Part shown: positions 1 through 64,000 of the stretch, one piece after another | Position numbering within the stretch: position 1 is the stretch's first letter | Layout of the letters: each line of letters starts with the position of its first letter | Assembly: GCA_964016885.1 (NCBI GenBank) | Contig: OZ024745.1 | Location: forward strand, 74,834,001-74,898,000 | Origin: Eledone cirrhosa | Lineage: Eukaryota | Reading direction: 5' to 3' | Length of the DNA stretch: 64,000 nt | Program-made: the position numbers and the translations under genes | Notes under the pieces: model-generated | Told to the model about the DNA's origin: nothing | Seen by the model: only the letters and a program-made list of their open reading frames with translations | The model's database searches: none

Positions 1-378
1 GAGTTCAATTCTCGGACCGGGTGATGTGTTGTTTCCTTGAGCAAGAGACTTTATTTCACATTGCTCCAGTTTACTCAGCTGTAGAAATGAAATGATAGGA
101 CTGGGGGTCTCTATCATTCCACTGCAAAGTGGTCATGGAGGTGCCACGGCAAAAAACCACCCAGCCCACACTGTAAAGTGGACGTGTAGGCACCACGGAA
201 AAAAGTACCCAGCTCTCACTGTAAATGAGGTTGGTGTTAGGAAGGGCATCCAGCTGTAGAAATCAAGCCAGAATCAGTTCCCGTATGAGCAAGACAAGGT
301 CAGCCGACTGGACACTGCCCACAACAAGACAACCCGTCTAACATGGAAGAACGGACGTAAAACGGTGATGATGATGAT
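1..378 (+). mobile_element. tRNA-derived SINE (5' end cut by window edge) with RTE-LINE-derived 3' tail and (GAT)n end
   Basis: B-box-like GAGTTCAATTC, core TGTGTTGTTTCCTTGAGCAAGAGACTTTATTTCACATTGCTCCAG, tail near-identical to the RTE 3' end at 42254-42530. Sister copy at 21269-21595. Confidence 0.8.
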
Positions 379-545
379 ATATATATATATATGTGAATTC
401 ATCATCATCATTTAATGTTCAATCAATTACCCTGCTATACGTATATATGTGTTGGACATGAAAAACAAGTGGAAATCGGTGAATCATCATCATTATTTTT
501 GTTTACCTTTTACATATATGCATCTATATTTTGAAATTATTACAG

Positions 546-736
546 ATAGAAAGAAAAAATGAATGTCCACTGGCTAAAAGTGAATTAGGAACTAACACAT
601 GGTCATTTCTTCACACAATGGCTGCCTATTATCCAAATAAGCCAACGCGACAGGAACAACAGGACATGCATTCATTTATAAATATTTTTGCAAAATTTTA
701 TCCATGCGAATATTGTGCTGAACATCTGAGAGAAGA
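546..736 (+). CDS. GFER: FAD-linked sulfhydryl oxidase ALR/Erv1, internal exon
   Basis: ttacag acceptor and GA|gtaagt donor. Encodes ECPLAKSELGTNTWSFLHTMAAYYP...FYPCEYCAEHL with the Erv1/ALR redox CxxC motif. Upstream exons lie outside the window. Confidence 0.95.
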
Positions 737-840
737 GTAAGTCATTATTAACTTTTTCTAATTAATTTTTTTTCTTTTTTGCCATCTTTATACAAGCCTT
801 GATGGAGCTTCCACGTGGCAGCTTAATCTGCTAGAAATAG

Positions 841-1121
841 TAAGCCCTATCAGTCACTAATGACCATGGTTTTGTACTTAGAAAGTTTCCCTCCATGGCA
901 CAAGCTGGGGCAAGGTTTGTTTGTGGAAGACCAGTAGTCACCCATGCACACCACCAATGTTGTCCAAGGGAAAGGCAATGGCCAATACAGCTGAGTGAAC
1001 TAGAGTAACATGAAACAAAGTATCTTGCTCAGAGACACATCACCCAGTCTGAGAATCGAACTCACAACCTCTCAATTACAAGCCCAACTACTAAGCTAAC
1101 TACTAAGTCATGCACCTTCAC
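841..1121 (-). mobile_element. tRNA-derived SINE with 15-bp target-site duplication
   Basis: Reverse-strand SINE head and core, flanked by direct repeat ATCTGCTAGAAATAG at 826-840 and 1122-1136. Confidence 0.7.
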
Positions 1122-3506
1122 ATCTGCTAGAAATAGCTGTAAAATATCCCTCAAACCATACTTTACTGTCTAAAAAAAGTGACATATTGATAATGTGGTC
1201 TTGGTTGGAATGCCTTTGATCATTGGTCTACTGGATCAGTACTGAGCTGAGGCTAAACAACATCTGTTATTCATGTTAATGTAGTGTGAATGGTTTAGTT
1301 AAATATAGACATTTGCATATTTCTCTGTGCCTTTAAATAAAGCCTTCTAGAAATAGTAATCAATCCTCCCTCATATCATACCCTATTATCTTAAAAGAAA
1401 GACACCTTGGACAAGGCAGTCTCGATGTGGTTGCTTGACTTATGGGAAATCACAGCTAAATCTCCTCCATATCATACAATGTCCTCATAAAAAATAATAT
1501 AGCCCTAAATACAGTCATCATCATCATCATTGTCATTTTGCATATGCTTTCTATGCTGGCAGTGGTTGGCAGGACATGGTTTAAGACTGGCTAAGTTGGA
1601 AAACTTTGTCTCGCTCGTATGTTCCATTTTTGACATGGTTTCTATGGTTGGACACCCTTCTTAATGCCAATGACTTTACAGCGTGTACTAGGTGTTTTTT
1701 GTTATGGCCCCAGCACTAGAGAATTTGTTATGTCCTGAACATGACTAAAGAAGTCTTCTCAATGATACACTGTCTTGGTTGAGTCGTTACCACTTTACAG
1801 AGTGTTTTGACTACATTTTATCATGGCACCAGCATAATTGGAAAATCAAGATAGGATGGTCACAGCTATAACACCAAGTATAGGATGGCCACAGCTATAA
1901 CACCAAGTGTTAGAGGAAGGTCACAGCTATAAGTTTGAATATAGGTCTGTTACATTAGGGCTGAGCAGTGACTAAAGCTCTAAGAAATGACCTTATTCCT
2001 TTATCAACCAATCAGATTAATGGATATTGTTATATAATGATAGATTCTCGTTAAACTGAGTTAATAATCTAATATTATCCATACTTTGAACTATTTCACT
2101 TACATTGATAATACTTATGGAGAAAGCATGAATGTCTTCTTTTCTATTATAATTCCATTCACATTTAGGATGTTTTATTGGAATATACTAGATTTTAGCA
2201 TACACTTTCTATACATTTCTTAGTTTCAAGCTGGCATTTGAGTGACTTGAGTCCACTCTGTTGCAAGCATCCTGGCCAGGTGTCCAGTTTGATTTTATCT
2301 GTTGATACAGATTTACTTGAGAAAAATGAGATTATCACAATTCTCTGGATGTGCAACATGAACTTATGGTACAGGCTAAGTATAAATAAAACGGTTAAGA
2401 TGGGAAAAATATTTTAGATTAAACTGTTATAAAGCAAAAGTGTTTTCAGTGGATGATTAATTTTATTATTGTCATAGTCCAATAATTGTAGGCAATTTTG
2501 GAAATGTTTTGTCTTATTGAGGCTTCTAGTTTAAATGCTTCCAGACTTACTAGTGTTAATAAATGAATCACTAAATTGTGTTTTTGTCAGTGTTGAACAG
2601 TAGTTTCCAAGCTTATTTTTTCATGGATTAATATGATTTTCCAAAAATCATTATAAGGTTTTCTAAAAATTGCTGAACCCATGCCTATCGACAATCCCCA
2701 CCACCCTAATTTTAATATGATATTATATAAAACAAAAATTGTTTTAAAAAGAGAATTAATTCATGTAAAAAAACCAAACATATAAGTTTTTATTTAATTT
2801 TTATTAAAATACATCTCCTCTTATGGAAACCCAGAAATTCTTTTCTGGAGCCACTGGTGTAGAGTTAGAGAACTACTGGCAATTTGTATGAGCAAATACT
2901 CTCAGCTATACAACTACCTACCACCACCTTCCCACTCTATTTTATGTCTGAGAAATGGGCAAAAATCCTAACCCCCATGTATAAGCCAAAGCAGGTAGTC
3001 AACATATTTAGATGGTGCAGTTTTGAAATTCTCATGAATCGAAAATATATTTATGAAGTTTTAATATTTCGATATTTAAAATGTTTTAAGTGTCGTTTGG
3101 AGCATAGTTTTTGTTTCACAACTCCATTACATAATGGTATTTTTTAGCAACAAGCCATATTCATTCAAAACATAAAAAAACAATAGGAAATACAAATTTC
3201 ATGTTGAAAGTGAAACTGGTGTAATATTCACTTCCAAGGTGAAACTGGTGTAATATTCATCTCCAAGGTGAAATATTCACCTTCAAAGTAAAAATATTTT
3301 AGCACCCCATTTTCATAGAATTTTGAATATAATCTGCTGCCCCCACCCCACCCCCAAATTTATCATGGATTTTTTTTTTTTTTTGTCACATATTTTTCAG
3401 CTTATATACGAGTATATACAGTATTTAATCGGATAGTATCCTGTACAAATTTCATTTGTGAGTTAATAAAACAACTGGATGTTAAAGCTTAGTATTTCTT
3501 TTTCAG

Positions 3507-3669
3507 TTTGAAAACTAATACACCAGACACAAGTTCTCGTCACAATTTATCGCAGTGGTTTTGTCATACACATAATCGAGTGAACCTCATGCTAGGTAAA
3601 CCACAGTTCGATTGTAATAAAGTTGATGAGCGATGGAAAGATGGATGGAAAGACGGCAGCTGTGATTAA
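3507..3669 (+). CDS. GFER: FAD-linked sulfhydryl oxidase ALR/Erv1, last coding exon
   Basis: tttcag acceptor in phase with the previous exon (GA+T=Asp). Encodes [53 protein letters not shown], the typical ALR C-terminus. Confidence 0.95.
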
Positions 3670-3881
3670 AAACACAAGACAAGTTATACACGAATTGACT
3701 AAATTTGTTTTCAAGGCAACTGACAAACCTCATTCAATTTTTAAACTGCCATTTTTGTTATTTTAAATTTATTTGCTATGTAAGTTTTATAAATCAGGCT
3801 AAATACAAAAATGTGTGTATATGTGTGTGAATGTTTGTGAGGATGGGGAGAGAAAGACAGAAAAAGTATTCTTTCTATTAT

Positions 3882-3887
3882 AATAAA
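3882..3887 (+). terminator. candidate polyadenylation signal of GFER
   Basis: AATAAA about 210 nt after the GFER stop codon; AT-rich context weakens the call. Confidence 0.4.
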
Positions 3888-4202
3888 ATTATTTGTTAAC
3901 ATTCCAATATTGTTCATCTTTGTGTTTCTATGTTAATTCATCATCATCATTGACATCGTCATCATCATTGACATCATCATCATCACCAGCATTATCGTCA
4001 ATATCAGCATCCACCATCATCAAAATGTCTGCTTCTCCTAGTGATCTGGAGAACTATATTGATCTTATAGTGAACCAGGCATGTTTGTGTGGAAAATGTC
4101 ATTTTCTATCACTTCAGGTTAATCAATAACTTGTAGGAGGAATTTAGTAGGTGGAAACTGCATCATCATCATTTATGTTTTTTAAAGTCTATTTTAAATG
4201 TT

Positions 4203-4490
4203 TGCCTAGTGGTAAGGGAGTTGGACTTACAATCATAATGTCATGGGTTCAATTCCTGGACTGGGTGGTGTGTTATGTGGAGGTATGTGGCCTAGTGGTA
4301 AGGGTGTTGGACTTACAATCATAATGTCATGGGTTCAATTCCTTGGCTGGGTTGTGTGTTGTGTTTTTTTAGCAAAATACTTCATTTCACAATGCTCCAG
4401 TATACTCAGCTGAAAATGTGTACCAGCAATAGCTGGGGGTTTAACCCTGCGATGGACTGGTGTCCTGTCCAGAGGGATGTTTTGTACTTC
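4203..4490 (+). mobile_element. tRNA-derived SINE with tandemly duplicated head
   Basis: GCCTAGTGGTAAGGG.GTTGGACTTACAATCATAATGTCATGGGTTCAATTCC occurs twice (~4204 and ~4290), followed by the SINE core. Confidence 0.7.
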
Positions 4491-4865
4491 TCAAGAATTT
4501 TGTAGGATTTTGTAAATATTACCAACCTTTTCACTACTAAGTTGATGTTTTGAACATATCTTAACAAAGCTTCTTACATGCAGAAAAATTGTGTATCACC
4601 ATGTAGGCATCTTCTCCAAATTTAATCATTTTCATATACAAAGTCCTACCAAAAAATAGATATTGCAGAAGCTGGTCTTTTTGCATAAAACATTAAACAG
4701 CCAGCTTTCATTCTCTTAGTTGTCTCAACAGCACACAATGGTTAAGTAAGATAACTACTTTCTTTGGCCTCCACAGCTAGAGAGACAGAACATCAACCAA
4801 CCTCTCTAATTCTTTGCTTATATCTTTAACCTATTTCTTTTTCTTTCACTCTATCTCTATGTATA

Positions 4866-5715
4866 CGAGGTGTGTCAGAAAAGTTCCAGGACTGATGTCA
4901 CAAAAGATTTATTTCAAACCCAAACTTCACACTGAGAGTTTTCTCCTTCAAAGTAATCCCCCTGGAGTATGTAACTGTAATCTTAGCTCTCTGCAGTCAT
5001 CAAACTTTTTTCTTCATAATTTTTTATACATGTCCTCTGTTTCAGGTCGTCAAGCAATGAACACAGAGCAACGAACAAACTTGAAAACTCTGTCAGAAGC
5101 ACTGGGATTGCTGCAGCAAGTGTATGGAGATGAGACGATGTCATGCTCACGTGTTTTTGAGTGGTGCAAGAGGTTTAAAGAAGGATGCGAGGATGTAGAA
5201 GATGACCCCAGGAGCGGAAGGCCCTCAAGAACTAGGACTGAGGTCAACGTTGAGCGTGTCAGGAAGATGGTGCATAGCGATCATCGGCTGACTGTTTGAC
5301 TGATGGCAAATGAGCTGGGCATGAATCAGGACAGCGTCTGGAAGATTCTCACTGAAGATTTGGACATGCAGAAAGTCTGCGCGAAGATGGTGCCAAAACT
5401 GCTGAATGATGACCAGAAGGGTTGACGCATGCAAGTTTGCCAGGACATCCTCGAGTGTCTTAAAACCGAACCAGACTTACTAGGGACAGTCATCACCAGT
5501 GATGAGTCATGGATCTTCGAGTACGACATCAAAAAAGCCGTGACGACGGAACTGCGGAGGATCCCAGAAGAATCCTTCCAGGAGTGCATGTAAGCGTGGC
5601 AGAAAAGGATGGAAAAGTGCATTAGACTCCAGGGGGATTACTTTGAAGGAGAAAACTCTTTGTGTGAAGTTTGGGTTTGAAATAAATCTTTTGTGACATC
5701 AGTCCTGGAACTTTT
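4866..5715 (+). mobile_element. internally deleted mariner (Tc1/mariner) transposon with transposase pseudogene
   Basis: TA then CGAGGTGTGTCAGAAAAGTTCC. ~90-bp inverted repeats at 4879-4968 and 5626-5715. HTH region VFEWCKRFKEG..DDPRSGRP, KVCAKMVPKLL, TSDESWIFEYD and C-terminal GDYFEG. In-frame stops; most of the catalytic domain is deleted. Confidence 0.92.
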
Positions 5716-6501
5716 AATTGTTCAATCAACTTACATCATCTAATAACATTTCGGTAATTCATATTTTTTTCCAAAGACTCAAAATTATTCCTTCTCTTAC
5801 TAACATGTCAAGAATATTCATTGTAACTATGTAATTTCACAATTTCATGGACTTTGGAATGGTACTTCCAATTAACGACAAATTAAAGCATTTTTTTTTT
5901 TTACCAAGCAAAATGTGTTTGATCCTTCTTTATTGTCATATACCATATGTCGTGTTGTCTTGCTTTCATTAATATAAATTCACCAGAGGTTGGACAGTGT
6001 TTTGCCAAGAGTTCTTCCATATGTAGCAGAAATTTGATACTCTCCTCAGTAGAGTTTCTTTCATCTTTGGTGGCCTCATAAATAAGTTTCCATTGTGAAT
6101 GGGCTTTTGAGTCACCAATATGTCTGAGATTTTGACATATTAAACAGCCATCTGCTTATTCTAAAGTCCCAGAGACAAAGGAAGGAATACTCATAAATAG
6201 CCTGCTCACAGAGTCAATTCCAGCAGTTTCAGAGTTCATATTGACTAGCCAAAATGTAGTGGTCAACTGTCTCACACACCGACCCCTTTGGGTCTCTCTC
6301 TTTTTCTCTTGGTCTCTCTCAGCCAGGCTAGCGAAATTTATCCCATCACTAGAAGTTTGGTTAATACATTTTTAATGATACTATTGCAAGCAAACAGGCA
6401 TACACATCACATCTGATACATAACATCACACAATTCAACTGTGGTTATTTGTTCTTTGTGTATTGTCGTATAACTTTGACGACAGATTAAATAAATCTAT
6501 A

Positions 6502-7672
6502 TCATCATTATCTATAAAAGGCAGATTGTTTTTGTTGTGTGTGCATGTTCCATGTTTATACATTTGCACAATTTCAAACCAATTTGACTCAAAGTCTGTA
6601 AGAATGTTGTAAATGATCTTAGGTCAACGACTATTTATTTCATTCACACTCACCCACAATTATGGAAATAATCGATAAAACTAAATACATGATGCTTTAC
6701 CCCTCTAATAGAATCTGATTACCTCTCTCTACTCCCCTTAAAATTCGATAAAACTACATACATGCTTACAAACTTCCTTTAGGAACGCCGAAGAGAATGA
6801 GAGGGAGAGAGAGAGAGAACATTTGTTTTTGAGTGTGGAACGGTCAAACATTTATTTACTTCAATGACAAAGAGAACTTATTACATTTCATACGAAACAA
6901 CAATTATTCAAAAGCAACAGATAAATTTATTCAACAACAAAAAAAATAGCGATAAATCTTTTTTAAAACCTCTCAACGAACGTGGAAGAAGAAGTATCAG
7001 TTTATTTACTATACACAATAATGTACTCTATGAGGTCACTAAACCTGCTAGAAACAGCAGCTAACTCTCCCCCATATCACCACCTCCCTACTGTCTTAAA
7101 TTTAGAAAACATATCCTCTATGAGGTCACTAAACCTGCTAGAAACAGCAGCTAACTCTCCCCCATATCACACCACTCCCTACTGTCTTAAATTTAGAAAA
7201 CATATCCTCTATGAGGTCACTAAACCTGCTAGAAACAGTAGCTAACTCTCCCCCATATCACACCACTCCCTACTGTCTTAAATTTAGAAAACACATCCTC
7301 TATGAGGTCACTAAACCTGCTAGAAACAGCAGCTAACTCTCCTCCATATAACACCCCTCTCTACTGTCTTAAATTTAGAAAACACACATTAGACAACCAT
7401 GCAGAACAACTCCATCGCAGCTCTGTTGTTCATCTACGCGTGTGTTGCGCAAGTACTGTGAAACAATAAATTTCAACACTTCTTTGCACAGAGATAATAT
7501 CCATAGGCGAAACTACAATTGTCACTGCTGGCACAGCTCCTGCTTCGGCAGTCTAGGTCTGCAATTCATTCACCCAGTGCCTGGCAGACAAAAAAGTGCT
7601 GCCATAAAATGGGTGGTGCAACCTAACTTTGGTAACTTACTGACCCCGAGCAACGTCGGGCTTTAATGCTAG
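6502..7672 (+). mobile_element. non-autonomous Helitron nested in the 5' end of the larger Helitron
   Basis: Starts TC at 6502, ends with hairpin CCCGAGCAACGTCGGG and CTAG (7669-7672), with A|T flanks. Confidence 0.75.
7026..7387 (+). repeat. tandem repeat, 4 copies of ~91 bp
   Basis: Unit CTCTATGAGGTCACTAAACCTGCTAGAAACAGCAGCTAACTCTCC... starts at 7026, 7116, 7207 and 7298. Confidence 0.95.
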
Positions 7673-9582
7673 TATATATATAAAACAGAAGATGTCTGTC
7701 TGTCTGTGTAACCGCATGCATTTCAACATTTTACAACCGATTTGAACCAAATTTCATACATAGGTTTCTGAAGTCCTATTACATGTCGTAGGCTATTTTA
7801 TTTCTCTGTACATCGATTGTGGGGGGCCCCCAGGGGCAGATAACCCCCTTAAGCCTCTTGCTTGGAGTCAGCATTATTACTGCATAAAGGCCCCATAATT
7901 CCTGCAGTTTGCCTCCCATCTTCACCAAAATTAATCTTTTGTTTGCTTATTTGCAGGCATGCACTTGGGCAGAAATTCAGGTAGGAGACACCTTCGACTT
8001 ATCTATTGAAGTTCACATTAACACTGTATTAGTACCTGATAACTTTTGAAGTTTATGTTCGATTTTAACTTTACCGGACTGCCTAAAGATGATGTTGAAG
8101 AGACTGTCTATACCCGGAACAAGCAAGGGGACCCCGGCGATCCATTTATTGAATTTGGCTATTGTAATGCAGTAAAGCATCATAGCTTCGATAATTGGTA
8201 GTCCAATAAAATGAATTTCGACTTAGTTGTTATTCATGTACTACAGATGAAGATACAGTGAGGCACATTTACTTTCATTTCAATTCAGCAAGAGGACCCC
8301 CTCGGGGACAATAAACCCAATTCATTAACCTATAAAAGTTCAAACTGCCACAATAAAAAAGCACCATAACCTCAGGAGTTTATACTTGATTCTTACAAAA
8401 ACTAAACGAAATGGTTATTGCCTGCCATAAGATAAAGCATCACACATTCGTTATCACTTGAATTTTGCAAGGGAACCCCCTAGGGAGAGCAGTGAGCCCC
8501 TTTGGACCACTTTTAAAGTTAATATTATGGTTGCAGCAAAGTATTTCAACTTCTGGAAATAAAAGTCAATTTAAACGAAAGTTGATGCATCGGTTACTCA
8601 TGTCCTACAAATGGAGTAGCGAATTTTTAAATCCTCCTGACTTAACTTTAGTTTGTTTAGTTAACTTTAGGATGATTGAATTTAATTTTGCACCTGGTTG
8701 TCTCCCCCGTGTAATTGCACTACAATTAAGTGCGGAATGAAGAGTTAAATTTTTTTCCTTGAACTTTGGCGTCATTTCACACTCCTAACCAAGAAAGCAC
8801 AATTTAACCCAGGTGTAAATTTTAACGCCTACTGTATGTGGATTGTGCTATTTCACACTCATGCCTAAACTGTGCGAATGATTGATTAGTTTTTGCACCC
8901 GGTTGTCTCCCCCGTTTAATTGCACATCAATTAAGTGTGAAATGGAGACCTCTGGCCAACCACACATCAGTGAGTTGTGTTCAGTAGATTCCACACACTT
9001 TTTTGTATTATCTAACCAATCAGACAACTCGAGTGTTGTTCATTGAACGAAATCACGCCTATTTATATCGGTTAAGTTCGACCTAACATCACACTTCTTT
9101 TTTGGCTTTTGACAAGTGGTAGGTTTTTTTACATGCGTACTCTCATAAGCTACTCCATGTTTCTGACACACATGCTTCTTCAACATTTGTCACCTTAAAG
9201 GAGGTTTAGTTAATGTGTTTATGGTCATAAGGTTCCAGTTTATCATGCTGTGATTTTTCAGCCATTTTTGCCTGTATCCTTTCAATGGTTAGTACTTACT
9301 TATTGCTATGTTCAAACTGAACAAACATACTGACACTTATATACCTACCACTGTAGCCACACTATTTAATTTCCTTTATCAGAGGTAGTCCGTACGCTGC
9401 GTTGCCCCTAACTTAAAACCTGAAATTTGACTGGTACACAAAATCTTGCAAAACATACCCACTCACTCAGACCACATAGATTTATCACATTTTTTCACAA
9501 TTTATATCTGTGTTTATATTTGCTTACTTAAACGTTATTTGTCCACTATTTATCATTCTCCCTGATTAATTTTCTAAAAACA

Positions 9583-12500
9583 GTGCCCCCCCCAAAAAAA
9601 AGAACTTTCATTGGTTGATTATCTAATGATGCAAGTAGGTCTAAGCGAAGGCATCTCACCAAAGATGTAAATGCGACTGCGATCAGGCTATCATAGAATG
9701 CTGTGCAGACAGCAGTTGCAAGAGCGGAGGAGGATGACAGTCGGGGTGAACTTCGACGGAACAAAGATGCTGCCGTGACTGCTGCTGCTCGCACTCGAGA
9801 GGATGAAGGACGACGCGCCGTTCGACGAAGCAGGGACGCCGCTGCCACCAACATGTAATGAGATTGCTGCATTTATTTGTGGGGAACAGTACAACAAGAG
9901 AGATATCATTCTAAAGCACCGAGACAGCGTATCAATGAGACACACAGGTCCTACGATGCACTCCAGTATCCATTGCTATTTGTCAACGGCGAGGATGGAT
10001 ACCATTTTGGCATTCCTCAACATTCAGCAGGCAATGGTGAGGCACATCTTAGCAAAACTGTCACCTGCATGGATTTCTACGCTTTCCGATTTATGGTAAG
10101 GGACAATTCCTTCAACCATCTACACCGTTCTCGGGACCTTTTCCAACAAATTGCTGTTGATATGGCCGTTAAAATGGAATCCGAGAGATTATGGTTCATT
10201 AAATTAAATCAAAAGAAACTTCGATTTGAATGCAACATTCATCTACGCGATGGAATTCACAACGACATATCCCCAGACAATTTAGGGCAAGTGTGTATTT
10301 TGCCTTCAATGTTGACAGGGGCACCCTGATACATGCACGAGAGGACTCAGGACGCCATGACTTATGTACGACATTATGAGCGACCTTTTCATAACGTTTA
10401 CATGCAATCCCAAGTGGAAGGAGATTACAAAAGAACTATTCCACGGTCAAGCACCAAGACACAGGCATGATCTCATAGCAAGAGTGTTTCGCCTGAAATT
10501 ATCCAAATTAATGGATTTATTAAAGAAAGGACAGGTTTTTGGGCCTGCCAGGTGTGACATGTACACGGTTGAATGGCAGAAACAAGGGCTTGATTTGGTT
10601 GGTTACAAAAATCAGTTCAAACTACATCGACAAATTCATTTCTGCCAAACTACCTGATCCATCGATTGACAAGGACCTCTTCTCTATAGTCACATGAAAC
10701 ATGGTCCATGGTCCTTGCGGACATGGACTCAATATGAAGTCCCCGTGTATACACGACAGAAAGTGTACAAAACGATATCCCAGGCCGTTTTTACAGGAAA
10801 CACAGACTGGCGGTGATGGATATCCGTTGTATAGGCACAGGAGACCTGAAGACGGTGGGTTCACAGCAAAAGTTGGTGAACGCGAAATCGACAACAGCGG
10901 GATAGTCCCATATTGCTCCCTCCTCTTGACAGCGTTCAACGCCCATATAAACATCGAATTTTGCAACTCAGTAAAATCAATTAAATACGTTTGTAAGTAT
11001 GTAAACAAGGGATCGGATGCTGCCGTTTTTGGTCTTCATCATGAAAACAGAAGAGATGAGGTATCTGACTACGAAGCAGGCTGATACATTAGTAGCAATG
11101 AAGCCTTTTGGTGCATTTTGGCTTCCCACTGCACCAACGACACCCCGTCATTAAACAACTTGCCATTCACCTTGAAAACAGTCAACAGATGTATTTCAAC
11201 AGAGTGGCTTCAATGGGCGGAGATGTCTTGGAGAAATATGGGCTTCCACAAACACTTCGAGATGCACCATCTGACATTCCCAACGACATTACACGTGAAA
11301 CGTCATATGATGTCGAGGAACTCAAAAGGAATATTGTAGAAAATGAACCAAAACTTCTAATGGATCAAAAGCAAGCCTACAATATTGTCGTTGATTCCAT
11401 CCGTAATCAGGAAGGGGGTATATTCTTCCTGGACGCACGGGCAGAACATTTGTAATCAAACTTTTACTCGCTGCAGTGAGGCAACATGGAAACATTGCAT
11501 TGGCCGTGGCTTCTTCCGGCATTGCAGCAACTTTGCTGCCTGGTGGAAGGACGGCCTATTCTGCCTTCAGTTTTCCTCTCAACGTGGCATCATCTGAGAT
11601 ACCCATGTGCAACATCAGCAAGTCTTCCGGAAAAGCACTGGTGTTAAAGCGCTGCCTATTAATTGTTTGGAACGAATGCACAATGGCCAACAAGGCGGCT
11701 TTCGAGGCATTAGACCAATCACTCACAGACATCAGGGACTGTCAAGAACCAATGGGAGGTGTCACTTTCCTGTTATCTGGGGACTTCCGACAGACTCTGC
11801 CTGTAATCCCAAAAGGTATGTGGGCTGATGAGGTTGGTACATGCCTTAAGGCTTCCCCACTTTGGCGTTATGTAAGAAAGCTGACGCTTACAACAAATAT
11901 GAGAGCACAACTGCAAGGTGATGAGACATCAGCGGGTTTTGCTGCTGCCATTTTGTCGTTGGGAGATGGTAAAGTCCCACTCAATGGAGATGGTGCAGCG
12001 GACCTCACAGGGATTTTGCAGATGCGTTAAGTTACAGACGTCTGTTTTTCCTAATCTTGAGGAGAACTACATAAATCAAGAGTGGTTGTGTGAATGCGCA
12101 ATATTGGCTTCGAAAAACCACATAGTTGGAAACATTATGTTGTGCTTGCCTGACAACCTGCACGTTTACAAGTCCCTTGATTCTATGGCTGATCCAGACA
12201 AAGTTGTTAATTACCCCACAGAATTTCTTAACTCCCTAGACCCTCCCGGATTGCCATCACACTTACTGCGACTTAAGAAAGGTGCCCCTGTCATGCTCCT
12301 CAGGAATTTGGAACCCCGAAGGCTTTCCAACGGCACGCGTCTGGTCGTCCAAAAGGCGATGCCTCATGTTATTGAGGCAACAATACTTACAGGATGGAGT
12401 AAGGTGGACACTGTCTTCATACCAAGGATACCTCTCATTCCATCCGGGAAAGACATGCAGAAGGCTTGCACATTCAGAAGGCTGCAATTCCCTCTCCGGC

Positions 12501-12689
12501 TCAGTTTCGCCATGTCGATTAACAAATCACAGGGTCAGACGCTGACAGTCGTAGGGCTTAATTTAGAAGAACCGTGCTTCTCCCATAATCAACTATATGT
12601 TGGCTGCTCTCGAGTGGGGAGCCGACATAACCTATTTGCTTTTGTAACTCGCTAGAAAACCCAAAATATAGTCTAAAGGAAGTTTTGTA
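9583..12689 (+). pseudogene. Helitron RepHel (HUH Rep + PIF1 helicase) pseudogene
   Basis: Fragments across frames: SYDALQYPLLF, DLFITFTCNPKW, YTVEWQKQGL, MVHGPCG, KYVCKYVNKG, VASSGIAATLLPGGRTA, SGDFRQTLPV, QFPLRLSFAMSINKSQGQT, QLYVGCSRV. Many stops, frameshifts and deletions, including loss of HUH and Walker A residues. Confidence 0.93.
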
Positions 12690-14629
12690 GGCACCCCATC
12701 TGCCAACAAGTAATTGGTGTTTTTTTTTTGTATAAGTGCTTACATTTGCTGTATCCGTGTGCTATTTTTGTCCTTTTGACAATACCACATACGCCTCTGA
12801 GGTTGCTTTTGATATATGTTATAAATGTTCAATGTCTCCATTTTCCGCATTTATATGTTGCTATTACGCTTTGCTACGCGTGATCTTGCCAAGGCCGTTT
12901 TTGTGGCCACCGACTGTTACATGTTTTTCTAGGTTACAATCTCAAATAACAAGCAAAGCAAATATGACACACCAAAGTGGTGTGAAGGACTTCTTAAGGA
13001 CCACCACCTCTAATCGGAGTCATCTTTGCTGACAGCTCTGCCGCTGGGACTTTTAAGAGTGAACAATCCAAGGCTCTCTTTAGGGCCATCAACTTTAAAT
13101 TGTTACCATCGGATTGGTCTTTGCTGGCAGCACCGCCACAGAGATATTTCAAAGTGAACGTTCAAAGGCACTCTTTAGGGCCAACACCTATAAATTGTTA
13201 CTTCTATAGTCGTGTTTAACGGAAGTCTTTCGGTTCATTTGAATGACTACTCCATTGATATTTATACCGAGCGACGCCGGGTACCTCTGCTAGTTATTAA
13301 TATAGTGGCTGTGTGTTATTGTGGTTTATATATTTCATTACCTATGTGATCAGAGCAAATCACTTACTGAGGAATCATCACATCATCATCATCATAATAA
13401 ACACTGTTACTCCCTTACTTGCACACCCGCAATTTCTGTTCACACAGTATCAGGCACATCAACCTTTCTTCGCCTATACTTTACGGAACAATGACCATAT
13501 CACTGAGCAATCCACAAGTGAGTAAACACACAAGAACCAAATCTCCATAACACCACCATCCATCCTAGCATTAAACTCGCAATACATATGCTATCGGGTA
13601 AAATACTACCTACCAAATATAACAGTCAACACCTTAATAAACCCTCGCAGTTAATAGTATTATGATAGAAGATTATTTTAGATAAATATAAACATTGTAA
13701 AGATTATTTTAGATAAGTATAGACATTTTAAGGCAAACAGTTTTGTATCATAGAAACAAAGACAGTTTCAGGTTGTTTGACAGAAACGGAGTTATGAGTT
13801 CCTTATACTTCTCTCATCAATATCTGGGATTCATATCATGCTGTAGAGTATAGAAATATGTTTGTGAAGGTGTTGTAGATGATTATTAATTGTCTCCTTA
13901 AGAAATGTTAGACAATAGATTGGCAAACTAGTAACATGACTGTTATGTAAGGTTACTGCTGAGATCAATTTAGCCTTTATATCCTTCTGGTCGTTATCAT
14001 CAGTCATTGTCATCATCATGATAATTTACATCTATATTCCAGTATTGGACAGGCTGCTATGGTGCAATTCAGCTGTGGAGATTCTGGTGTCCTTGACCTT
14101 AGAGCCACTCCCTACTTACTCACCACCATCAGCACAGATTTGGCTACCTGCAGGTGTGAGCCTTGTGAGCTAGAATAGCTCTTCCAGTGTGTCTCCCTCA
14201 CCATCTTCCAGGGAAACACCTTCTCTGTTCTGTCCGTCAGCGCTTGGGCCCCCATTTGTTTATAATAGTGAGAGATGGGGTAGAGCGCGGGAGAGGTGGA
14301 GGCAGTGACTATGGCAGTTTGATTCCTTTGTGTGCAGACCTGGTGTCGTTATAGTCCCTTAACGGATCATGAATTCATTTCTTATTTGGAGATACTGCCC
14401 CATTCGATTTCTATGTAAACCTTCACATGTAATCTATTTTTATAATGTCCCTTCATCTGATGCCACTGTAGCAAATAGAAATCATCATCATTTAGCGGAC
14501 AAAAGACACCCAACAGTAATTACGTTTTAAATTCAAATATAAATGAGATCAATTTTGCCTTTCATACATACGAGATAGATTTAATCGACTCCACCTCCGC
14601 CCAAATTGTTGGCTAAACTAGAACCATTA

Positions 14630-15085
14630 AGGACTGTGGATTGGTAGTATCGGTATCGGTAGAGCGACGGATATGCTTCGCAGCGTAGAGTTACTCCCCT
14701 TTATGTTCTGGGTTCAAATCCCGCCGAGGTTAGCTTTGTCTTTTATCCTTATAGGGTTGATACAATAAAGTACCAGTAACACAGTGGGTCGATTTAATCG
14801 ACTTTCCACTCCCCCCAAATTGCTGGCCTTGTGCCTACAGTAAAAATCGTTATTATTAGCGTGGTAGCAAGAACAGTGGATTTGCAGGATGGTTAGAACG
14901 TCGGATAAAATGCCTTGCAGTATTTGTCCTGCCTCTTTATCTTCTGAGTTTAAATCCCGCCGAAGTCAATTTTACTTTTCATCCTTACAGGGTCGATAAA
15001 ATAAAGTACCAGTAACGCACTGAGGTCGATTTGATCGACATTGCTCCTCCCCTTCAAATTGCCTTGGCCCAAAAGTAGAAAAGAA
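14630..15085 (+). mobile_element. two tandem SINEs (second family, Nin/Deu-domain-like) just upstream of HOGA1
   Basis: Each copy has GTTCAAATCCCGCCGAGG...TTTCATCCTTA..GGGTCGATAAAATAAAGTACCAG-like sequence. Same family at 17140-17275(-), 31870-32285, 55760-55870 and 59730-59835. Confidence 0.75.
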
Positions 15086-15199
15086 GTAGGAGGGAAAAGT
15101 GGAGAGAGAGAGATGAGATAGAAAAACTGAAAACAAAATCAGACAGCGCACAGATGATAAGAGAAGTAAAATACGTCAGTGCTAGTCCGAAGAAAAATA

Positions 15200-15437
15200 A
15201 TGAATGTTAAAATGTCTATTAGAAGTTTGTTGTTATTTAAGAGATCATTCCGAGCTGGTCACCTCTGTATAACACCGTGTTGCCAGAATAGAACACAGCT
15301 GTCTACCAAGACGCAGAATACGCTTGATTTACGGGGTATATTCCCTCCTATAACGACACCTTTCAATGCCGACGAGACCATAGCTTTCGACAAACTTGAG
15401 AAGAATTTATCATTATGGAAGGACATACCATTCAAAG
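15200..15437 (+). CDS. HOGA1: 4-hydroxy-2-oxoglutarate aldolase, mitochondrial, exon 1
   Basis: Basic transit-peptide-like N-terminus then LDLRGIFPPITTPF (DHDPS/HOGA motif); donor G|gttcgc. Start could also be the ATG at 15212. Confidence 0.9.
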
Positions 15438-15689
15438 GTTCGCCGGTGTTTATTTAATTTATTTTGTTTCGCTAGTTGTTTCTGTTATTACTGTTCCTTA
15501 GAAGTCTTTATTATTTTTTTTATAGAGCATGTGTTTTATTCACAGTCGTATAAATAACATTACAAATTGTTTATAATTTTTACAGAATGAAAATATGAAC
15601 ACAAATATAAGCACATATAATAAATACAATTAATTATTGCTAAGAACCTCACAAATATGTATGATTAAAGCGAAAGAAAAACAAACAAA

Positions 15690-15945
15690 CAAAAACAACC
15701 GTCAATTCACCACCAAGAGCAACAATCGACCGCTCACCACAAACACAAGGGTCAACGGAAATTTTTTAGGCAAGCCAACACGCTCGCAGCATTACCACAG
15801 GTGATGGCGAGGCTAAGGTGCTGAAACAACCAACCACCCTCACGGGCATCACCTGACAACTCGGTAAACGAGCCGCCAACGATGACAAGAACTTCGCTGT
15901 CAGCAGCCCAGCTCCACCAAACGTCTCGAACACCACAAGCTGGAA
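15690..15945 (-). mobile_element. 3' fragment of a REL-endonuclease non-LTR retrotransposon (CRE-like)
   Basis: Minus strand reads GDAREGGWLFQHLSLAITCGNAASVLAC, homologous to the 16263-16720 fragment. Confidence 0.65.
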
Positions 15946-16170
15946 AAAATAGTTATTTGATGTGTGTGTTATTTTTTTAAATATTCATCTCGTGGAGACT
16001 GCTGAAAACTTCAACACCAGACTATTATATATATATATTCTAATATACATATTTCAAGGATACCATGTTAAATTATGGTATGCTTTTATCAGACAAAATA
16101 CAATATATACCAGTTTTATAAATAAATATTGACATACCCTTTCAAAATGCAACCGTTACTTTTGAAGTAA

Positions 16171-16216
<46 letters not shown>

Positions 16217-16262
16217 CAAAGTGAAAGCAAGCCCTATATTCTGAAATCACCTTAGAACCATC

Positions 16263-16720
16263 TGGGTTGTCCAGAAGTGACGGCAAAAGACCTGACGGCC
16301 TTACCCTGTGCCCCTGGTCGAGAGGCAGGTGCCTTGTCTGGGACGTCACTGTTAGGGACTCTTTTGTGCTTTCCCACATCAAGACGAGAGCCACAGCTTC
16401 CGCAGCCGAGCGGAGTAAGACCCTCAAATACTCTGATCTGTCGGCCAGCTACATTTTTCAGCCTGTAGGAAAGTCGGGCTGCTGACTGCGAGGTTCTTCT
16501 CTAATAGAGGTAACTGGCGAATCTCGCGAGGGCGCTTGGTTGTTCCAGCGAATTAGCCTAGTAAATCACTCGAGGCAACGCTGCGAGTGTGCTAGCTTGC
16601 CTCAAAAATCATTAAAGAGATTGCCCTGTACCCCTCGCTGCTGTCTTTTGCTCTGGTGTTGGCTCGATTGTTCATCCGTTCCTTTACATTTTCTTTAATA
16701 TTGTAACATTAAAATAATAT
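16263..16720 (+). mobile_element. 3' fragment of a REL-endonuclease non-LTR retrotransposon (CRE-like)
   Basis: RSDGKRPDGLTLCPWSRGRCLVWDVTV (PD-(D/E)xK-like motif) followed by WLFQRISL..RGNAASV. Other decayed copies at ~14086-14340 and ~37690-38400. Confidence 0.75.
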
Positions 16721-16906
16721 ATCTTCCTGAAAGAATCGCGAGCAATTTATAATGTTATCTAAGCATTTGTAATGTTATTTATGTATATACATATACACTT
16801 TATGCATAAACTAATATGCGACCTTTCATATTATGGTTTTAAGTTTTATATAAAACATTTATTATATAGTTTATTTGCAGTTTTCTCATAAATTTTAGTC
16901 CAAATT

Positions 16907-17287
16907 TACCAAACTATATATCAAACAAGTGTGTATGGTGATGTGGGTTGTTAGAAACCCATCAGAACAAAGGCACTTGTTAAGCAACATGTAACCAGCG
17001 ACTATCAAGCAGACACTTAGAAATTCTGGCATAAAACCATTGAGAGTTAAGCACCCTTTAATTCTCGTGATAGCAGGTCTCTAGAAAAAGGTTACTTCCG
17101 TCTGAGATATCATGCTTTCGGCTTCTCTCTTAGCTTAAATAATTGTTTCTACTTTTGGCACAAGGCCAGCTTGTACTCAGTGTATTACTGGTACTTTATT
17201 TTATCGACCCCGTAAGGAGGAAAGGCAAAGTTAACCTCGGCGGGATTTGAACTCAGAATGGCAAGGGCCGTAAAGAGTCGTTTTGAT

Positions 17288-17321
<34 letters not shown>

Positions 17322-17377
17322 TACCGTAAACTCTTGGTAGATTTATCTACATATATATATATAGTCGTTTTGATGAC

Positions 17378-17409
<32 letters not shown>

Positions 17410-17858
17410 AGTGGTTACACAACAGTTAGTTCACCATACCGAGAACACTTCTACCTAACTCGTCCCTTGGACTGAGTGCTCTACCACCACGGATATTACC
17501 TTCCAGTGTTCCACCACTATATATATATATATATGCTTATCTTGAACTTTCCCTCTTTCCCTGCGTTAAATCATTATTATTATTATTATTATTTTTAATG
17601 TAATTAAGTAAAAAAGATATTATTAACATTGAATAAATAATATTGTTATTTTATTGAATTATATTGATTCGGTAGTTTCGTTTTCATATTCATAATTATA
17701 TTTTTTATTATTTAATTTTTTTAATTTTTTTTTTACATTATTTAATATTATAATGCTTGATAGTCGCTGGTTACATGTTGTTTAACAAGTGCCTTTGTTC
17801 TAATTGATTTCTAACAACCCTCCTCACCACACACACTTGTTTGATATATAGTTTGGTG
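16907..17858. mobile_element. non-autonomous TIR element with 104-bp terminal inverted repeats
   Basis: 16908-17011 is the approximate reverse complement of 17754-17857. Candidate 3-bp TSD ATT. Interior holds a SINE and (TA)n tracts. Confidence 0.7.
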
Positions 17859-18432
17859 ATTTCAGAGTATAGGGTTCGCTTCCACTTTGTCAATATTATC
17901 CTCATCATCATCATTTAGCATCCAGTTTTCTATGTAGGCATGGGTTGGACGGGTCGTCATGACCAAGTGACTATTTAATCGAAGTTTCTGTCCTCCCAGG
18001 CAGATTGGGGGCACGTTTCGCCGACACATGTTCCGATTTCTACAACTAAATGCCCTTTCTATCACCAACCACTTTACCGATGGTATTGGGTGCATTTTAT
18101 CTTTGCACCAGCACCAGGGAGGTTGTCATGTCCTTGAATGCACAACCTCAAGTTGACCCAAGTTTTGTGAGTATAATTGAGCAGACGGAAACTATATGGT
18201 AACTAATAAAATGCATACATGAAATTCGAAGGTGTAGCCTACATTATGGCTAGACGTGTTTCGATAATACTCAATCACTTTGAATACTAATTCAAATTGT
18301 CTTTTAAGTAGTGACCCTGTCACAGCTACATCAGGATAAGGATGGTTGACGCATTATTTCATTTTTGTTACACTTCGTCTCCACTCAAGCCCAGATGTGG
18401 TATGGAAGACTTATAGATTTGGTAAACAGAAC

Positions 18433-18564
18433 TGTAGTGACCTACATTCCGCGGGCTCACATACATTCTCTGTGCGTGATTTGGCTCAGCTCAGCCAATC
18501 AGCGCCAGTAGAAGAGGATGTATCCCTACGCGTCCTGAGGGAGAAATTACCCGCGAAGATTTGA
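18433..18564 (+). repeat. truncated 5' LTR (132 bp)
   Basis: Starts TGTAGTG, contains a CCAAT box, and is identical to 19871-20002. Confidence 0.85.
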
Positions 18565-18572
18565 TCTTAAAG

Positions 18573-19786
18573 TCAGGAATTCCTCATGAGTTCCAGCAGT
18601 CCTGGGTACGCCTCTGTTCGCTGGGCTTCTGATATAGCCTCGTTGAAGGCTTGGCCTAGGGTTCCCGATCTAACCTTGGTCAACTGATTCTTTCTGAATG
18701 TCGATATGAAGCTGGACGGATTTGGGTACTGATCCAAAAGCTGGATCATCAGTCCAGCTATCATGTATCCTGCATGTTTAGTATCTGCCACAGCCGCCTC
18801 TTCTGCCAATGCTTCATCTGGAACAAAGTGGTGCTTGTATGATTTGGACTGGAAGGCGACTCTGAAAGCAAGTGCATCCATGAGTGCACCTTCCACATGT
18901 CCCGGCTCTATGTTCTTAGAATAAATAAACCGTTTGTCTTTGTCTAAACATCCTATCATACCGAAAAAAGTGTGCAAGTACGGGTTCGATCCTGCAGAAA
19001 ATACACATTTGTTGATTAGTCCCAGGGACTTTTGGTAAGGGAAAATCCCTGTATCTGATGCTCCCGCACTTAAGGATTTTAGCACTCTCATGGTCTCATT
19101 AACTCCTGCGTCATTGACCACCAAACAAACCAGATCTGTTATGGTTAGGTTGAGTGTTTCTCTGAAGTGATCAAGGACCTCTATGATATGCATCCCTTCA
19201 TATCTCGCCAATATGGTCCCCCTTCTCAGCAGCGACAGATCATGTATGTTATAACTGTAAAGGAAATAATCTATCGCTGCCATTACTTGAAATATCTGAT
19301 CGTTCCTGACTATATGGCTCAGGGCACCGTTGAGGAGCATGTCCTGGTCGTATCTGTATGGGTGCGTCATGCGATGATTATTGAAGGCCTTGATTATGTT
19401 TTGCTTATAATCCCCCACCTCCAGAACGGTGCCCGCATTCTCCACCTTGTAAAGGGTGACTATATACAGCATTAGCCCGTGGAGGTTGTTGCGGTTGGTG
19501 TGGGGAAGCTGGCATCTTCGGTGATGTTGAAGAAGTCAGCAGGGGTAACTGACTCTTTCTGTCTGATAAAGTCATAGTTTTGGAGATCAGTATTTATATC
19601 AAATTTGAGGTAGGACTGGCAGTATTTGATCATAAAATAGAGTATATGTTTCGGGAGGATCTCTTGTGTGTTGGCTTTTGTCAGAATGAAATCATGTGCT
19701 GCCTTGACATCCCCTCCAGAGAAAATGATTATCTGTTGGGGCTGGAACACCTCATTTTTTTTTCTTGCATGCATCCTTCTGCTCAA
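18573..19786 (-). pseudogene. endogenous viral element: rhabdovirus-like nucleoprotein (N), frameshifted at ~19472
   Basis: Intronless ORFs of 104 aa and 299 aa, colinear with vesiculovirus N motifs: LYIVTLYKV~LYLLGLYRV; MAAIDYFL..HDLSLLRRGTILARYEG~VAAVDMFF..HECASFRYGTIVSRFKD; FPYQKSLGLINKCVFSAGSNPYLH~MPYLIDFGLSSKSPYSSVKNPAFH; RSGTLGQ~REKTIGK. Confidence 0.88.
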
Positions 19787-19858
19787 TTATTTTTTAAACT
19801 GATGTGCTCTTTCAGCATTTTTTCTTGCTGATTCAATAATCTATATCGACTACCATCT

Positions 19859-19867
19859 AGGAGGGGG
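19859..19867 (+). promoter_or_regulatory. polypurine tract (plus-strand primer site)
   Basis: AGGAGGGGG ends 3 nt before the TG of the right LTR. Confidence 0.75.
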
Positions 19868-19870
19868 TAT

Positions 19871-20235
19871 TGTAGTGACCTACATTCCGCGGGCTCACAT
19901 ACATTCTCTGTGCGTGATTTGGCTCAGCTCAGCCAATCAGCGCCAGTAGAAGAGGATGTATCCCTACGCGTCCTGAGGGAGAAATTACCCGCGAAGATTT
20001 GAAGAATCTCTCTCTCGAACCAGCAACACGTACAACATATGAAGTGAGATTTTGCACCTTAGCCTGCCGGCTTTCCGGCGCAATGGCACATTCCCTTTTG
20101 TAACCTCATTTTTATGTGTAACTTCAACCATACAAGTTAACCAACATTATTTGTGCTACAACAAAAATAAACATACATTTCATCTCTAATTTCTGCTGTT
20201 GACATCATTATTATGTTACTCGTGTCTCAATAACA
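19871..20235 (+). repeat. full-length 3' LTR (~365 bp)
   Basis: TGTAGTGA...TCAATAACA imperfect inverted termini, CCAAT box, AATAAA at 20166-20171, preceded by a PPT. Confidence 0.75.
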
Positions 20236-21268
20236 TTTATAAACTATGCTGCCAAAGAACGTTATTGGTAAAGGCGTTTATCCCGATGTTAAGGTAACTG
20301 AAATAATCATAGCTTAAAATGCTCATAACGTGACTAAATGTATAAACATATGGTATACATAATACCAAATACATAAACATGGTATTATTCTGAATCACGT
20401 TGCCTTAGTGATTATTATTTCAGATACATTTCAAAAAGAACTATGGAAAATGGAGACAATAAGAAATAAAATACCATAGATAAGGTCAGCATCTGGGTAT
20501 TTAGTGCCCTAGGCTAGCTAGCCCTTCAATGTGCACTCTTTTCTCCTAAATAAAATTTCAACTTAAAATTTGCCAAGGCAAGAAACATAGCTCTTAACAC
20601 TGCTTGCTCTGATCACACTAAGAAAATTACCAAGCCTGCATTTTGCACTACAGAGTCTAAACTCACATATGCCAGATCATGTGATGGGTCATAATACAAT
20701 ATGACTCTCTCCATGACTCTTTTGCTATGCAGCAAAAATGTTTAGTGATTTATTTATTGATTGTAGAAAATTATTTTTTATTAAAGTTAATTTGGTGGGA
20801 AGTGAACAGACCTACCTTGCGTCTCCACTTGAACCCAGACTGAATGTCCCTACACCAACATCCACGTGACTTACATCCAGCCAAGAATTACAATCATAAC
20901 TCATCCTCATCAGGCTACGATCTGACAAAAAAGAGACAGTGACAGGCACCCAAACCCTGATGTGACCTCACTGGTCCCTCGCTTCCAACAAGACCTCCCC
21001 CACTCCTTTTCGACAGCCCCACAGTTAATTATACAAATTTGTTTAAAACTGTGAGCCTTTTAAGATTCAATAATGCACTCTATGCAACTTCTTAGCCTTA
21101 ATTGTAGCACTAGACCTGACCACAGAACTAACCAACTATTAACAATAGCCACTTAGTTCATCTTTTTCTGAATCACAATGACATACATGATCTGGTGCTT
21201 ATCTACACCTTTCATAGTATTAAGCAGATGAGAGAGAAATGTTCTCCTATGAAAGATTATATATATAT

Positions 21269-21595
21269 GGAGGCACATGGCTTAGTGGTTAGAGCATTGG
21301 CCTTGCAATCGAAAGGTTGTGAGTTCAATTCTCAGACCAGGTGATGTGTTGTTTCCTTGAGCAAGAGACTTTATTTCACATTGCTCCAGTTTACTCAGCT
21401 GTAGAAATGAGATGATAGGGACTGCAAAGTGGTCGTGGAGGTGCCACGGCAAAAAAGCACCCAGCACTCACTGTAAATGAGGTTGGTGTTAGGAAGGGCA
21501 TCCAGCTGTAGAAATCAAGCCAAAATCAGTTCCCGTCCCACCCTTGCAAGCAGGGAAAAAGCGAACGTAAAAATGAAATGATGATGATGATGATG
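21269..21595 (+). mobile_element. tRNA-derived SINE with RTE-like tail
   Basis: A-box TGGCTTAGTGG, B-box GAGTTCAATTC, core, RTE-like tail and (GAT)n end; follows a (TA)n tract. Confidence 0.85.
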
Positions 21596-21599
21596 TCTG

Positions 21600-22145
21600 T
21601 GTGTGTTATGGAAGATGAAAATAAAATTAAATAGGGAGGAATATGTTAAGATTGATGGCGAAAAAAAAATACTGTTGAAACAAAATAAAAACTGCCATCA
21701 AATTAAAGCACAACTGGTCTGATATTGTTTTTTAGGACCACACATTAAAAACATGCTTTGTTATAGAAGTCAGCTGCTCACTTGATGTTAGTGAGGTAAG
21801 AAAAATGCAAGAGAAGGAGGATATTTACAGATCATTTATAAGGAGTTTTCAGATCCAGTATCCAAGATACACATTCAGCTTTATACCTGTTATTACTGGA
21901 GCTACAGGTTATATACCAACCCACCTGGACCAAAGTATAATTGAACTTGGATTTGTGGAGGAAGAACGTACCTCTTTAATTCATAAGCTACAAATGGCTG
22001 TGCATCTGGAACCTTCAAAATCTATAAAACATTCTTCTTACGCAAGAGACAATGACAATTTCCTTTTCTTTACAACCTTGCCGCCGGAAAGGTTGCCAGT
22101 CAAATATTAGTATGAACTCAAAATTAAGAAAAAGAGAAAACATAC
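21600..22145 (+). mobile_element. 3' remnant of a REL-type non-LTR retrotransposon (R4/NeSL-like)
   Basis: IEVSC...KEDIY...FIPVITGATGYIP resembles the C-terminal REL endonuclease region; ends in a (CATA)n-like tract. Confidence 0.55.
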
Positions 22146-22202
22146 ATACAAACATACAAACACACAAACACACATTAAGATTTTTTATTTTTTTCTCAAC
22201 AG

Positions 22203-22334
22203 GTTACACTCTGATGGGCTCAAATGGAGAATATGTCCTTCTAAGTCTAGAAGAACGATTGGATATTGTACAGAAAGTGATCAGTTTTACAAAAGATGAC
22301 AACAAAATCATAATGGTTGGCACTGGTTGTGAAT
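22203..22334 (+). CDS. HOGA1: HOGA1 exon 2
   Basis: AG/GT boundaries in phase. Encodes GYTLMGSNGEYVLLSLEERLDIV...IMVGTGCE. Confidence 0.95.
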
Positions 22335-22443
22335 GTAAGAGTTTCATTTCATTTTTCTTGTATAGTGGCATGTTGAAACCACTTGTCTGTTGAGCTGTAT
22401 CCTCTTTCTATCTCTTCTGCTATGATATTCCCTGTTCCTCTAT

Positions 22444-22756
22444 ACTCTTGGGTCCCAAATAATCGGGATCGGTAATTTTCCTAGGTTGTCTCCGCTGATT
22501 TTTTAAAAACCAGAATTAGTCGTTTAGTTTACATATTGAGACCCTAACTCATCCTATTTATTTTATAACATGGGATTTCTAGTAATGTACTTTTTTTGTC
22601 ATGTATAATGTTTTTTAATGTCTAAAAGAAATTGTCGCTGGAATGCTACCACTTAAAATAAAATTTCACCCAAGTTAGATTTAATAAGCGGGGTGAGGAT
22701 GAGGGGATCTGGAAAATTAATAAGCGGGAGGGGACCATTATTCGAGACCCGAGAGT
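22444..22756. mobile_element. TA-flanked MITE (Tc1/mariner-type)
   Basis: TA|CTCTTGGGTCCCAAATAA...TTATTCGAGACCCGAGAG|TA. Related copies at ~24852-25214 (opposite orientation), ~46773, ~55932-56212 and ~59281. Confidence 0.75.
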
Positions 22757-25333
22757 ACATGCAGGTTGTATATGACCACTACCAGCACGTAATACCACCT
22801 TGTCTCACTTTTCATCCCATCCATATCACACCTCCTCTTCTTGTCACCTTTACTGTGTCTGAAGCTACGGGAATAAATTGCATCTTTGATGTAAATTTTT
22901 TGTAAACTTATATCATGTTTAACAAGATCTGCTTAAAAACAGCAACCTCACAGAGACTTATCACCCTATTATTCAAGTGGAAAAACATATTTTACAATAG
23001 TTAGTCTTTTGTAACAATAATCTTATCAAAATATAACAGATCTTATATAGCCCCTATATTTATTATATATTTTATACTGTAAACGTGGTTGGTGTTAGGA
23101 AGGGCATCCAGCCGTAGAAAACCCGCCAGACAGTCCTATATGAGCAAGACAACCAATCTTGCCTCACGTGGGACAATTCCCGTCTAAACCCATGCTAGCA
23201 TGGAAGATAGACATTAAACAATGATGATGATGATGATTTTATCAGTTGCCTACCTTTGAGACAAATGACATTCATTCATGCTAATTCCCAAATAAGAAAT
23301 ATTGCCTATATATCAAATACCATTTGTAAATTATTGTTATCTATGTGTATGCACTATCTTGATGTTTAAAATAGATATTTTTTAAACAGTAAACATTTCT
23401 GAAAATGTGTTCTCATGTAAATGAACCTCCTTCATTTTTTGCCCTTAATTTTATTTCAAAATGTCTTGTATTCTATATGAGAAAATATGCTACATACTTA
23501 CATAACCACCCAGTAACCTTCTTCAGATTTACTTAAATCCTTTGTTAACATATTTCTAATAAAAGACACTGATTGTAGTTTTCAAATAATTTTGAAAATA
23601 ATCAAGAGCTTAGAGAGATTTAATAATATAACTAACTCTCATTTTTAAATTGGAATTTATAACACAACTTAAAAGTTCTCAGATAAAATTATGATTGAAG
23701 ATTTTTAGATAAATATAAATATTCTAAAATAAGCAGTTTTGTATCACAGAACTAGGTGCAATTGCATGTGGTTTGGTATCAAAAGAGTTAACTGAGTGTT
23801 TTGGAACACAATTTAACAAAAGTTTCTTACATAGAATTATGAAGGAAGGGTGAAATTTAAATACAAACATTTTAAAAAGAAGTTTTGTATATTCTTTTAA
23901 AACAGTAGTTTGTTGTTTGTGGAAGAATTTGGCTGCTATTTCTAATAGGTTCAGTGACTACATAGAGGTGTCTTTGTCAGATCATGCATTGTAGTACTTC
24001 TGTTAATAAATATTTCACAAGTGAAATATTTAGATGATATATAAGGTGAGTCATTTTTTGACAATTCTGTTTAAATACCTTAACTAATATTTCAACTGAT
24101 AACATGTGCCAAGGTAATTAATAACCTAGAAAATATATTTCAATGTAATATGTGTAGACATGAGTAGAAATGTAATTGCTAGATTAATTCTGGTCTGCAT
24201 ATTCAGGACTGACAATCAAGTTATTATATAAAACAACAGTAGAGTGGAAAATGCAGGCTAGAGTTTTATTTAAATTACATATCTTCTTTCAAACTAGTTC
24301 AAACTGCAGAGTGTGAGAAGTAGAGAGAAAGAGGGGTAGAAAGCAAGAGAGAACCACATATAATTTATTTTAAAGGTGTCCTAGTAGTATTATATTTTAA
24401 CTAAATATTAAAATTTACATAGATGGAAGATAACCTATATTAGTTTAATATAAGGATCAGTAACCTTTTTGTAATGACTTATTTCCTTTTTTTAGTTTTG
24501 CCCATGGTCCACATATATATATCATGTCATACATAAAAAGAAATGAAAAGATCTGAAGGCCACAGAGAACACCTCAGTGGTCCATATCATATCCCGTATC
24601 ATATGATATTGATAGAATCTATAAAGTGTCCAATAGAATGCATTACAATGCTCTTTACATTAAAATTCCACAGAGGTCAACTTTGACTTTTGGAGTTAAT
24701 AAAGAAAATACCAGCCCTGTTTTACTCTAGTTGAAACATGTTTGATGTTCTGTTGGGTCAATGATGGAAGGATTGAAAGGGTTTTTGTGTGTCTGCCTGC
24801 AACCACATATGCACCTGTAGCCATTCGTAAAAGCATTCTTGATTGTTGATGTACTCACACATCTAAATAATCGCCCCACCCCTCACTTATTAATTTTTCA
24901 GATCCACCCCCCCACACTCGCTTATTAAATTTTGCTAATCTATCTCTCACAAAATTTTATTTTAAGTGGTAACATTCCTGCAACAATTAATTTTTTTTAG
25001 ACATTAAAAGCATTATGCATGACCAAAAACGTACATTACTAGAAATCCCATTTGTTATAAAATAAATAGCATGAGTTGGGTCTCAATATATAAACTAAAC
25101 AACTAATTCTGGTTTTTAAAAAAATCAACGGAGACAACCCAGAAAGGTTACCGATTTTCCAACTCACCCACTTATTCCTACCCCCACCCCTTTGTTATTT
25201 GCGACCCAAGAGTAGTGTAGTAGTAGTTTAGTCATGCTGTGTATGTTGACTTTTCCTACACTGATCTTCCATACTGTCCTACATTATATGAAAATAGTTT
25301 ACTGAGGCAACTATATATGTTATAAACTTTCAG

Positions 25334-25461
25334 CAACACAAACAACCATTAAGTTCACCAACCAAATGGCATCAGCTGGTGCCAACACTGCACTAATTGT
25401 GACGCCAAGTTATTATAAAGGAGCTATGTCAAATACTGCTTTATTACATCATTATAGAAAG
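25334..25461 (+). CDS. HOGA1: HOGA1 exon 3
   Basis: In phase. Encodes STQTTIKFTNQMASAGANTALIVTPSYYKG...HHYRK. Confidence 0.95.
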
Positions 25462-26164
25462 GTAAGATTTGCAGAAAATTCTTCATTCATTCATTCATTT
25501 CTTCTTCTTCTTCTTCTTTTTCTTCTTTTTCTTTTTCTTCTTTTTCTTTTTCTTTTTTTTTCTTTTTCTTCTTTTTTCTTTTTTCTTCTTCTTCTTCTTC
25601 TTCTTCTTCTTCTCCAACACTAGGGAGCTTGTCATCTTGACTGTCATATAAACCCCACTCATCTCTGTATTGTCATATAACCTCCACTCATCTATATATT
25701 GACATATAAATATACATTTCTATCAATTTCAAAATTTTCATTTATTGTTTGGATAACTTTGTAGATCTCACATTAATTATATTAAGTATCGAGAAAAGCA
25801 CCCAGCTTACATTGTAAAGTGGTTGTGTAGGTGTCATGACAAAAATTGCCCATCCCACATTGTAAAGTGGTTGTGTAGGTGCCACAACAAAAAGCACCCA
25901 GTCTACACTGTAAAGTGGTCATGTAGATGTCATGACAAAAAGGACCCAGTCCACACAGTAAATGTGGTTGACATTAGAAAGGGCATCCAGCCATAGAGAC
26001 TAAGCCACAACCAATTCTGTATAAGCAAGACAGTCACCTGATCTAACTTGTCTCACAACGGGACAACCTGTCTAAGTCATGCTAGTATGGAAAAATGGAT
26101 GTTAAACAGTGATGATGATGATGATCTTGTATTCTAAATTGATTCAGTCTTTCTCTGCTTACAG

Positions 26165-26299
26165 GTTGCTGATCACAGTTTAATTCCAATTCTTCTCTAC
26201 AGTGTTCCTTCCAACACAAATATTGATTTAGCTGCAAATGTGATAATAGAGTTGGCTGATCATCCAAATATCATTGGTCTTAAAGATAGTGGAGGAAAT
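26165..26299 (+). CDS. HOGA1: HOGA1 exon 4
   Basis: VADHSLIPILLYSVPSNT...HPNIIGLKDSGGN, containing the catalytic Tyr and Schiff-base Lys. Confidence 0.96.
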
Positions 26300-27760
26300 G
26301 TAAGTATTTTATTGACAAACACTAACTTTATTGATCTCTGAAACAATACAGTCACACATTGTTGTATTAACATCTTATTAAACAGCCATTATCAGTCACC
26401 CTCTAATCTTCTAGTGAATACTCATAACACTAGAAGCTTTTGATAAACATATCTATAGAGTTCTAGGTTTTGGAAGAGTATATGATAAAATGACTTGCAG
26501 TATTTCTTCTGGCTCTTTGTACTCATAGAACAAACCCTGCTGAGGTCAACATTCCTTTTTGATCATAGGTCTACACAGAGAGGCTATGTGGGACCCTTGA
26601 TGTGAAATAGCAGTAGCACATAAAAATAAAATACCTGTATAGAAACTGCTTCAAAGTAAGCAGAAGATCAGAAAATGTTGACTTTGTCTATCAGGACATT
26701 GTGTATAACACCCAGAAGTGGAAATATCAAAACTGGTTGTGTGGGATCCACAGCACATTGTAAGAAAGGTTATATCACATACATTGACAAACTGAAGCAA
26801 GATATTAACCAGGAGTCTATCTAAGAACTGAAGTTGGTAATGATAGACAAAGAAATGTGGTAAATGTCATTTCACATATGAAAACAACCAGAAGCAGCAT
26901 ACTGGCCAGGAATCTCTTCAGGAACTGAAGATGGTAATGATGGATAGATCAGTTTGGTAGATGTCATTTCATATATATAAACAAACTGAAACTGGATACA
27001 GGCCAGGAATCTATTCAGGAACTGAAGATGACAGTTATGAACAATAAAGCATGGAAAAGGGACATTGTTGCTTTGGCTTGGACAGCAGCATGGCCCAACT
27101 AACTATGATCTACTCAATCAGGGCTATTCTGGAGCTAAATAAAAACGCCATTCTGTTACTGGTTTCAATCATTAGACTGTAGCCATGCTGGATCACCACA
27201 TTCAAAGGATTTAGTTGATTAAATTGACCCTAACATTTATTGTTTCCATGTCTATTTGTGATGGTGTGTAGCTTAGTGGTTAAAGAGTTGGATTTACATT
27301 CTTGAAGTTGTGAGTTCGATTCCCAGGTCAGGCAATGTGTTATGTCCTTGAGCAAGACACTTTATTTCGCCTTGCTCTTTCTACCAGGAATTGCAACTGG
27401 TAGATAGTATTAGCAATTGGAAAAACCAAACGAAACATTGTTTCCTTTGTCTGATTGAAGGAGTTCCACCCCACTCAGTTAGCGAATGAGGTCTGGGATC
27501 TTGTTTATTTGGATCTTCTTCTATTTGTCAAACTGCTAAGTTGCAGGACATAAATAATCAGTAAATGTGAATGCTGATGCAGACACACATCATCATCATT
27601 TATCATGTTTCTCTGCTAGAAAAAGTTGGAGGGGTCATCAACAGATTGATTCAGTACTTAAGCAAAGCTATTAACCCCTTAGATGGGCCAAGGGCATGCA
27701 TAACTAATTCATCAATCGATACAGAAGTCATTTGCTTTGTTTTTTTGTTTTTTTTCTCAG

Positions 27761-27857
27761 ATTGCCAAATTAAGCAACATTATATTTGCCACAAAAGATA
27801 AAGATTTTCAAGTTTTAGCAGGATCTGCAAGTTTTTTATATCCAGCATTAATGGCAG
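27761..27857 (+). CDS. HOGA1: HOGA1 exon 5
   Basis: IAKLSNIIFATKDKDFQVLAGSASFLYPALMA with canonical splice sites. Confidence 0.95.
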
Positions 27858-28833
27858 GTATGTGCATCTAATTTCTACTTCAAAACAGATTTTAATTCCA
27901 TAGAACTGGGATAAGCTGCAACATGATAAGCCTCTAGGCATGAAACAGACTTTAACTGTTTAATTACAAACAATTATAGCTTTAAAGAGTGATTTATGGT
28001 AGTTCTTAAACATAACTTATCTTACCCTTTTTAAAGGTTATTAATGGTACATATTGGTTATGATGTGCTCATGATGATAAGTTTATCAGTTCAATTCCTA
28101 TACACATTGTGTTGTTAAGCAAGGCACTTCATCCCATGTTGTTCCAGTTCACTCAGCTGTAAACAAATACCCGCAAAAGTAGCAGATAGTGGGGTGGGGG
28201 TGTTAGTGCTGCAATGACTGGCATCTTCTACTCTCAGTCACTTAACCTTTTCATTACCAAACTACCTGAAACCACCCTTCATCCGCTATACAAAACTGTT
28301 TATTTTAACTTTGAAAATGTATGAGTCCCAAATATAGAACATAAACTGTAATAATAGTTGAGAAAATTGGGTAAATTACACCGAGAGATGGAAAAAGTGA
28401 ACAGAGGCCCCTCTTCCCACTTTCATCCTTCTGTAAATGTAATTTACCCAATTTTCTCAACTACTAACTATAGTGGTCTATTGTTATTGCAGTTTTTACT
28501 GCATTTGGGACTCACATTTTCAAATTATAAACACATCCAGCACTTCAATAATGCATATGGTTTATTTTAAATAAATAACCTTCCATCTTACTTTTATGTA
28601 AGAAACTTTGGTAAATTATACTCCAAACACCAACTTAATATATATATAACTAAATACCTTCAAAGCTTTAATTATTTTCAAAATTACTTGAAAATCATAG
28701 GCTATGTCTTTTATTAGAAATATGAAAACAAAAGTGTTAAAGCCCCATAAAACTAGGACAAGCTTCAGCCTTTGTCTAATCTACATACGAACAGATGTAA
28801 AAAACAATGAATTTTTCTCTCTCTCTTTTAAAG

Positions 28834-28967
28834 GTTGTGTCGGAGGAGTATGTGCTTTGGCTAATGTCTTAGGAAAGGATATCTGTCATTTACAAGCACT
28901 GTATAAAATGGGTTCACACAGCTCGGCCATAGCACTACAGATGAGATTGGTGGCACCAAACAATGCG
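28834..28967 (+). CDS. HOGA1: HOGA1 exon 6
   Basis: GCVGGVCALANVLG...ALQMRLVAPNNA with canonical splice sites. Confidence 0.95.
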
Positions 28968-30615
28968 GTTAGTCCTTTGCTTTAAATTCACCTTGCTCTG
29001 TTTGGTATTTTATTGAAAGATATGATTTATAACATTGGCACAAATCCTTACAGATTTTAACAGAAGGGTCAGTTGATTTAATTGATCCTGAGTTGGCAGA
29101 GTTATAAGAACGTCAAATAGAATGCCTTGCATTATTTGTTACATCTCTCTGCACTCTGATTTAAAATCCTGCCATGGTCAACTTTGTTTTTCATCCTTTC
29201 AGAGTTGATAAATAAAATGCCAGTTGATGGTGGTGGATTGGATGAGATGCTTTGCAGTATCTGTTCATTGTGTTCTGAGTTTAAATTCTACCTAGGGATT
29301 AAAATCCTACTGATGACCAAGGCTGATCCCTCGACCACGGTAACAACTGATTTTATGAAAGCTACAATGGATAGAGGAGGATTGTGGGTGTCCTCAACTA
29401 AAGTCGCATGAGGATTAATTAATGGTTAAATGGCAATGTGGCATCTAGGTGAAATTTCCCTTAACCTTAAGAAATATGGTGGTTGGCAGAATCAGTCAAT
29501 CCAGCAACCATTTTCTCTGCTAAAGCAGGGGTTAGCCTTATGGGCCCCATGAGAAGCTTCTCCATTTTGCCCTATCATATTCATCCCCGCTCACCAACCT
29601 CTTGTCTTTCATTTCCTTTTTCATCATCCTTAGACATTGTTTTTCTTGGTCTTCCTCCTTCTACTTCCTTCCACATTCATTTTCATCCTCCTTCAACACA
29701 TTCCCCAACTATCATGGTCAAAATACCTTGTATTATTTACTTATGTTCCCTTTATATTCTGAGTTGAAATTTTGCTAAGGCTTATTAACTTTGCTTTTCT
29801 CTGAGAGTTGATAAAATAAGTAGCAGATGGTTGTATAGTGAAGAAGTTTATTTCACAACCATGTGGTTCTGGGTTTGATCCACTGCACAACATTCTCAGC
29901 AAGTGTCTTCTAACATAACATTGAGAAGAAGAATTTCGTAGACAGAAACTACAGAAATCTATCATTTTATGTTCACTTTCCATGTGGACATGGATTGGAC
30001 AACAATTTAATTGAAATATGTGTGGCTATGTATTTAGCTGATGTATATCAGCAAAGAATATAAACATTGGCAACATACCAAAAAAATATTTCATTATGAA
30101 CAAAATCCCTTGAGCTATTTGTTTGGTATCAAGTTCAACACTTTCTTGTTAATCTCACCATTTTAGATACTGCAAACCAGAGATTAGCCTCTAGGAAACC
30201 TATAACCAGTAATTCTATTGTTCACCAATTGTTGTCTAAAATAAAAATAAATAAATACTAACATCAATTTACTTGATCACACTCCAAAAGATTAAAAGAA
30301 CTTTGCAGTTACATCAAAAACATGACAGCCTCCCCAGAGCTGGTACCACAATAATATGCATGCAGTACACTGTAAAAAGGTTGGTGTTAGGAAGGGCATC
30401 CAGCTCAAAAATAGAATGTATGCAAGTGGGGTATGATTCTGTTTTTTTAGGTGAACAGTAGCTCCAATTAAGTACTTGCATGGCCTGTAACAACTGTCTA
30501 ACCCATTCCAACATGGAAAAACTGACATTAAATGATGAGGATGATGAATTGTGATGATGAATTGTGATGATGATAATCTCAATTTTTGTTATCATTTTTT
30601 CTTATATATTTTCAG

Positions 30616-30768
30616 GTTACAGCCAAATATGGTATAGCTGGACTAAAAGCTGCTATGGATTGGTTTGGTTTCTATGGTGGCCAGCCTCGATCACCTCTGC
30701 AACCTCTCACAAAAGAGCAAGCACTGAAAATGAAGGAAGATTTTTTCTCAAGGGGTTTTATACAATAA
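30616..30768 (+). CDS. HOGA1: HOGA1 exon 7 (last coding exon)
   Basis: VTAKYGIAGLKAAMDWFGFYGGQPRSPLQPL...FIQ*. Confidence 0.96.
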   Translation, partial: VTAKYGIAGLKAAMDWFGFYGGQPRSPLQPLTKEQALKMKEDFFSRGFIQ

Positions 30769-31869
30769 GAATACAATATATTTGATTGTGTCACAATACA
30801 AATTTTTACTTCTTCTAAAAGAAGAAAGATAACTTATCTTCCAGTCTGGAAATACAACAATGAAATATTTTAGTAATACGATACATTAATTTATTAATTA
30901 ATTTTAAATTAATTTTAGTATTAAAATTTCATTCCTTTTATGGTAAAAAAGAAAATCACTTTAAATAAATGGAAAACATTTTTTTTTTCCAGTTTTATAA
31001 TTTTCAGTTGTTTTTGTTCTAGTAGTTTAAGTTTAAACCTGTACAGAGTAATTTTCATCAAGATTCACAACTTTCCAGAAAGTAAGATCTGATGATGAAA
31101 AAATAAAGGAGACAATTATTAGATTGAACCAAGGAAACTATATTTCCATTGCTGATACTATCTGCCTGTTGCATCTCTTGACAGAAGGAGACAGGGTTTG
31201 AATTCAGAATACACAGAGGTGGATCAGACACCGCAAAACATCTTGTCCAAGGCTTTAACAATTCCGCCAATCCATCACACCTGGACTGGCACTGTTGATG
31301 AATAATAGTTATCTACAATGACTCACAATTATTTATCATGAATAATAGTTATTTATAATGACTAACAGTTATTTATTGATGTTAATCATAATAGATGAAC
31401 AATTGGTAGAATTAAAGTGATAGACAAAGTGTCTTGCAGTATTTAGTTATGCCATTTTACATTCTGAGTTCAAATCCTGCCAGAGTTGACTTAACCTTTT
31501 ATTCTATCAGAATCATTTATTTAACGTCTGTTTTTCCTGTTAGTAAGGGTTGACAAAGTTATCACAGATCAAGTCAGTACTCAAGAGCAGCTATTGACCT
31601 CTCAGATAGGCCAGTGATTGGCATCTCGCTTACATACAATCCTATTTTCTACCAAGTACTCAGAATATGAGGGTTCCCACACCTTGCTTATATACATTCC
31701 TGTGCTCTACCAAGTGCATTTTCACCAGTCAAGTACTAGGTCAATGTAATCAACTTACCTCCACTCACAAAGCTTTGTTCCTATGTTAGAAATTGGCATT
31801 GTCCCTATAATTAAATATCCTTCCTAAAGTCAATCATCATTTAATAATAATGATTCAGATAGAATAAAA

Positions 31870-32285
31870 GGGCGGTGGATTGGCAGTATCAGTAGAGGGT
31901 CAGACGCCATGCTTTGCAGCAAAGCGTTACAGCCCTTTATGGTCTGAGTTCAAATCCCGCTGAGGTTAACTTTGCCTTTCATCCTTATGGGATCGATGAA
32001 ATAAAGTACCAGTAATGCACTGGGATAATTGCTGGCCTTGTGCCAAAAGTAGAAATAATTATTTAATAATAATAAGAGTTTCTGATTTAAGCACAAGGCC
32101 AACAATATTTGGGGAGAGGAAAGTCGATTGAATCAACCTCGGGACATTACTGATACTTAATTTTATCAACCCCATAAGGATGAAAGGCAAAGTTAACCTC
32201 AGCAGAATTTGACCTCAAAATGTAAAGGGATGTGATTATGCTGCAAAGCATGTCTGACATTCTACTGATATGCCAATCCACTACT
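31870..32285. mobile_element. tail-to-tail inverted pair of same-family SINEs
   Basis: A + copy (~31870-32065) directly followed by a - copy (~32080-32285). Confidence 0.75.
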
Positions 32286-33054
32286 CTGGAAGGATTTAAT
32301 AACACTTTCTCATTATTAAGCTAGTATTTGGAACATAAGGTTCTTACATAGAATTATGGTGGATAATTTTTAGATAAATATAAGCACTTTAAATTAAACG
32401 GCTGCATGGGTAATGACTGAAAAAATACAAGCGACCATCTGAAGGATCTTAGGAATAATGTTACTTGATAGAGTGCGTGGTTCAGATATCAGAGAGTTGC
32501 TCCATGTAAAAACCACTACTTCTGCAAATTGAGAAATCATAGCTCCATTTCTATGGTCATGTGTTTCTCAGGAAAGAATTGCTGGACAGATTTTACAGTC
32601 AAAACCAATTGGCAGAAGACCAGGGGTAGAATCCAAGCAAGATGATTGGATAACATCCATGAGCTCGGCTAGTCTCACTTGGTGATCCAGCCGAATCAGT
32701 TGGAAATGGTTGCTTCTGACAGGACCTGTTTGAGGATTCTATCCCCACAACCCTCTCAGGAATAAGTGGGCAAAGAAGAAATATATCATAGAAGCAGAAG
32801 CAGTTTCATGTGGTTTAGTATCAAAAGGGTTTTGAAAAAAACTCCTAAAAATATAACATTGAAACAATAAGCCTATCTAAAAGAATCAGATTTACATAAG
32901 ATAGTCCAAACCTACTAGTTAAATAGTTAATGAGAGCTGCTACATTTGTTATAAACAGCAGCCAAATCACTCAAGTGACACCCTTATAAAGGAAATATTG
33001 GATAATATGATCCTATCTACTCCTAAAAAAAACCCAGGATGGACATGCCTTTCA

Positions 33055-33325
33055 TGATAGGTGCGTGGCCTAGAGTAAGGGTGTTGGATTTACAATGATA
33101 ATGTGGGTTTAATTCCTTGGCTGTGTTGTGTTCTTGAGCAAAACACTTCATTTCACATTGCTCCAGTATACTCAGTTGAAAATAAGTACTGGGAACAACT
33201 GGAGGGTTTAACCCTGCCATGGACTAGCATCCTGTCCTGGAGATTTCTTGTACCCTCAGTTGCTTCATCCCATGAAACTTGGATAAGCACCAGCCTAACG
33301 AGCCTCCTGGTTTGAGATAGACTTT
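33055..33325 (+). mobile_element. tRNA-derived SINE flanked by ~50-bp direct repeats
   Basis: TGGCCTAGAGTAAGGGTGTTGG head and core. Flanks ATATTGGAT..ATGATCCTATCTACTC.TAAAAAA..CAGGATGGACA on both sides. Confidence 0.7.
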
Positions 33326-34639
33326 AGAGACATATTGGATATGATCCTATCTACTCTTAAAAAAGAAACAGGATGGACACAATTGGGATGCCTTTGATCA
33401 TAAGTCTGAACAACAATAGTTGACACACTATATCACTATTATATCTATCATCTGAGATGTTCATGAGCAAGAAGGGCCATGTCATACCTCTTCACTTCTT
33501 TCCTAAAAAATTTAGGATCAATGCCTCTATCTACATTGATTCTAGTTTACACCTATTATTAAAACTTCACCATATCCTAGGCTGAGACATTTAGCCCCCC
33601 TCTAGTTTGATCTACCTAGCTGGTATAGTAGGTCCAATGCTGAATTAGAACTGGTTTGTTTCATTAGCTACCACTACTAGTTTTGAATCTTGTCGTGATC
33701 TAATCAAAAAATAATAGTAACCACTGATATTGTTCAAAACACGTTGAAATAATGCCCTAATGTTTCCTCTTAGTACTAAGACATGTTGAAACAGTGTCCT
33801 AATGATTCCTCTTAGAGTCAAACATCAATATTATCAACATTTTATATCCACTTCTTATGTTGACATGGGTTGGACTATATATATATATATATGTAGGTTT
33901 TGAAAACAATCATGAATAAAATAATTCAATTATGCATATGACAATCATAAGATCATGGGTTCAATTCTTGGACTGGGTGGTGCATTGTATTCTTCAGGAA
34001 GGTACTTCATTTTATGTTGCTTTTCATGATAGGAATGGTGTTTCTATCATTAATACACCCGAGAAACATGAGATGAAAACTTTACAAGAAGTGGCAAAAA
34101 CTGAACAGATGTTTGCTGCAGTAATAACAAAAAACATCTTAAATAATAAAAATTCTTTGAATTTTTCAAATACTCCAAAGTAGGCGCTTCTGGATTTTTT
34201 TATTTAATCTATATAATGTATAGGTTATTTTTGGCAATTCTCTTTCTGTCTTGCCAGAATCTGACAGTTTCCTAAAATATTTTAATAAAATCTGAATGAA
34301 TAGAGATAAGTATGGCTTTGTGATTAAGAAATTTGCTTTTTAACCATGTGGTCTGGGTTCACTCTCATTGCATGGTACCTCAGTAAAGTGTCTTCTATAG
34401 CCTTGGGTTGACCAGTGACTTGAGAGTGAAATTTTATACAGAACTTGTGTAGGGCAGGAGTCAATCGCTCTATCAATATCCGTCTTCCCTGCTAGTTTTC
34501 CTGGACAGAGATATTACTCAAGTGAAGCTAGAGACCTCACAGATGGGTTGAGGACCTTATCTCACATACAGAGTGCTCAGATGGGCTGTGGGGGCCTGCA
34601 TCTTGCATATGTTTTCCTGCACTACTAAGTGCATTTTAT

Positions 34640-35720
34640 CATGACATTAGCACTAGGAAGGTTATCATGTCTTTGACACAACTGAAGGGACTGCTTCACC
34701 CTGTTTGGAAGGTTTTTGTTATTATGGCTGAATGTTCTTCCTAATGCTAACCACTTTACAGAGTGTACTAGGTGCATTTATTATGTAGATCATACAACTG
34801 CAGAGTCCTCTCAACCCTTTTTTGGGGGCCGTTTCTACAGCAGGATACACTTCCTATTGCCAGCGACCTTACAGGGTGTACTGGGGGTATTTTTGTGACA
34901 CCAGTACTAAAGACATCGGTCATTGACTCAACTAAAAAGTCTTCACTACCCTACAAGGGGAGGAGTATTGTGAAGGTAACAGCTACTAAGGAGTTATTGG
35001 TGTGTTAGGACTTTAAAAGGGGTTGTAGTGTTGGTGAAAACAGCTAAGTAGTCTTAGTGGAGGTGTTATGACTGGGGTGCAGATGTACAGTGATGGTAAG
35101 GATAGCTACTAAAGAGGGCATATGGATGGTTCAGGTTATATTTTATGCTGGTAGACAGCTCTTTTTCAATACAGCAAGCCAATTTTCATGGTCTTTTGTC
35201 ATCTCTTGTGAGGTTCTTGGTCTGTCTCTTCTACAAGTTCCAACCACAGATTTTTCTGCACTTATTTTTACAGGAGTCATCGTCCATACACATAACATGT
35301 TCATGCCAACATGGTCTTCTCTATTGTACACTACATCCAATTCCCTGTATGTCAAGTTTTTCTCTCAGCTTGCTTATACAATATTGTTCATGCCTATTAA
35401 TATTACACATCCATCAGAACATATTTCATTTCTTTCTTTCTAACTTTAGCAGGTTTTCTGCAGTCAAGGCCCATGTCCAGTTGCCATGTAGCATTGCATA
35501 CAGGCATCATACTGCCTACCCTTCACTCTGAGAGAGAAGCCCTTTGTTGTTAGTAGTAGTACTAGCTTCCTAAACTTCTTCCAGCTGAGCATCCTCCAAC
35601 TGTTGATCAAGTCACCTAGATAACAAAAGCTGTCAACAACTTTTAGAGAGCCTCCCTGACAACTGAGGTATGCTCAGTGCTTATTTTTCCTGTGTACTTA
35701 CTGCATACAAAGTCTATCTT
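34640..35720 (-). mobile_element. old degenerate RTE LINE 3' fragment
   Basis: 35500-35650 aligns by eye with the RTE at 42950-43170 (GAGAAGCC.TTTG...CCTAAACTTCTTCCA...GTCACCTAG). Many stops. Confidence 0.65.
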
Positions 35721-37348
35721 CTCCATTCTCATAGGTCTTCCATGCTTCTTTCTGTTCAGCATCAGAGAGAACAAGTGCCCCACTATCATTTTGAACACAC
35801 ATTTCCCCAACCATATTTCAACTCTTTCTAGTACAGTCTCACAATCTGTAACACTTCACACCTCTCTTCATAACATAGATCATGTGCAAACTTATTTTCT
35901 GCTCCTCCTTTTATTAGGTGTACCTGGCCCTTGGTGCCTCTTCTAGGTATGTAGTATTACTCTGTTTCCCCACTCTCTTCCGGTCTCCTTAAGCTTTTTT
36001 TTTTGTTTTTATGTTTCTATCTACCTCGTCATTCTAATACTACTTCGCCCTCTGTCTAGCTGTTACTTTGCCCCAACCGCAGACTTGGTCTATGGCTTTC
36101 AGCAGGTTGCCTCATAAAAATTCATAATCTCCTCTTCCTTTGGTATCGACTAGGATTTCCCAGAATTGGATGCCTACTGAAGGTTCTCTTAGTGATCTTA
36201 GAGTTAGAGCTAGACGGACTGACACTGACAACTAATCTAGAATGAAGTCTATTTGGTTTGTATGCCCCCTGATTGGTAGGTATCAGGTGGCTGGGTGGAT
36301 TTCTTAAGTTTCAAATAGTTAGGTCATATGCATCTTTCTTTCTCTGTCTTCTCTGGAAGAAATCAGCTATGTTCAAACCTAGAGAGGGGGTAGACCCTAC
36401 CAGGTTTAAAACCCAAGACTTTATGACGGTGCCACTAAGACTCCATAAGAAGTTAAAGGGAGGCCCATGGCATGTACTATATTAGAGAAGAAAGCCAGTA
36501 AAAGTTGTACAATAATTTTATTGAAGGGAAGCAGCAAGCAAATCTAGAAATTGAAGCTGCCACTATAGAATAGTTTCTTTCTCAGTATTATCTCTTTTTT
36601 TCCTTTTTTATTCTTTTTTTTAAAAATCAAAAACAACCACTCTAAACACTTCCAAATCAGTTTGAAAGCCATTTTAGTAGAAAGGTTTAGAGCTTGACAC
36701 ATGTGGTAGAATTTTCTTTGGATCCTAGAGAAAGCTTCCATTTGAAATCTTAAAACTAGTTGTAGATATCTGACTTGTAACTATATTCCAGGAAAAATGT
36801 TTATATCAGTCCGATTATAAAATGACCAATTATTAATATTATTATTATTGTTATATAGATTTTTTTATTCTTCAGTTTCAAGAGTTAGTTTGTAAAGTGT
36901 AATGTCATTATGCAACTTCTTGAAATGCAGTTATGGTTGGTGTTGGTGCCATTCTTGATAAGCTGGTAATTAGAAATAGTGTTAGGACTGATAGCATGAA
37001 AGACTTGGTGTTGCAGCATGCTGCTTAGCAACTTGCCCTGGATGTTGAAAAGAAACTGCAAGCTATTAAAAAGCTTGCTTCTAAACATCAACACAAAGCC
37101 TTTAGTTATCATTCTACACATTTACAGTTCTTTTGAGTGTGTTGTAAGAAAATTTAAAGTGTGATGAGACAAAAGTGAATTAGCAAACATTGCTTCGCCC
37201 AATAATAGAGATGTTTTACATAGTGGCCAAGCTATCCAACATAGCAATCAATGAACCAATCCATTTTCCTTATGAATTAATTAGTAATTGTTCAGCCAAT
37301 CACAGCACAAAACAATGGATATTCAGCCAATCACAGCTAAGTTGATAT

Positions 37349-37448
37349 TCATGTACAGGTGACTGTTTTCCTTTTATTAAAGATATCTTTAATATTCATA
37401 TTGACTTGGAGCTTCCCCTTCTTCTGTGAAGTTGAATCCAAGCAGAAT
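37349..37448 (-). CDS. FAM193A: FAM193-family protein, last coding exon
   Basis: RFCLDSTSQKKGKLQVNMNIKDIFNKRKTVTCT*, the FAM193 C-terminal domain; in phase with the previous exon. Confidence 0.9.
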
Positions 37449-38482
37449 CTGAAAGCAAAAACAAAACCTTCTTTATTACTTGTAACATTAGAGTGTATAA
37501 ATGATGAAGGACAGATAAGTTAAGATAAAAATTGGGTGTAAGAGGCAATGGATGATGTGTGCAAGAGAGAAAATTGTACAGGTAAAGACATGTAATGCAT
37601 ATAAATGATAATAGTAGAGTTAGTGTCAGGAAGAAAGCTGTGAAAAAGAAATGAAGACAACATAGGGTAAGGAATACCCTTTAGTCTTGTGTGTCCCAAA
37701 GCAAACTCACTAGTGCTGGAAGGAATGGAAAGAAAAGCTATGATATAAGTTGCCGTGCAGTGAGATCGACACCAGAATCCAGTAATTGTAAAGAAAACTT
37801 CTTAAACTACAGAGTCATGCCTGTGAAATCAATTTTGACAGGACCCACTGCTTCATACATTTCTTTCTTAATTGTTCCCGATGGAATTACCATCTTCACT
37901 TTCAAAGGAGGTAAATGCCTCATTAGGGACGAGACATTCTGTGACACATTCTCCACCTCCAACATAGTCGCCTTGGCCACAAACCCCAGTACCACAGCTC
38001 ACAATGCAGAGGACAGGAAGACAAACAAATTCCAGAGCTTGCCCAGCCACTTCTTCTTTGCACTGGTTGCTGTTGAGACCTCAGGCATTCTCGGACCTGG
38101 ACAACTGACCTCCTCTGTAAAATCGGATTGATAACAGCCCATCTGAGAAAGGAGCCCTGTGAAGTGGGGTGACTGCTGTAGTGTGTGTCGCTGGCCATTG
38201 TCCACGGAAATGCCTTTGCCATTTTGTCCACAGGGTGCAGCGGAAATTCCGCTTTGACTTAGGTGTAGAGTCTGTCACCATTTCCCCTTTCTTTCTTTCT
38301 TTGTTCTGTAGTCCTTGTTCTTCGCCTCCTTTTCCTCTCATTTATGGCATTTATAATCCTTTCTATTGCTGCTTTTGTTTCTGTATGTTTAACCAAATAA
38401 AAATAAAATATATGTATCCATTGTATGATATTAGGCAAACAAACAATCTTTTATTCTCTAAAAAATAACCATTTAATTTTAC

Positions 38483-38567
38483 CTTTTAAATTCTTCTAAC
38501 TCCCTTTCTACTTCATCCATTTCACCATTTTCAAGATCTGATTCAGATTTAGGTAAAAAAACATCTT
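38483..38567 (-). CDS. FAM193A: FAM193-family protein exon
   Basis: EDVFLPKSESDLENGEMDEVERELEEFKR matches the FAM193 motif DDVFLPK...EREVEYFKR. Confidence 0.92.
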
Positions 38568-38599
38568 CTGAAATAAAATAAAATATTATTGGAACTTCA

Positions 38600-41500
38600 A
38601 TATTTATATGTTGAGCAACATTACATTTATATGTTGAGTAACATTACATTTATATGTTGAGTAACATTACATTTATATGTTGAACAACATTATATTGATA
38701 TGTTGAGTAACATTATATTGATATGTTGAGTAACATTATATTGATATGTTGAGCAACATTACATTTATATGTTGAGTAACATTACATTTATATGTTGAAC
38801 AACATTATATTGATATGTTGAGTAACATTATATTTATATGTTGAGTAACATTATATTGATATGTTGAGCAACATTACATTTATATGTTGAGTAACATTAC
38901 ATTTATATGTTGAACAACATTATATTGATATGTTGAGTAACATTATATTGATATGTTGAGTAACATTATATTGATATGTTGAGCAACATTACATTTATAT
39001 GTTGAGTAACATTACATTTATATGTTGAACAACATTACATTGATATGTTGAACAACATTATATTGATATGTTGAGTAACATTATATTGATATGTTGAGTA
39101 ACATTATATTGATATGTTGAGTAACATTATATTGATATGTTGAGTAACATTATATTGATATGTTGAGTAACATTATATTGATATGTTGAGTAACATTATA
39201 TTGATATGTTGAGTAACATTATATTTATATGTTGTGTAACATTATATTGATATGTTGTGTAACATTATATTGATATGATGAGTAACATTATATTGATATG
39301 TTGTGTAACATTATATTGATATGTTGAGTAACATTATATTGATATGTTGTGTAACATTATATTGATATGATGAGTAACATTATATTGATATGATGAGTAA
39401 CATTATATTGATATGTTGAGTAACATTATATTGATATGTTGAGTAACATTATATTGATATGTTGAACAAAATTATATTGATATGTTGAGTAACATTATAT
39501 TGATATGTTGAGTAACATTATATTGATATGTTGAACAACATTATATTGATATGATGAGTAACATTATATTGATATGTTGAGTAACATTATATTGATATGT
39601 TGAACAACATTATATTGATATGTTGAGCAACATTATATTGATATGATGAGTAACATTATATTGATATGTTGAACAACATTATATTGATATGTTGTGCAAC
39701 ATTATATTGATATGTTGAGTAACATTATATTGATATGATGAGTAACATTATATTGATATGTTGAGTAACATTATATTGATATGTTGAACAACATTATATT
39801 GATATGATGAGTAACATTATATTGATATGATGAGTAACATTATATTGATATGTTGAACAACATTATATTGATATGATGAGTAACATTATATTGATATGTT
39901 GAACAACATTATATTGATATGTTGAGCAACATTATATTGATATGTTGAGTAACATTATATTGATATGATGAGTAACATTATATTGATATGTTGAGTAACA
40001 TTATATTGATATGTTGAACAACATTATATTGATATGATGAGTAACATTATATTGATATGTTGAGTAACATTATATTGATATGATGAGTAACATTATATTG
40101 ATATGTTGAACAACATTATATTGATATGTTGAACAACATTATATTGATATGTTGAACAACATTATATTGATATGATGAGTAACATTATATTGATATGTTG
40201 AGTAACATTATATTGATATGATGAGTAACATTATATTGATATGTTGAACAACATTATATTGATATGATGAGTAACATTATATTGATATGTTGAACAACAT
40301 TATATTGATATGATGAGTAACATTATATTGATATGTTGAGTAACATTATATTGATATGATGAGTAACATTATATTGATATGTTGAACAACATTATATTGA
40401 TATGATGAGTAACATTATATTGATATGTTGAACAACATTATATTGATATGATGAGTAACATTATATTGATATGTTGAGTAACATTATATTGATATGATGA
40501 GTAACATTATATTGATATGTTGAACAACATTATATTGATATGATGAGTAACATTATATTGATATGTTGAACAACATTATATTGATATGATGAGTAACATT
40601 ATATTGATATGATGAGTAACATTATATTGATATGATGAGTAACATTATATTGATATGATGAGTAACATTATATTGATATGTTGAACAACATTATATTGAT
40701 ATGTTGAGCAACATTATATTGATATGTTGAACAACATTATATTGATATGTTGAACAACATTATATTGATATGATGAGTAACATTATATTGATATGTTGAG
40801 TAACATTATATTGATATGATGAGTAACATTATATTGATATGTTGAACAACATTATATTGATATGTTGAACAACATTATATTGATATGTTGAACAACATTA
40901 TATTGATATGTTGAGTAACATTATATTGATATGTTGAACAACATTATATTGATATGTTGAACAACATTATATTGATATGTTGAGCAACATTATATTGATA
41001 TGTTGAGCAACATTATATTGATATGATGAGTAACATTATATTGATATGTTGAACAACATTATATTGATATGTTGAGCAACATTATATTGATATGATGAGT
41101 AACATTATATTGATATGTTGAACAACATTATATTGATATGTTGAGCAACATTATATTGATATGTTGAACAACATTATATTGATATGATGAGTAACATTAT
41201 ATTGATATGTTGAACAACATTATATTGATATGTTAAGTAACATTATATTGATATGTTGAATAACATTATATTGATATGTTGAGCAACATTATATTGATAT
41301 GTTGAGTAACATTATATTGATATGTTGAATAACATTATATTGATATGTTGAGCAACATTATATTGATATGTTGAGCAACATTATATTGATATGATGAGTA
41401 ACATTATATTGATATGTTGAGTAACATTATATTGATATGTTGAGTAACATTATATTGATATGATGAGTAACATTATATTGATATGTTGAACAACATTATA

Positions 41501-41691
41501 TTGATATGATGAGTAACATTATATTGATATGTTGAGTAACATTATATTGATATGATGAGTAACATTATATTGATATGTTGAACAACATTATATTGATATG
41601 TTGAACAACATTATATTGATATGATGAGTAACATTATATTGATATGATGAGTAACATTATATTGATATGTTGAGTAACATTATATTGATAT
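38600..41691. repeat. 23-bp minisatellite, ~3.1 kb (~134 units)
   Basis: Unit TTATATTGATATGTTGAGTAACA with variants; array resumes at 45301-45406 and ~45874-45951. Confidence 0.97.
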
Positions 41692-42253
41692 AATAATGAA
41701 AATATTGTGTACAGTGCTCAGGTGCACTACAAATCATCAAAAGTGTATGTATAGTACATAGGGTAATGTACAAACGTCAAGAAAATGAACAGTGCACGAG
41801 TCATGATATACATGTGTGCATGTGTATGGAAGGGGGACAATAGGGGTAGTTTTGGCGAATTTCGGGAAGCATGAGGGTTTTAAAGGATGCAGCGTCTTGG
41901 CAGCTAACAACTGACGCAGGCAGTTTGTTCCATGCTTCAGCAACTCTAAGCGTGAAAAAATGTTTCCGAAAGTAATGTGAGCTGTGCTGTTTTCTGACTT
42001 TGTTGGCATGTCCAAGTGTGTTAGACACATGGAGATCAAAAAGGTGCTCAGGGTTGTTGTTGGCGAGATGGTTAATAACTTTGTGGGTGTTTACCAAGTC
42101 CATTGCCAGACGTCGGAGCTTCAATGAATCCATGCCCAGGGAAGCAAGGCATTCAGAGTATGGTAGGTGTCTGATGGAGGGTATGCGCTTGGTTACACGT
42201 CTCTGAACAGTTTCCAGGAGGTCAATGTTCTGAGCAAGATAGGGGTTCCAGAC

Positions 42254-44820
42254 TCATCATCATCATCATCATCACCGTTTTACGTCCGTTCTTCCACGCT
42301 AGCATGGGTTAGACGGGTTGTCCTGTTGTGGGCAGTGTCTGGTCGGCTGACCATGCCTTGCTCATACAGGAACTGATCTGGCTTGATTTCTACAGCTGGA
42401 TGCCCTTCCTAACACCAACCTCATTTACAGTGAGTGCTGGGTGCTTTTTCGTGGCGCCTACACGTCCACTTTACAGTGTGGGCTGGGTGCTTTTTTGCCG
42501 TGGCACCTCCACGACCACCTTGCGGTGGGGGGGGGGGGGCATATTGTTTATATGCTTCAGCATGTACCCATGGGAGGTCGGGTACCCTGTATTACTGCGT
42601 GACGCCAGAAGTCACGGTCGTGTGTCATTGACTTTGAGAGGTGTAGTTGGGTAAGGTCGGCTTTTATCACCTCATCCCAAGTCATCTTGGGTCTCCCCAC
42701 TCCGCGGTTTCCATCAACTTCTAGTGCTCTGCACCTTTTTATGCAGCTGTCATCCTTCATACGCATCACATGTCCATACCAGCGTAACCGCCTCTCCTGC
42801 ACGCAGCATTTGATTCCTCTTATGCTCAGTCTCTCTCTCAATTCATTTATGCTTTGTCGTTCACGTATATTACTGTTACACATCCATCGGAGCATGCAGG
42901 CTTCGTTTCTCTCTAATCTACGTAAGTCTTCCACCTTCAGCGCCCAGGTCTCACTACCATGCAACATCGCTGTTCGGATACACACATCATACAGTCTGCC
43001 TTTCATTCTGAGGGAGAAGCCTTTTGCAGCTAGCAGTGGTAGTAGTTCCCTAAACTTCTTCCATCCCGTTCTTACCCTAGTTATTGTACTTTCTGAGCAC
43101 CCACCTCCGTTGCTAATTCGGTCACCTAGGTAGCAGAAGCTGTCTACTGTTTCTACAGGGCCCTCCCAGAGATTGGTGGTACTTGTTTCCTGTGGCTGTT
43201 TGCTTGCTGTTTCAGCACAGCTGCTGCATGTGAATCCTACATTCTTAATTAAGCTTCCTGAGATCCCGCTACATTTGGGGCAAAGAATGGAGTTCCTACC
43301 TACACCTTTCCTACATACTGAGCAAGGCCATTTCCCTGAGGGGATCTGGGTTCTGTTTTCTCGTCTACTTATAAGGACCTTAGTCTTTGTCATGTTGACT
43401 TTGAGGCCCTTTCTCTCTAGTCCCTGCTTCCAGGTTTGGAATTTATTCTCTAGTTCTACCATAGATTCAGCTATGAGTGCGAGGTCATCAGCATACAGGA
43501 GTTCCCATGGGCATCCGGTCTTAAACTCCTCCGTTATTGCCTGCAGGACTATGATGAACAGGAGAGGGCTAAGAACAGAGCCCTGGTGGACCCCAACCTG
43601 TACGCTAAATTCCTCGCTATACTCATTGCCAATCCTAACTTTGCTGACTGCTCCCCTATACATGGCTTGTACCGCTTTCACAAGCCATTCATCTACTCCT
43701 AGTTTTCTAAGAGCCCACCAGATTACTGCACGTGGAACTCTGTCAAAGGCTTTCTCAAGGTCGACAAATGCCAAGTAGAGTGGCTTACTTTTAGCTAGGT
43801 ACTTTTCCTGTAATTGCCTCACAAGGAAGAGCGCATCAGTGGTGCCTTTCCCTGGAACAAACCCAAATTGCATCTCGTCTATATTCACCCGGTCCCTAAT
43901 CAGCTGTGCTATAACTCTTTCTGTTACTTTCATGACCTGGTCCATCAACTTTATACCTCTATAGTTTCCTCTATCTAGTGCATCGCCTTTACCTTTGTAG
44001 CAGTTGACAATGATGCTACTGCACCAATCTTTTGGTATGGCCCCCTCTAGTATTACCTATCTTCATATCTCTGATTGCCTTACTTACTACGCTGCCGCTG
44101 ACTTGTACTGCTGGTCCCTCTATAGGGTCTACGTGGGGTAGGGTCTCTTCTTCCCATGCATTCTCCTCATTTAGTAATCTATCATAATGACTCTTCCATG
44201 CATCTTTCTTCTCAGCACTTGTGAGGGCAAGCTCACCTTTATCATTCCGGATACACTTCTCTCCAATGACATCACAACTATCTCTGACACACTGCCTCGC
44301 AATCTTGAATACCTCCTGTTTCTGGTCCTCACGTTGTAAAACATGCTTGAATTTTCTATCCTCTGCTTCCCTCCTAGCTAAGTATACTTGTCGCCTAGCT
44401 TCCCTCTTGGTCTCTATGTAATGTACCCTGCTCCCCCCGTTCTTCCATTCTTTCCATGCCTGTCTCTTGGCCTTGACTGCTTCATCTACCTTATTGTTCC
44501 ACCACCAAGTCACTCTCCTCCTGCTTGAGGTCTTACTCCAGCCACAAACCTCATCCGTCGCCTCTAGTAAGTTATTTTTTAGGAACTCCCAGTTCTCTTC
44601 TACGTTAAATGTCTCTATCTGTTCTTCTTTACTGTCGTAGGCGTTGAGTAAAATATCTTTAAATCTGTTACTGGTTGAGGGGACTTTCAGCTTCCAGATC
44701 TTTCTTCTCCAGGTTGGCCTCTGTTTCAGGGCTCGTCTAGTTCTGACCGTGAGGTCGCTGACAACTAAGCTATGTTGGGATGTACATTCCTCACTAGGGA
44801 AGGCTTTTGTGTTTACGACC
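42254..44820 (-). mobile_element. 5'-truncated RTE-clade LINE
   Basis: RT ORF 42557-43948 (QFGFVPG, AFVDLEKAFDRVP, QGSVLSPLLF, YADD, RLRWYGHVMR, GRPKMTW), upstream piece 44016-44513 separated by a deletion/frameshift, and a (GAT)n tail. Confidence 0.93.
42557..43948 (-). pseudogene. RTE reverse transcriptase ORF (truncated)
   Basis: 463-aa open frame with RT motifs and a Cys-rich insertion; the endonuclease domain is mostly missing. Confidence 0.9.
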
Positions 44821-45984
44821 GTCCAGATGCGAATTCCAAGTGTGGTCGTACCATAACTGTATACAGCTTTAAATAGATGGCTGGAGAGCGGCTAACAAAG
44901 GTCTTGCTGAGTGATGCGAAGGCACCCTCGGCCTTCTTGACAATTTTAGAGATGTGCTTTGTCCAACGCAAATCGCTGCTGACAGTAATGCCCAGGTCAC
45001 GTTCACAAGAGGACTTCTTGATATCAGTGTTGTGGAGGGAGTATGTGGATGCTGGATTTTTCCTCCAAAAATGCATGGTGGTACACTTGTCCACAGCCAG
45101 CTTCAGTTGCCAGTCTGTGATCCATTGCTGCATTGTGTCCAGGTCTGATTGTAGGAAAGAGTTATAGATTTCAGGATCTGTCCTTTTGATTTCAAGGTAC
45201 AGCTTGATGTCATCTGCATATTTCAGTACCGTGGCATTCTTTAAGTTGGCATCTATGTCATTAATGTATGCAACAAACAAAAGGGGACCAAGAACAGATC
45301 TGTTGAGTAACATTATATTTATATGTTGAACATTATATTGATATGTTGAGTAACATTATATTGATATGTTGAACAACATTATATTTATATGTTGAGTAAC
45401 ATTATATATCGTCCAACCCATGCTAGCGTGGAAGATGGACGTTAAACGAAGATGATGATGATATATATATATACGTCTTCTTGCTTTTGCTTGATGAGAC
45501 TGGGGTCATCTTAGGTCAGTGAACCCAGAGGCATCATCACGTGTAAAGTCAACCAGGTCCACCAGTGCCCTCCACCACTGGTGGTCCTGTACCAGCCTCT
45601 CAGCATCCTCCAAGCCTTTCGAGATCTTCCTTGATGACATCCAGCCATCTAGCAGAGCCTGCCATGAAGCTTCTTCCAGCCTGTAGCTGCTGTGTCCAAC
45701 AAGCGTAAGGCCGTAATAGGATGATCTGGCAGCAGGTGGAAGACGTCTCTACTAGCGCATGCGGCTGATGCCTATGAGGTGGGAGGCTGCATGCATGCAA
45801 CTCTTTGTTGGAAATGTGATGGCACCTCTGATGTTCTCAATGGTCCTCAGAGGAGAAAGAGGAGGACTAATGCGTTGAACAACATTATATTGATATATTG
45901 AGCAACATTATATTGATATGTTGAGTAACATATTCATATGTCAGGCAACATTAATAATAGTTAAAATATTTGTGATAAACTTAC

Positions 45985-46051
45985 CCACAAAACTACTGTC
46001 ATTATTTTTATTCTTTTTCTTATTTTTCTTATTTTTTCCATTACATTTATT
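45985..46051 (-). CDS. FAM193A: FAM193-family protein exon
   Basis: NKCNGKNKKNKKKNKNNDSSFV, with canonical sites and phase matching both neighbours. Confidence 0.82.
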
Positions 46052-48442
46052 CTGAAACAAAGAAATTTGATGTTCAATAAACAAACATTTACTACATCAA
46101 CTGATTGATCAATAATCTTATATGAACGATAATAGGAAATTGCATTGATTTACACCTTTTGATACCAACATACCCCTAACTGCCTGTGGTTTTCTGACAT
46201 AAATTTTTAAAACACTCATATCTAAATGAAAATTGTCCAACATAATATTTTATGTAAAAACCAATGTAATGTTCCAAACACCAGCTTAATAATGAAAAGG
46301 TTAAGTTATGTTATACAAGCTGGAGCTAGCCCTGAGGGTTTATACTTTACTATGTACCAGCATATGTTGAGATTGAGGTTTTGTAGGTTGAGTAAATAGG
46401 TCGCAAGCTGGTTTTCCACTTTGTATTTTTGTCGAAAAAGGTGTGTGAACAGCATTTACATTTGTAAACATCACTGTAAGGCCCAGATAATTTTCAATTA
46501 GATATTTATTTTAATTTAGAAAAAATATTAGTCCAACTAAACATATGGTCACCTTTTTTTTTGTATGGTTTGAAATCCCTGAGCTCAGTATATTCATGGC
46601 AAAAAACAGTAACATTCTAAACTAAATGATGATGATGATGATGATGATGATAGACATTCATTTATTCAATTAACTCAGCATCCAACTCGTGAATTAACAC
46701 GTGAGTGGTTGAGTATTCCACAGACATATGTACCCTTAACATAATTCCCAAGCCAAATCAGCATGACACAATATTCTCGGGTACCAGATAATAGAAGGAG
46801 GTGGAATATGCGAAGTAGTTGAAATAAATGGGGGTTTGGAAAATCAGTAACTTTTCTAGGTTGTCGCCGTTGATTTTTTTAAAACCTAGAATTAATCGTC
46901 TAGTTTACCCCAACCCACCCTATTTATTTGATAACGTTTGCTTGTAATATTCTTTTTTTGCCGTGTATAATGTTTTTTACATTCTGAGATCTCAGAATTG
47001 TGCAGTGGACTTCTTGCATTCACTAAACTAAATATAATTTTATATAGCTAGCTCCCATCTTAACAGACACAAGCTGACCCAACATTTTAAGACAGACTAT
47101 TCATTTGTAACACTCAGAAGGCCACAGGTTCTATATAAGGGGGTATAGGTACAGTTGTTTAGACTTTGGAGGTATAAAAGTAAAATCAACTACAATAGAA
47201 TTTCTCACTATCATCATCGTTTAACGTCCATGTTTGCATGGGTTAGACAGGTTGTCACGTTATGAAACATGTCCGGTTAGGTGACCAACGTCTTGATCAT
47301 ACGGATCTGTATTTTGGCTTGGCTTCTATCGTTGAATTGGTAGAATGGTGGAGTGGTGGTATTTAGTTTTGTATCATTATGTTTTGATTTCATGTGGTTA
47401 CCACATTAGTGTCGACTGGGTGCTTTTTCGTCGTGTCATCAGCACGAGCACCTTACAGAGCAGGCTGGGTGCTTGTTGTCATGTCACCAGCATGACCACT
47501 TTACAGAGTGGACTGGGTGTTAGTTGTCATGTCATCAACACGACCACTTTAGAGTGGACTGGGTGCTTTGTTTTTCTGGTTTCACCAGCACAACCACTTT
47601 ACAGGGTGGACCATGTCACTATGAAATCAAAACTAAATACCACCACTCCACCAATTCTATTAGCTCACACCAAAATATAAAACAAAAATTCAATTTGGAG
47701 ATTAATCAAATAAAAAAAAAAAACCTATATAATTTTACCCTCCTCCCCATAAGTCAGTGAATTGGTAAAGTCGTTCAAACATAGGACAAAGTACCTTGCA
47801 GTATTTGTTCCAAACTAGTCAAGATTAACTTTGCCATTTATTTTTTCAGGGTTGATAAAAAAAAAGTACCTGTCCAGGGCAGTGGATTAATGGAACTGAT
47901 AGAGTGTCAGACGATATGACTTGTAGTATTTGTTTCAAGCTTTGGCATTCTGAGTTCAAATCCTGTTGTGGCTTATTTGGATTGTAGACTTAATTTGTCA
48001 CCCAGCTTAACACCACCATCTGACTTTTGGCTATCTCTAACAGAGTTCATTCTTTTGCAAACATTTGGCTCATGTCTCCAGTTTGAGGATACTTCCCTCT
48101 CTCTCCCATCAGTCGCAGAAGCCCTGAAAGGAAAACAATTATAGGCACCGTCTGTTTTCCCTTCCCTCACTAAACTGTACAAGAACAAATATTCTAAGGC
48201 CATTTTCCTTGCTGATATAAGAATGATTCTTGCAGGACTCATCATGGACTCTTTATATTCATAATGGGGTCCTTTTTGAGGTAATGTTTTACAGGCAAAT
48301 GCTGTTCCTGGTGCTAACACTTTTAGTCACCTTTTACAACATGGTGTACTTATTCTAAACTGAATACACACATTATCTCTGACTAATTAAAAAAAAAAAA
48401 ATGAAAACAATTTAATAAGACAGAAAAAATAAAATAACTTAC

Positions 48443-49429
48443 TTGATCAGTAATTTTGGGAGTGGGTACATTTTCAACCAATCTTTTATTTACATTTTTG
48501 GTTTTGGAGAGTTTATCTTCAGAAGTAGTTTTCTGTTCAACACATACTTTGTTAGGTTGATCTTTATTGGACCGATGTTGTTCTGTAAGTAGTCCTGCTG
48601 CTGAGCACAGAGAAGACGATGGTGACAAAGAGGAATTAGGGGGCAACACTGCTGTTGGTAACTGGCTGTTACTATTGTGAACTTTCAATGTCGACGTCTT
48701 GCTTACAGTGCCAGCATGAGATGAAGCTTGAGATGGTTTACTCTGACTATTATTACCACTACTACTACTACTTACTGCTGGCTTCTCAACACTCTTTCGG
48801 CTTTTTTTATTACCACAGTCTGAAACTGGTTTCACATTAAGCACTTCTTGGGTCACACTGTTGTTCGGTGAAACCATTTTACAATTTGGTTTCTCTGAAT
48901 TGGAATTGGAATTATTACTTAATGTGTGTGTTGGAATAACAGGAGGACAGCTGGTGTCTTCTTGAGGGCAGGATTTAGAGCCAGTCTTAGAAGTAGGGTT
49001 GATTTTCCCAGAAATTTTACCTTTCTTAGGTAGACACTTATTTGGTACCAAATTGACATCAGCAGATAATTTTGGATCTTCTTTGGGTTGTAATATAGAT
49101 TGTTGTTGTTGCTGCTGCTGCTGTTGGTGATGATGATGATGTTGTTGGTGGTGCTGCTCTTGGTGGTGGTGGTGGTGGTGGTGGTGTTGCTGCTGCTGCT
49201 GATGTTGTTGTTGTAACTGCTGCTGCTGTTGTTGTTGTTGTTGCTTGGCCAGCTGTTTTTGGTGGTTTTCAGAAATGTTCTTTTTTAGCAGGCAATTTTC
49301 AGTTTTTAATTTGCTTGATGATTCATTAGCTTGACATTTCCCATTTATACATGATCTTTTCTCTTCCAGCTTCACATTATGTTCCTCTTCTGCTTCATCT
49401 ACATGTCCATTTTGTAACTCTACTTCTTC

Positions 49430-49492
<63 letters not shown>

Positions 49493-49687
49493 GTCATCGT
49501 CATCGTCATCATCAGAAGACTCTCCTTGCAAATATAAAACTTTGTGTTTAACACGCTTCTTTTTTAATTTCACTAACAAGTTAGAGTTGTTACACAACTG
49601 TGCAATCTGACACTGCCCATTTGGATAATCATTCATTAGGTACGTTTTATCACATTGCTGCACTTCTAGCTTGGCTCTTTCTTTTGC
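48443..49687 (-). CDS. FAM193A: FAM193-family protein, large low-complexity exon
   Basis: 1245-bp open exon with gtag acceptor and gtaagt donor; AKERAKLEVQQC..., poly-D and poly-Q/H tracts. Confidence 0.88.
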
Positions 49688-49901
49688 CTACAAATAAAAA
49701 GAAAAACATCAATCTTAATAATCATCATAACCATTTTACCACTGATTCTAGTGTCACTTCCATCATGCTCTCATCTCTCCTCCCACTCCCATCACTGAGA
49801 TATCAGTAATTCATCCGTTTACCTTCATAATCATTCTCAGCCATCTGCGATATATTTTTTCTTTCACAATGATTGTTATTGAGTAAAAAATCTAATACAG
49901 A

Positions 49902-50174
49902 TTAACCCTTTTGATACCAAGCTGCTTGAAACTGCTACTAGTTCAACAATACAAGACTGGTTGTTTTAAAGTGTTTACATTTATCTGAAAACTTTCTGAC
50001 ATAATTCTATGTAACTTAAAGTTATGTTCGAAATTCTAGATTAATGTTCCAAACACTAGGTTAATAATGAAAAAGTTATATCACTAAATCTCTTCAAATT
50101 CTTGTTTATTTTCAAAATGATTTGAAAATTATAGGCAGTGTCTTTCATTTGAAATATAGTATTAACAGGGTTAA
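49902..50174. mobile_element. TTAA-flanked MITE (piggyBac-like)
   Basis: TTAA|CCCTTTTGATACC...AACAGGG|TTAA. Related copies at ~23533-23791, ~52133-52372, ~52547-52782 and ~61196-62312. Confidence 0.7.
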
Positions 50175-50347
50175 GTAAATCTGGAAAAGCTTAAAATATA
50201 TACGTTTAAATTTGGTTGTTCATCACTGGTAGGATTGGTCATTCTGCAATGTTAATCATGACGTAATATGAGAAAAGCACTTAACATTATGCAACTCATC
50301 CATCTTTGATGTTGAATCATGCTGATGGTGGCGGGAACGGAGTTAAA

Positions 50348-50567
50348 TATATTATAAAGTAAAATGACAGGAGGCCGGACAGGTATATAAATATTTATTT
50401 CTGCAAACACTATTCACATTTCAGTGGCCAGGCTGTGTAAGAACCGGGTGTAAACTGCATAATAGTTGTATACCAAAGGAATGGTGGTAAACACATTCCA
50501 AGAGGCTTTAAGAAAAAAAAGCAATAATTAAGGGAATTCAACCTGTCCGGCCTCCTGTCATTTTACT

Positions 50568-50577
<10 letters not shown>
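50348..50577. mobile_element. small TIR element (~37-bp inverted repeats) beside (TA)n
   Basis: TATATTATAAAGTAAAATGACAGGAGGCCGGACAGGT ... ACCTGTCCGGCCTCCTGTCATTTTACTTTATAATATA. Confidence 0.75.
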
Positions 50578-50622
<45 letters not shown>

Positions 50623-50772
50623 GTGGTTGGTGTTAGGAAGGGCATCCAGCTGTAGAAAACCCGCCAGACAGTCCTATGCGAGCAAGACAATCACTCTTGC
50701 CTCAAGTGGGAAAACCCCCGTCCAAACCCATGCAAGCGTGGAACACGGACGTTAAACGATGATGATGATGAT

Positions 50773-50813
<41 letters not shown>

Positions 50814-51182
50814 TCAAAACAGCACAGTTCCCATGACTTTCGGAAACATTTTTTCACGCTCAGAGTTGCTGAAGCATGGAACAAACTACCTGCATCAGTT
50901 GTTAGCTGTCGAGACACTGCATCCTTTAAGGCCTCCATGCTTCCCGAGATCCGCCAACACTACACCTAACACATACAAACATGTACTTCCCTGGCATTTG
51001 TGTATTATTCTATGTACTATATTGACGAGTTGTAGTGCACCTGAGCACTTTACACAATAATTTCATTATTATTATTATTATTATATATATCAAAGGTATA
51101 TATTGAGTTAGAAACTCAAAATAGATATATACAAAATATATATATATATATACACACACACAAAAAGGAATAAAATCCTTAC

Positions 51183-51371
51183 CTTTCGTTGCTTCTGTTT
51201 CTTTCGCTTAGCTGCTTTTGTGGTTGAAGATTTCTCTGTGTTTGATGCTGACTTAGCCCAGTTTGAGTCATCATAACCATTAATGTAACGTACTAAATCA
51301 TCTAAACCTCTATGATCAAGGAGATAAGGAACCTGATCATCATCAGACTTTTTCTGTACTTTAGCTTCTTT
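51183..51371 (-). CDS. FAM193A: FAM193-family protein exon
   Basis: LDHRGLDDLVRYING...KAAKRKKQKQRK matches FAM193 DHRRVEDLLQFIN...AAKRARHKQRK. Confidence 0.92.
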
Positions 51372-51954
51372 CTAAATATGAAAATAAATTGAAACAATTC
51401 AACATTTTGGATTTAACCCAGCACTGGTTCTATGAAACAAAACTAGCCATTTTAAACCATACACTTTCCATCTACCAAATTTTACTCACAGAGACCAATC
51501 CTGAAACCAAGTGGTTGTGAAGTGAACTCCTTAACCACACAGCCATGACTGCATGAGGACACAACTAACGTTAGTGCCAAAATAAAATGCACTCGGCCCA
51601 AATTGTAAAGTGGTAGTACTGGTGCCATACAAAAATGTCTCCAGTCTACTCAGCATGTGGTGATACTGGTGCCATGATAAAATGCACCCAGTCCATATTG
51701 TAAAGTGGTAGTACTGGTGCCATGATAAAATGCATACAGTACACACTGTAAACTGGTTGACATTACAAAAGGCATCCAGCCATAGAAACCATGCCAAAAT
51801 GGAATCTAATGGAACAAGAGATGGTCTCCGACATGTCTAATCATGTGACAATCCATCCAACACGTCAGCATGGAAAACAGACATAAAATGGTGATGATGA
51901 TACACACACACATGCACACACAAGATATTGTTAAAAAGTTCTTTGAGTTCTTAC

Positions 51955-52026
51955 CCGTCGTCTGAGTTTCAACTGTAGTTTTTCTCGCATTTCATAGAAT
52001 TTATGACTAGTAGGTGCTTTAGGTGG
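51955..52026 (-). CDS. FAM193A: FAM193-family protein exon
   Basis: PPKAPTSHKFYEMREKLQLKLRRR matches FAM193 PPAAPTSRNYAEMREKLRLRL. Confidence 0.93.
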
Positions 52027-53344
52027 CTGTAAATAGAATAGATTGATAAAGGTTCAGTTTTAACAAAGTCAATTATTGGAAGATAGAGATTAAGATAAAC
52101 TAAAAAAATATTATATGTAATTAAAAATGAACCTAACCCTTTAATGACTGCATTTCTAATAAAATACACTCATTTTAATTAATTAATGGAGAATTTCAAG
52201 GGATTTACTGAAATTATTAATTATTTGATTACAAAGATAGTAACTTAATGTAAGGTTCTTATATAAAATTATGTTTGAAGATTTTAATTTAAATTGGAAA
52301 CCTTTAAAATGGGTGGTTTTATTTCATAAAACCAGAGCCAATTTTGGCTGGATTGGTAACTAAAGGGTTAAAATGTGTTTGTGTAACTGTGACTTTCAAT
52401 TTCAATTACTGTATTATTAACTGTAAGGTTAATAGATCAAATCCTGTAACAGCTACTGTTATGTGTATTTGAAGAAGGAACATTACTCTGTTTGCCTCAA
52501 TATTTCTTATGTTAATGTTTCTTCATTAACTATTATAATTTCTTTTTTAACCATTTCATTACCATATCTCTAATGAAAGACATTGCCTATAACTTTCAAA
52601 TCATTTTGGAAATAATCAGGAATTTCAGTAATATAACTTTTTCAACATAAAGCTGATGTTTGGAACATAACACAACAAAGGTTCTCATATAAAATTATGA
52701 TGGAAAGATTTTAGATAAATATAAACACATAAAACAGTTTTATATCATAAAACCAGTGAGAGTTAGCTATAAAAAGAGTTAAATCTCTTTCTTGGCAGGG
52801 ATTACCTGCACTTATACTTGCCAAAAATGTCCTACAGAAGGGTGTACTTTCTAATTCATTCAATTGTAAAACAGCAGAAGTAGTAGTTAAGCAGTATAAC
52901 ATGTCTTGCTTAAGGACTTCATGCAATGCCTGTGGTGATGTTTGAAACCATGTAACAGAAGTTGTTAGTTAAACTCCTTAATGAACCAGTCACAAAATAA
53001 TATCTCTAAGCCATTATCTTCATTGACATTGTATCTGTACTAATATGCTGGTGTGGGATGACTCAGTCTGTAACTCAGAAGGACTCCATGTATCAATATT
53101 CCATATATCTTCTATAAGATTTAATGTTTTAATCTCTCTAAACAAGTGTTTTAAGATAATTTTCCTTGAGGGCCTCATGATAAGCTTTACGATAAAATCA
53201 TCATGGGGTCGTTTGCAAAGCAATGAATTATGGCCAGGTGTAATTTCTGGCACCAACACTTTTAGTTGTCTCTTACAACACACAGGGTTGTGGTGTACCT
53301 ATTCTAAATTGGATACACAGTGGTATATTCAAACAACTGTTTCT

Positions 53345-54097
53345 TAATATATATCTACATAACACCTAATATATATCTACTACATCATACCTAATATATA
53401 TCTATATCATACCTAATATTTATCTACTATATCATACCTAATATATATCTACATCACACCTAATATTCATCTACATCACACCTAATATTCATCTACATCA
53501 TACCTTATATCTACTACATCATACCTAATATATATCTACTACATCATACCTAATATATATTTACATCAAACCTAATATATATCTATTACATCAAACCTAA
53601 TATATATTTACATCATACCTAATATATATCTACATCATACCTAATATATATCTACATCATACCTAATATATATTTACTACATCATACCTAATATATATCT
53701 ACATCATACCTAATATATATTTACTACATCATACCTAATATATATCTACATCATACCTAATATATATCTACTACATCATACCTAATATATATCTACATCA
53801 TACCTCGTATATATCTACATCATACTTAATATATATCTACATCATACCTAATATATATCTACATCATACCTAATATGTATCTATTACACCATACCTAATA
53901 TATATCTACTACATCATACTTAATATATATCTACTACATCATACTTAATATATATCTACATCATACTTAATATATATCTACATCATATCTAATATATATC
54001 TACATCATACCTAATATATATCTACATCATACCTAATATATATCTACATCATACCTAATATATATTTACTACATCATACCTAATATATATCTACATC
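53345..54097. repeat. 22/25-bp minisatellite
   Basis: Unit CATCATACCTAATATATATCTA(CTA). Confidence 0.95.
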
Positions 54098-54371
54098 AGC
54101 AGTAATATCTACAATGTGTACCATGGCTGTGTAGTTAAGGAGTTTGCTTCACAACCACATGATTCTGGGTTCTGTCCTATGGCACAGTACTTTGGGCTTC
54201 TACCATAGTCTCAGGTTAACCAATGTCTTGCGAGTCAAATTTGGTAGACAGAAATTGCAGATACCCACTCGCTCTGCGCGTGTGCGTCTGTCTGTCCATC
54301 CGTCCTGTAAACTAGCAGTTCAACAAAAGAGATATCAATAAAATATGTACAGGGGTTGATATGATCGACTA

Positions 54372-54893
<522 letters not shown>

Positions 54894-55104
54894 TTAGAAA
54901 CTAAAACTCAATCAGGGAAAAAAAAATCAAATAAACATGAGGTCCTTTTTGAAGCAATGTTTTACAGATGTCCCTAATAGCACCAACTATTCTAGTCACC
55001 ACTTGTAACACATAAGGATACAGTGTACCTATTTTAAACCAGACAGTATTAGTACATGAATGATTAAAATGTAGTATTACAGTATTGAAATGTAATATTT
55101 TTAA

Positions 55105-55740
55105 TATAAATATATTCTATCTGGCTGTGAAACCTGGACTCTATATCATTGCGATATCCAAAAATTTGAACACTTTCACCAGCAAAAGCTTCATTCAATC
55201 TTTAACATCAAATGGGAACACTATGTGACCAACAACAAAATCTTTGAGAGATCCATCAGTCAAAGACTGAATTGCTGATCATGAAACACTGTCCTCGGGT
55301 GTCAGGATATGTAGCAAAAATGGAAGAGTCAAGGTTTCCACATCAAGTCTTATTCAGTGAGCTAACTTCAGGGAAAAGACCAGAGGGTTGCCCTCTTTGA
55401 AGATATAGGGACCAACTTAAAGCAACACTGAAAGCCACTAGACTTGACCTAAATCATTTGAAACATAAGCCTGAGACTGTACCAATTGGTGGTATTCCAT
55501 CACAATCAGAACCAAAAACTTCAAAGCCACCAGAAGAGAAAAGGAAGAAATCAAACAACGAGAAAGGATATACAAGATCAACCTCATCCTCCATCAACTT
55601 TACCATGCAGTCAATACCATCGACTCTTCCATGCAAGAATTGGTCTACTTAGTCATCAATGTCATCCCCATAAAGGAAACAATCAGCAAAGAAGAAATTC
55701 TTGGATACGAAATAAAGCCAATGATGATTCTTATGATGTT
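55105..55740 (+). mobile_element. old degenerate RTE-type LINE 3' fragment
   Basis: GCETWTLY.., MEESRFPHQVLFSELTSGKRPEGCPL remnants with stops. Confidence 0.6.
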
Positions 55741-56424
55741 ATATTATTTGTATTTACTCAAATCCCGCCGAGGTTAACTTTACCTTTCATCCTTATGGGG
55801 TCGATAAAATAAAGTACCAGTAATGCACTGGGTAATTGCTGGCCTTGTGCCAAAAGTAGAAACAATTATTTGTATTTACTCAACAGATCATTATCTATAA
55901 CAATTAAGGAAGGAATGGAACAGACTGGATACACTCTTAGTCTCGCATAAACGTCCACCCCACCCCCACTCCAAACCACTTATTAAATTTTGTTAATCTA
56001 TCCCCTGTAAAACTTTATTTTAAGTGGTAGCATTCCTTCAACAATTAATTTTCTTTAGACATTAAAAAACATTATAAATGACAAAAAAAGAACATTTCAA
56101 AAAATTCCATGTAGGATGGGTTGGGGTAAACTAAACAATTGTTTTTTTTTAAATCAAGGGAGACAACCTAGAAAAATTATCGACCCCCTCCCCCATTATT
56201 TGGGACCCGAGATTAATTAGTTTTGACAATGAGTGTTCTAGTTGTTCAATCACAATGCTTGGGACGACCTGAGTTTGTGGTAAATGACACCTATCCAAGA
56301 TACCATACAGTGGAATCAAACCCATGAACTTATGGTTGCCTAGTGAACTTCTTAACTATTTGGCCATGCTACAAATACTAACACTAAATACATTATAACA
56401 AAATTAAAAATAACTATAACTTAC

Positions 56425-57423
56425 CTCAGCACCAGCTGTGTTAGCCCCATACTTCTTGCAGTGTTGGTTATGAACCTTTTCATTATGGGATGAACTGTTT
56501 CCACCGAGGGTAGCTGGACGATTACAAGAATGGCTTTTAATAGGACCATTCTGATTGTTACACTTGTGTACCTTGCTACAGACTAACGTAGTCGCAGAAG
56601 GAGACGTAGATGAAGGAGTAGCAGTAGTGAAGGGGAGGGATGGTTGCTGTGAGGATTCTTGTGGTTGCAGTAGCTCAGTTTGCTGCACCGTCACTTGCAC
56701 TTCAATTGAAGATGATTCAAGGCTAGATGAGAGATGATTAGATGGCAACGTTTCGATCACAGCTCCTTGGGAAGGCAATCCTGAGTCTGATGACGATGAT
56801 GACGGTGACGATGATGATGAACTCCTGACAAGTGACGACGTACATGGCAGTAACTCACCATTTATGCTCTCATCATATTTATGAGTATCAAGTAATAACC
56901 TAGGGTACAGTTGGGTGTTCTCCCAGTCTCCTTGGTAAGTATGTTCATGATCGGTTAATGCAGTAGCATTAGAACGCACCAACTGTACTGGTAACTTAGA
57001 CTGAGGTGAGAGAATAAATTTAGGCTGCTGTCGAAGTTGTACAACTTCGACATCCCACTGAGGTTGCAATATAGCTCGGGCGTGAGACGACGGTCCTCCA
57101 TTAACAATGCTTGCATTACTATTTGTATTATTATTAGTATTATTATTAATATTGCTATTGTTAGTGTTATTGTTACTGCTGCTGCTGCTGCTGCTACTGC
57201 AACCAGTGCTGCCAGCACCATTCACAGCAGCAGCGGCGGCAGCAGCAGCAGCAGCACTTCCATGAAGGCCATGCAAGCCAGAAGGTCCATGAATATGCGG
57301 ATAAAGATGGAGATGTGCTGGTCTGGGAAGAATAGGAACATGCTGAGGTAGTGAAGTTGAAACAGTGTTCCCGCGTTGCCGTAAACAAAAGTGACACTGA
57401 CACTGGTTATCATCAGATTTCAT
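56425..57423 (-). CDS. FAM193A: FAM193-family protein exon
   Basis: 999-bp exon with CQCHFC and HLHLYPHIHG motifs, poly-A/S/N tracts and canonical splice sites. Confidence 0.92.
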
Positions 57424-58900
57424 CTGGAGAAGAGCAAAGAAATAATATTGTTAAATGTTTATTAACTTAAATGATGATTTATTAATTTTAAAACAATCCT
57501 GCAAGATAAACACCAAAATTCAGGAACCTTTGTTATATTTTTTAATTAAAAACTTTGTCTATGATTTTCATATAATCTAGAATTTAGAGGAATTTAGTAA
57601 TATAACTAACTTTCTCATCAAATTGATGTTTGGGACATAACTTACATAAAATTATGATGGTAGGTTTTTAGATAACAACAGGCTTATAATATAGAGGTGA
57701 CATGACAAAAAGCACCCAGTCCACCCTGTTAGGTGGTCGTTTTGGTGCCACAATAAAAAGTGCCCAGTTCACACTGTAACGTAGTTGACATTAAGAAGGG
57801 CATCCAGCCATAGAAAACAAGCCAAAATACAGATCGTATGAGCAAGACGTGGTCAGCCAACCAGACTTGTCTCATAATGACAATCTGTCTAATCCATGGA
57901 AAGTGGATGTTAAGTGATAATGATGATGTTAGACATTTTGAAATAAACAGTTCTGTATTGTGGAACCAGGGAAGGTTTCAGGTGGTTTGGTACCAGAAGA
58001 GTTAAGTAGTAATTTAAAAAAAGAACAACATCTGTTGATCATCATCATTTTATGTCCACTTTCCATGTCAGCATGGGTTGGATAAGTCATTATAATAATA
58101 ATAATGAAATTATTGTGTACAGTGCTTAGGTGCACTACAACTCATCAAAGGTGCATGTATAGTACATAGAATAATGTACAATTGTCAGGAAAATGAACAG
58201 TGTACAAGTCATGAAATACATGTGTCCGTGTGTATGGAGAAATACAGCCTGCCTAGAAGTCAGAGGATCATGTCTTTTTTTGTATGTTCCATTTTTGACA
58301 TGGTTTCTGTGGTCGGATGGCTTTCCTAACATCAACTTCTTTACAGAATAACACCAATACTAGTGAGGTTATTAGTGCCCTGCAATGGCTAACGAGTCTT
58401 CACCACTTTACTGTGTTTCTGTTCCTTCCAGGCAACATGGCCAAGAATTGAAAGGGTTGGGGAAGAGTAAAGTAAGAGGACAGTAGAGGAGGGAGTAATG
58501 AGAGAGTGAGAGGGGAGGCAGCAAACAACAACTCACTAAGACATATATAAAAGGACAGCTAATATCATCATCATTAGTGTTTTACGTCCATTCTTCCACG
58601 TTAGACGGGTTCTCCTGTTGTGGGCAATGTTAGGTCAGGTGACTTTGTCTTGCTCACACAGGAACTGATTTTGGCTTATTTCTACAGCTGGTTGCCCTTC
58701 CTAACACCAACCTCATTTACAGTGAGTGCTGGGTGCTTTTTTTCCGTGGCGCCTACACGTTCACTTTACAGTGTGGTCTGGGTGTTTTATTATTGTGATA
58801 CCTGCACGAGCATTTTGCAGTAGGAGGGGATGGGGGCATATTGTCATATATTTACATATAATCAACTATGAAAAACTGCCATCAAACAGTTTATACTCAC

Positions 58901-59171
58901 AAGTTTTTCTGAGTTTGTTGTAATATAACGATGATAGTCACAGTTCTCAGCAGTTCCATCCAAAGAAGAACCATTTTGTTTTTTATCATCTTCCCATGAA
59001 AATATGGAAATATCCAATATTCCATTTGTCATCTGTGCAATGGTGTTAGCATTATCTAAACCCAAATTAGTTCCTTTGTGGTGTTCTCCCTCTTCATCAT
59101 CTATTACATCATCATCATCATCATCATCATCAACATCAGACTGACTATCATCATTTTCAGCATCACCATTT
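58901..59171 (-). CDS. FAM193A: FAM193-family protein exon
   Basis: Acidic exon NGDAENDDSQSD...NSEKL; ttcag acceptor, gtgagt donor, phase-compatible with neighbours. Confidence 0.85.
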
Positions 59172-60229
59172 CTGAAAAAAATATTGAAAACAATAGTCAT
59201 ATAAGCTATTTCTAAAATGTTATAAATTAACCAGAGTTGAAATCTAATATCGATTAAGTGAGTAAAATAAATTAAATCAATACTCTTGGGTCCCAAATAA
59301 TGGTTGCCTCCATTGATTTTTTTTTTTTAAATCTAGAATTGGTCGTTTAGTTTACATATTGAGACTCCAACCCATCCTATTTATTTTATAATGTATGAGA
59401 TCTCTTGTAATGTTCTTTTTTTGTCAATTGTTTTTTAATGGCTAAAGAATCCCTGGTTTCACTTTGGAGGCGAAATTTGTTTTTCCTATCGTTTTTATGT
59501 GTTTTGAATGAATATGGCCTTAAAAACGGTTGGAAATTATTCATTTTTTTAGTTAACTGAGTGAGGGGCCATGCAGACACGAAATAGGTGTAATAGTAAA
59601 AATCTACCTCAAACATTAATACTTGTACAACAGTAAATGTTTCCAAGTGTTTTAAGGCATGCATTTCATTCACGTGTATGCAGATTAAATAAAAATCTGT
59701 TGCATTTGGGAGATGGTGCTATTATTTTCTGCCGAGGTTGACTTTGCCTTTCATTCTTACAGGGTCGATAAAATAAAGTACCAGTAATGCACTGGGTAAT
59801 TGCTGGCCTTGTGCCTAAAGTAGAAACAATTATTTTCTGATAAAAAAAATCGCAAAGTACTCTCACAATGTGAGTGGCCAGAAGTACAATATTTAAGAAA
59901 CTTGTTGAAACTTTATAAAACAGATGAAATGATAAGAAAATAATTACGTAATGGAGTTGTGAAACAAGGACTATATTCTAAACGGCACTTGAAATATTTT
60001 AAATATCAAAACTTTATAAATACATTCTCCACTTATGAGAATTTCAAAACCGTGCCATCTAAACATAATGTGTTGATTAGCCGGCTTGATTTATACACAG
60101 GGTTTGGATTTTTGCCCATTTCTCAGACATAAAATAGGGGATCAGCTTATATTCTAGTATATACAGTAATTTCAAAAAGAATACCTTCAAAAGTATAGTT
60201 TCAAATGGAAGGATAAATATATGACTTAC

Positions 60230-60469
60230 TCAAGCGGCTGAGAACATTCATCTATACTAATTGGTAACTGATCTAAATCAATGACAGGGCTTGAAGAACA
60301 ACTACTAGATGTAGTGCTGGATATAGAGGCAGCACTGACATCTGCAACACAATAATTGGAATCATGTAGAAAACCAAGATGCTGGTGAGGGACTGCAGAT
60401 TCACATTTATCACTTGGTAGCTGACAGCAGATATTTACATGATCTGAAGAAGTTTCATGACATAAGCAG
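60230..60469 (-). CDS. FAM193A: FAM193-family protein exon
   Basis: 240-bp open exon CLCHETSS...ADVSAASISSTTSSSCSSSP, phase 2-2. Confidence 0.82.
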
Positions 60470-60639
60470 CTGAAAAAAAAAACAAAAAAAAAAACAGTAA
60501 GATAGTTGTTTCAAAATATTTACATAATCATCATCATTTTATGTTTATTTTTTATTCTGGCATGGGTTAGACTATATGTAATCAGTATTTATCTTGTGAG
60601 TTGTACTAGTCATAGTTTTGGCATAAGTTTTCTGGATGG

Positions 60640-60985
60640 CTGCCCTTCCTATCAACAATCCCTTTACTGTGTGAATTGTGTACATTTTATCATACCAGTG
60701 TCCCTAGAGAAGTTGTTTGGCAGGACTTAAGAATTCTCACTACCCTGTATTAGTTTTTATTCAGAGTGACTGCTCTCCTGGACAGGTTGACTTCACTATG
60801 TCTTACGATTTCCTGCCCTTCCTATCAACAATCCCTTTACTGTGTGAATTGTGTACATTTTATCATACCAGTGTCCCTAGAGAAGTTGTTTGGCAGGACT
60901 TAAGAATTCTCACTACCCTGTATTAGTTTTTATTCAGAGTGACTGCTCTCCTGGACAGGTTGACTTCACTATGTCTTACGATTTC
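60640..60985. repeat. exact tandem duplication, 2 x 173 bp
   Basis: 60640-60812 matches 60813-60985. Confidence 0.9.
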
Positions 60986-61296
60986 TGACTTGATGATATA
61001 AGAAAAAAATGGTGATAGGAATGAGAATTAAAAAGGAAATCAGCTTTTATAGTTCATGATTTTTATGCAAACGTGTACAATAAATAACAAACAAATAAAA
61101 TTTGTTAAATAATTTCTATTGAAAGACATAATCGAGAGGCTGGATATAGCTAACTTTGTAATATCAGACAAATTGGAAGTGCTTGAGGAAAATATTAACC
61201 CTTTGATACTAAATCACTTGAAACCATCCCTGGTTTTACAATAAGCTGTTTATTTTTATCTAAAATATTTTCATCATAATTTTATTGTTGAAGAAA

Positions 61297-62208
61297 TCTA
61301 TATATATAAAACTGAGGTTGTCTGTCTGTCTGTTTACTAAAACGGTCGGCACACATCTCCTCCTAAACCGTACGTTCAAATTTCGGTGAAATTGCTACAC
61401 TTATAGATGAAGGTCCGGCGGAGTCCAGTCAAAATAAATTTTCAAATCGACCCATGCCAAGTGCAAAAATCGAATTTGTAATGTATTGATTTTTCAGTTC
61501 AAATGTATAAATAGAGATGAGAGACGAGTTATTTCCCTTTTATGGCGTCATTCTGTCTATCCATTTACATTAAGAATATACGAAGCGTGCAAAAGTACAA
61601 AAATAGGCAAACAGTTTTCGGACCAGCAAAATTTTAACCTGCAAAATTCATGAGTTCGAAGTTTCAACATTTTGCTTCATTTCCATTAAAAAGACTTTTA
61701 AAACAATATTTTTACTTGAAAACAAGCCTATTTGAATACACCGTAAAACAAGCAAATATTTTGTAAAAAAAGCATTGATCTATATATATAATCTCGAATA
61801 AAGCCTTATGAGATTTTCATTTAGAAGCAATGATTTTAAACGACAGATAACGCCTTTTTTTTTTTTTTTTTTTTCTCTTCATGTCCATCCAATTTCTTTG
61901 TTTCAAAATAACTGATAGTTTGGTTACGCTGATGTTTTTCTCTGAGACAAGTGTTGCAGTGTTTACATTTTCGATTTTTATTAATAGATTACCAGTGCAG
62001 TTTTTATCCCCAGCATCCTCTTTTGTTTTAACATTCGGGTTATGGTTATGTTTTCTTAACTTCATAAGGCATACTGTTGGTTGAGGGAATATTAATCAAA
62101 AGTACCACATGAAAGTCTACACTGTTTTTAAGCCAAGAAAGGAACTCAACATTGTAACTTTAACACAGCTACTGAGCAGCCCCGAGCAACGCCAGGCTTT
62201 ACTGCTAG
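61297..62208 (+). mobile_element. non-autonomous Helitron inserted in a TTAA MITE
   Basis: A|TCTATATATATAAAACTGAGGTTGTCTGTCTGTC ... CCCGAGCAACGCCAGG..CTAG|T. Confidence 0.85.
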
Positions 62209-62336
62209 TTAGTTATATTACTAAATCCCTCAAAAATTCCTGATTATTTTCAAAATTAATTGAAAATGATAACCAGTGTCTTTCATTAGAAATATGGCAA
62301 CAAAAGAGTTAAACTGAGTAAAACAAATACACAAAC

Positions 62337-62446
62337 CTGCCAGAACCGTCTGCATTTTCAGAAACACTCTTTTCAAGTAACTTCCATTGCTTCTTGAAAA
62401 ATTCCCAATCTTCTGCCAGTATCTTATGTCTCATTTTCAGTGACTG
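62337..62446 (-). CDS. FAM193A: FAM193-family protein exon (most 5' exon found in the window)
   Basis: QSLKMRHKILAEDWEFFKKQ resembles FAM193A MLKEDWELFKQR; canonical splice sites. Confidence 0.85.
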
Positions 62447-64000
62447 CTGGAAAATATATTGTATAGTAATTCAAACAGAAAAGATAATATTCATGTATGT
62501 TTTTTTCTTTATCAACCAAAACTTTTGACACCAAACTGCCACTGGTTTTATGATACAAAACAGCAAATATTTATTCTAGTTGCTTCAGACAATACTGTTT
62601 ATAAAAGCATTAGTTTTCCTCATGTCAACTACTATATATATATATATAGATGTTGGCGGGATTCTTTTCCAAATATATAGTTAGAAGCAACTATGATAAA
62701 TATTTGTTGACCAATACACATGGGAGCAATATTTTACAAAGTGAAATTATATTCAGCATTCAATTAAATCCATTAATCAATTTAACTGAATGCTATCTCA
62801 TTAATTATACACACAACATTGTGATAGCAACAATCACATTAACTTCAATGAAAGTTAAATCATGTTTATAACAAAGAGAAGTGATCACGAAAAAATATTC
62901 AAACAAATTATTTATAAAAATATAATCAAGTCTAGACTATCACAAAAAATAAAGTAAATTTACAGTTCACAATTATGCAGTTGCATCTCATTGGAGGTTT
63001 CTCAGATGTTTTAATGATAGGAACTCTAGTCCTATCAAGAAAAGCAATGTGTCTTGCTTAAGAACACTGTATGTTGTCCTGTCCAGGAATTGAACCCACA
63101 ACCTGAGGATCATAAGTCTAACCACTAAGCCACAAGCATTCATTATTACAAAAAGGGATCATACAGTAACTTATGGCCACTTGAACATATCAATTTCACA
63201 ATATATTTTAATTTTAAAACTAACCATATATATTCTGAAATTTAAAAAGCAACATCTGCTTAATGTTAAATAAATGTTTAAAGTGTGTTTCTTTAGTTAA
63301 GGGTCAATATTTTTCACTCTGTTCAGATATCTTCAGTTGGTAAAATGTTTTTCAATTAAGGAATTAGAAGATGTAATTATCTAATTCAGAGCTCCCCAAG
63401 CTTTTCACATTGGCAACACACTTTTTAAAATATAATTTTTCAGGATATGTTAAATATGTTTTGTTACAACATTAAGTGTTTCAGGGTAATTTTCCTTGCT
63501 AAAACAGAAGTTTCCTTAACAGATTCCATGACAAACTTAATCATGTTTATCATGGGGGTCCTTTCTGATTTGTGACAGGATGGATGCCTTTCTTGGTGCA
63601 AACCCTTTTAGTTGCCTCTTATGACACAGGGATATGGTGTACATATTCTAAACTGGATACACATACTAAGTATTAATTAAGTTTTGTTAGTGACACATAA
63701 CAAATGAAATTAATAAATAAACAATTAAATATCATACCATGTGTCACCAGTGACAATGTGGTTAATTGTAAGCAAAGTTGTCAGATCTAAAATTATCATC
63801 ATTTAACGTGCATTTTCCATGCTACTTAATTTCATGAAACACTAAAATGTTGCAACACATAATTTAGAAACCTCTGACATAATTATATAAATGGTCACCA
63901 AGAAGAAGCTTTTTAAGATCATTTTCCCACTAAAGAAGAGCTTAGCCTTGCAGGCCCCATGATAGACTTCATAGTCATCATGGGGTCTGTTTTGAAACAA

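Follow-up and report, generated by a model that had tools for sequence, protein, structure and literature searches.

An LTR-retrotransposon/rhabdovirus chimera with integrase-type ends in the genome of the octopod Eledone cirrhosa

Structure of the chimeric element

The window analysed here is a 64 000 nt stretch of the Eledone cirrhosa genome, located on a chromosome-scale contig (C5, 134.7 Mb) of the 3.0 Gb assembly that was searched in this study. At positions 18433–20256, the window contains an element made up of a truncated LTR, a rhabdovirus-type nucleoprotein (N) gene in antisense orientation, a retroelement 3′ UTR, a polypurine tract (PPT) and a complete LTR. The four bases that precede the element (GAAC, 18429–18432) are repeated directly after the LTR end (20257–20260), forming a TSD. 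The truncated 5′ LTR, or stub (18433–18564, plus strand), corresponds to bases 1–132 of the LTR of a Gypsy family, here called family A, as judged from family copies genome-wide, and presumably represents U3 only. It is followed by the N sequence at 18565–19749 (1185 bp, minus strand), by a 109 bp 3′ UTR of the non-autonomous family-A type at 19750–19858, recognized from genomic matches and a 20-segment alignment, and by the PPT at 19859–19867, assigned from its sequence and from the equivalent position in family 3′ LTRs. The ends of the complete 3′ LTR (19871–20256, 386 bp, TG...AAA) were set against 19 family copies. The LTRs, like the 3′ UTR and the PPT, are on the plus strand, where a motif scan located CCAAT at 18495 and 19933, and AATAAA at 20166.

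A previous sequence-only reading of this region had described a 132 bp direct repeat, a purine tract before the 3′ LTR, CCAAT and AATAAA motifs within that LTR, and the lack of gag/pol and a PBS. Our analysis agrees on each of these points: the stub is 100% identical to 19871–20002, the tract and both motifs (19933, 20166) are present, and PBS, gag and pol are absent from the window copy. Among the 19 family-A copies, two are also 100% identical over the same 132 bp and 16 more are 97.7–99.2% identical, and the identity of the repeat by itself says little about the age of the element. The right end required correction. The LTR had been taken to end with a CA at 20235, but it reaches 20256 and ends in AAA, as in its family. 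CACTACA at 20646–20652 was considered as the right end of the element and rejected, as it has no TSD and family alignments stop at 20256. The integrase-type ends that had been proposed are borne out by the 4 bp TSD, which the earlier reading had overlooked. With a 5′ LTR of 132 of 386 bp and no PBS, the window copy lies outside the structure of a conventional LTR element or retrocopy, and the family-length 4 bp TSD around both termini is that of an integrase insertion.

Both switch points could be placed. The left one falls at 18558–18564, where alignment with the LTR of a non-autonomous family-A element (L032) and with the longer viral 3′ UTR of another locus (L034) showed at least 6 nt common to the LTR and the viral 3′ UTR; the chance of at least six shared nucleotides at a random crossing is 0.0017. 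The right one lies at 19749/19750, with a 5 nt overlap that was deduced from the conserved viral reading frame and is not directly seen. Of 40 scored genome matches, 33 were restricted to 19750–19858, and this piece aligns to L032. The element was thought to have returned at the PPT itself; the return point is in fact about 110 nt upstream of the PPT, inside the 3′ UTR.

The element is situated in an intron of a host gene of the DHDPS family. Four collinear plus-strand exons were recognized, at 15323–15436 (Pfam DHDPS positions 2–28, weak, E=0.14), 22202–22333 (positions 41–79, E=5e-4), near 26165–26284 (positions 123–161, E=1.6e-6) and near 30619–30762 (positions 247–284, E=0.07), two of which scored weakly; our guess is that the gene may be HOGA1. 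The insertion follows the first of these exons with its LTRs in gene sense. Because the element sits in an intron of a plus-strand gene, the host pre-mRNA would contain antisense N. Any function of the insertion, such as a source of antisense RNA or piRNA, is conjectural.

Identity of the viral gene

The minus-strand frame at 18576–19472 matched the Pfam Rhabdo_ncap family (PF00945) with E=3.5e-17 and 62.9 bits, against a cut-off of 26. Its translation also matched solved nucleoprotein structures in the PDB (E about 1e-7), in which the GTIL.R..G and FPYQ.SLGL..K..FS motifs of the window N could be aligned, and a full HMMER protein search returned 135 matches. Homology to rhabdovirus N, as expected of a rhabdovirus-derived EVE, is therefore seen by Pfam, PDB and HMMER, and the assignment is also consistent with the translations and with the other genomic loci. 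Read on the minus strand, the viral part comprises 8 nt of 3′ UTR, a stop codon at 18573–18575 and an open stretch at 18573–19472, beyond which the frame is broken by a frameshift near 19478; the 5′ end of the gene is absent. The sequence-only reading was right about an antisense viral N and its rhabdovirus-type identity, but gave its length as ~1.3 kb, and 1185 bp are present. Similarly, its view that the gene had been copied holds for most of N, but not for about 36 N-terminal codons, which are present at locus L035 and missing from the window, nor for an intact frame.

The nearest named proteins are an Octopus bimaculoides N-like protein (52% identity) and two from Argonauta hians (60 and 48%), and most other N matches were about 21–34% identical. 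In a tree of 28 rows, with one segment per locus and 19 of the 135 matches used, the window N grouped in a separate clade (support 100/99) with eight other genome loci, the O. bimaculoides and Argonauta sequences and one unnamed protein, on a stem of 1.53 in a tree with long branches. Because the window N clades with Octopus and Argonauta sequences on this long stem, the N loci appear from their sequences to derive from a divergent octopod rhabdovirus lineage.

The parent Gypsy family

A genome search with the family-A LTR gave 2362 first-look candidates, 40 of which were scored and were 92–100% identical; the window LTR belongs to a high-copy Gypsy family. The sequence-only reading would have been contradicted by a repeat that is not the terminus of any LTR family, and a real family was found. 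Family A includes a decayed 5.47 kb element with a PBS (L031), in which RVT_1, RT_RNaseH and Integrase_H2C2 domains lie in Gypsy order, DUF7041 lies upstream and the reading frames are interrupted; its protease and integrase core gave no Pfam match. L032, a 2.34 kb non-autonomous form, matches 19750–19870 with its 3′ end. Family-A elements carry the motif TGGTGACC as PBS after their 5′ LTRs and a purine tract before their 3′ LTRs. ARAGORN found no tRNA genes in the window.

The right ends of these LTRs are unusual. Family A ends in GCYAAA in 19 copies (GCAAAA in one), and a second family, B, ends in CCTTTA, rather than the TG...CA form that a third family, C, displays. Elements of families A and B (L002–L020, L034, L035) have these non-canonical AAA and TTA ends, yet are flanked by clean 4 bp TSDs. 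In a survey of TSDs, at least four bases matched in 5/6 solo LTRs and 8/9 two-ended elements, the misses being L010 and L044.

Read support

Reads of four of the seven sequencing runs were compared with the window; one of the four, X1, possibly represents the assembled sample. In X1, one contig covers the left flank and stub, including 25 LTR bases, which is below the 31-base bar of the tool, and another, with 43 LTR bases, runs across the LTR end into the right flank. X1 also has separate contigs at 18893–19041 for the window-type N and for the N of a second copy on contig C4 (described below), and the C4-type contig extends 30 bases into the 3′ UTR. In two RAD runs from a second study (X5 and X6, two animals), 8 and 10 molecules, respectively, start at 19771 and run into N, and carry 22 bases on the retroelement side of the right junction; the start position fits an SphI site at 19767, the enzyme having been deduced. 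At eight diagnostic sites (19634–19667), all 14–20 reads had window-type bases, in a comparison in which C4-type reads would fall below the 95% cut-off. Site 19728 is polymorphic, with 9/9 and 5/12 reads differing. The chromosome-scale contig, together with window-type N/UTR reads in the two second-study samples, polymorphic at 19728, places the viral sequence in the germ line.

Run X4 gave repeat-derived pieces only. The stub/N junction was covered by no read or contig of the runs compared, and none spanned the whole element. The empty-site joint (18432 to 20257) was absent among the four joints listed, which is uninformative, as contigs drop variants. The unread stub/N junction and the possible origin of X1 from the assembled sample are the points that would allow an assembly chimera, but we regard such an artefact as extremely improbable: the TSD is intact, both junctions recur on another chromosome with different flanks, an X1 contig joins the LTR to the right flank, and the X5 and X6 molecules read from 19771 into N. 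The core interpretation, an LTR-retrotransposon/rhabdovirus chimera with integrase-type ends, is supported.

A series of captured N and L genes

The sequence-only reading had proposed that other LTR–N copies be counted. A protein search of the genome gave 16 N matches that collapse to nine loci, eight of which adjoin LTR-element sequence of three families, with N antisense in six and sense in two. L039, on contig C4, has both window junctions between unrelated flanks, with a TSD in a TA repeat, its own SINE-like insert and deletions. L034 begins with a 181 bp stub of the second LTR family, whose T-run is joined to the A-run of the N gene end; antisense N, a 490 bp 3′ UTR, a PPT and an LTR follow, and the TSD is CGCT. 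An array on contig C28 contains five antisense N units with a 1796 bp period, four of which start from a very short stub after a PPT. L037 and L038 carry antisense N and part of the next gene, and share a return junction followed by 3′ UTR, purine tract and a third LTR. The sense loci are built differently: in L035, a full LTR and PBS lead into a gag-protease region, after which N begins at the putative gene start and is followed by 3′ UTR, PPT and LTR (TSD AGGC); in L036, a PBS and internal sequence precede an N that extends from gene start to the gene-end A-run.

Across this series, N is antisense at all four loci with an LTR stub (the window, L039, L034 and the C28 array), and both sense N sequences lie downstream of a PBS, as does the antisense N in the first unit of the C28 array. 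The viral ends fall at putative gene-start or gene-end signals in L034, L035, L036, L037 and L038; these signals were identified from shared motifs and, in part, from what we take to be the usual rhabdovirus layout.

The C28 array has a family-C LTR end and PBS at its start (L062:5340–5421) and a family-A LTR at its end, and a family-B-type LTR accompanied by a gag-pol element (L061:5426–6010) interrupts it; the array consists of inter-family recombinants. The ninth locus, L063, showed no match to these LTR families. Its N fragment lies within 172 bp direct repeats (L063:3194–5734) near what we take to be Helitron-like coding sequence and possibly a GIY-YIG remnant, and was perhaps captured by another element class.

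The viral L gene was also searched for, in a first look that was stricter than the N search, giving seven matches at about four loci. On contig C3 (130.16–130.17 Mb; L071:7100–10000 and L072:1–9712), a multi-kb stretch of Mononegavirales L (PF00946, best E=5e-146), which contains stops as well as internal repeats, lies in antisense directly against a Gypsy gag-pol element, at the 3′ UTR of the latter. Smaller and more decayed L fragments are present at L066, L068, L069 and L070 (C23, C3 and C27), with a family-A-like element within 10 kb at the C3 fragment only.

Probable origin of the chimera by template switching

We consider it highly probable that the element was produced by template switching of a Gypsy reverse transcriptase followed by integrase insertion, when both possible strand models are taken together. 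The sequence-only reading had inferred a plus-strand switch onto N mRNA at a junction 8 nt beyond the stop codon. The position is confirmed, and the plus-strand mRNA switch is the likeliest of the models, with minus-strand copying of genome RNA a close rival. We hypothesize that the chimeric cDNA was made in a Gypsy particle, in a germ-line cell infected by the octopod rhabdovirus. Plus-strand synthesis would have been primed at the PPT and would have copied 132 nt of the LTR before jumping, via the 6–7 nt microhomology, onto the 3′ UTR of a co-packaged N mRNA, of which 1185 nt would have been copied as antisense DNA. The growing strand would then have jumped back to single-stranded minus DNA, at a point some 110 nt upstream of the PPT, and continued through the PPT and LTR. 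Because both ends are authentic LTR ends, the element's own integrase could have inserted the product with a 4 bp TSD.

A plus-strand switch predicts exactly the combination of stub, antisense N and return upstream of the PPT. On this route the template, mRNA, is naked and abundant, and the return target is single-stranded DNA of the same molecule. Since the viral ends fall on putative gene-start and gene-end signals, mRNA appears to enter Gypsy particles, and the sense N sequences downstream of a PBS (L035, L036) fit ordinary minus-strand capture of mRNA. However, the stub architecture is equally predicted by minus-strand copying of genome-sense RNA, an origin that we regard as possible but less probable. 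In that case, the LTR, PPT and 109 nt of 3′ UTR would have been copied before a switch to negative-sense genome RNA and the copying of N, and the molecule would have been finished when synthesis jumped aberrantly a second time, to base 132 of the LTR in plus-strand strong-stop DNA. A single RNA-to-RNA rule, in which sense inserts come from mRNA and antisense inserts from the genome, also covers the series. The captures at L037 and L038, which run from N across the gene boundary into the following gene, and the multi-kb L stretch antisense to a gag-pol element are simpler with a genome template, and Poirier et al., in the accessible text, read opposite-orientation circular chimeras in Drosophila as products of minus-sense templates (PMC5857290). 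The T-runs at gene-end junctions (7–13) are not longer than those of the elements themselves, which does not favour the mRNA route, nor does the antisense N that follows a PBS in the first unit of the C28 array; with two sense loci only, the link between stub and polarity is low in power. Against a genome template, the sense loci show that mRNA was available, and the N loci (nine) outnumber the L loci (about four), although the first look for L was stricter and the comparison is between these two genes. The minus-strand route also requires the nascent 3′ end to invade base-paired strong-stop DNA through 6–7 homologous nt, and the genome RNA of rhabdoviruses is encapsidated.

A third possibility operates at the DNA level, with viral cDNA replacing the interior of an integrated family-A element by microhomology-mediated repair, so that the TSD would be older than the virus, and with ectopic gene conversion among family members giving rise to the second copy. 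These copies often show short deletions bounded by short repeats, and the 3′ LTRs of the window and L039 are not mutual best matches, as conversion into another resident would give. Nevertheless, this explanation is improbable: it does not account for stubs that start at LTR base 1 and rejoin less than 1 kb from the PPT in two families, for the T-run/gene-end junctions or for the synonymous excess described below, and in the window the stub and 3′ LTR are identical.

Copies that share junctions differ like virus strains

Each window junction occurs exactly twice genome-wide, in the window and in L039. Both copies have a rare 3′ UTR variant found in 2/20 segments, but, as noted above, their 3′ LTRs are not mutual best matches (among about 45 matches) and are closer to other family members. 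Segmental duplication was rejected, as the flanks share dispersed repeats only. Two independent captures at both junctions are distinctly unlikely, because antisense N offers alternative microhomologies at 93 LTR positions (6-mers) and 1046 internal positions (5-mers). The standard replication cycle is closed to a chimera that lacks a PBS and has a truncated 5′ LTR. We envisage, tentatively, that the chimera arose once and reached its second site later, by helper-driven retrotransposition or by conversion of another family copy, and that part of the viral interior was probably copied anew from another virus genotype at that step.

The N sequences of the window and L039 differ at 31 positions, of which 17 are synonymous (8.3 expected, P=0.0006), with the expectation conditioned on base pair or base change and on CpG context. 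Eight changes cluster within 34 nt (P=0.0004); without this dense patch, 12/23 differences are synonymous (6.3 expected). Two other pairs of sequences share junctions. Units 1 and 2 of the C28 array have 17 coding differences, 10 of them synonymous, and L037 and L038 have 15, six of them synonymous, which is no significant excess alone (P=0.24). Pooled over the three pairs, 33/63 differences are synonymous (17.8 expected, P=4.5e-5). Five control frames gave no pooled excess, with one frame nominally significant in one pair (9/17, P=0.04). Mutation bias was rejected as the cause, as the excess persists under base-pair and CpG conditioning.

The synonymous excess and the improbability of independent capture therefore leave re-copying from virus or selection on a protein. 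We lean towards the first, in which homology would have allowed a different virus genotype to serve as template for a new copy of the viral interior, in a mixed infection or in later infections. Two observations temper this view: N as a whole (31 differences in about 1130 positions) has not diverged more than the LTR and UTR (16 in about 626), and one of the three pairs is not significant alone. Purifying selection on the copies as a host-expressed N protein, before they were broken, would explain the synonymous excess only, and we consider it unlikely. The selected protein would be an opposite-strand product, for example a putative dominant-negative restriction factor. Several loci keep open stretches of 250–400 codons, two differing units of the C28 array have in-frame indels only, and the retroelement UTR supplies an in-frame ATG at 19774. 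However, most of the excess is on the side of the window (11/18 of the changes unique to it are synonymous), which is the frameshifted copy, and eight changes in 34 nt fit a template swap better than slow selection. The remainder of the probability falls to hotspot capture or an unrecognised bias.

Comparison with known systems

LTR-mediated retroposition of cellular mRNA has been described by Tan et al. (2016, PMC5131818). In the accessible text of that study, the microsimilarity at switch points has a median of 6 bp, a single switch underlies some chimeras found at several sites, and one Gypsy family has a recurrent switch-back site. The chimeras described here likewise have foreign RNA in place of the element interior, with an apparent microsimilarity of 5–7 at the switch points, and L035 corresponds to the conventional form. 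Unlike the cases set out there, the window element carries a viral cargo in antisense, retains only a stub of its 5′ LTR and has lost the PBS, and same-junction copies differ like virus strains, with derived changes that are not shared.

In Aedes and Drosophila, according to the text available for two studies, vDNA forms when RNA-virus sequence is joined to Ty3, Ty1 or BEL elements by copy choice; junctions are often in LTRs, opposite orientation is seen, and a flavivirus EVE with LTR and gag sequence on its flanks is reported (PMC6797480, PMC5857290). Tassetto et al. (2019, PMC6797480) called the recombination sequence-independent. The insect vDNA in these accounts consists mostly of episomal cell reads, whereas the E. 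cirrhosa chimeras are complete germ-line insertions in which the switch points and the TSD are preserved; the host is a mollusc and the virus a negative-strand one. In the mouse LCMV–IAP event, as summarised in PMC3205384 and PMC4038843, an LTR retrotransposon also reverse-transcribes and integrates a non-retroviral RNA, but that event was somatic, and the review text states that no endogenous LCMV element is known. Like EBLN, a LINE-type EVE described in PMC3205384 as having a poly(A) tail and an L1-type TSD, the window element is a mononegavirus N gene fixed in an animal genome; in contrast to EBLN as portrayed there, it has LTR ends, a PPT and no tail. The C28 array resembles Pxyfem of Plutella, in which, according to the accessible text, an antisense copy of an mRNA is joined to fragments of an LTR element, in multiple and tandem copies that are a source of small RNA (PMC9674220), although the cargo of Pxyfem is a host gene with a shown function and C28 is known from its sequence.

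Within the literature that was accessible to us, we found no description of an octopod rhabdovirus EVE, of a viral chimera with an LTR stub or of re-templating. The general kind of event is known from LTR-mediated retroposition and insect vDNA chimeras; the stub architecture, the octopod host and the apparent re-templating seem undescribed. The germ-line entry of RNA viruses, and their frequent antisense-to-LTR fossils, have so far been inferred mostly from fragments and cell-culture reads. The E. cirrhosa genome keeps complete products, with switch points, LTR ends, TSDs, both polarities and three LTR families, and with such a series it becomes possible to test which strand and which template were used in capture. 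The same-junction copies that differ like virus strains hint at re-copying from live virus, which, if true, would affect the dating of EVEs and the idea of EVEs as immune memory. It is conceivable, although we think it doubtful, that the chimeras act as mobile, self-refreshing infection records, in which old junctions are kept and the viral sequence is updated from the current strain. A cassette transcript would be repackaged by a helper Gypsy element, and RT would swap by homology to the RNA of the infecting strain. If this were so, octopods would possess a heritable, updatable antiviral memory, loosely like spacer acquisition.

Other features of the LTR elements and the window

Five loci have an insert at the same spot of a family-A LTR, 5′ or 3′ (about base 290–300; L039:5893–6462, L040, L042:6184–6491, L061:5533–5715 and L076:3933–4119), which suggests site-specific insertion; at L039 and L061 the insert is a SINE-like repeat of roughly 190 bp. 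Near-perfect long inverted repeats lie in or between LTR elements at L036:5898–7567 (767 bp, 98%) and L040:1980–5044 (1342 bp, 95%).

Elsewhere in the window, a decayed Helitron-like element with a Pif1 2B domain (E=2e-17) lies at 10622–12655, a LINE-type RT frame of 462 aa (RVT_1, E=5e-29) at 42557–43945 and a mariner-type HTH fragment at 4859–5299. On the minus strand, 48383–57423 contains large low-complexity exons with a cysteine-rich motif and no clear Pfam match, which we presume to be FAM193A-like. Finally, the small insertions flanking the chimeric element look polymorphic, because run X1 holds forms without 183 bp (17923–18107) and without 89 bp (20514–20604).

Follow-up and report, generated by a model that had tools for sequence, protein, structure and literature searches.

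We identified an endogenous rhabdovirus-like nucleoprotein (N) gene in the 64,000-nucleotide stretch of the Eledone cirrhosa genome analysed here, which we refer to as the window, and found that it is the cargo of an LTR-retrotransposon insertion (18433-20256) that the earlier note had missed. Very probably, an octopod rhabdovirus left this sequence behind as a fossil in the germline, through recombination with an LTR retrotransposon. What can be read directly from the DNA is the structure of the insertion, its target-site duplications (TSDs) and junctions, the repetition of the arrangement elsewhere in the genome, and the pattern of selection between the copies. The more informative part of the findings is the capture by an LTR element, together with the record of several copies and variants, neither of which the earlier note had recognized.

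A rhabdovirus N gene in two reading frames

Both open reading frames previously proposed to represent N, of 299 and 104 amino acids, were present on the minus strand in the ORF listing (Table 1). The long frame matched the Pfam profile PF00945 (Rhabdo_ncap) with an E-value of 3.2e-18 and a score of 66 bits, compared to a curated cut-off of 26 bits, which confirms the proposed identity, and VSV N matched the same frame with an E-value of 4e-8. The sister copy on contig C4 obtained a score of 81 bits to profile positions 36 to 344. The colinearity of the motifs with VSV N could also be verified, with LYIVTLYKV aligned to LYLLGLYRV in VSV, and GLINKCVFSA to GLSSKSPYSS. The 104 amino acid frame by itself produced no N match in the Pfam search; from about residue 13 it matched sister copies in which the same stretch continues into the core of N, and this N-terminal part was 94% identical at the amino acid level to the C4 copy and 55% to 91% identical to the other copies. 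The two frames were split by a short frameshifting deletion near position 19480, which was private to the window copy among four close copies.

The viral part of the insert stops at position 19749. The first 12 codons of the 104 amino acid frame belong to the tail of the LTR element, as do the approximately 24 upstream codons, which had been counted as part of N but contain stop codons and are not viral. About 90% of N is present, but approximately 38 N-terminal viral codons, as estimated against copies that retain the gene start, are missing, and the upstream codons are retrotransposon DNA. On the minus strand, the element tail (19750-19786) also offers an ATG from which the N-terminal fragment of N could be read in frame, although its use is hypothetical.

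A structure model of N with a pLDDT of 88.8 predicted a two-lobed helical fold nearest to the rhabdovirus N proteins of VSV, SVCV, and lyssavirus (rabies). The model was built with 106 homologues, and the input alignment consisted of rhabdovirus N, so that the fold match is not fully independent. The identity of the model to the matched N structures and to models of viral N proteins was 13% to 24%. A total of 38 PDB matches were obtained at E ≤ 0.001, all listed ones being rhabdovirus N, and the N proteins of paramyxoviruses and filoviruses matched only at E > 0.04. The window N is similar to the rhabdovirus N profile and structures (PF00945; VSV, SVCV, rabies) in its score above the cut-off, its collinear motifs, and its fold (TM 0.61-0.73 on the query), but it shows only 13% to 26% sequence identity, and the window copy is broken and endogenous. 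The window frames represent an endogenous rhabdovirus-like N, and the copy is now a decaying pseudogene.

The RNA-binding motif reads K-C-V-F-S in the window N, compared to K-S-P-Y-S in rhabdovirus N. Within the longer G-L-S-x-K-S-P-Y-S motif, the G, L, K, and S residues were retained, while the middle was CVF in all 6 copies that span it, SIF and RIF in 2 relatives, and SPY in 66 of 135 alignment rows. Decay as the origin of CVF was ruled out, since the variant is common to the clade, and the odd motif appears from the alignment to be a clade trait.

Table 1. Features of the chimeric insertion and of the surrounding host gene, in window coordinates
Feature	Position	Strand	Evidence
Target-site duplication, left, 4 bp GAAC	18429..18432	+	Same 4 bases after the 3' LTR
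Truncated 5' LTR of family A, first 132 nt of an LTR of ~390-400 nt	18433..18564	+	100% repeat; full length from paired copies
Start of viral 3' UTR, with LTR/virus junction in 6-7-nt microhomology	18565..18572	-	Sister copy at C2:55.89 Mb runs on through the UTR
Rhabdovirus N, central and C-terminal part, including stop codon	18573..19481	-	PF00945, VSV N, structure model; frame open from 19535
Frame of 320 aa stop-to-stop (299 aa from first Met)	18573-19535	-	ORF
Rhabdovirus N, N-terminal part, other frame	19472..19749	-	Amino acid identity to sister copies
Frame of 104 aa	19472-19786	-	ORF
3' internal tail of family A, polypurine tract at 19857-19870	19750..19870	+	91-97% identity to other family A tails
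Complete 3' LTR of family A, ending ...GCTGCCAAA as in paired copies	19871..20256	+	LTR alignment
Target-site duplication, right, 4 bp GAAC	20257..20260	+	Matches left copy
HOGA1-like host gene, 7 coding exons found	15212..30765	+	HOGA1 of A. hians and of O. sinensis aligned by tblastn; DHDPS Pfam matches

Anatomy and inheritance of the insertion

The N insert is bracketed by a perfect 132-nt direct repeat, positions 18433-18564 being 100% identical to positions 19871-20002. The order of the segments is TSD, LTR nucleotides 1-132, antisense N, a 121-nt tail with a polypurine tract (PPT), the full 3' LTR, and TSD, such that N has replaced the primer-binding site (PBS) and interior of the element. 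The 5' junction is located 8 nt past the stop codon of N, inside the microhomology of 6 to 7 nt, whereas at most 1 to 2 bases are shared at the 3' junction. The 3' LTR in the window showed 7 to 16 differences over about 380 aligned nt to 8 other copies. Dating of the insertion by the identical 132-nt repeat was dropped, since all 40 of the copies that were scored showed 99% to 100% identity over this stretch.

The insertion is situated in intron 1 (approximately 15438-22201) of a HOGA1-like gene, and N is antisense to the host transcript. Exon 1 of this gene matched HOGA1 in PDB, while exon 2 shared 91% identity with HOGA1 of Argonauta hians and of Octopus sinensis, which were the only 2 hits among 5 candidates and agree with the mollusc host inferred in the earlier note. 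The host chromosomal flanks that identify a non-retroviral endogenous viral element (EVE) were seen in the location in intron 1, in the TSD, and in a contig bridging the 3' LTR and the host flank. This contig belongs to a set, possibly from the sample used for the assembly itself, that contained window-type as well as C4-type sequences. Furthermore, reads with window-type alleles crossed the junction between N and the tail in all 3 RAD runs of another study; these reads stop short of the unique flanks and demonstrate the chimera, not the exact window site. No joint of an empty site was seen in these runs, which do not extend over the flanks. The N chimera is inherited and present in several individuals. 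The earlier inference that the lineage had reached the host germline is supported.

Several other features were observed in the window. A Helitron-like remnant with PIF1 helicase domains (9862-12655) was located just upstream of the HOGA1-like gene. A 23-nt satellite in 134 copies (38600-41691) and a 22/47-nt minisatellite (53345-54098) both underlie spikes in GC skew. On the minus strand, LINE-like reverse transcriptase (RT) frames were recognized by eye at 41804-45355, followed by long frames of a probable host gene at 48386-57450, one of which had a weak Utp14 match below the cut-off.

The LTR families

The element that carries the window N belongs to a family that we refer to as family A. 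A search for the start of its LTR yielded 1676 first-look candidates in the 3.0-Gb assembly, and 40 of the 40 that were scored were 99% to 100% identical. Based on 10 paired elements analysed from 20 fetched loci, the family A element is about 2.3 kb in size and consists of an internal part of about 1.5 kb with a PBS and a PPT, flanked by LTRs of about 390 to 400 nt; the 5 copies in which both ends were resolved contained a 4-bp TSD. No Gypsy protein matches were found inside the family A elements, which have no similarity to the proteins of a second family, here called family B, and we found no autonomous partner for them. Family A is a non-autonomous, non-coding LTR element. Its classification as a TRIM was ruled out, since TRIMs are described as shorter than 1000 bp (PMC10886601). 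The relatives of family B contained gag with a CHCC motif and protease-like, RT, RNase H, and integrase sequences.

TSDs of 4 bp were identified at the window, at the C4 copy, and at 2 family B loci. The PBSs of both families were complementary to host tRNA-Trp genes, while the window chimera itself has no PBS. ARAGORN predicted no tRNA in the first 5 of 5 loci with the pattern, and 9 tRNA-Trp genes in 2 further loci; these genes are arranged in tandem clusters at C4:277.41-277.44 Mb and 353.39-353.49 Mb. A tRNA-Trp PBS, a 4-bp TSD, and a CHCC Gag are given as features of the CsRn1 clade of Ty3/gypsy elements (PMC2582038), with which families A and B share the PBS and the TSD, and family B also the Gag motif. 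Family A differs from these elements in being non-coding, and as it shows no match to the family B proteins, its membership in a CsRn1-like clade is best described as probable.

Copies and captures elsewhere in the genome

The protein search of the genome for N yielded 16 matches among 19 candidates, corresponding to 9 loci, which are spread over 4 chromosome-scale contigs and a single small one, with one of the loci being a five-unit tandem array. With twins counted once, these loci represent about 7 captures. Both junctions in the C4 copy were identical to those in the window, but its flanks were different and it had a TSD of its own, and we therefore conclude that one capture was inserted twice. 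Between the 2 copies, 31 of 1116 nt of N differed, as did 16 of 615 nt of the element parts, or about 3% in each, and both copies contained private deletions.

A similar arrangement was seen in the copy at C2:55.89 Mb, in which a family B 5' LTR cut at nucleotide 181 is followed by antisense N, a tail, a full 3' LTR, and the TSD CGCT, with the T-run of the family B LTR meeting the A-run of the viral gene end at the junction. The copy at C2:336.02 Mb contained N in sense orientation inside a complete family B element, beginning at the viral gene-start motif and with the TSD AGGC. In total, 5 of the 7 independent captures adjoined family A or B, while the other 2 (C2:47.05 Mb with its twin on C219; C2:46.93 Mb) were placed between direct repeats other than family A or B. 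No family A or B sequence, bar one shared short interspersed piece, was found in a small control of 77 kb of DNA. Four of the 6 oriented captures, 3 of N and 1 of the L gene, were antisense to the element.

The tandem array (C28:117477000-117485000; L042, L043) has a period of 1796 nt, each unit containing a 5' N fragment and family A internal sequence, and is bounded by LTRs from 2 different families. The copies at C2:47050000-47051700 and C219:63800-65800 (L048, L049) contain N and a second ORF in the position of P, separated by a rhabdovirus-type gene junction; they share only a 2.2-kb block (96% identity), and the one on C2 has a 102-nt direct repeat on either side. At C2:46932200-46934750 (L041), an N fragment between direct repeats of about 170 nt is located beside an RT-coding element for which RVT_1 was the only match and which appears Penelope-like. 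The copy at C5:61.19 Mb spans the viral gene start to the gene-end A-run, and a 767-nt inverted repeat (98%) with ORFs is located just upstream of it (L047:5398-7067). Two N-like pieces (C1:314565714-314566028 and C25:7909867-7910073) were more distant and had no family A or B neighbours, the one on C1 resembling the N proteins of other rhabdoviruses more closely than those of this clade.

Selection and divergence between the copies

The comparison of the window copy to the copy at C2:55.89 Mb gave a dS of 0.64 and a dN of 0.027 (dN/dS 0.04), and to the copy at C2:336.02 Mb a dS of 0.29 and a dN of 0.026 (dN/dS 0.09). For the remaining copies, dS was saturated and dN ranged from 0.12 to 0.31. 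These substitution patterns point to strong purifying selection between the captures. The differences between captures arose in replicating viruses, and several variants or species were therefore captured at different times.

Between the window and C4 copies, for which dN/dS was 0.24, 15 of the 31 changes were synonymous (17 of 31 by an alternative count), compared to 9 expected under neutrality (P 0.012) in a simulation that was matched to the mutation spectrum but ignores the CpG context, with 7 of the 20 window-private changes being located at CpG. The synonymous excess is modest, and simple copying does not predict it. The window copy contained 11 private amino acid changes.

The viral lineage

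We searched 1.84 billion representatives with a profile and obtained 257 hits, of which 3 reached 1e-30, after which the E-values dropped to 1e-24 and 1e-16. Ten hits were looked up, and 3 of the top 5 were from Octopus bimaculoides and A. hians. The nearest proteins were A0A0L8FVJ3 in O. bimaculoides and GAB1603531.1 and GAB1610042.1 in A. hians, with 47% to 59% identity, and identity was 25% to 26% or lower for the 3 named viruses among the labelled top hits. A single-sequence search of 5.8 billion proteins with a sister copy as the query gave no match at E ≤ 1e-3 among 2793 candidates, which is weak evidence of absence because octopod relatives found by the profile went undetected in this word-index search. 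The O. bimaculoides and A. hians proteins, which we compared at the protein level only, belong to the same clade and are derived from the host genomes, and they have been annotated automatically (in O. bimaculoides with a rhabdovirus nucleocapsid domain) or as hypothetical. The suggestion of a distinct, possibly undescribed lineage is thus supported in that no described virus is close, although related fragments from these 2 octopods were already public.

In the N tree, the copies and 4 relatives formed a clade of 11 tips with a support of 0.99 and a stem of 0.79. The tree was inferred with FastTree from 135 rows and rooted at the midpoint, with hits shorter than 300 or longer than 600 amino acids omitted unless labelled; the branching inside the clade is unreliable owing to non-overlapping fragments.

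The twin copies at C2:47.05 Mb and on C219, unlike the window copy, have N followed by a junction of an A-run, CT, and AAC, and then by the second ORF. An A-run, a dinucleotide, and an AAC start constitute the gene-junction pattern of VSV. The second ORF had no Pfam match and is P by position only. The continuation from N into this ORF implies that a genome-length or read-through template was needed.

Fragments of L were identified on 3 contigs (7 matches) and were unlinked to N. The core of the largest L fossil was 45% to 52% identical to 120 listed rhabdovirus L hits, and in an L tree that had no outgroup the fossil formed the longest of the 121 terminal branches, with no supported sister (support 0.24). 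We infer a common clade of origin for N and L. This fossil (C3:130160114-130164811; L051, L052, L054, L068) includes RdRp, capping, and methyltransferase domains, several stop codons and frameshifts, and an internal 182-nt duplication, and is antisense beside a Gypsy (family B) gag-pol. An L-like fragment at C27:16990000-16999900 was 57% to 92% identical to it and rearranged, while the L-like fragments at C23:16221471-16222608 and C3:37502164-37502541 did not match the C3 pieces and probably represent other viruses. A search of the genome for the glycoprotein (PF00974), run without a positive control, returned 0 of 6 candidates.

A rhabdovirus has reportedly been detected in cephalopod transcriptomes by Rey-Campos et al. 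in 2023, which may overlap with the octopod lineage described here. Uniorhavirus killamcar and Margarhavirus chemarfal are likewise rhabdoviruses tied to molluscs, and mussel rhabdoviruses have been classified (PMC12282299). The L protein of killamcar was 48% identical to the L fossil, which is no nearer than the vesiculoviruses and sigmaviruses (45% to 52%).

Origin of the chimera and alternative explanations

In the best reading of the data, an octopod rhabdovirus lineage was recorded several times over by copy-choice reverse transcription. The proposed setting is a Gypsy (CsRn1-like) particle, in which the reverse transcriptase would have changed template twice, between RNA or DNA of family A and the RNA of the virus, after which integrase would have inserted the chimeric product. 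The switches may have followed a route to which we give a somewhat better than even chance, in which U3 DNA of the plus strand used the N mRNA as a template, priming immediately after its stop codon, and at a later step rejoined the element at a point upstream of the PPT. A second route, with a chance slightly below even, is that minus-strand synthesis crossed onto genome-sense viral RNA, with strand transfer via the U3 microhomology. Since the chimera has no PBS, its second insertion most likely occurred by trans-mobilization, probably with co-packaged parent RNA and with the repeated U3 piece serving the second-strand transfer.

A hybrid between an LTR retrotransposon and a virus is said to have arisen also in the mouse, involving IAP and LCMV. 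Reverse transcription of LTR elements is well established (PMC10886601), and copy-choice hybrids of viral RNA with LTR elements of the Ty3/gypsy type have been reported in Aedes (PMC6797480). The accounts of Aedes aegypti and of Eledone agree in the copy-choice with Ty3/gypsy elements, with an EVE flanked by LTR and gag in the mosquito, but differ in that the host here is a cephalopod, the site is a gene intron and not a known piRNA cluster, and the product is a half-LTR chimera with a TSD that was inserted twice. Furthermore, the junctions here contain microhomologies, whereas sequence-independent recombination was concluded for Aedes (PMC6797480).

The synonymous excess between the window and C4 copies (dN/dS 0.24, P 0.012 against the spectrum-matched neutral simulation) and the microhomology at the 5' junction would also be expected if close viral variants had been captured twice at the same junctions, or if newer viral RNA had partly overwritten the chimera by homologous template switching. 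We consider either event quite unlikely, since the 3' junction is identical in both copies despite at most 1 to 2 shared bases, the element and viral parts are equally diverged, and the simulation disregards the CpG context that applies to 7 of the 20 window-private changes. It is very unlikely that a LINE or DNA repair placed viral cDNA in a pre-existing LTR element and deleted its PBS and interior, even though the C5:61.19 Mb copy resembles a retrocopy in extending from gene start to gene-end A-run and another N copy adjoins an RT-coding, non-LTR-like element: the window copy has neither a poly(A) nor a duplication at the viral ends, and the unusual half-LTR layout arose in 2 LTR families, as whole units with 4-bp TSDs.

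Rhabdoviruses are common in parasites, and a live cognate virus was not found in the protein collections searched, both of which could indicate a virus of a parasite or symbiont, or contamination, rather than a virus of the octopus. Yet N lies within an octopod gene, in an intron, on a contig of 135 Mb, and is fused to host retrotransposons, the 9 loci are distributed over several contigs, and relatives occur in 2 other octopod genomes, which excludes contamination; the virus of a symbiont would still have needed access to germline cells, and we regard this group of explanations as very improbable. Domestication of the insert as an antiviral element under selection, either as a source of antisense RNA or piRNA or as a dominant-negative N, would be consistent with the antisense orientation of N relative to the LTR as well as to the host pre-mRNA, with the 4 of 6 captures antisense to the element, with the presence of the chimera in further samples, and with the report that antisense piRNAs from EVEs restrict virus in Aedes (PMC6797480). 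We nevertheless judge it unlikely, since the frameshift and the 11 private amino acid changes speak against a protein role, and 4 of 6 is no significant bias. Under the preferred reading, that of a fossil made by LTR-retrotransposon recombination, any present role of the window copy would possibly be as a putative antisense RNA.

Significance

Rhabdovirus EVEs and LTR-mediated capture were already known, the capture route from mosquitoes. A description of a rhabdovirus EVE in an octopus, octopod, or other cephalopod was not found in the literature searched, which excluded most subscription journals and supplements, and the main text of PMC12548735 contains no mention of octopus, cephalopod, or Argonauta. 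A more far-reaching proposal, which we consider rather doubtful as a whole, is that a rhabdovirus clade ranking as a genus or higher has long resided in octopods and reaches their germline, and that tRNA-Trp-primed Gypsy elements record it repeatedly, often in antisense, as PBS-less half-LTR chimeras that are re-mobilized, perhaps updated with newer viral sequence, and supply antisense RNA as a heritable antiviral memory outside arthropods.

The copies provide sequence probes (N, the ORF in the P position, L, and the gene-junction signals) for an octopod rhabdovirus lineage that has no named member in the collections searched, and these allow a search for the live virus and a check of rhabdovirus reads in cephalopod transcriptomes for an endogenous source. 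The germline recombination junctions of retrotransposon-mediated capture are preserved in a lophotrochozoan, including a chimera that was inserted twice. The question of whether EVE-based antiviral memory reaches the molluscs can now be tested with small-RNA data.
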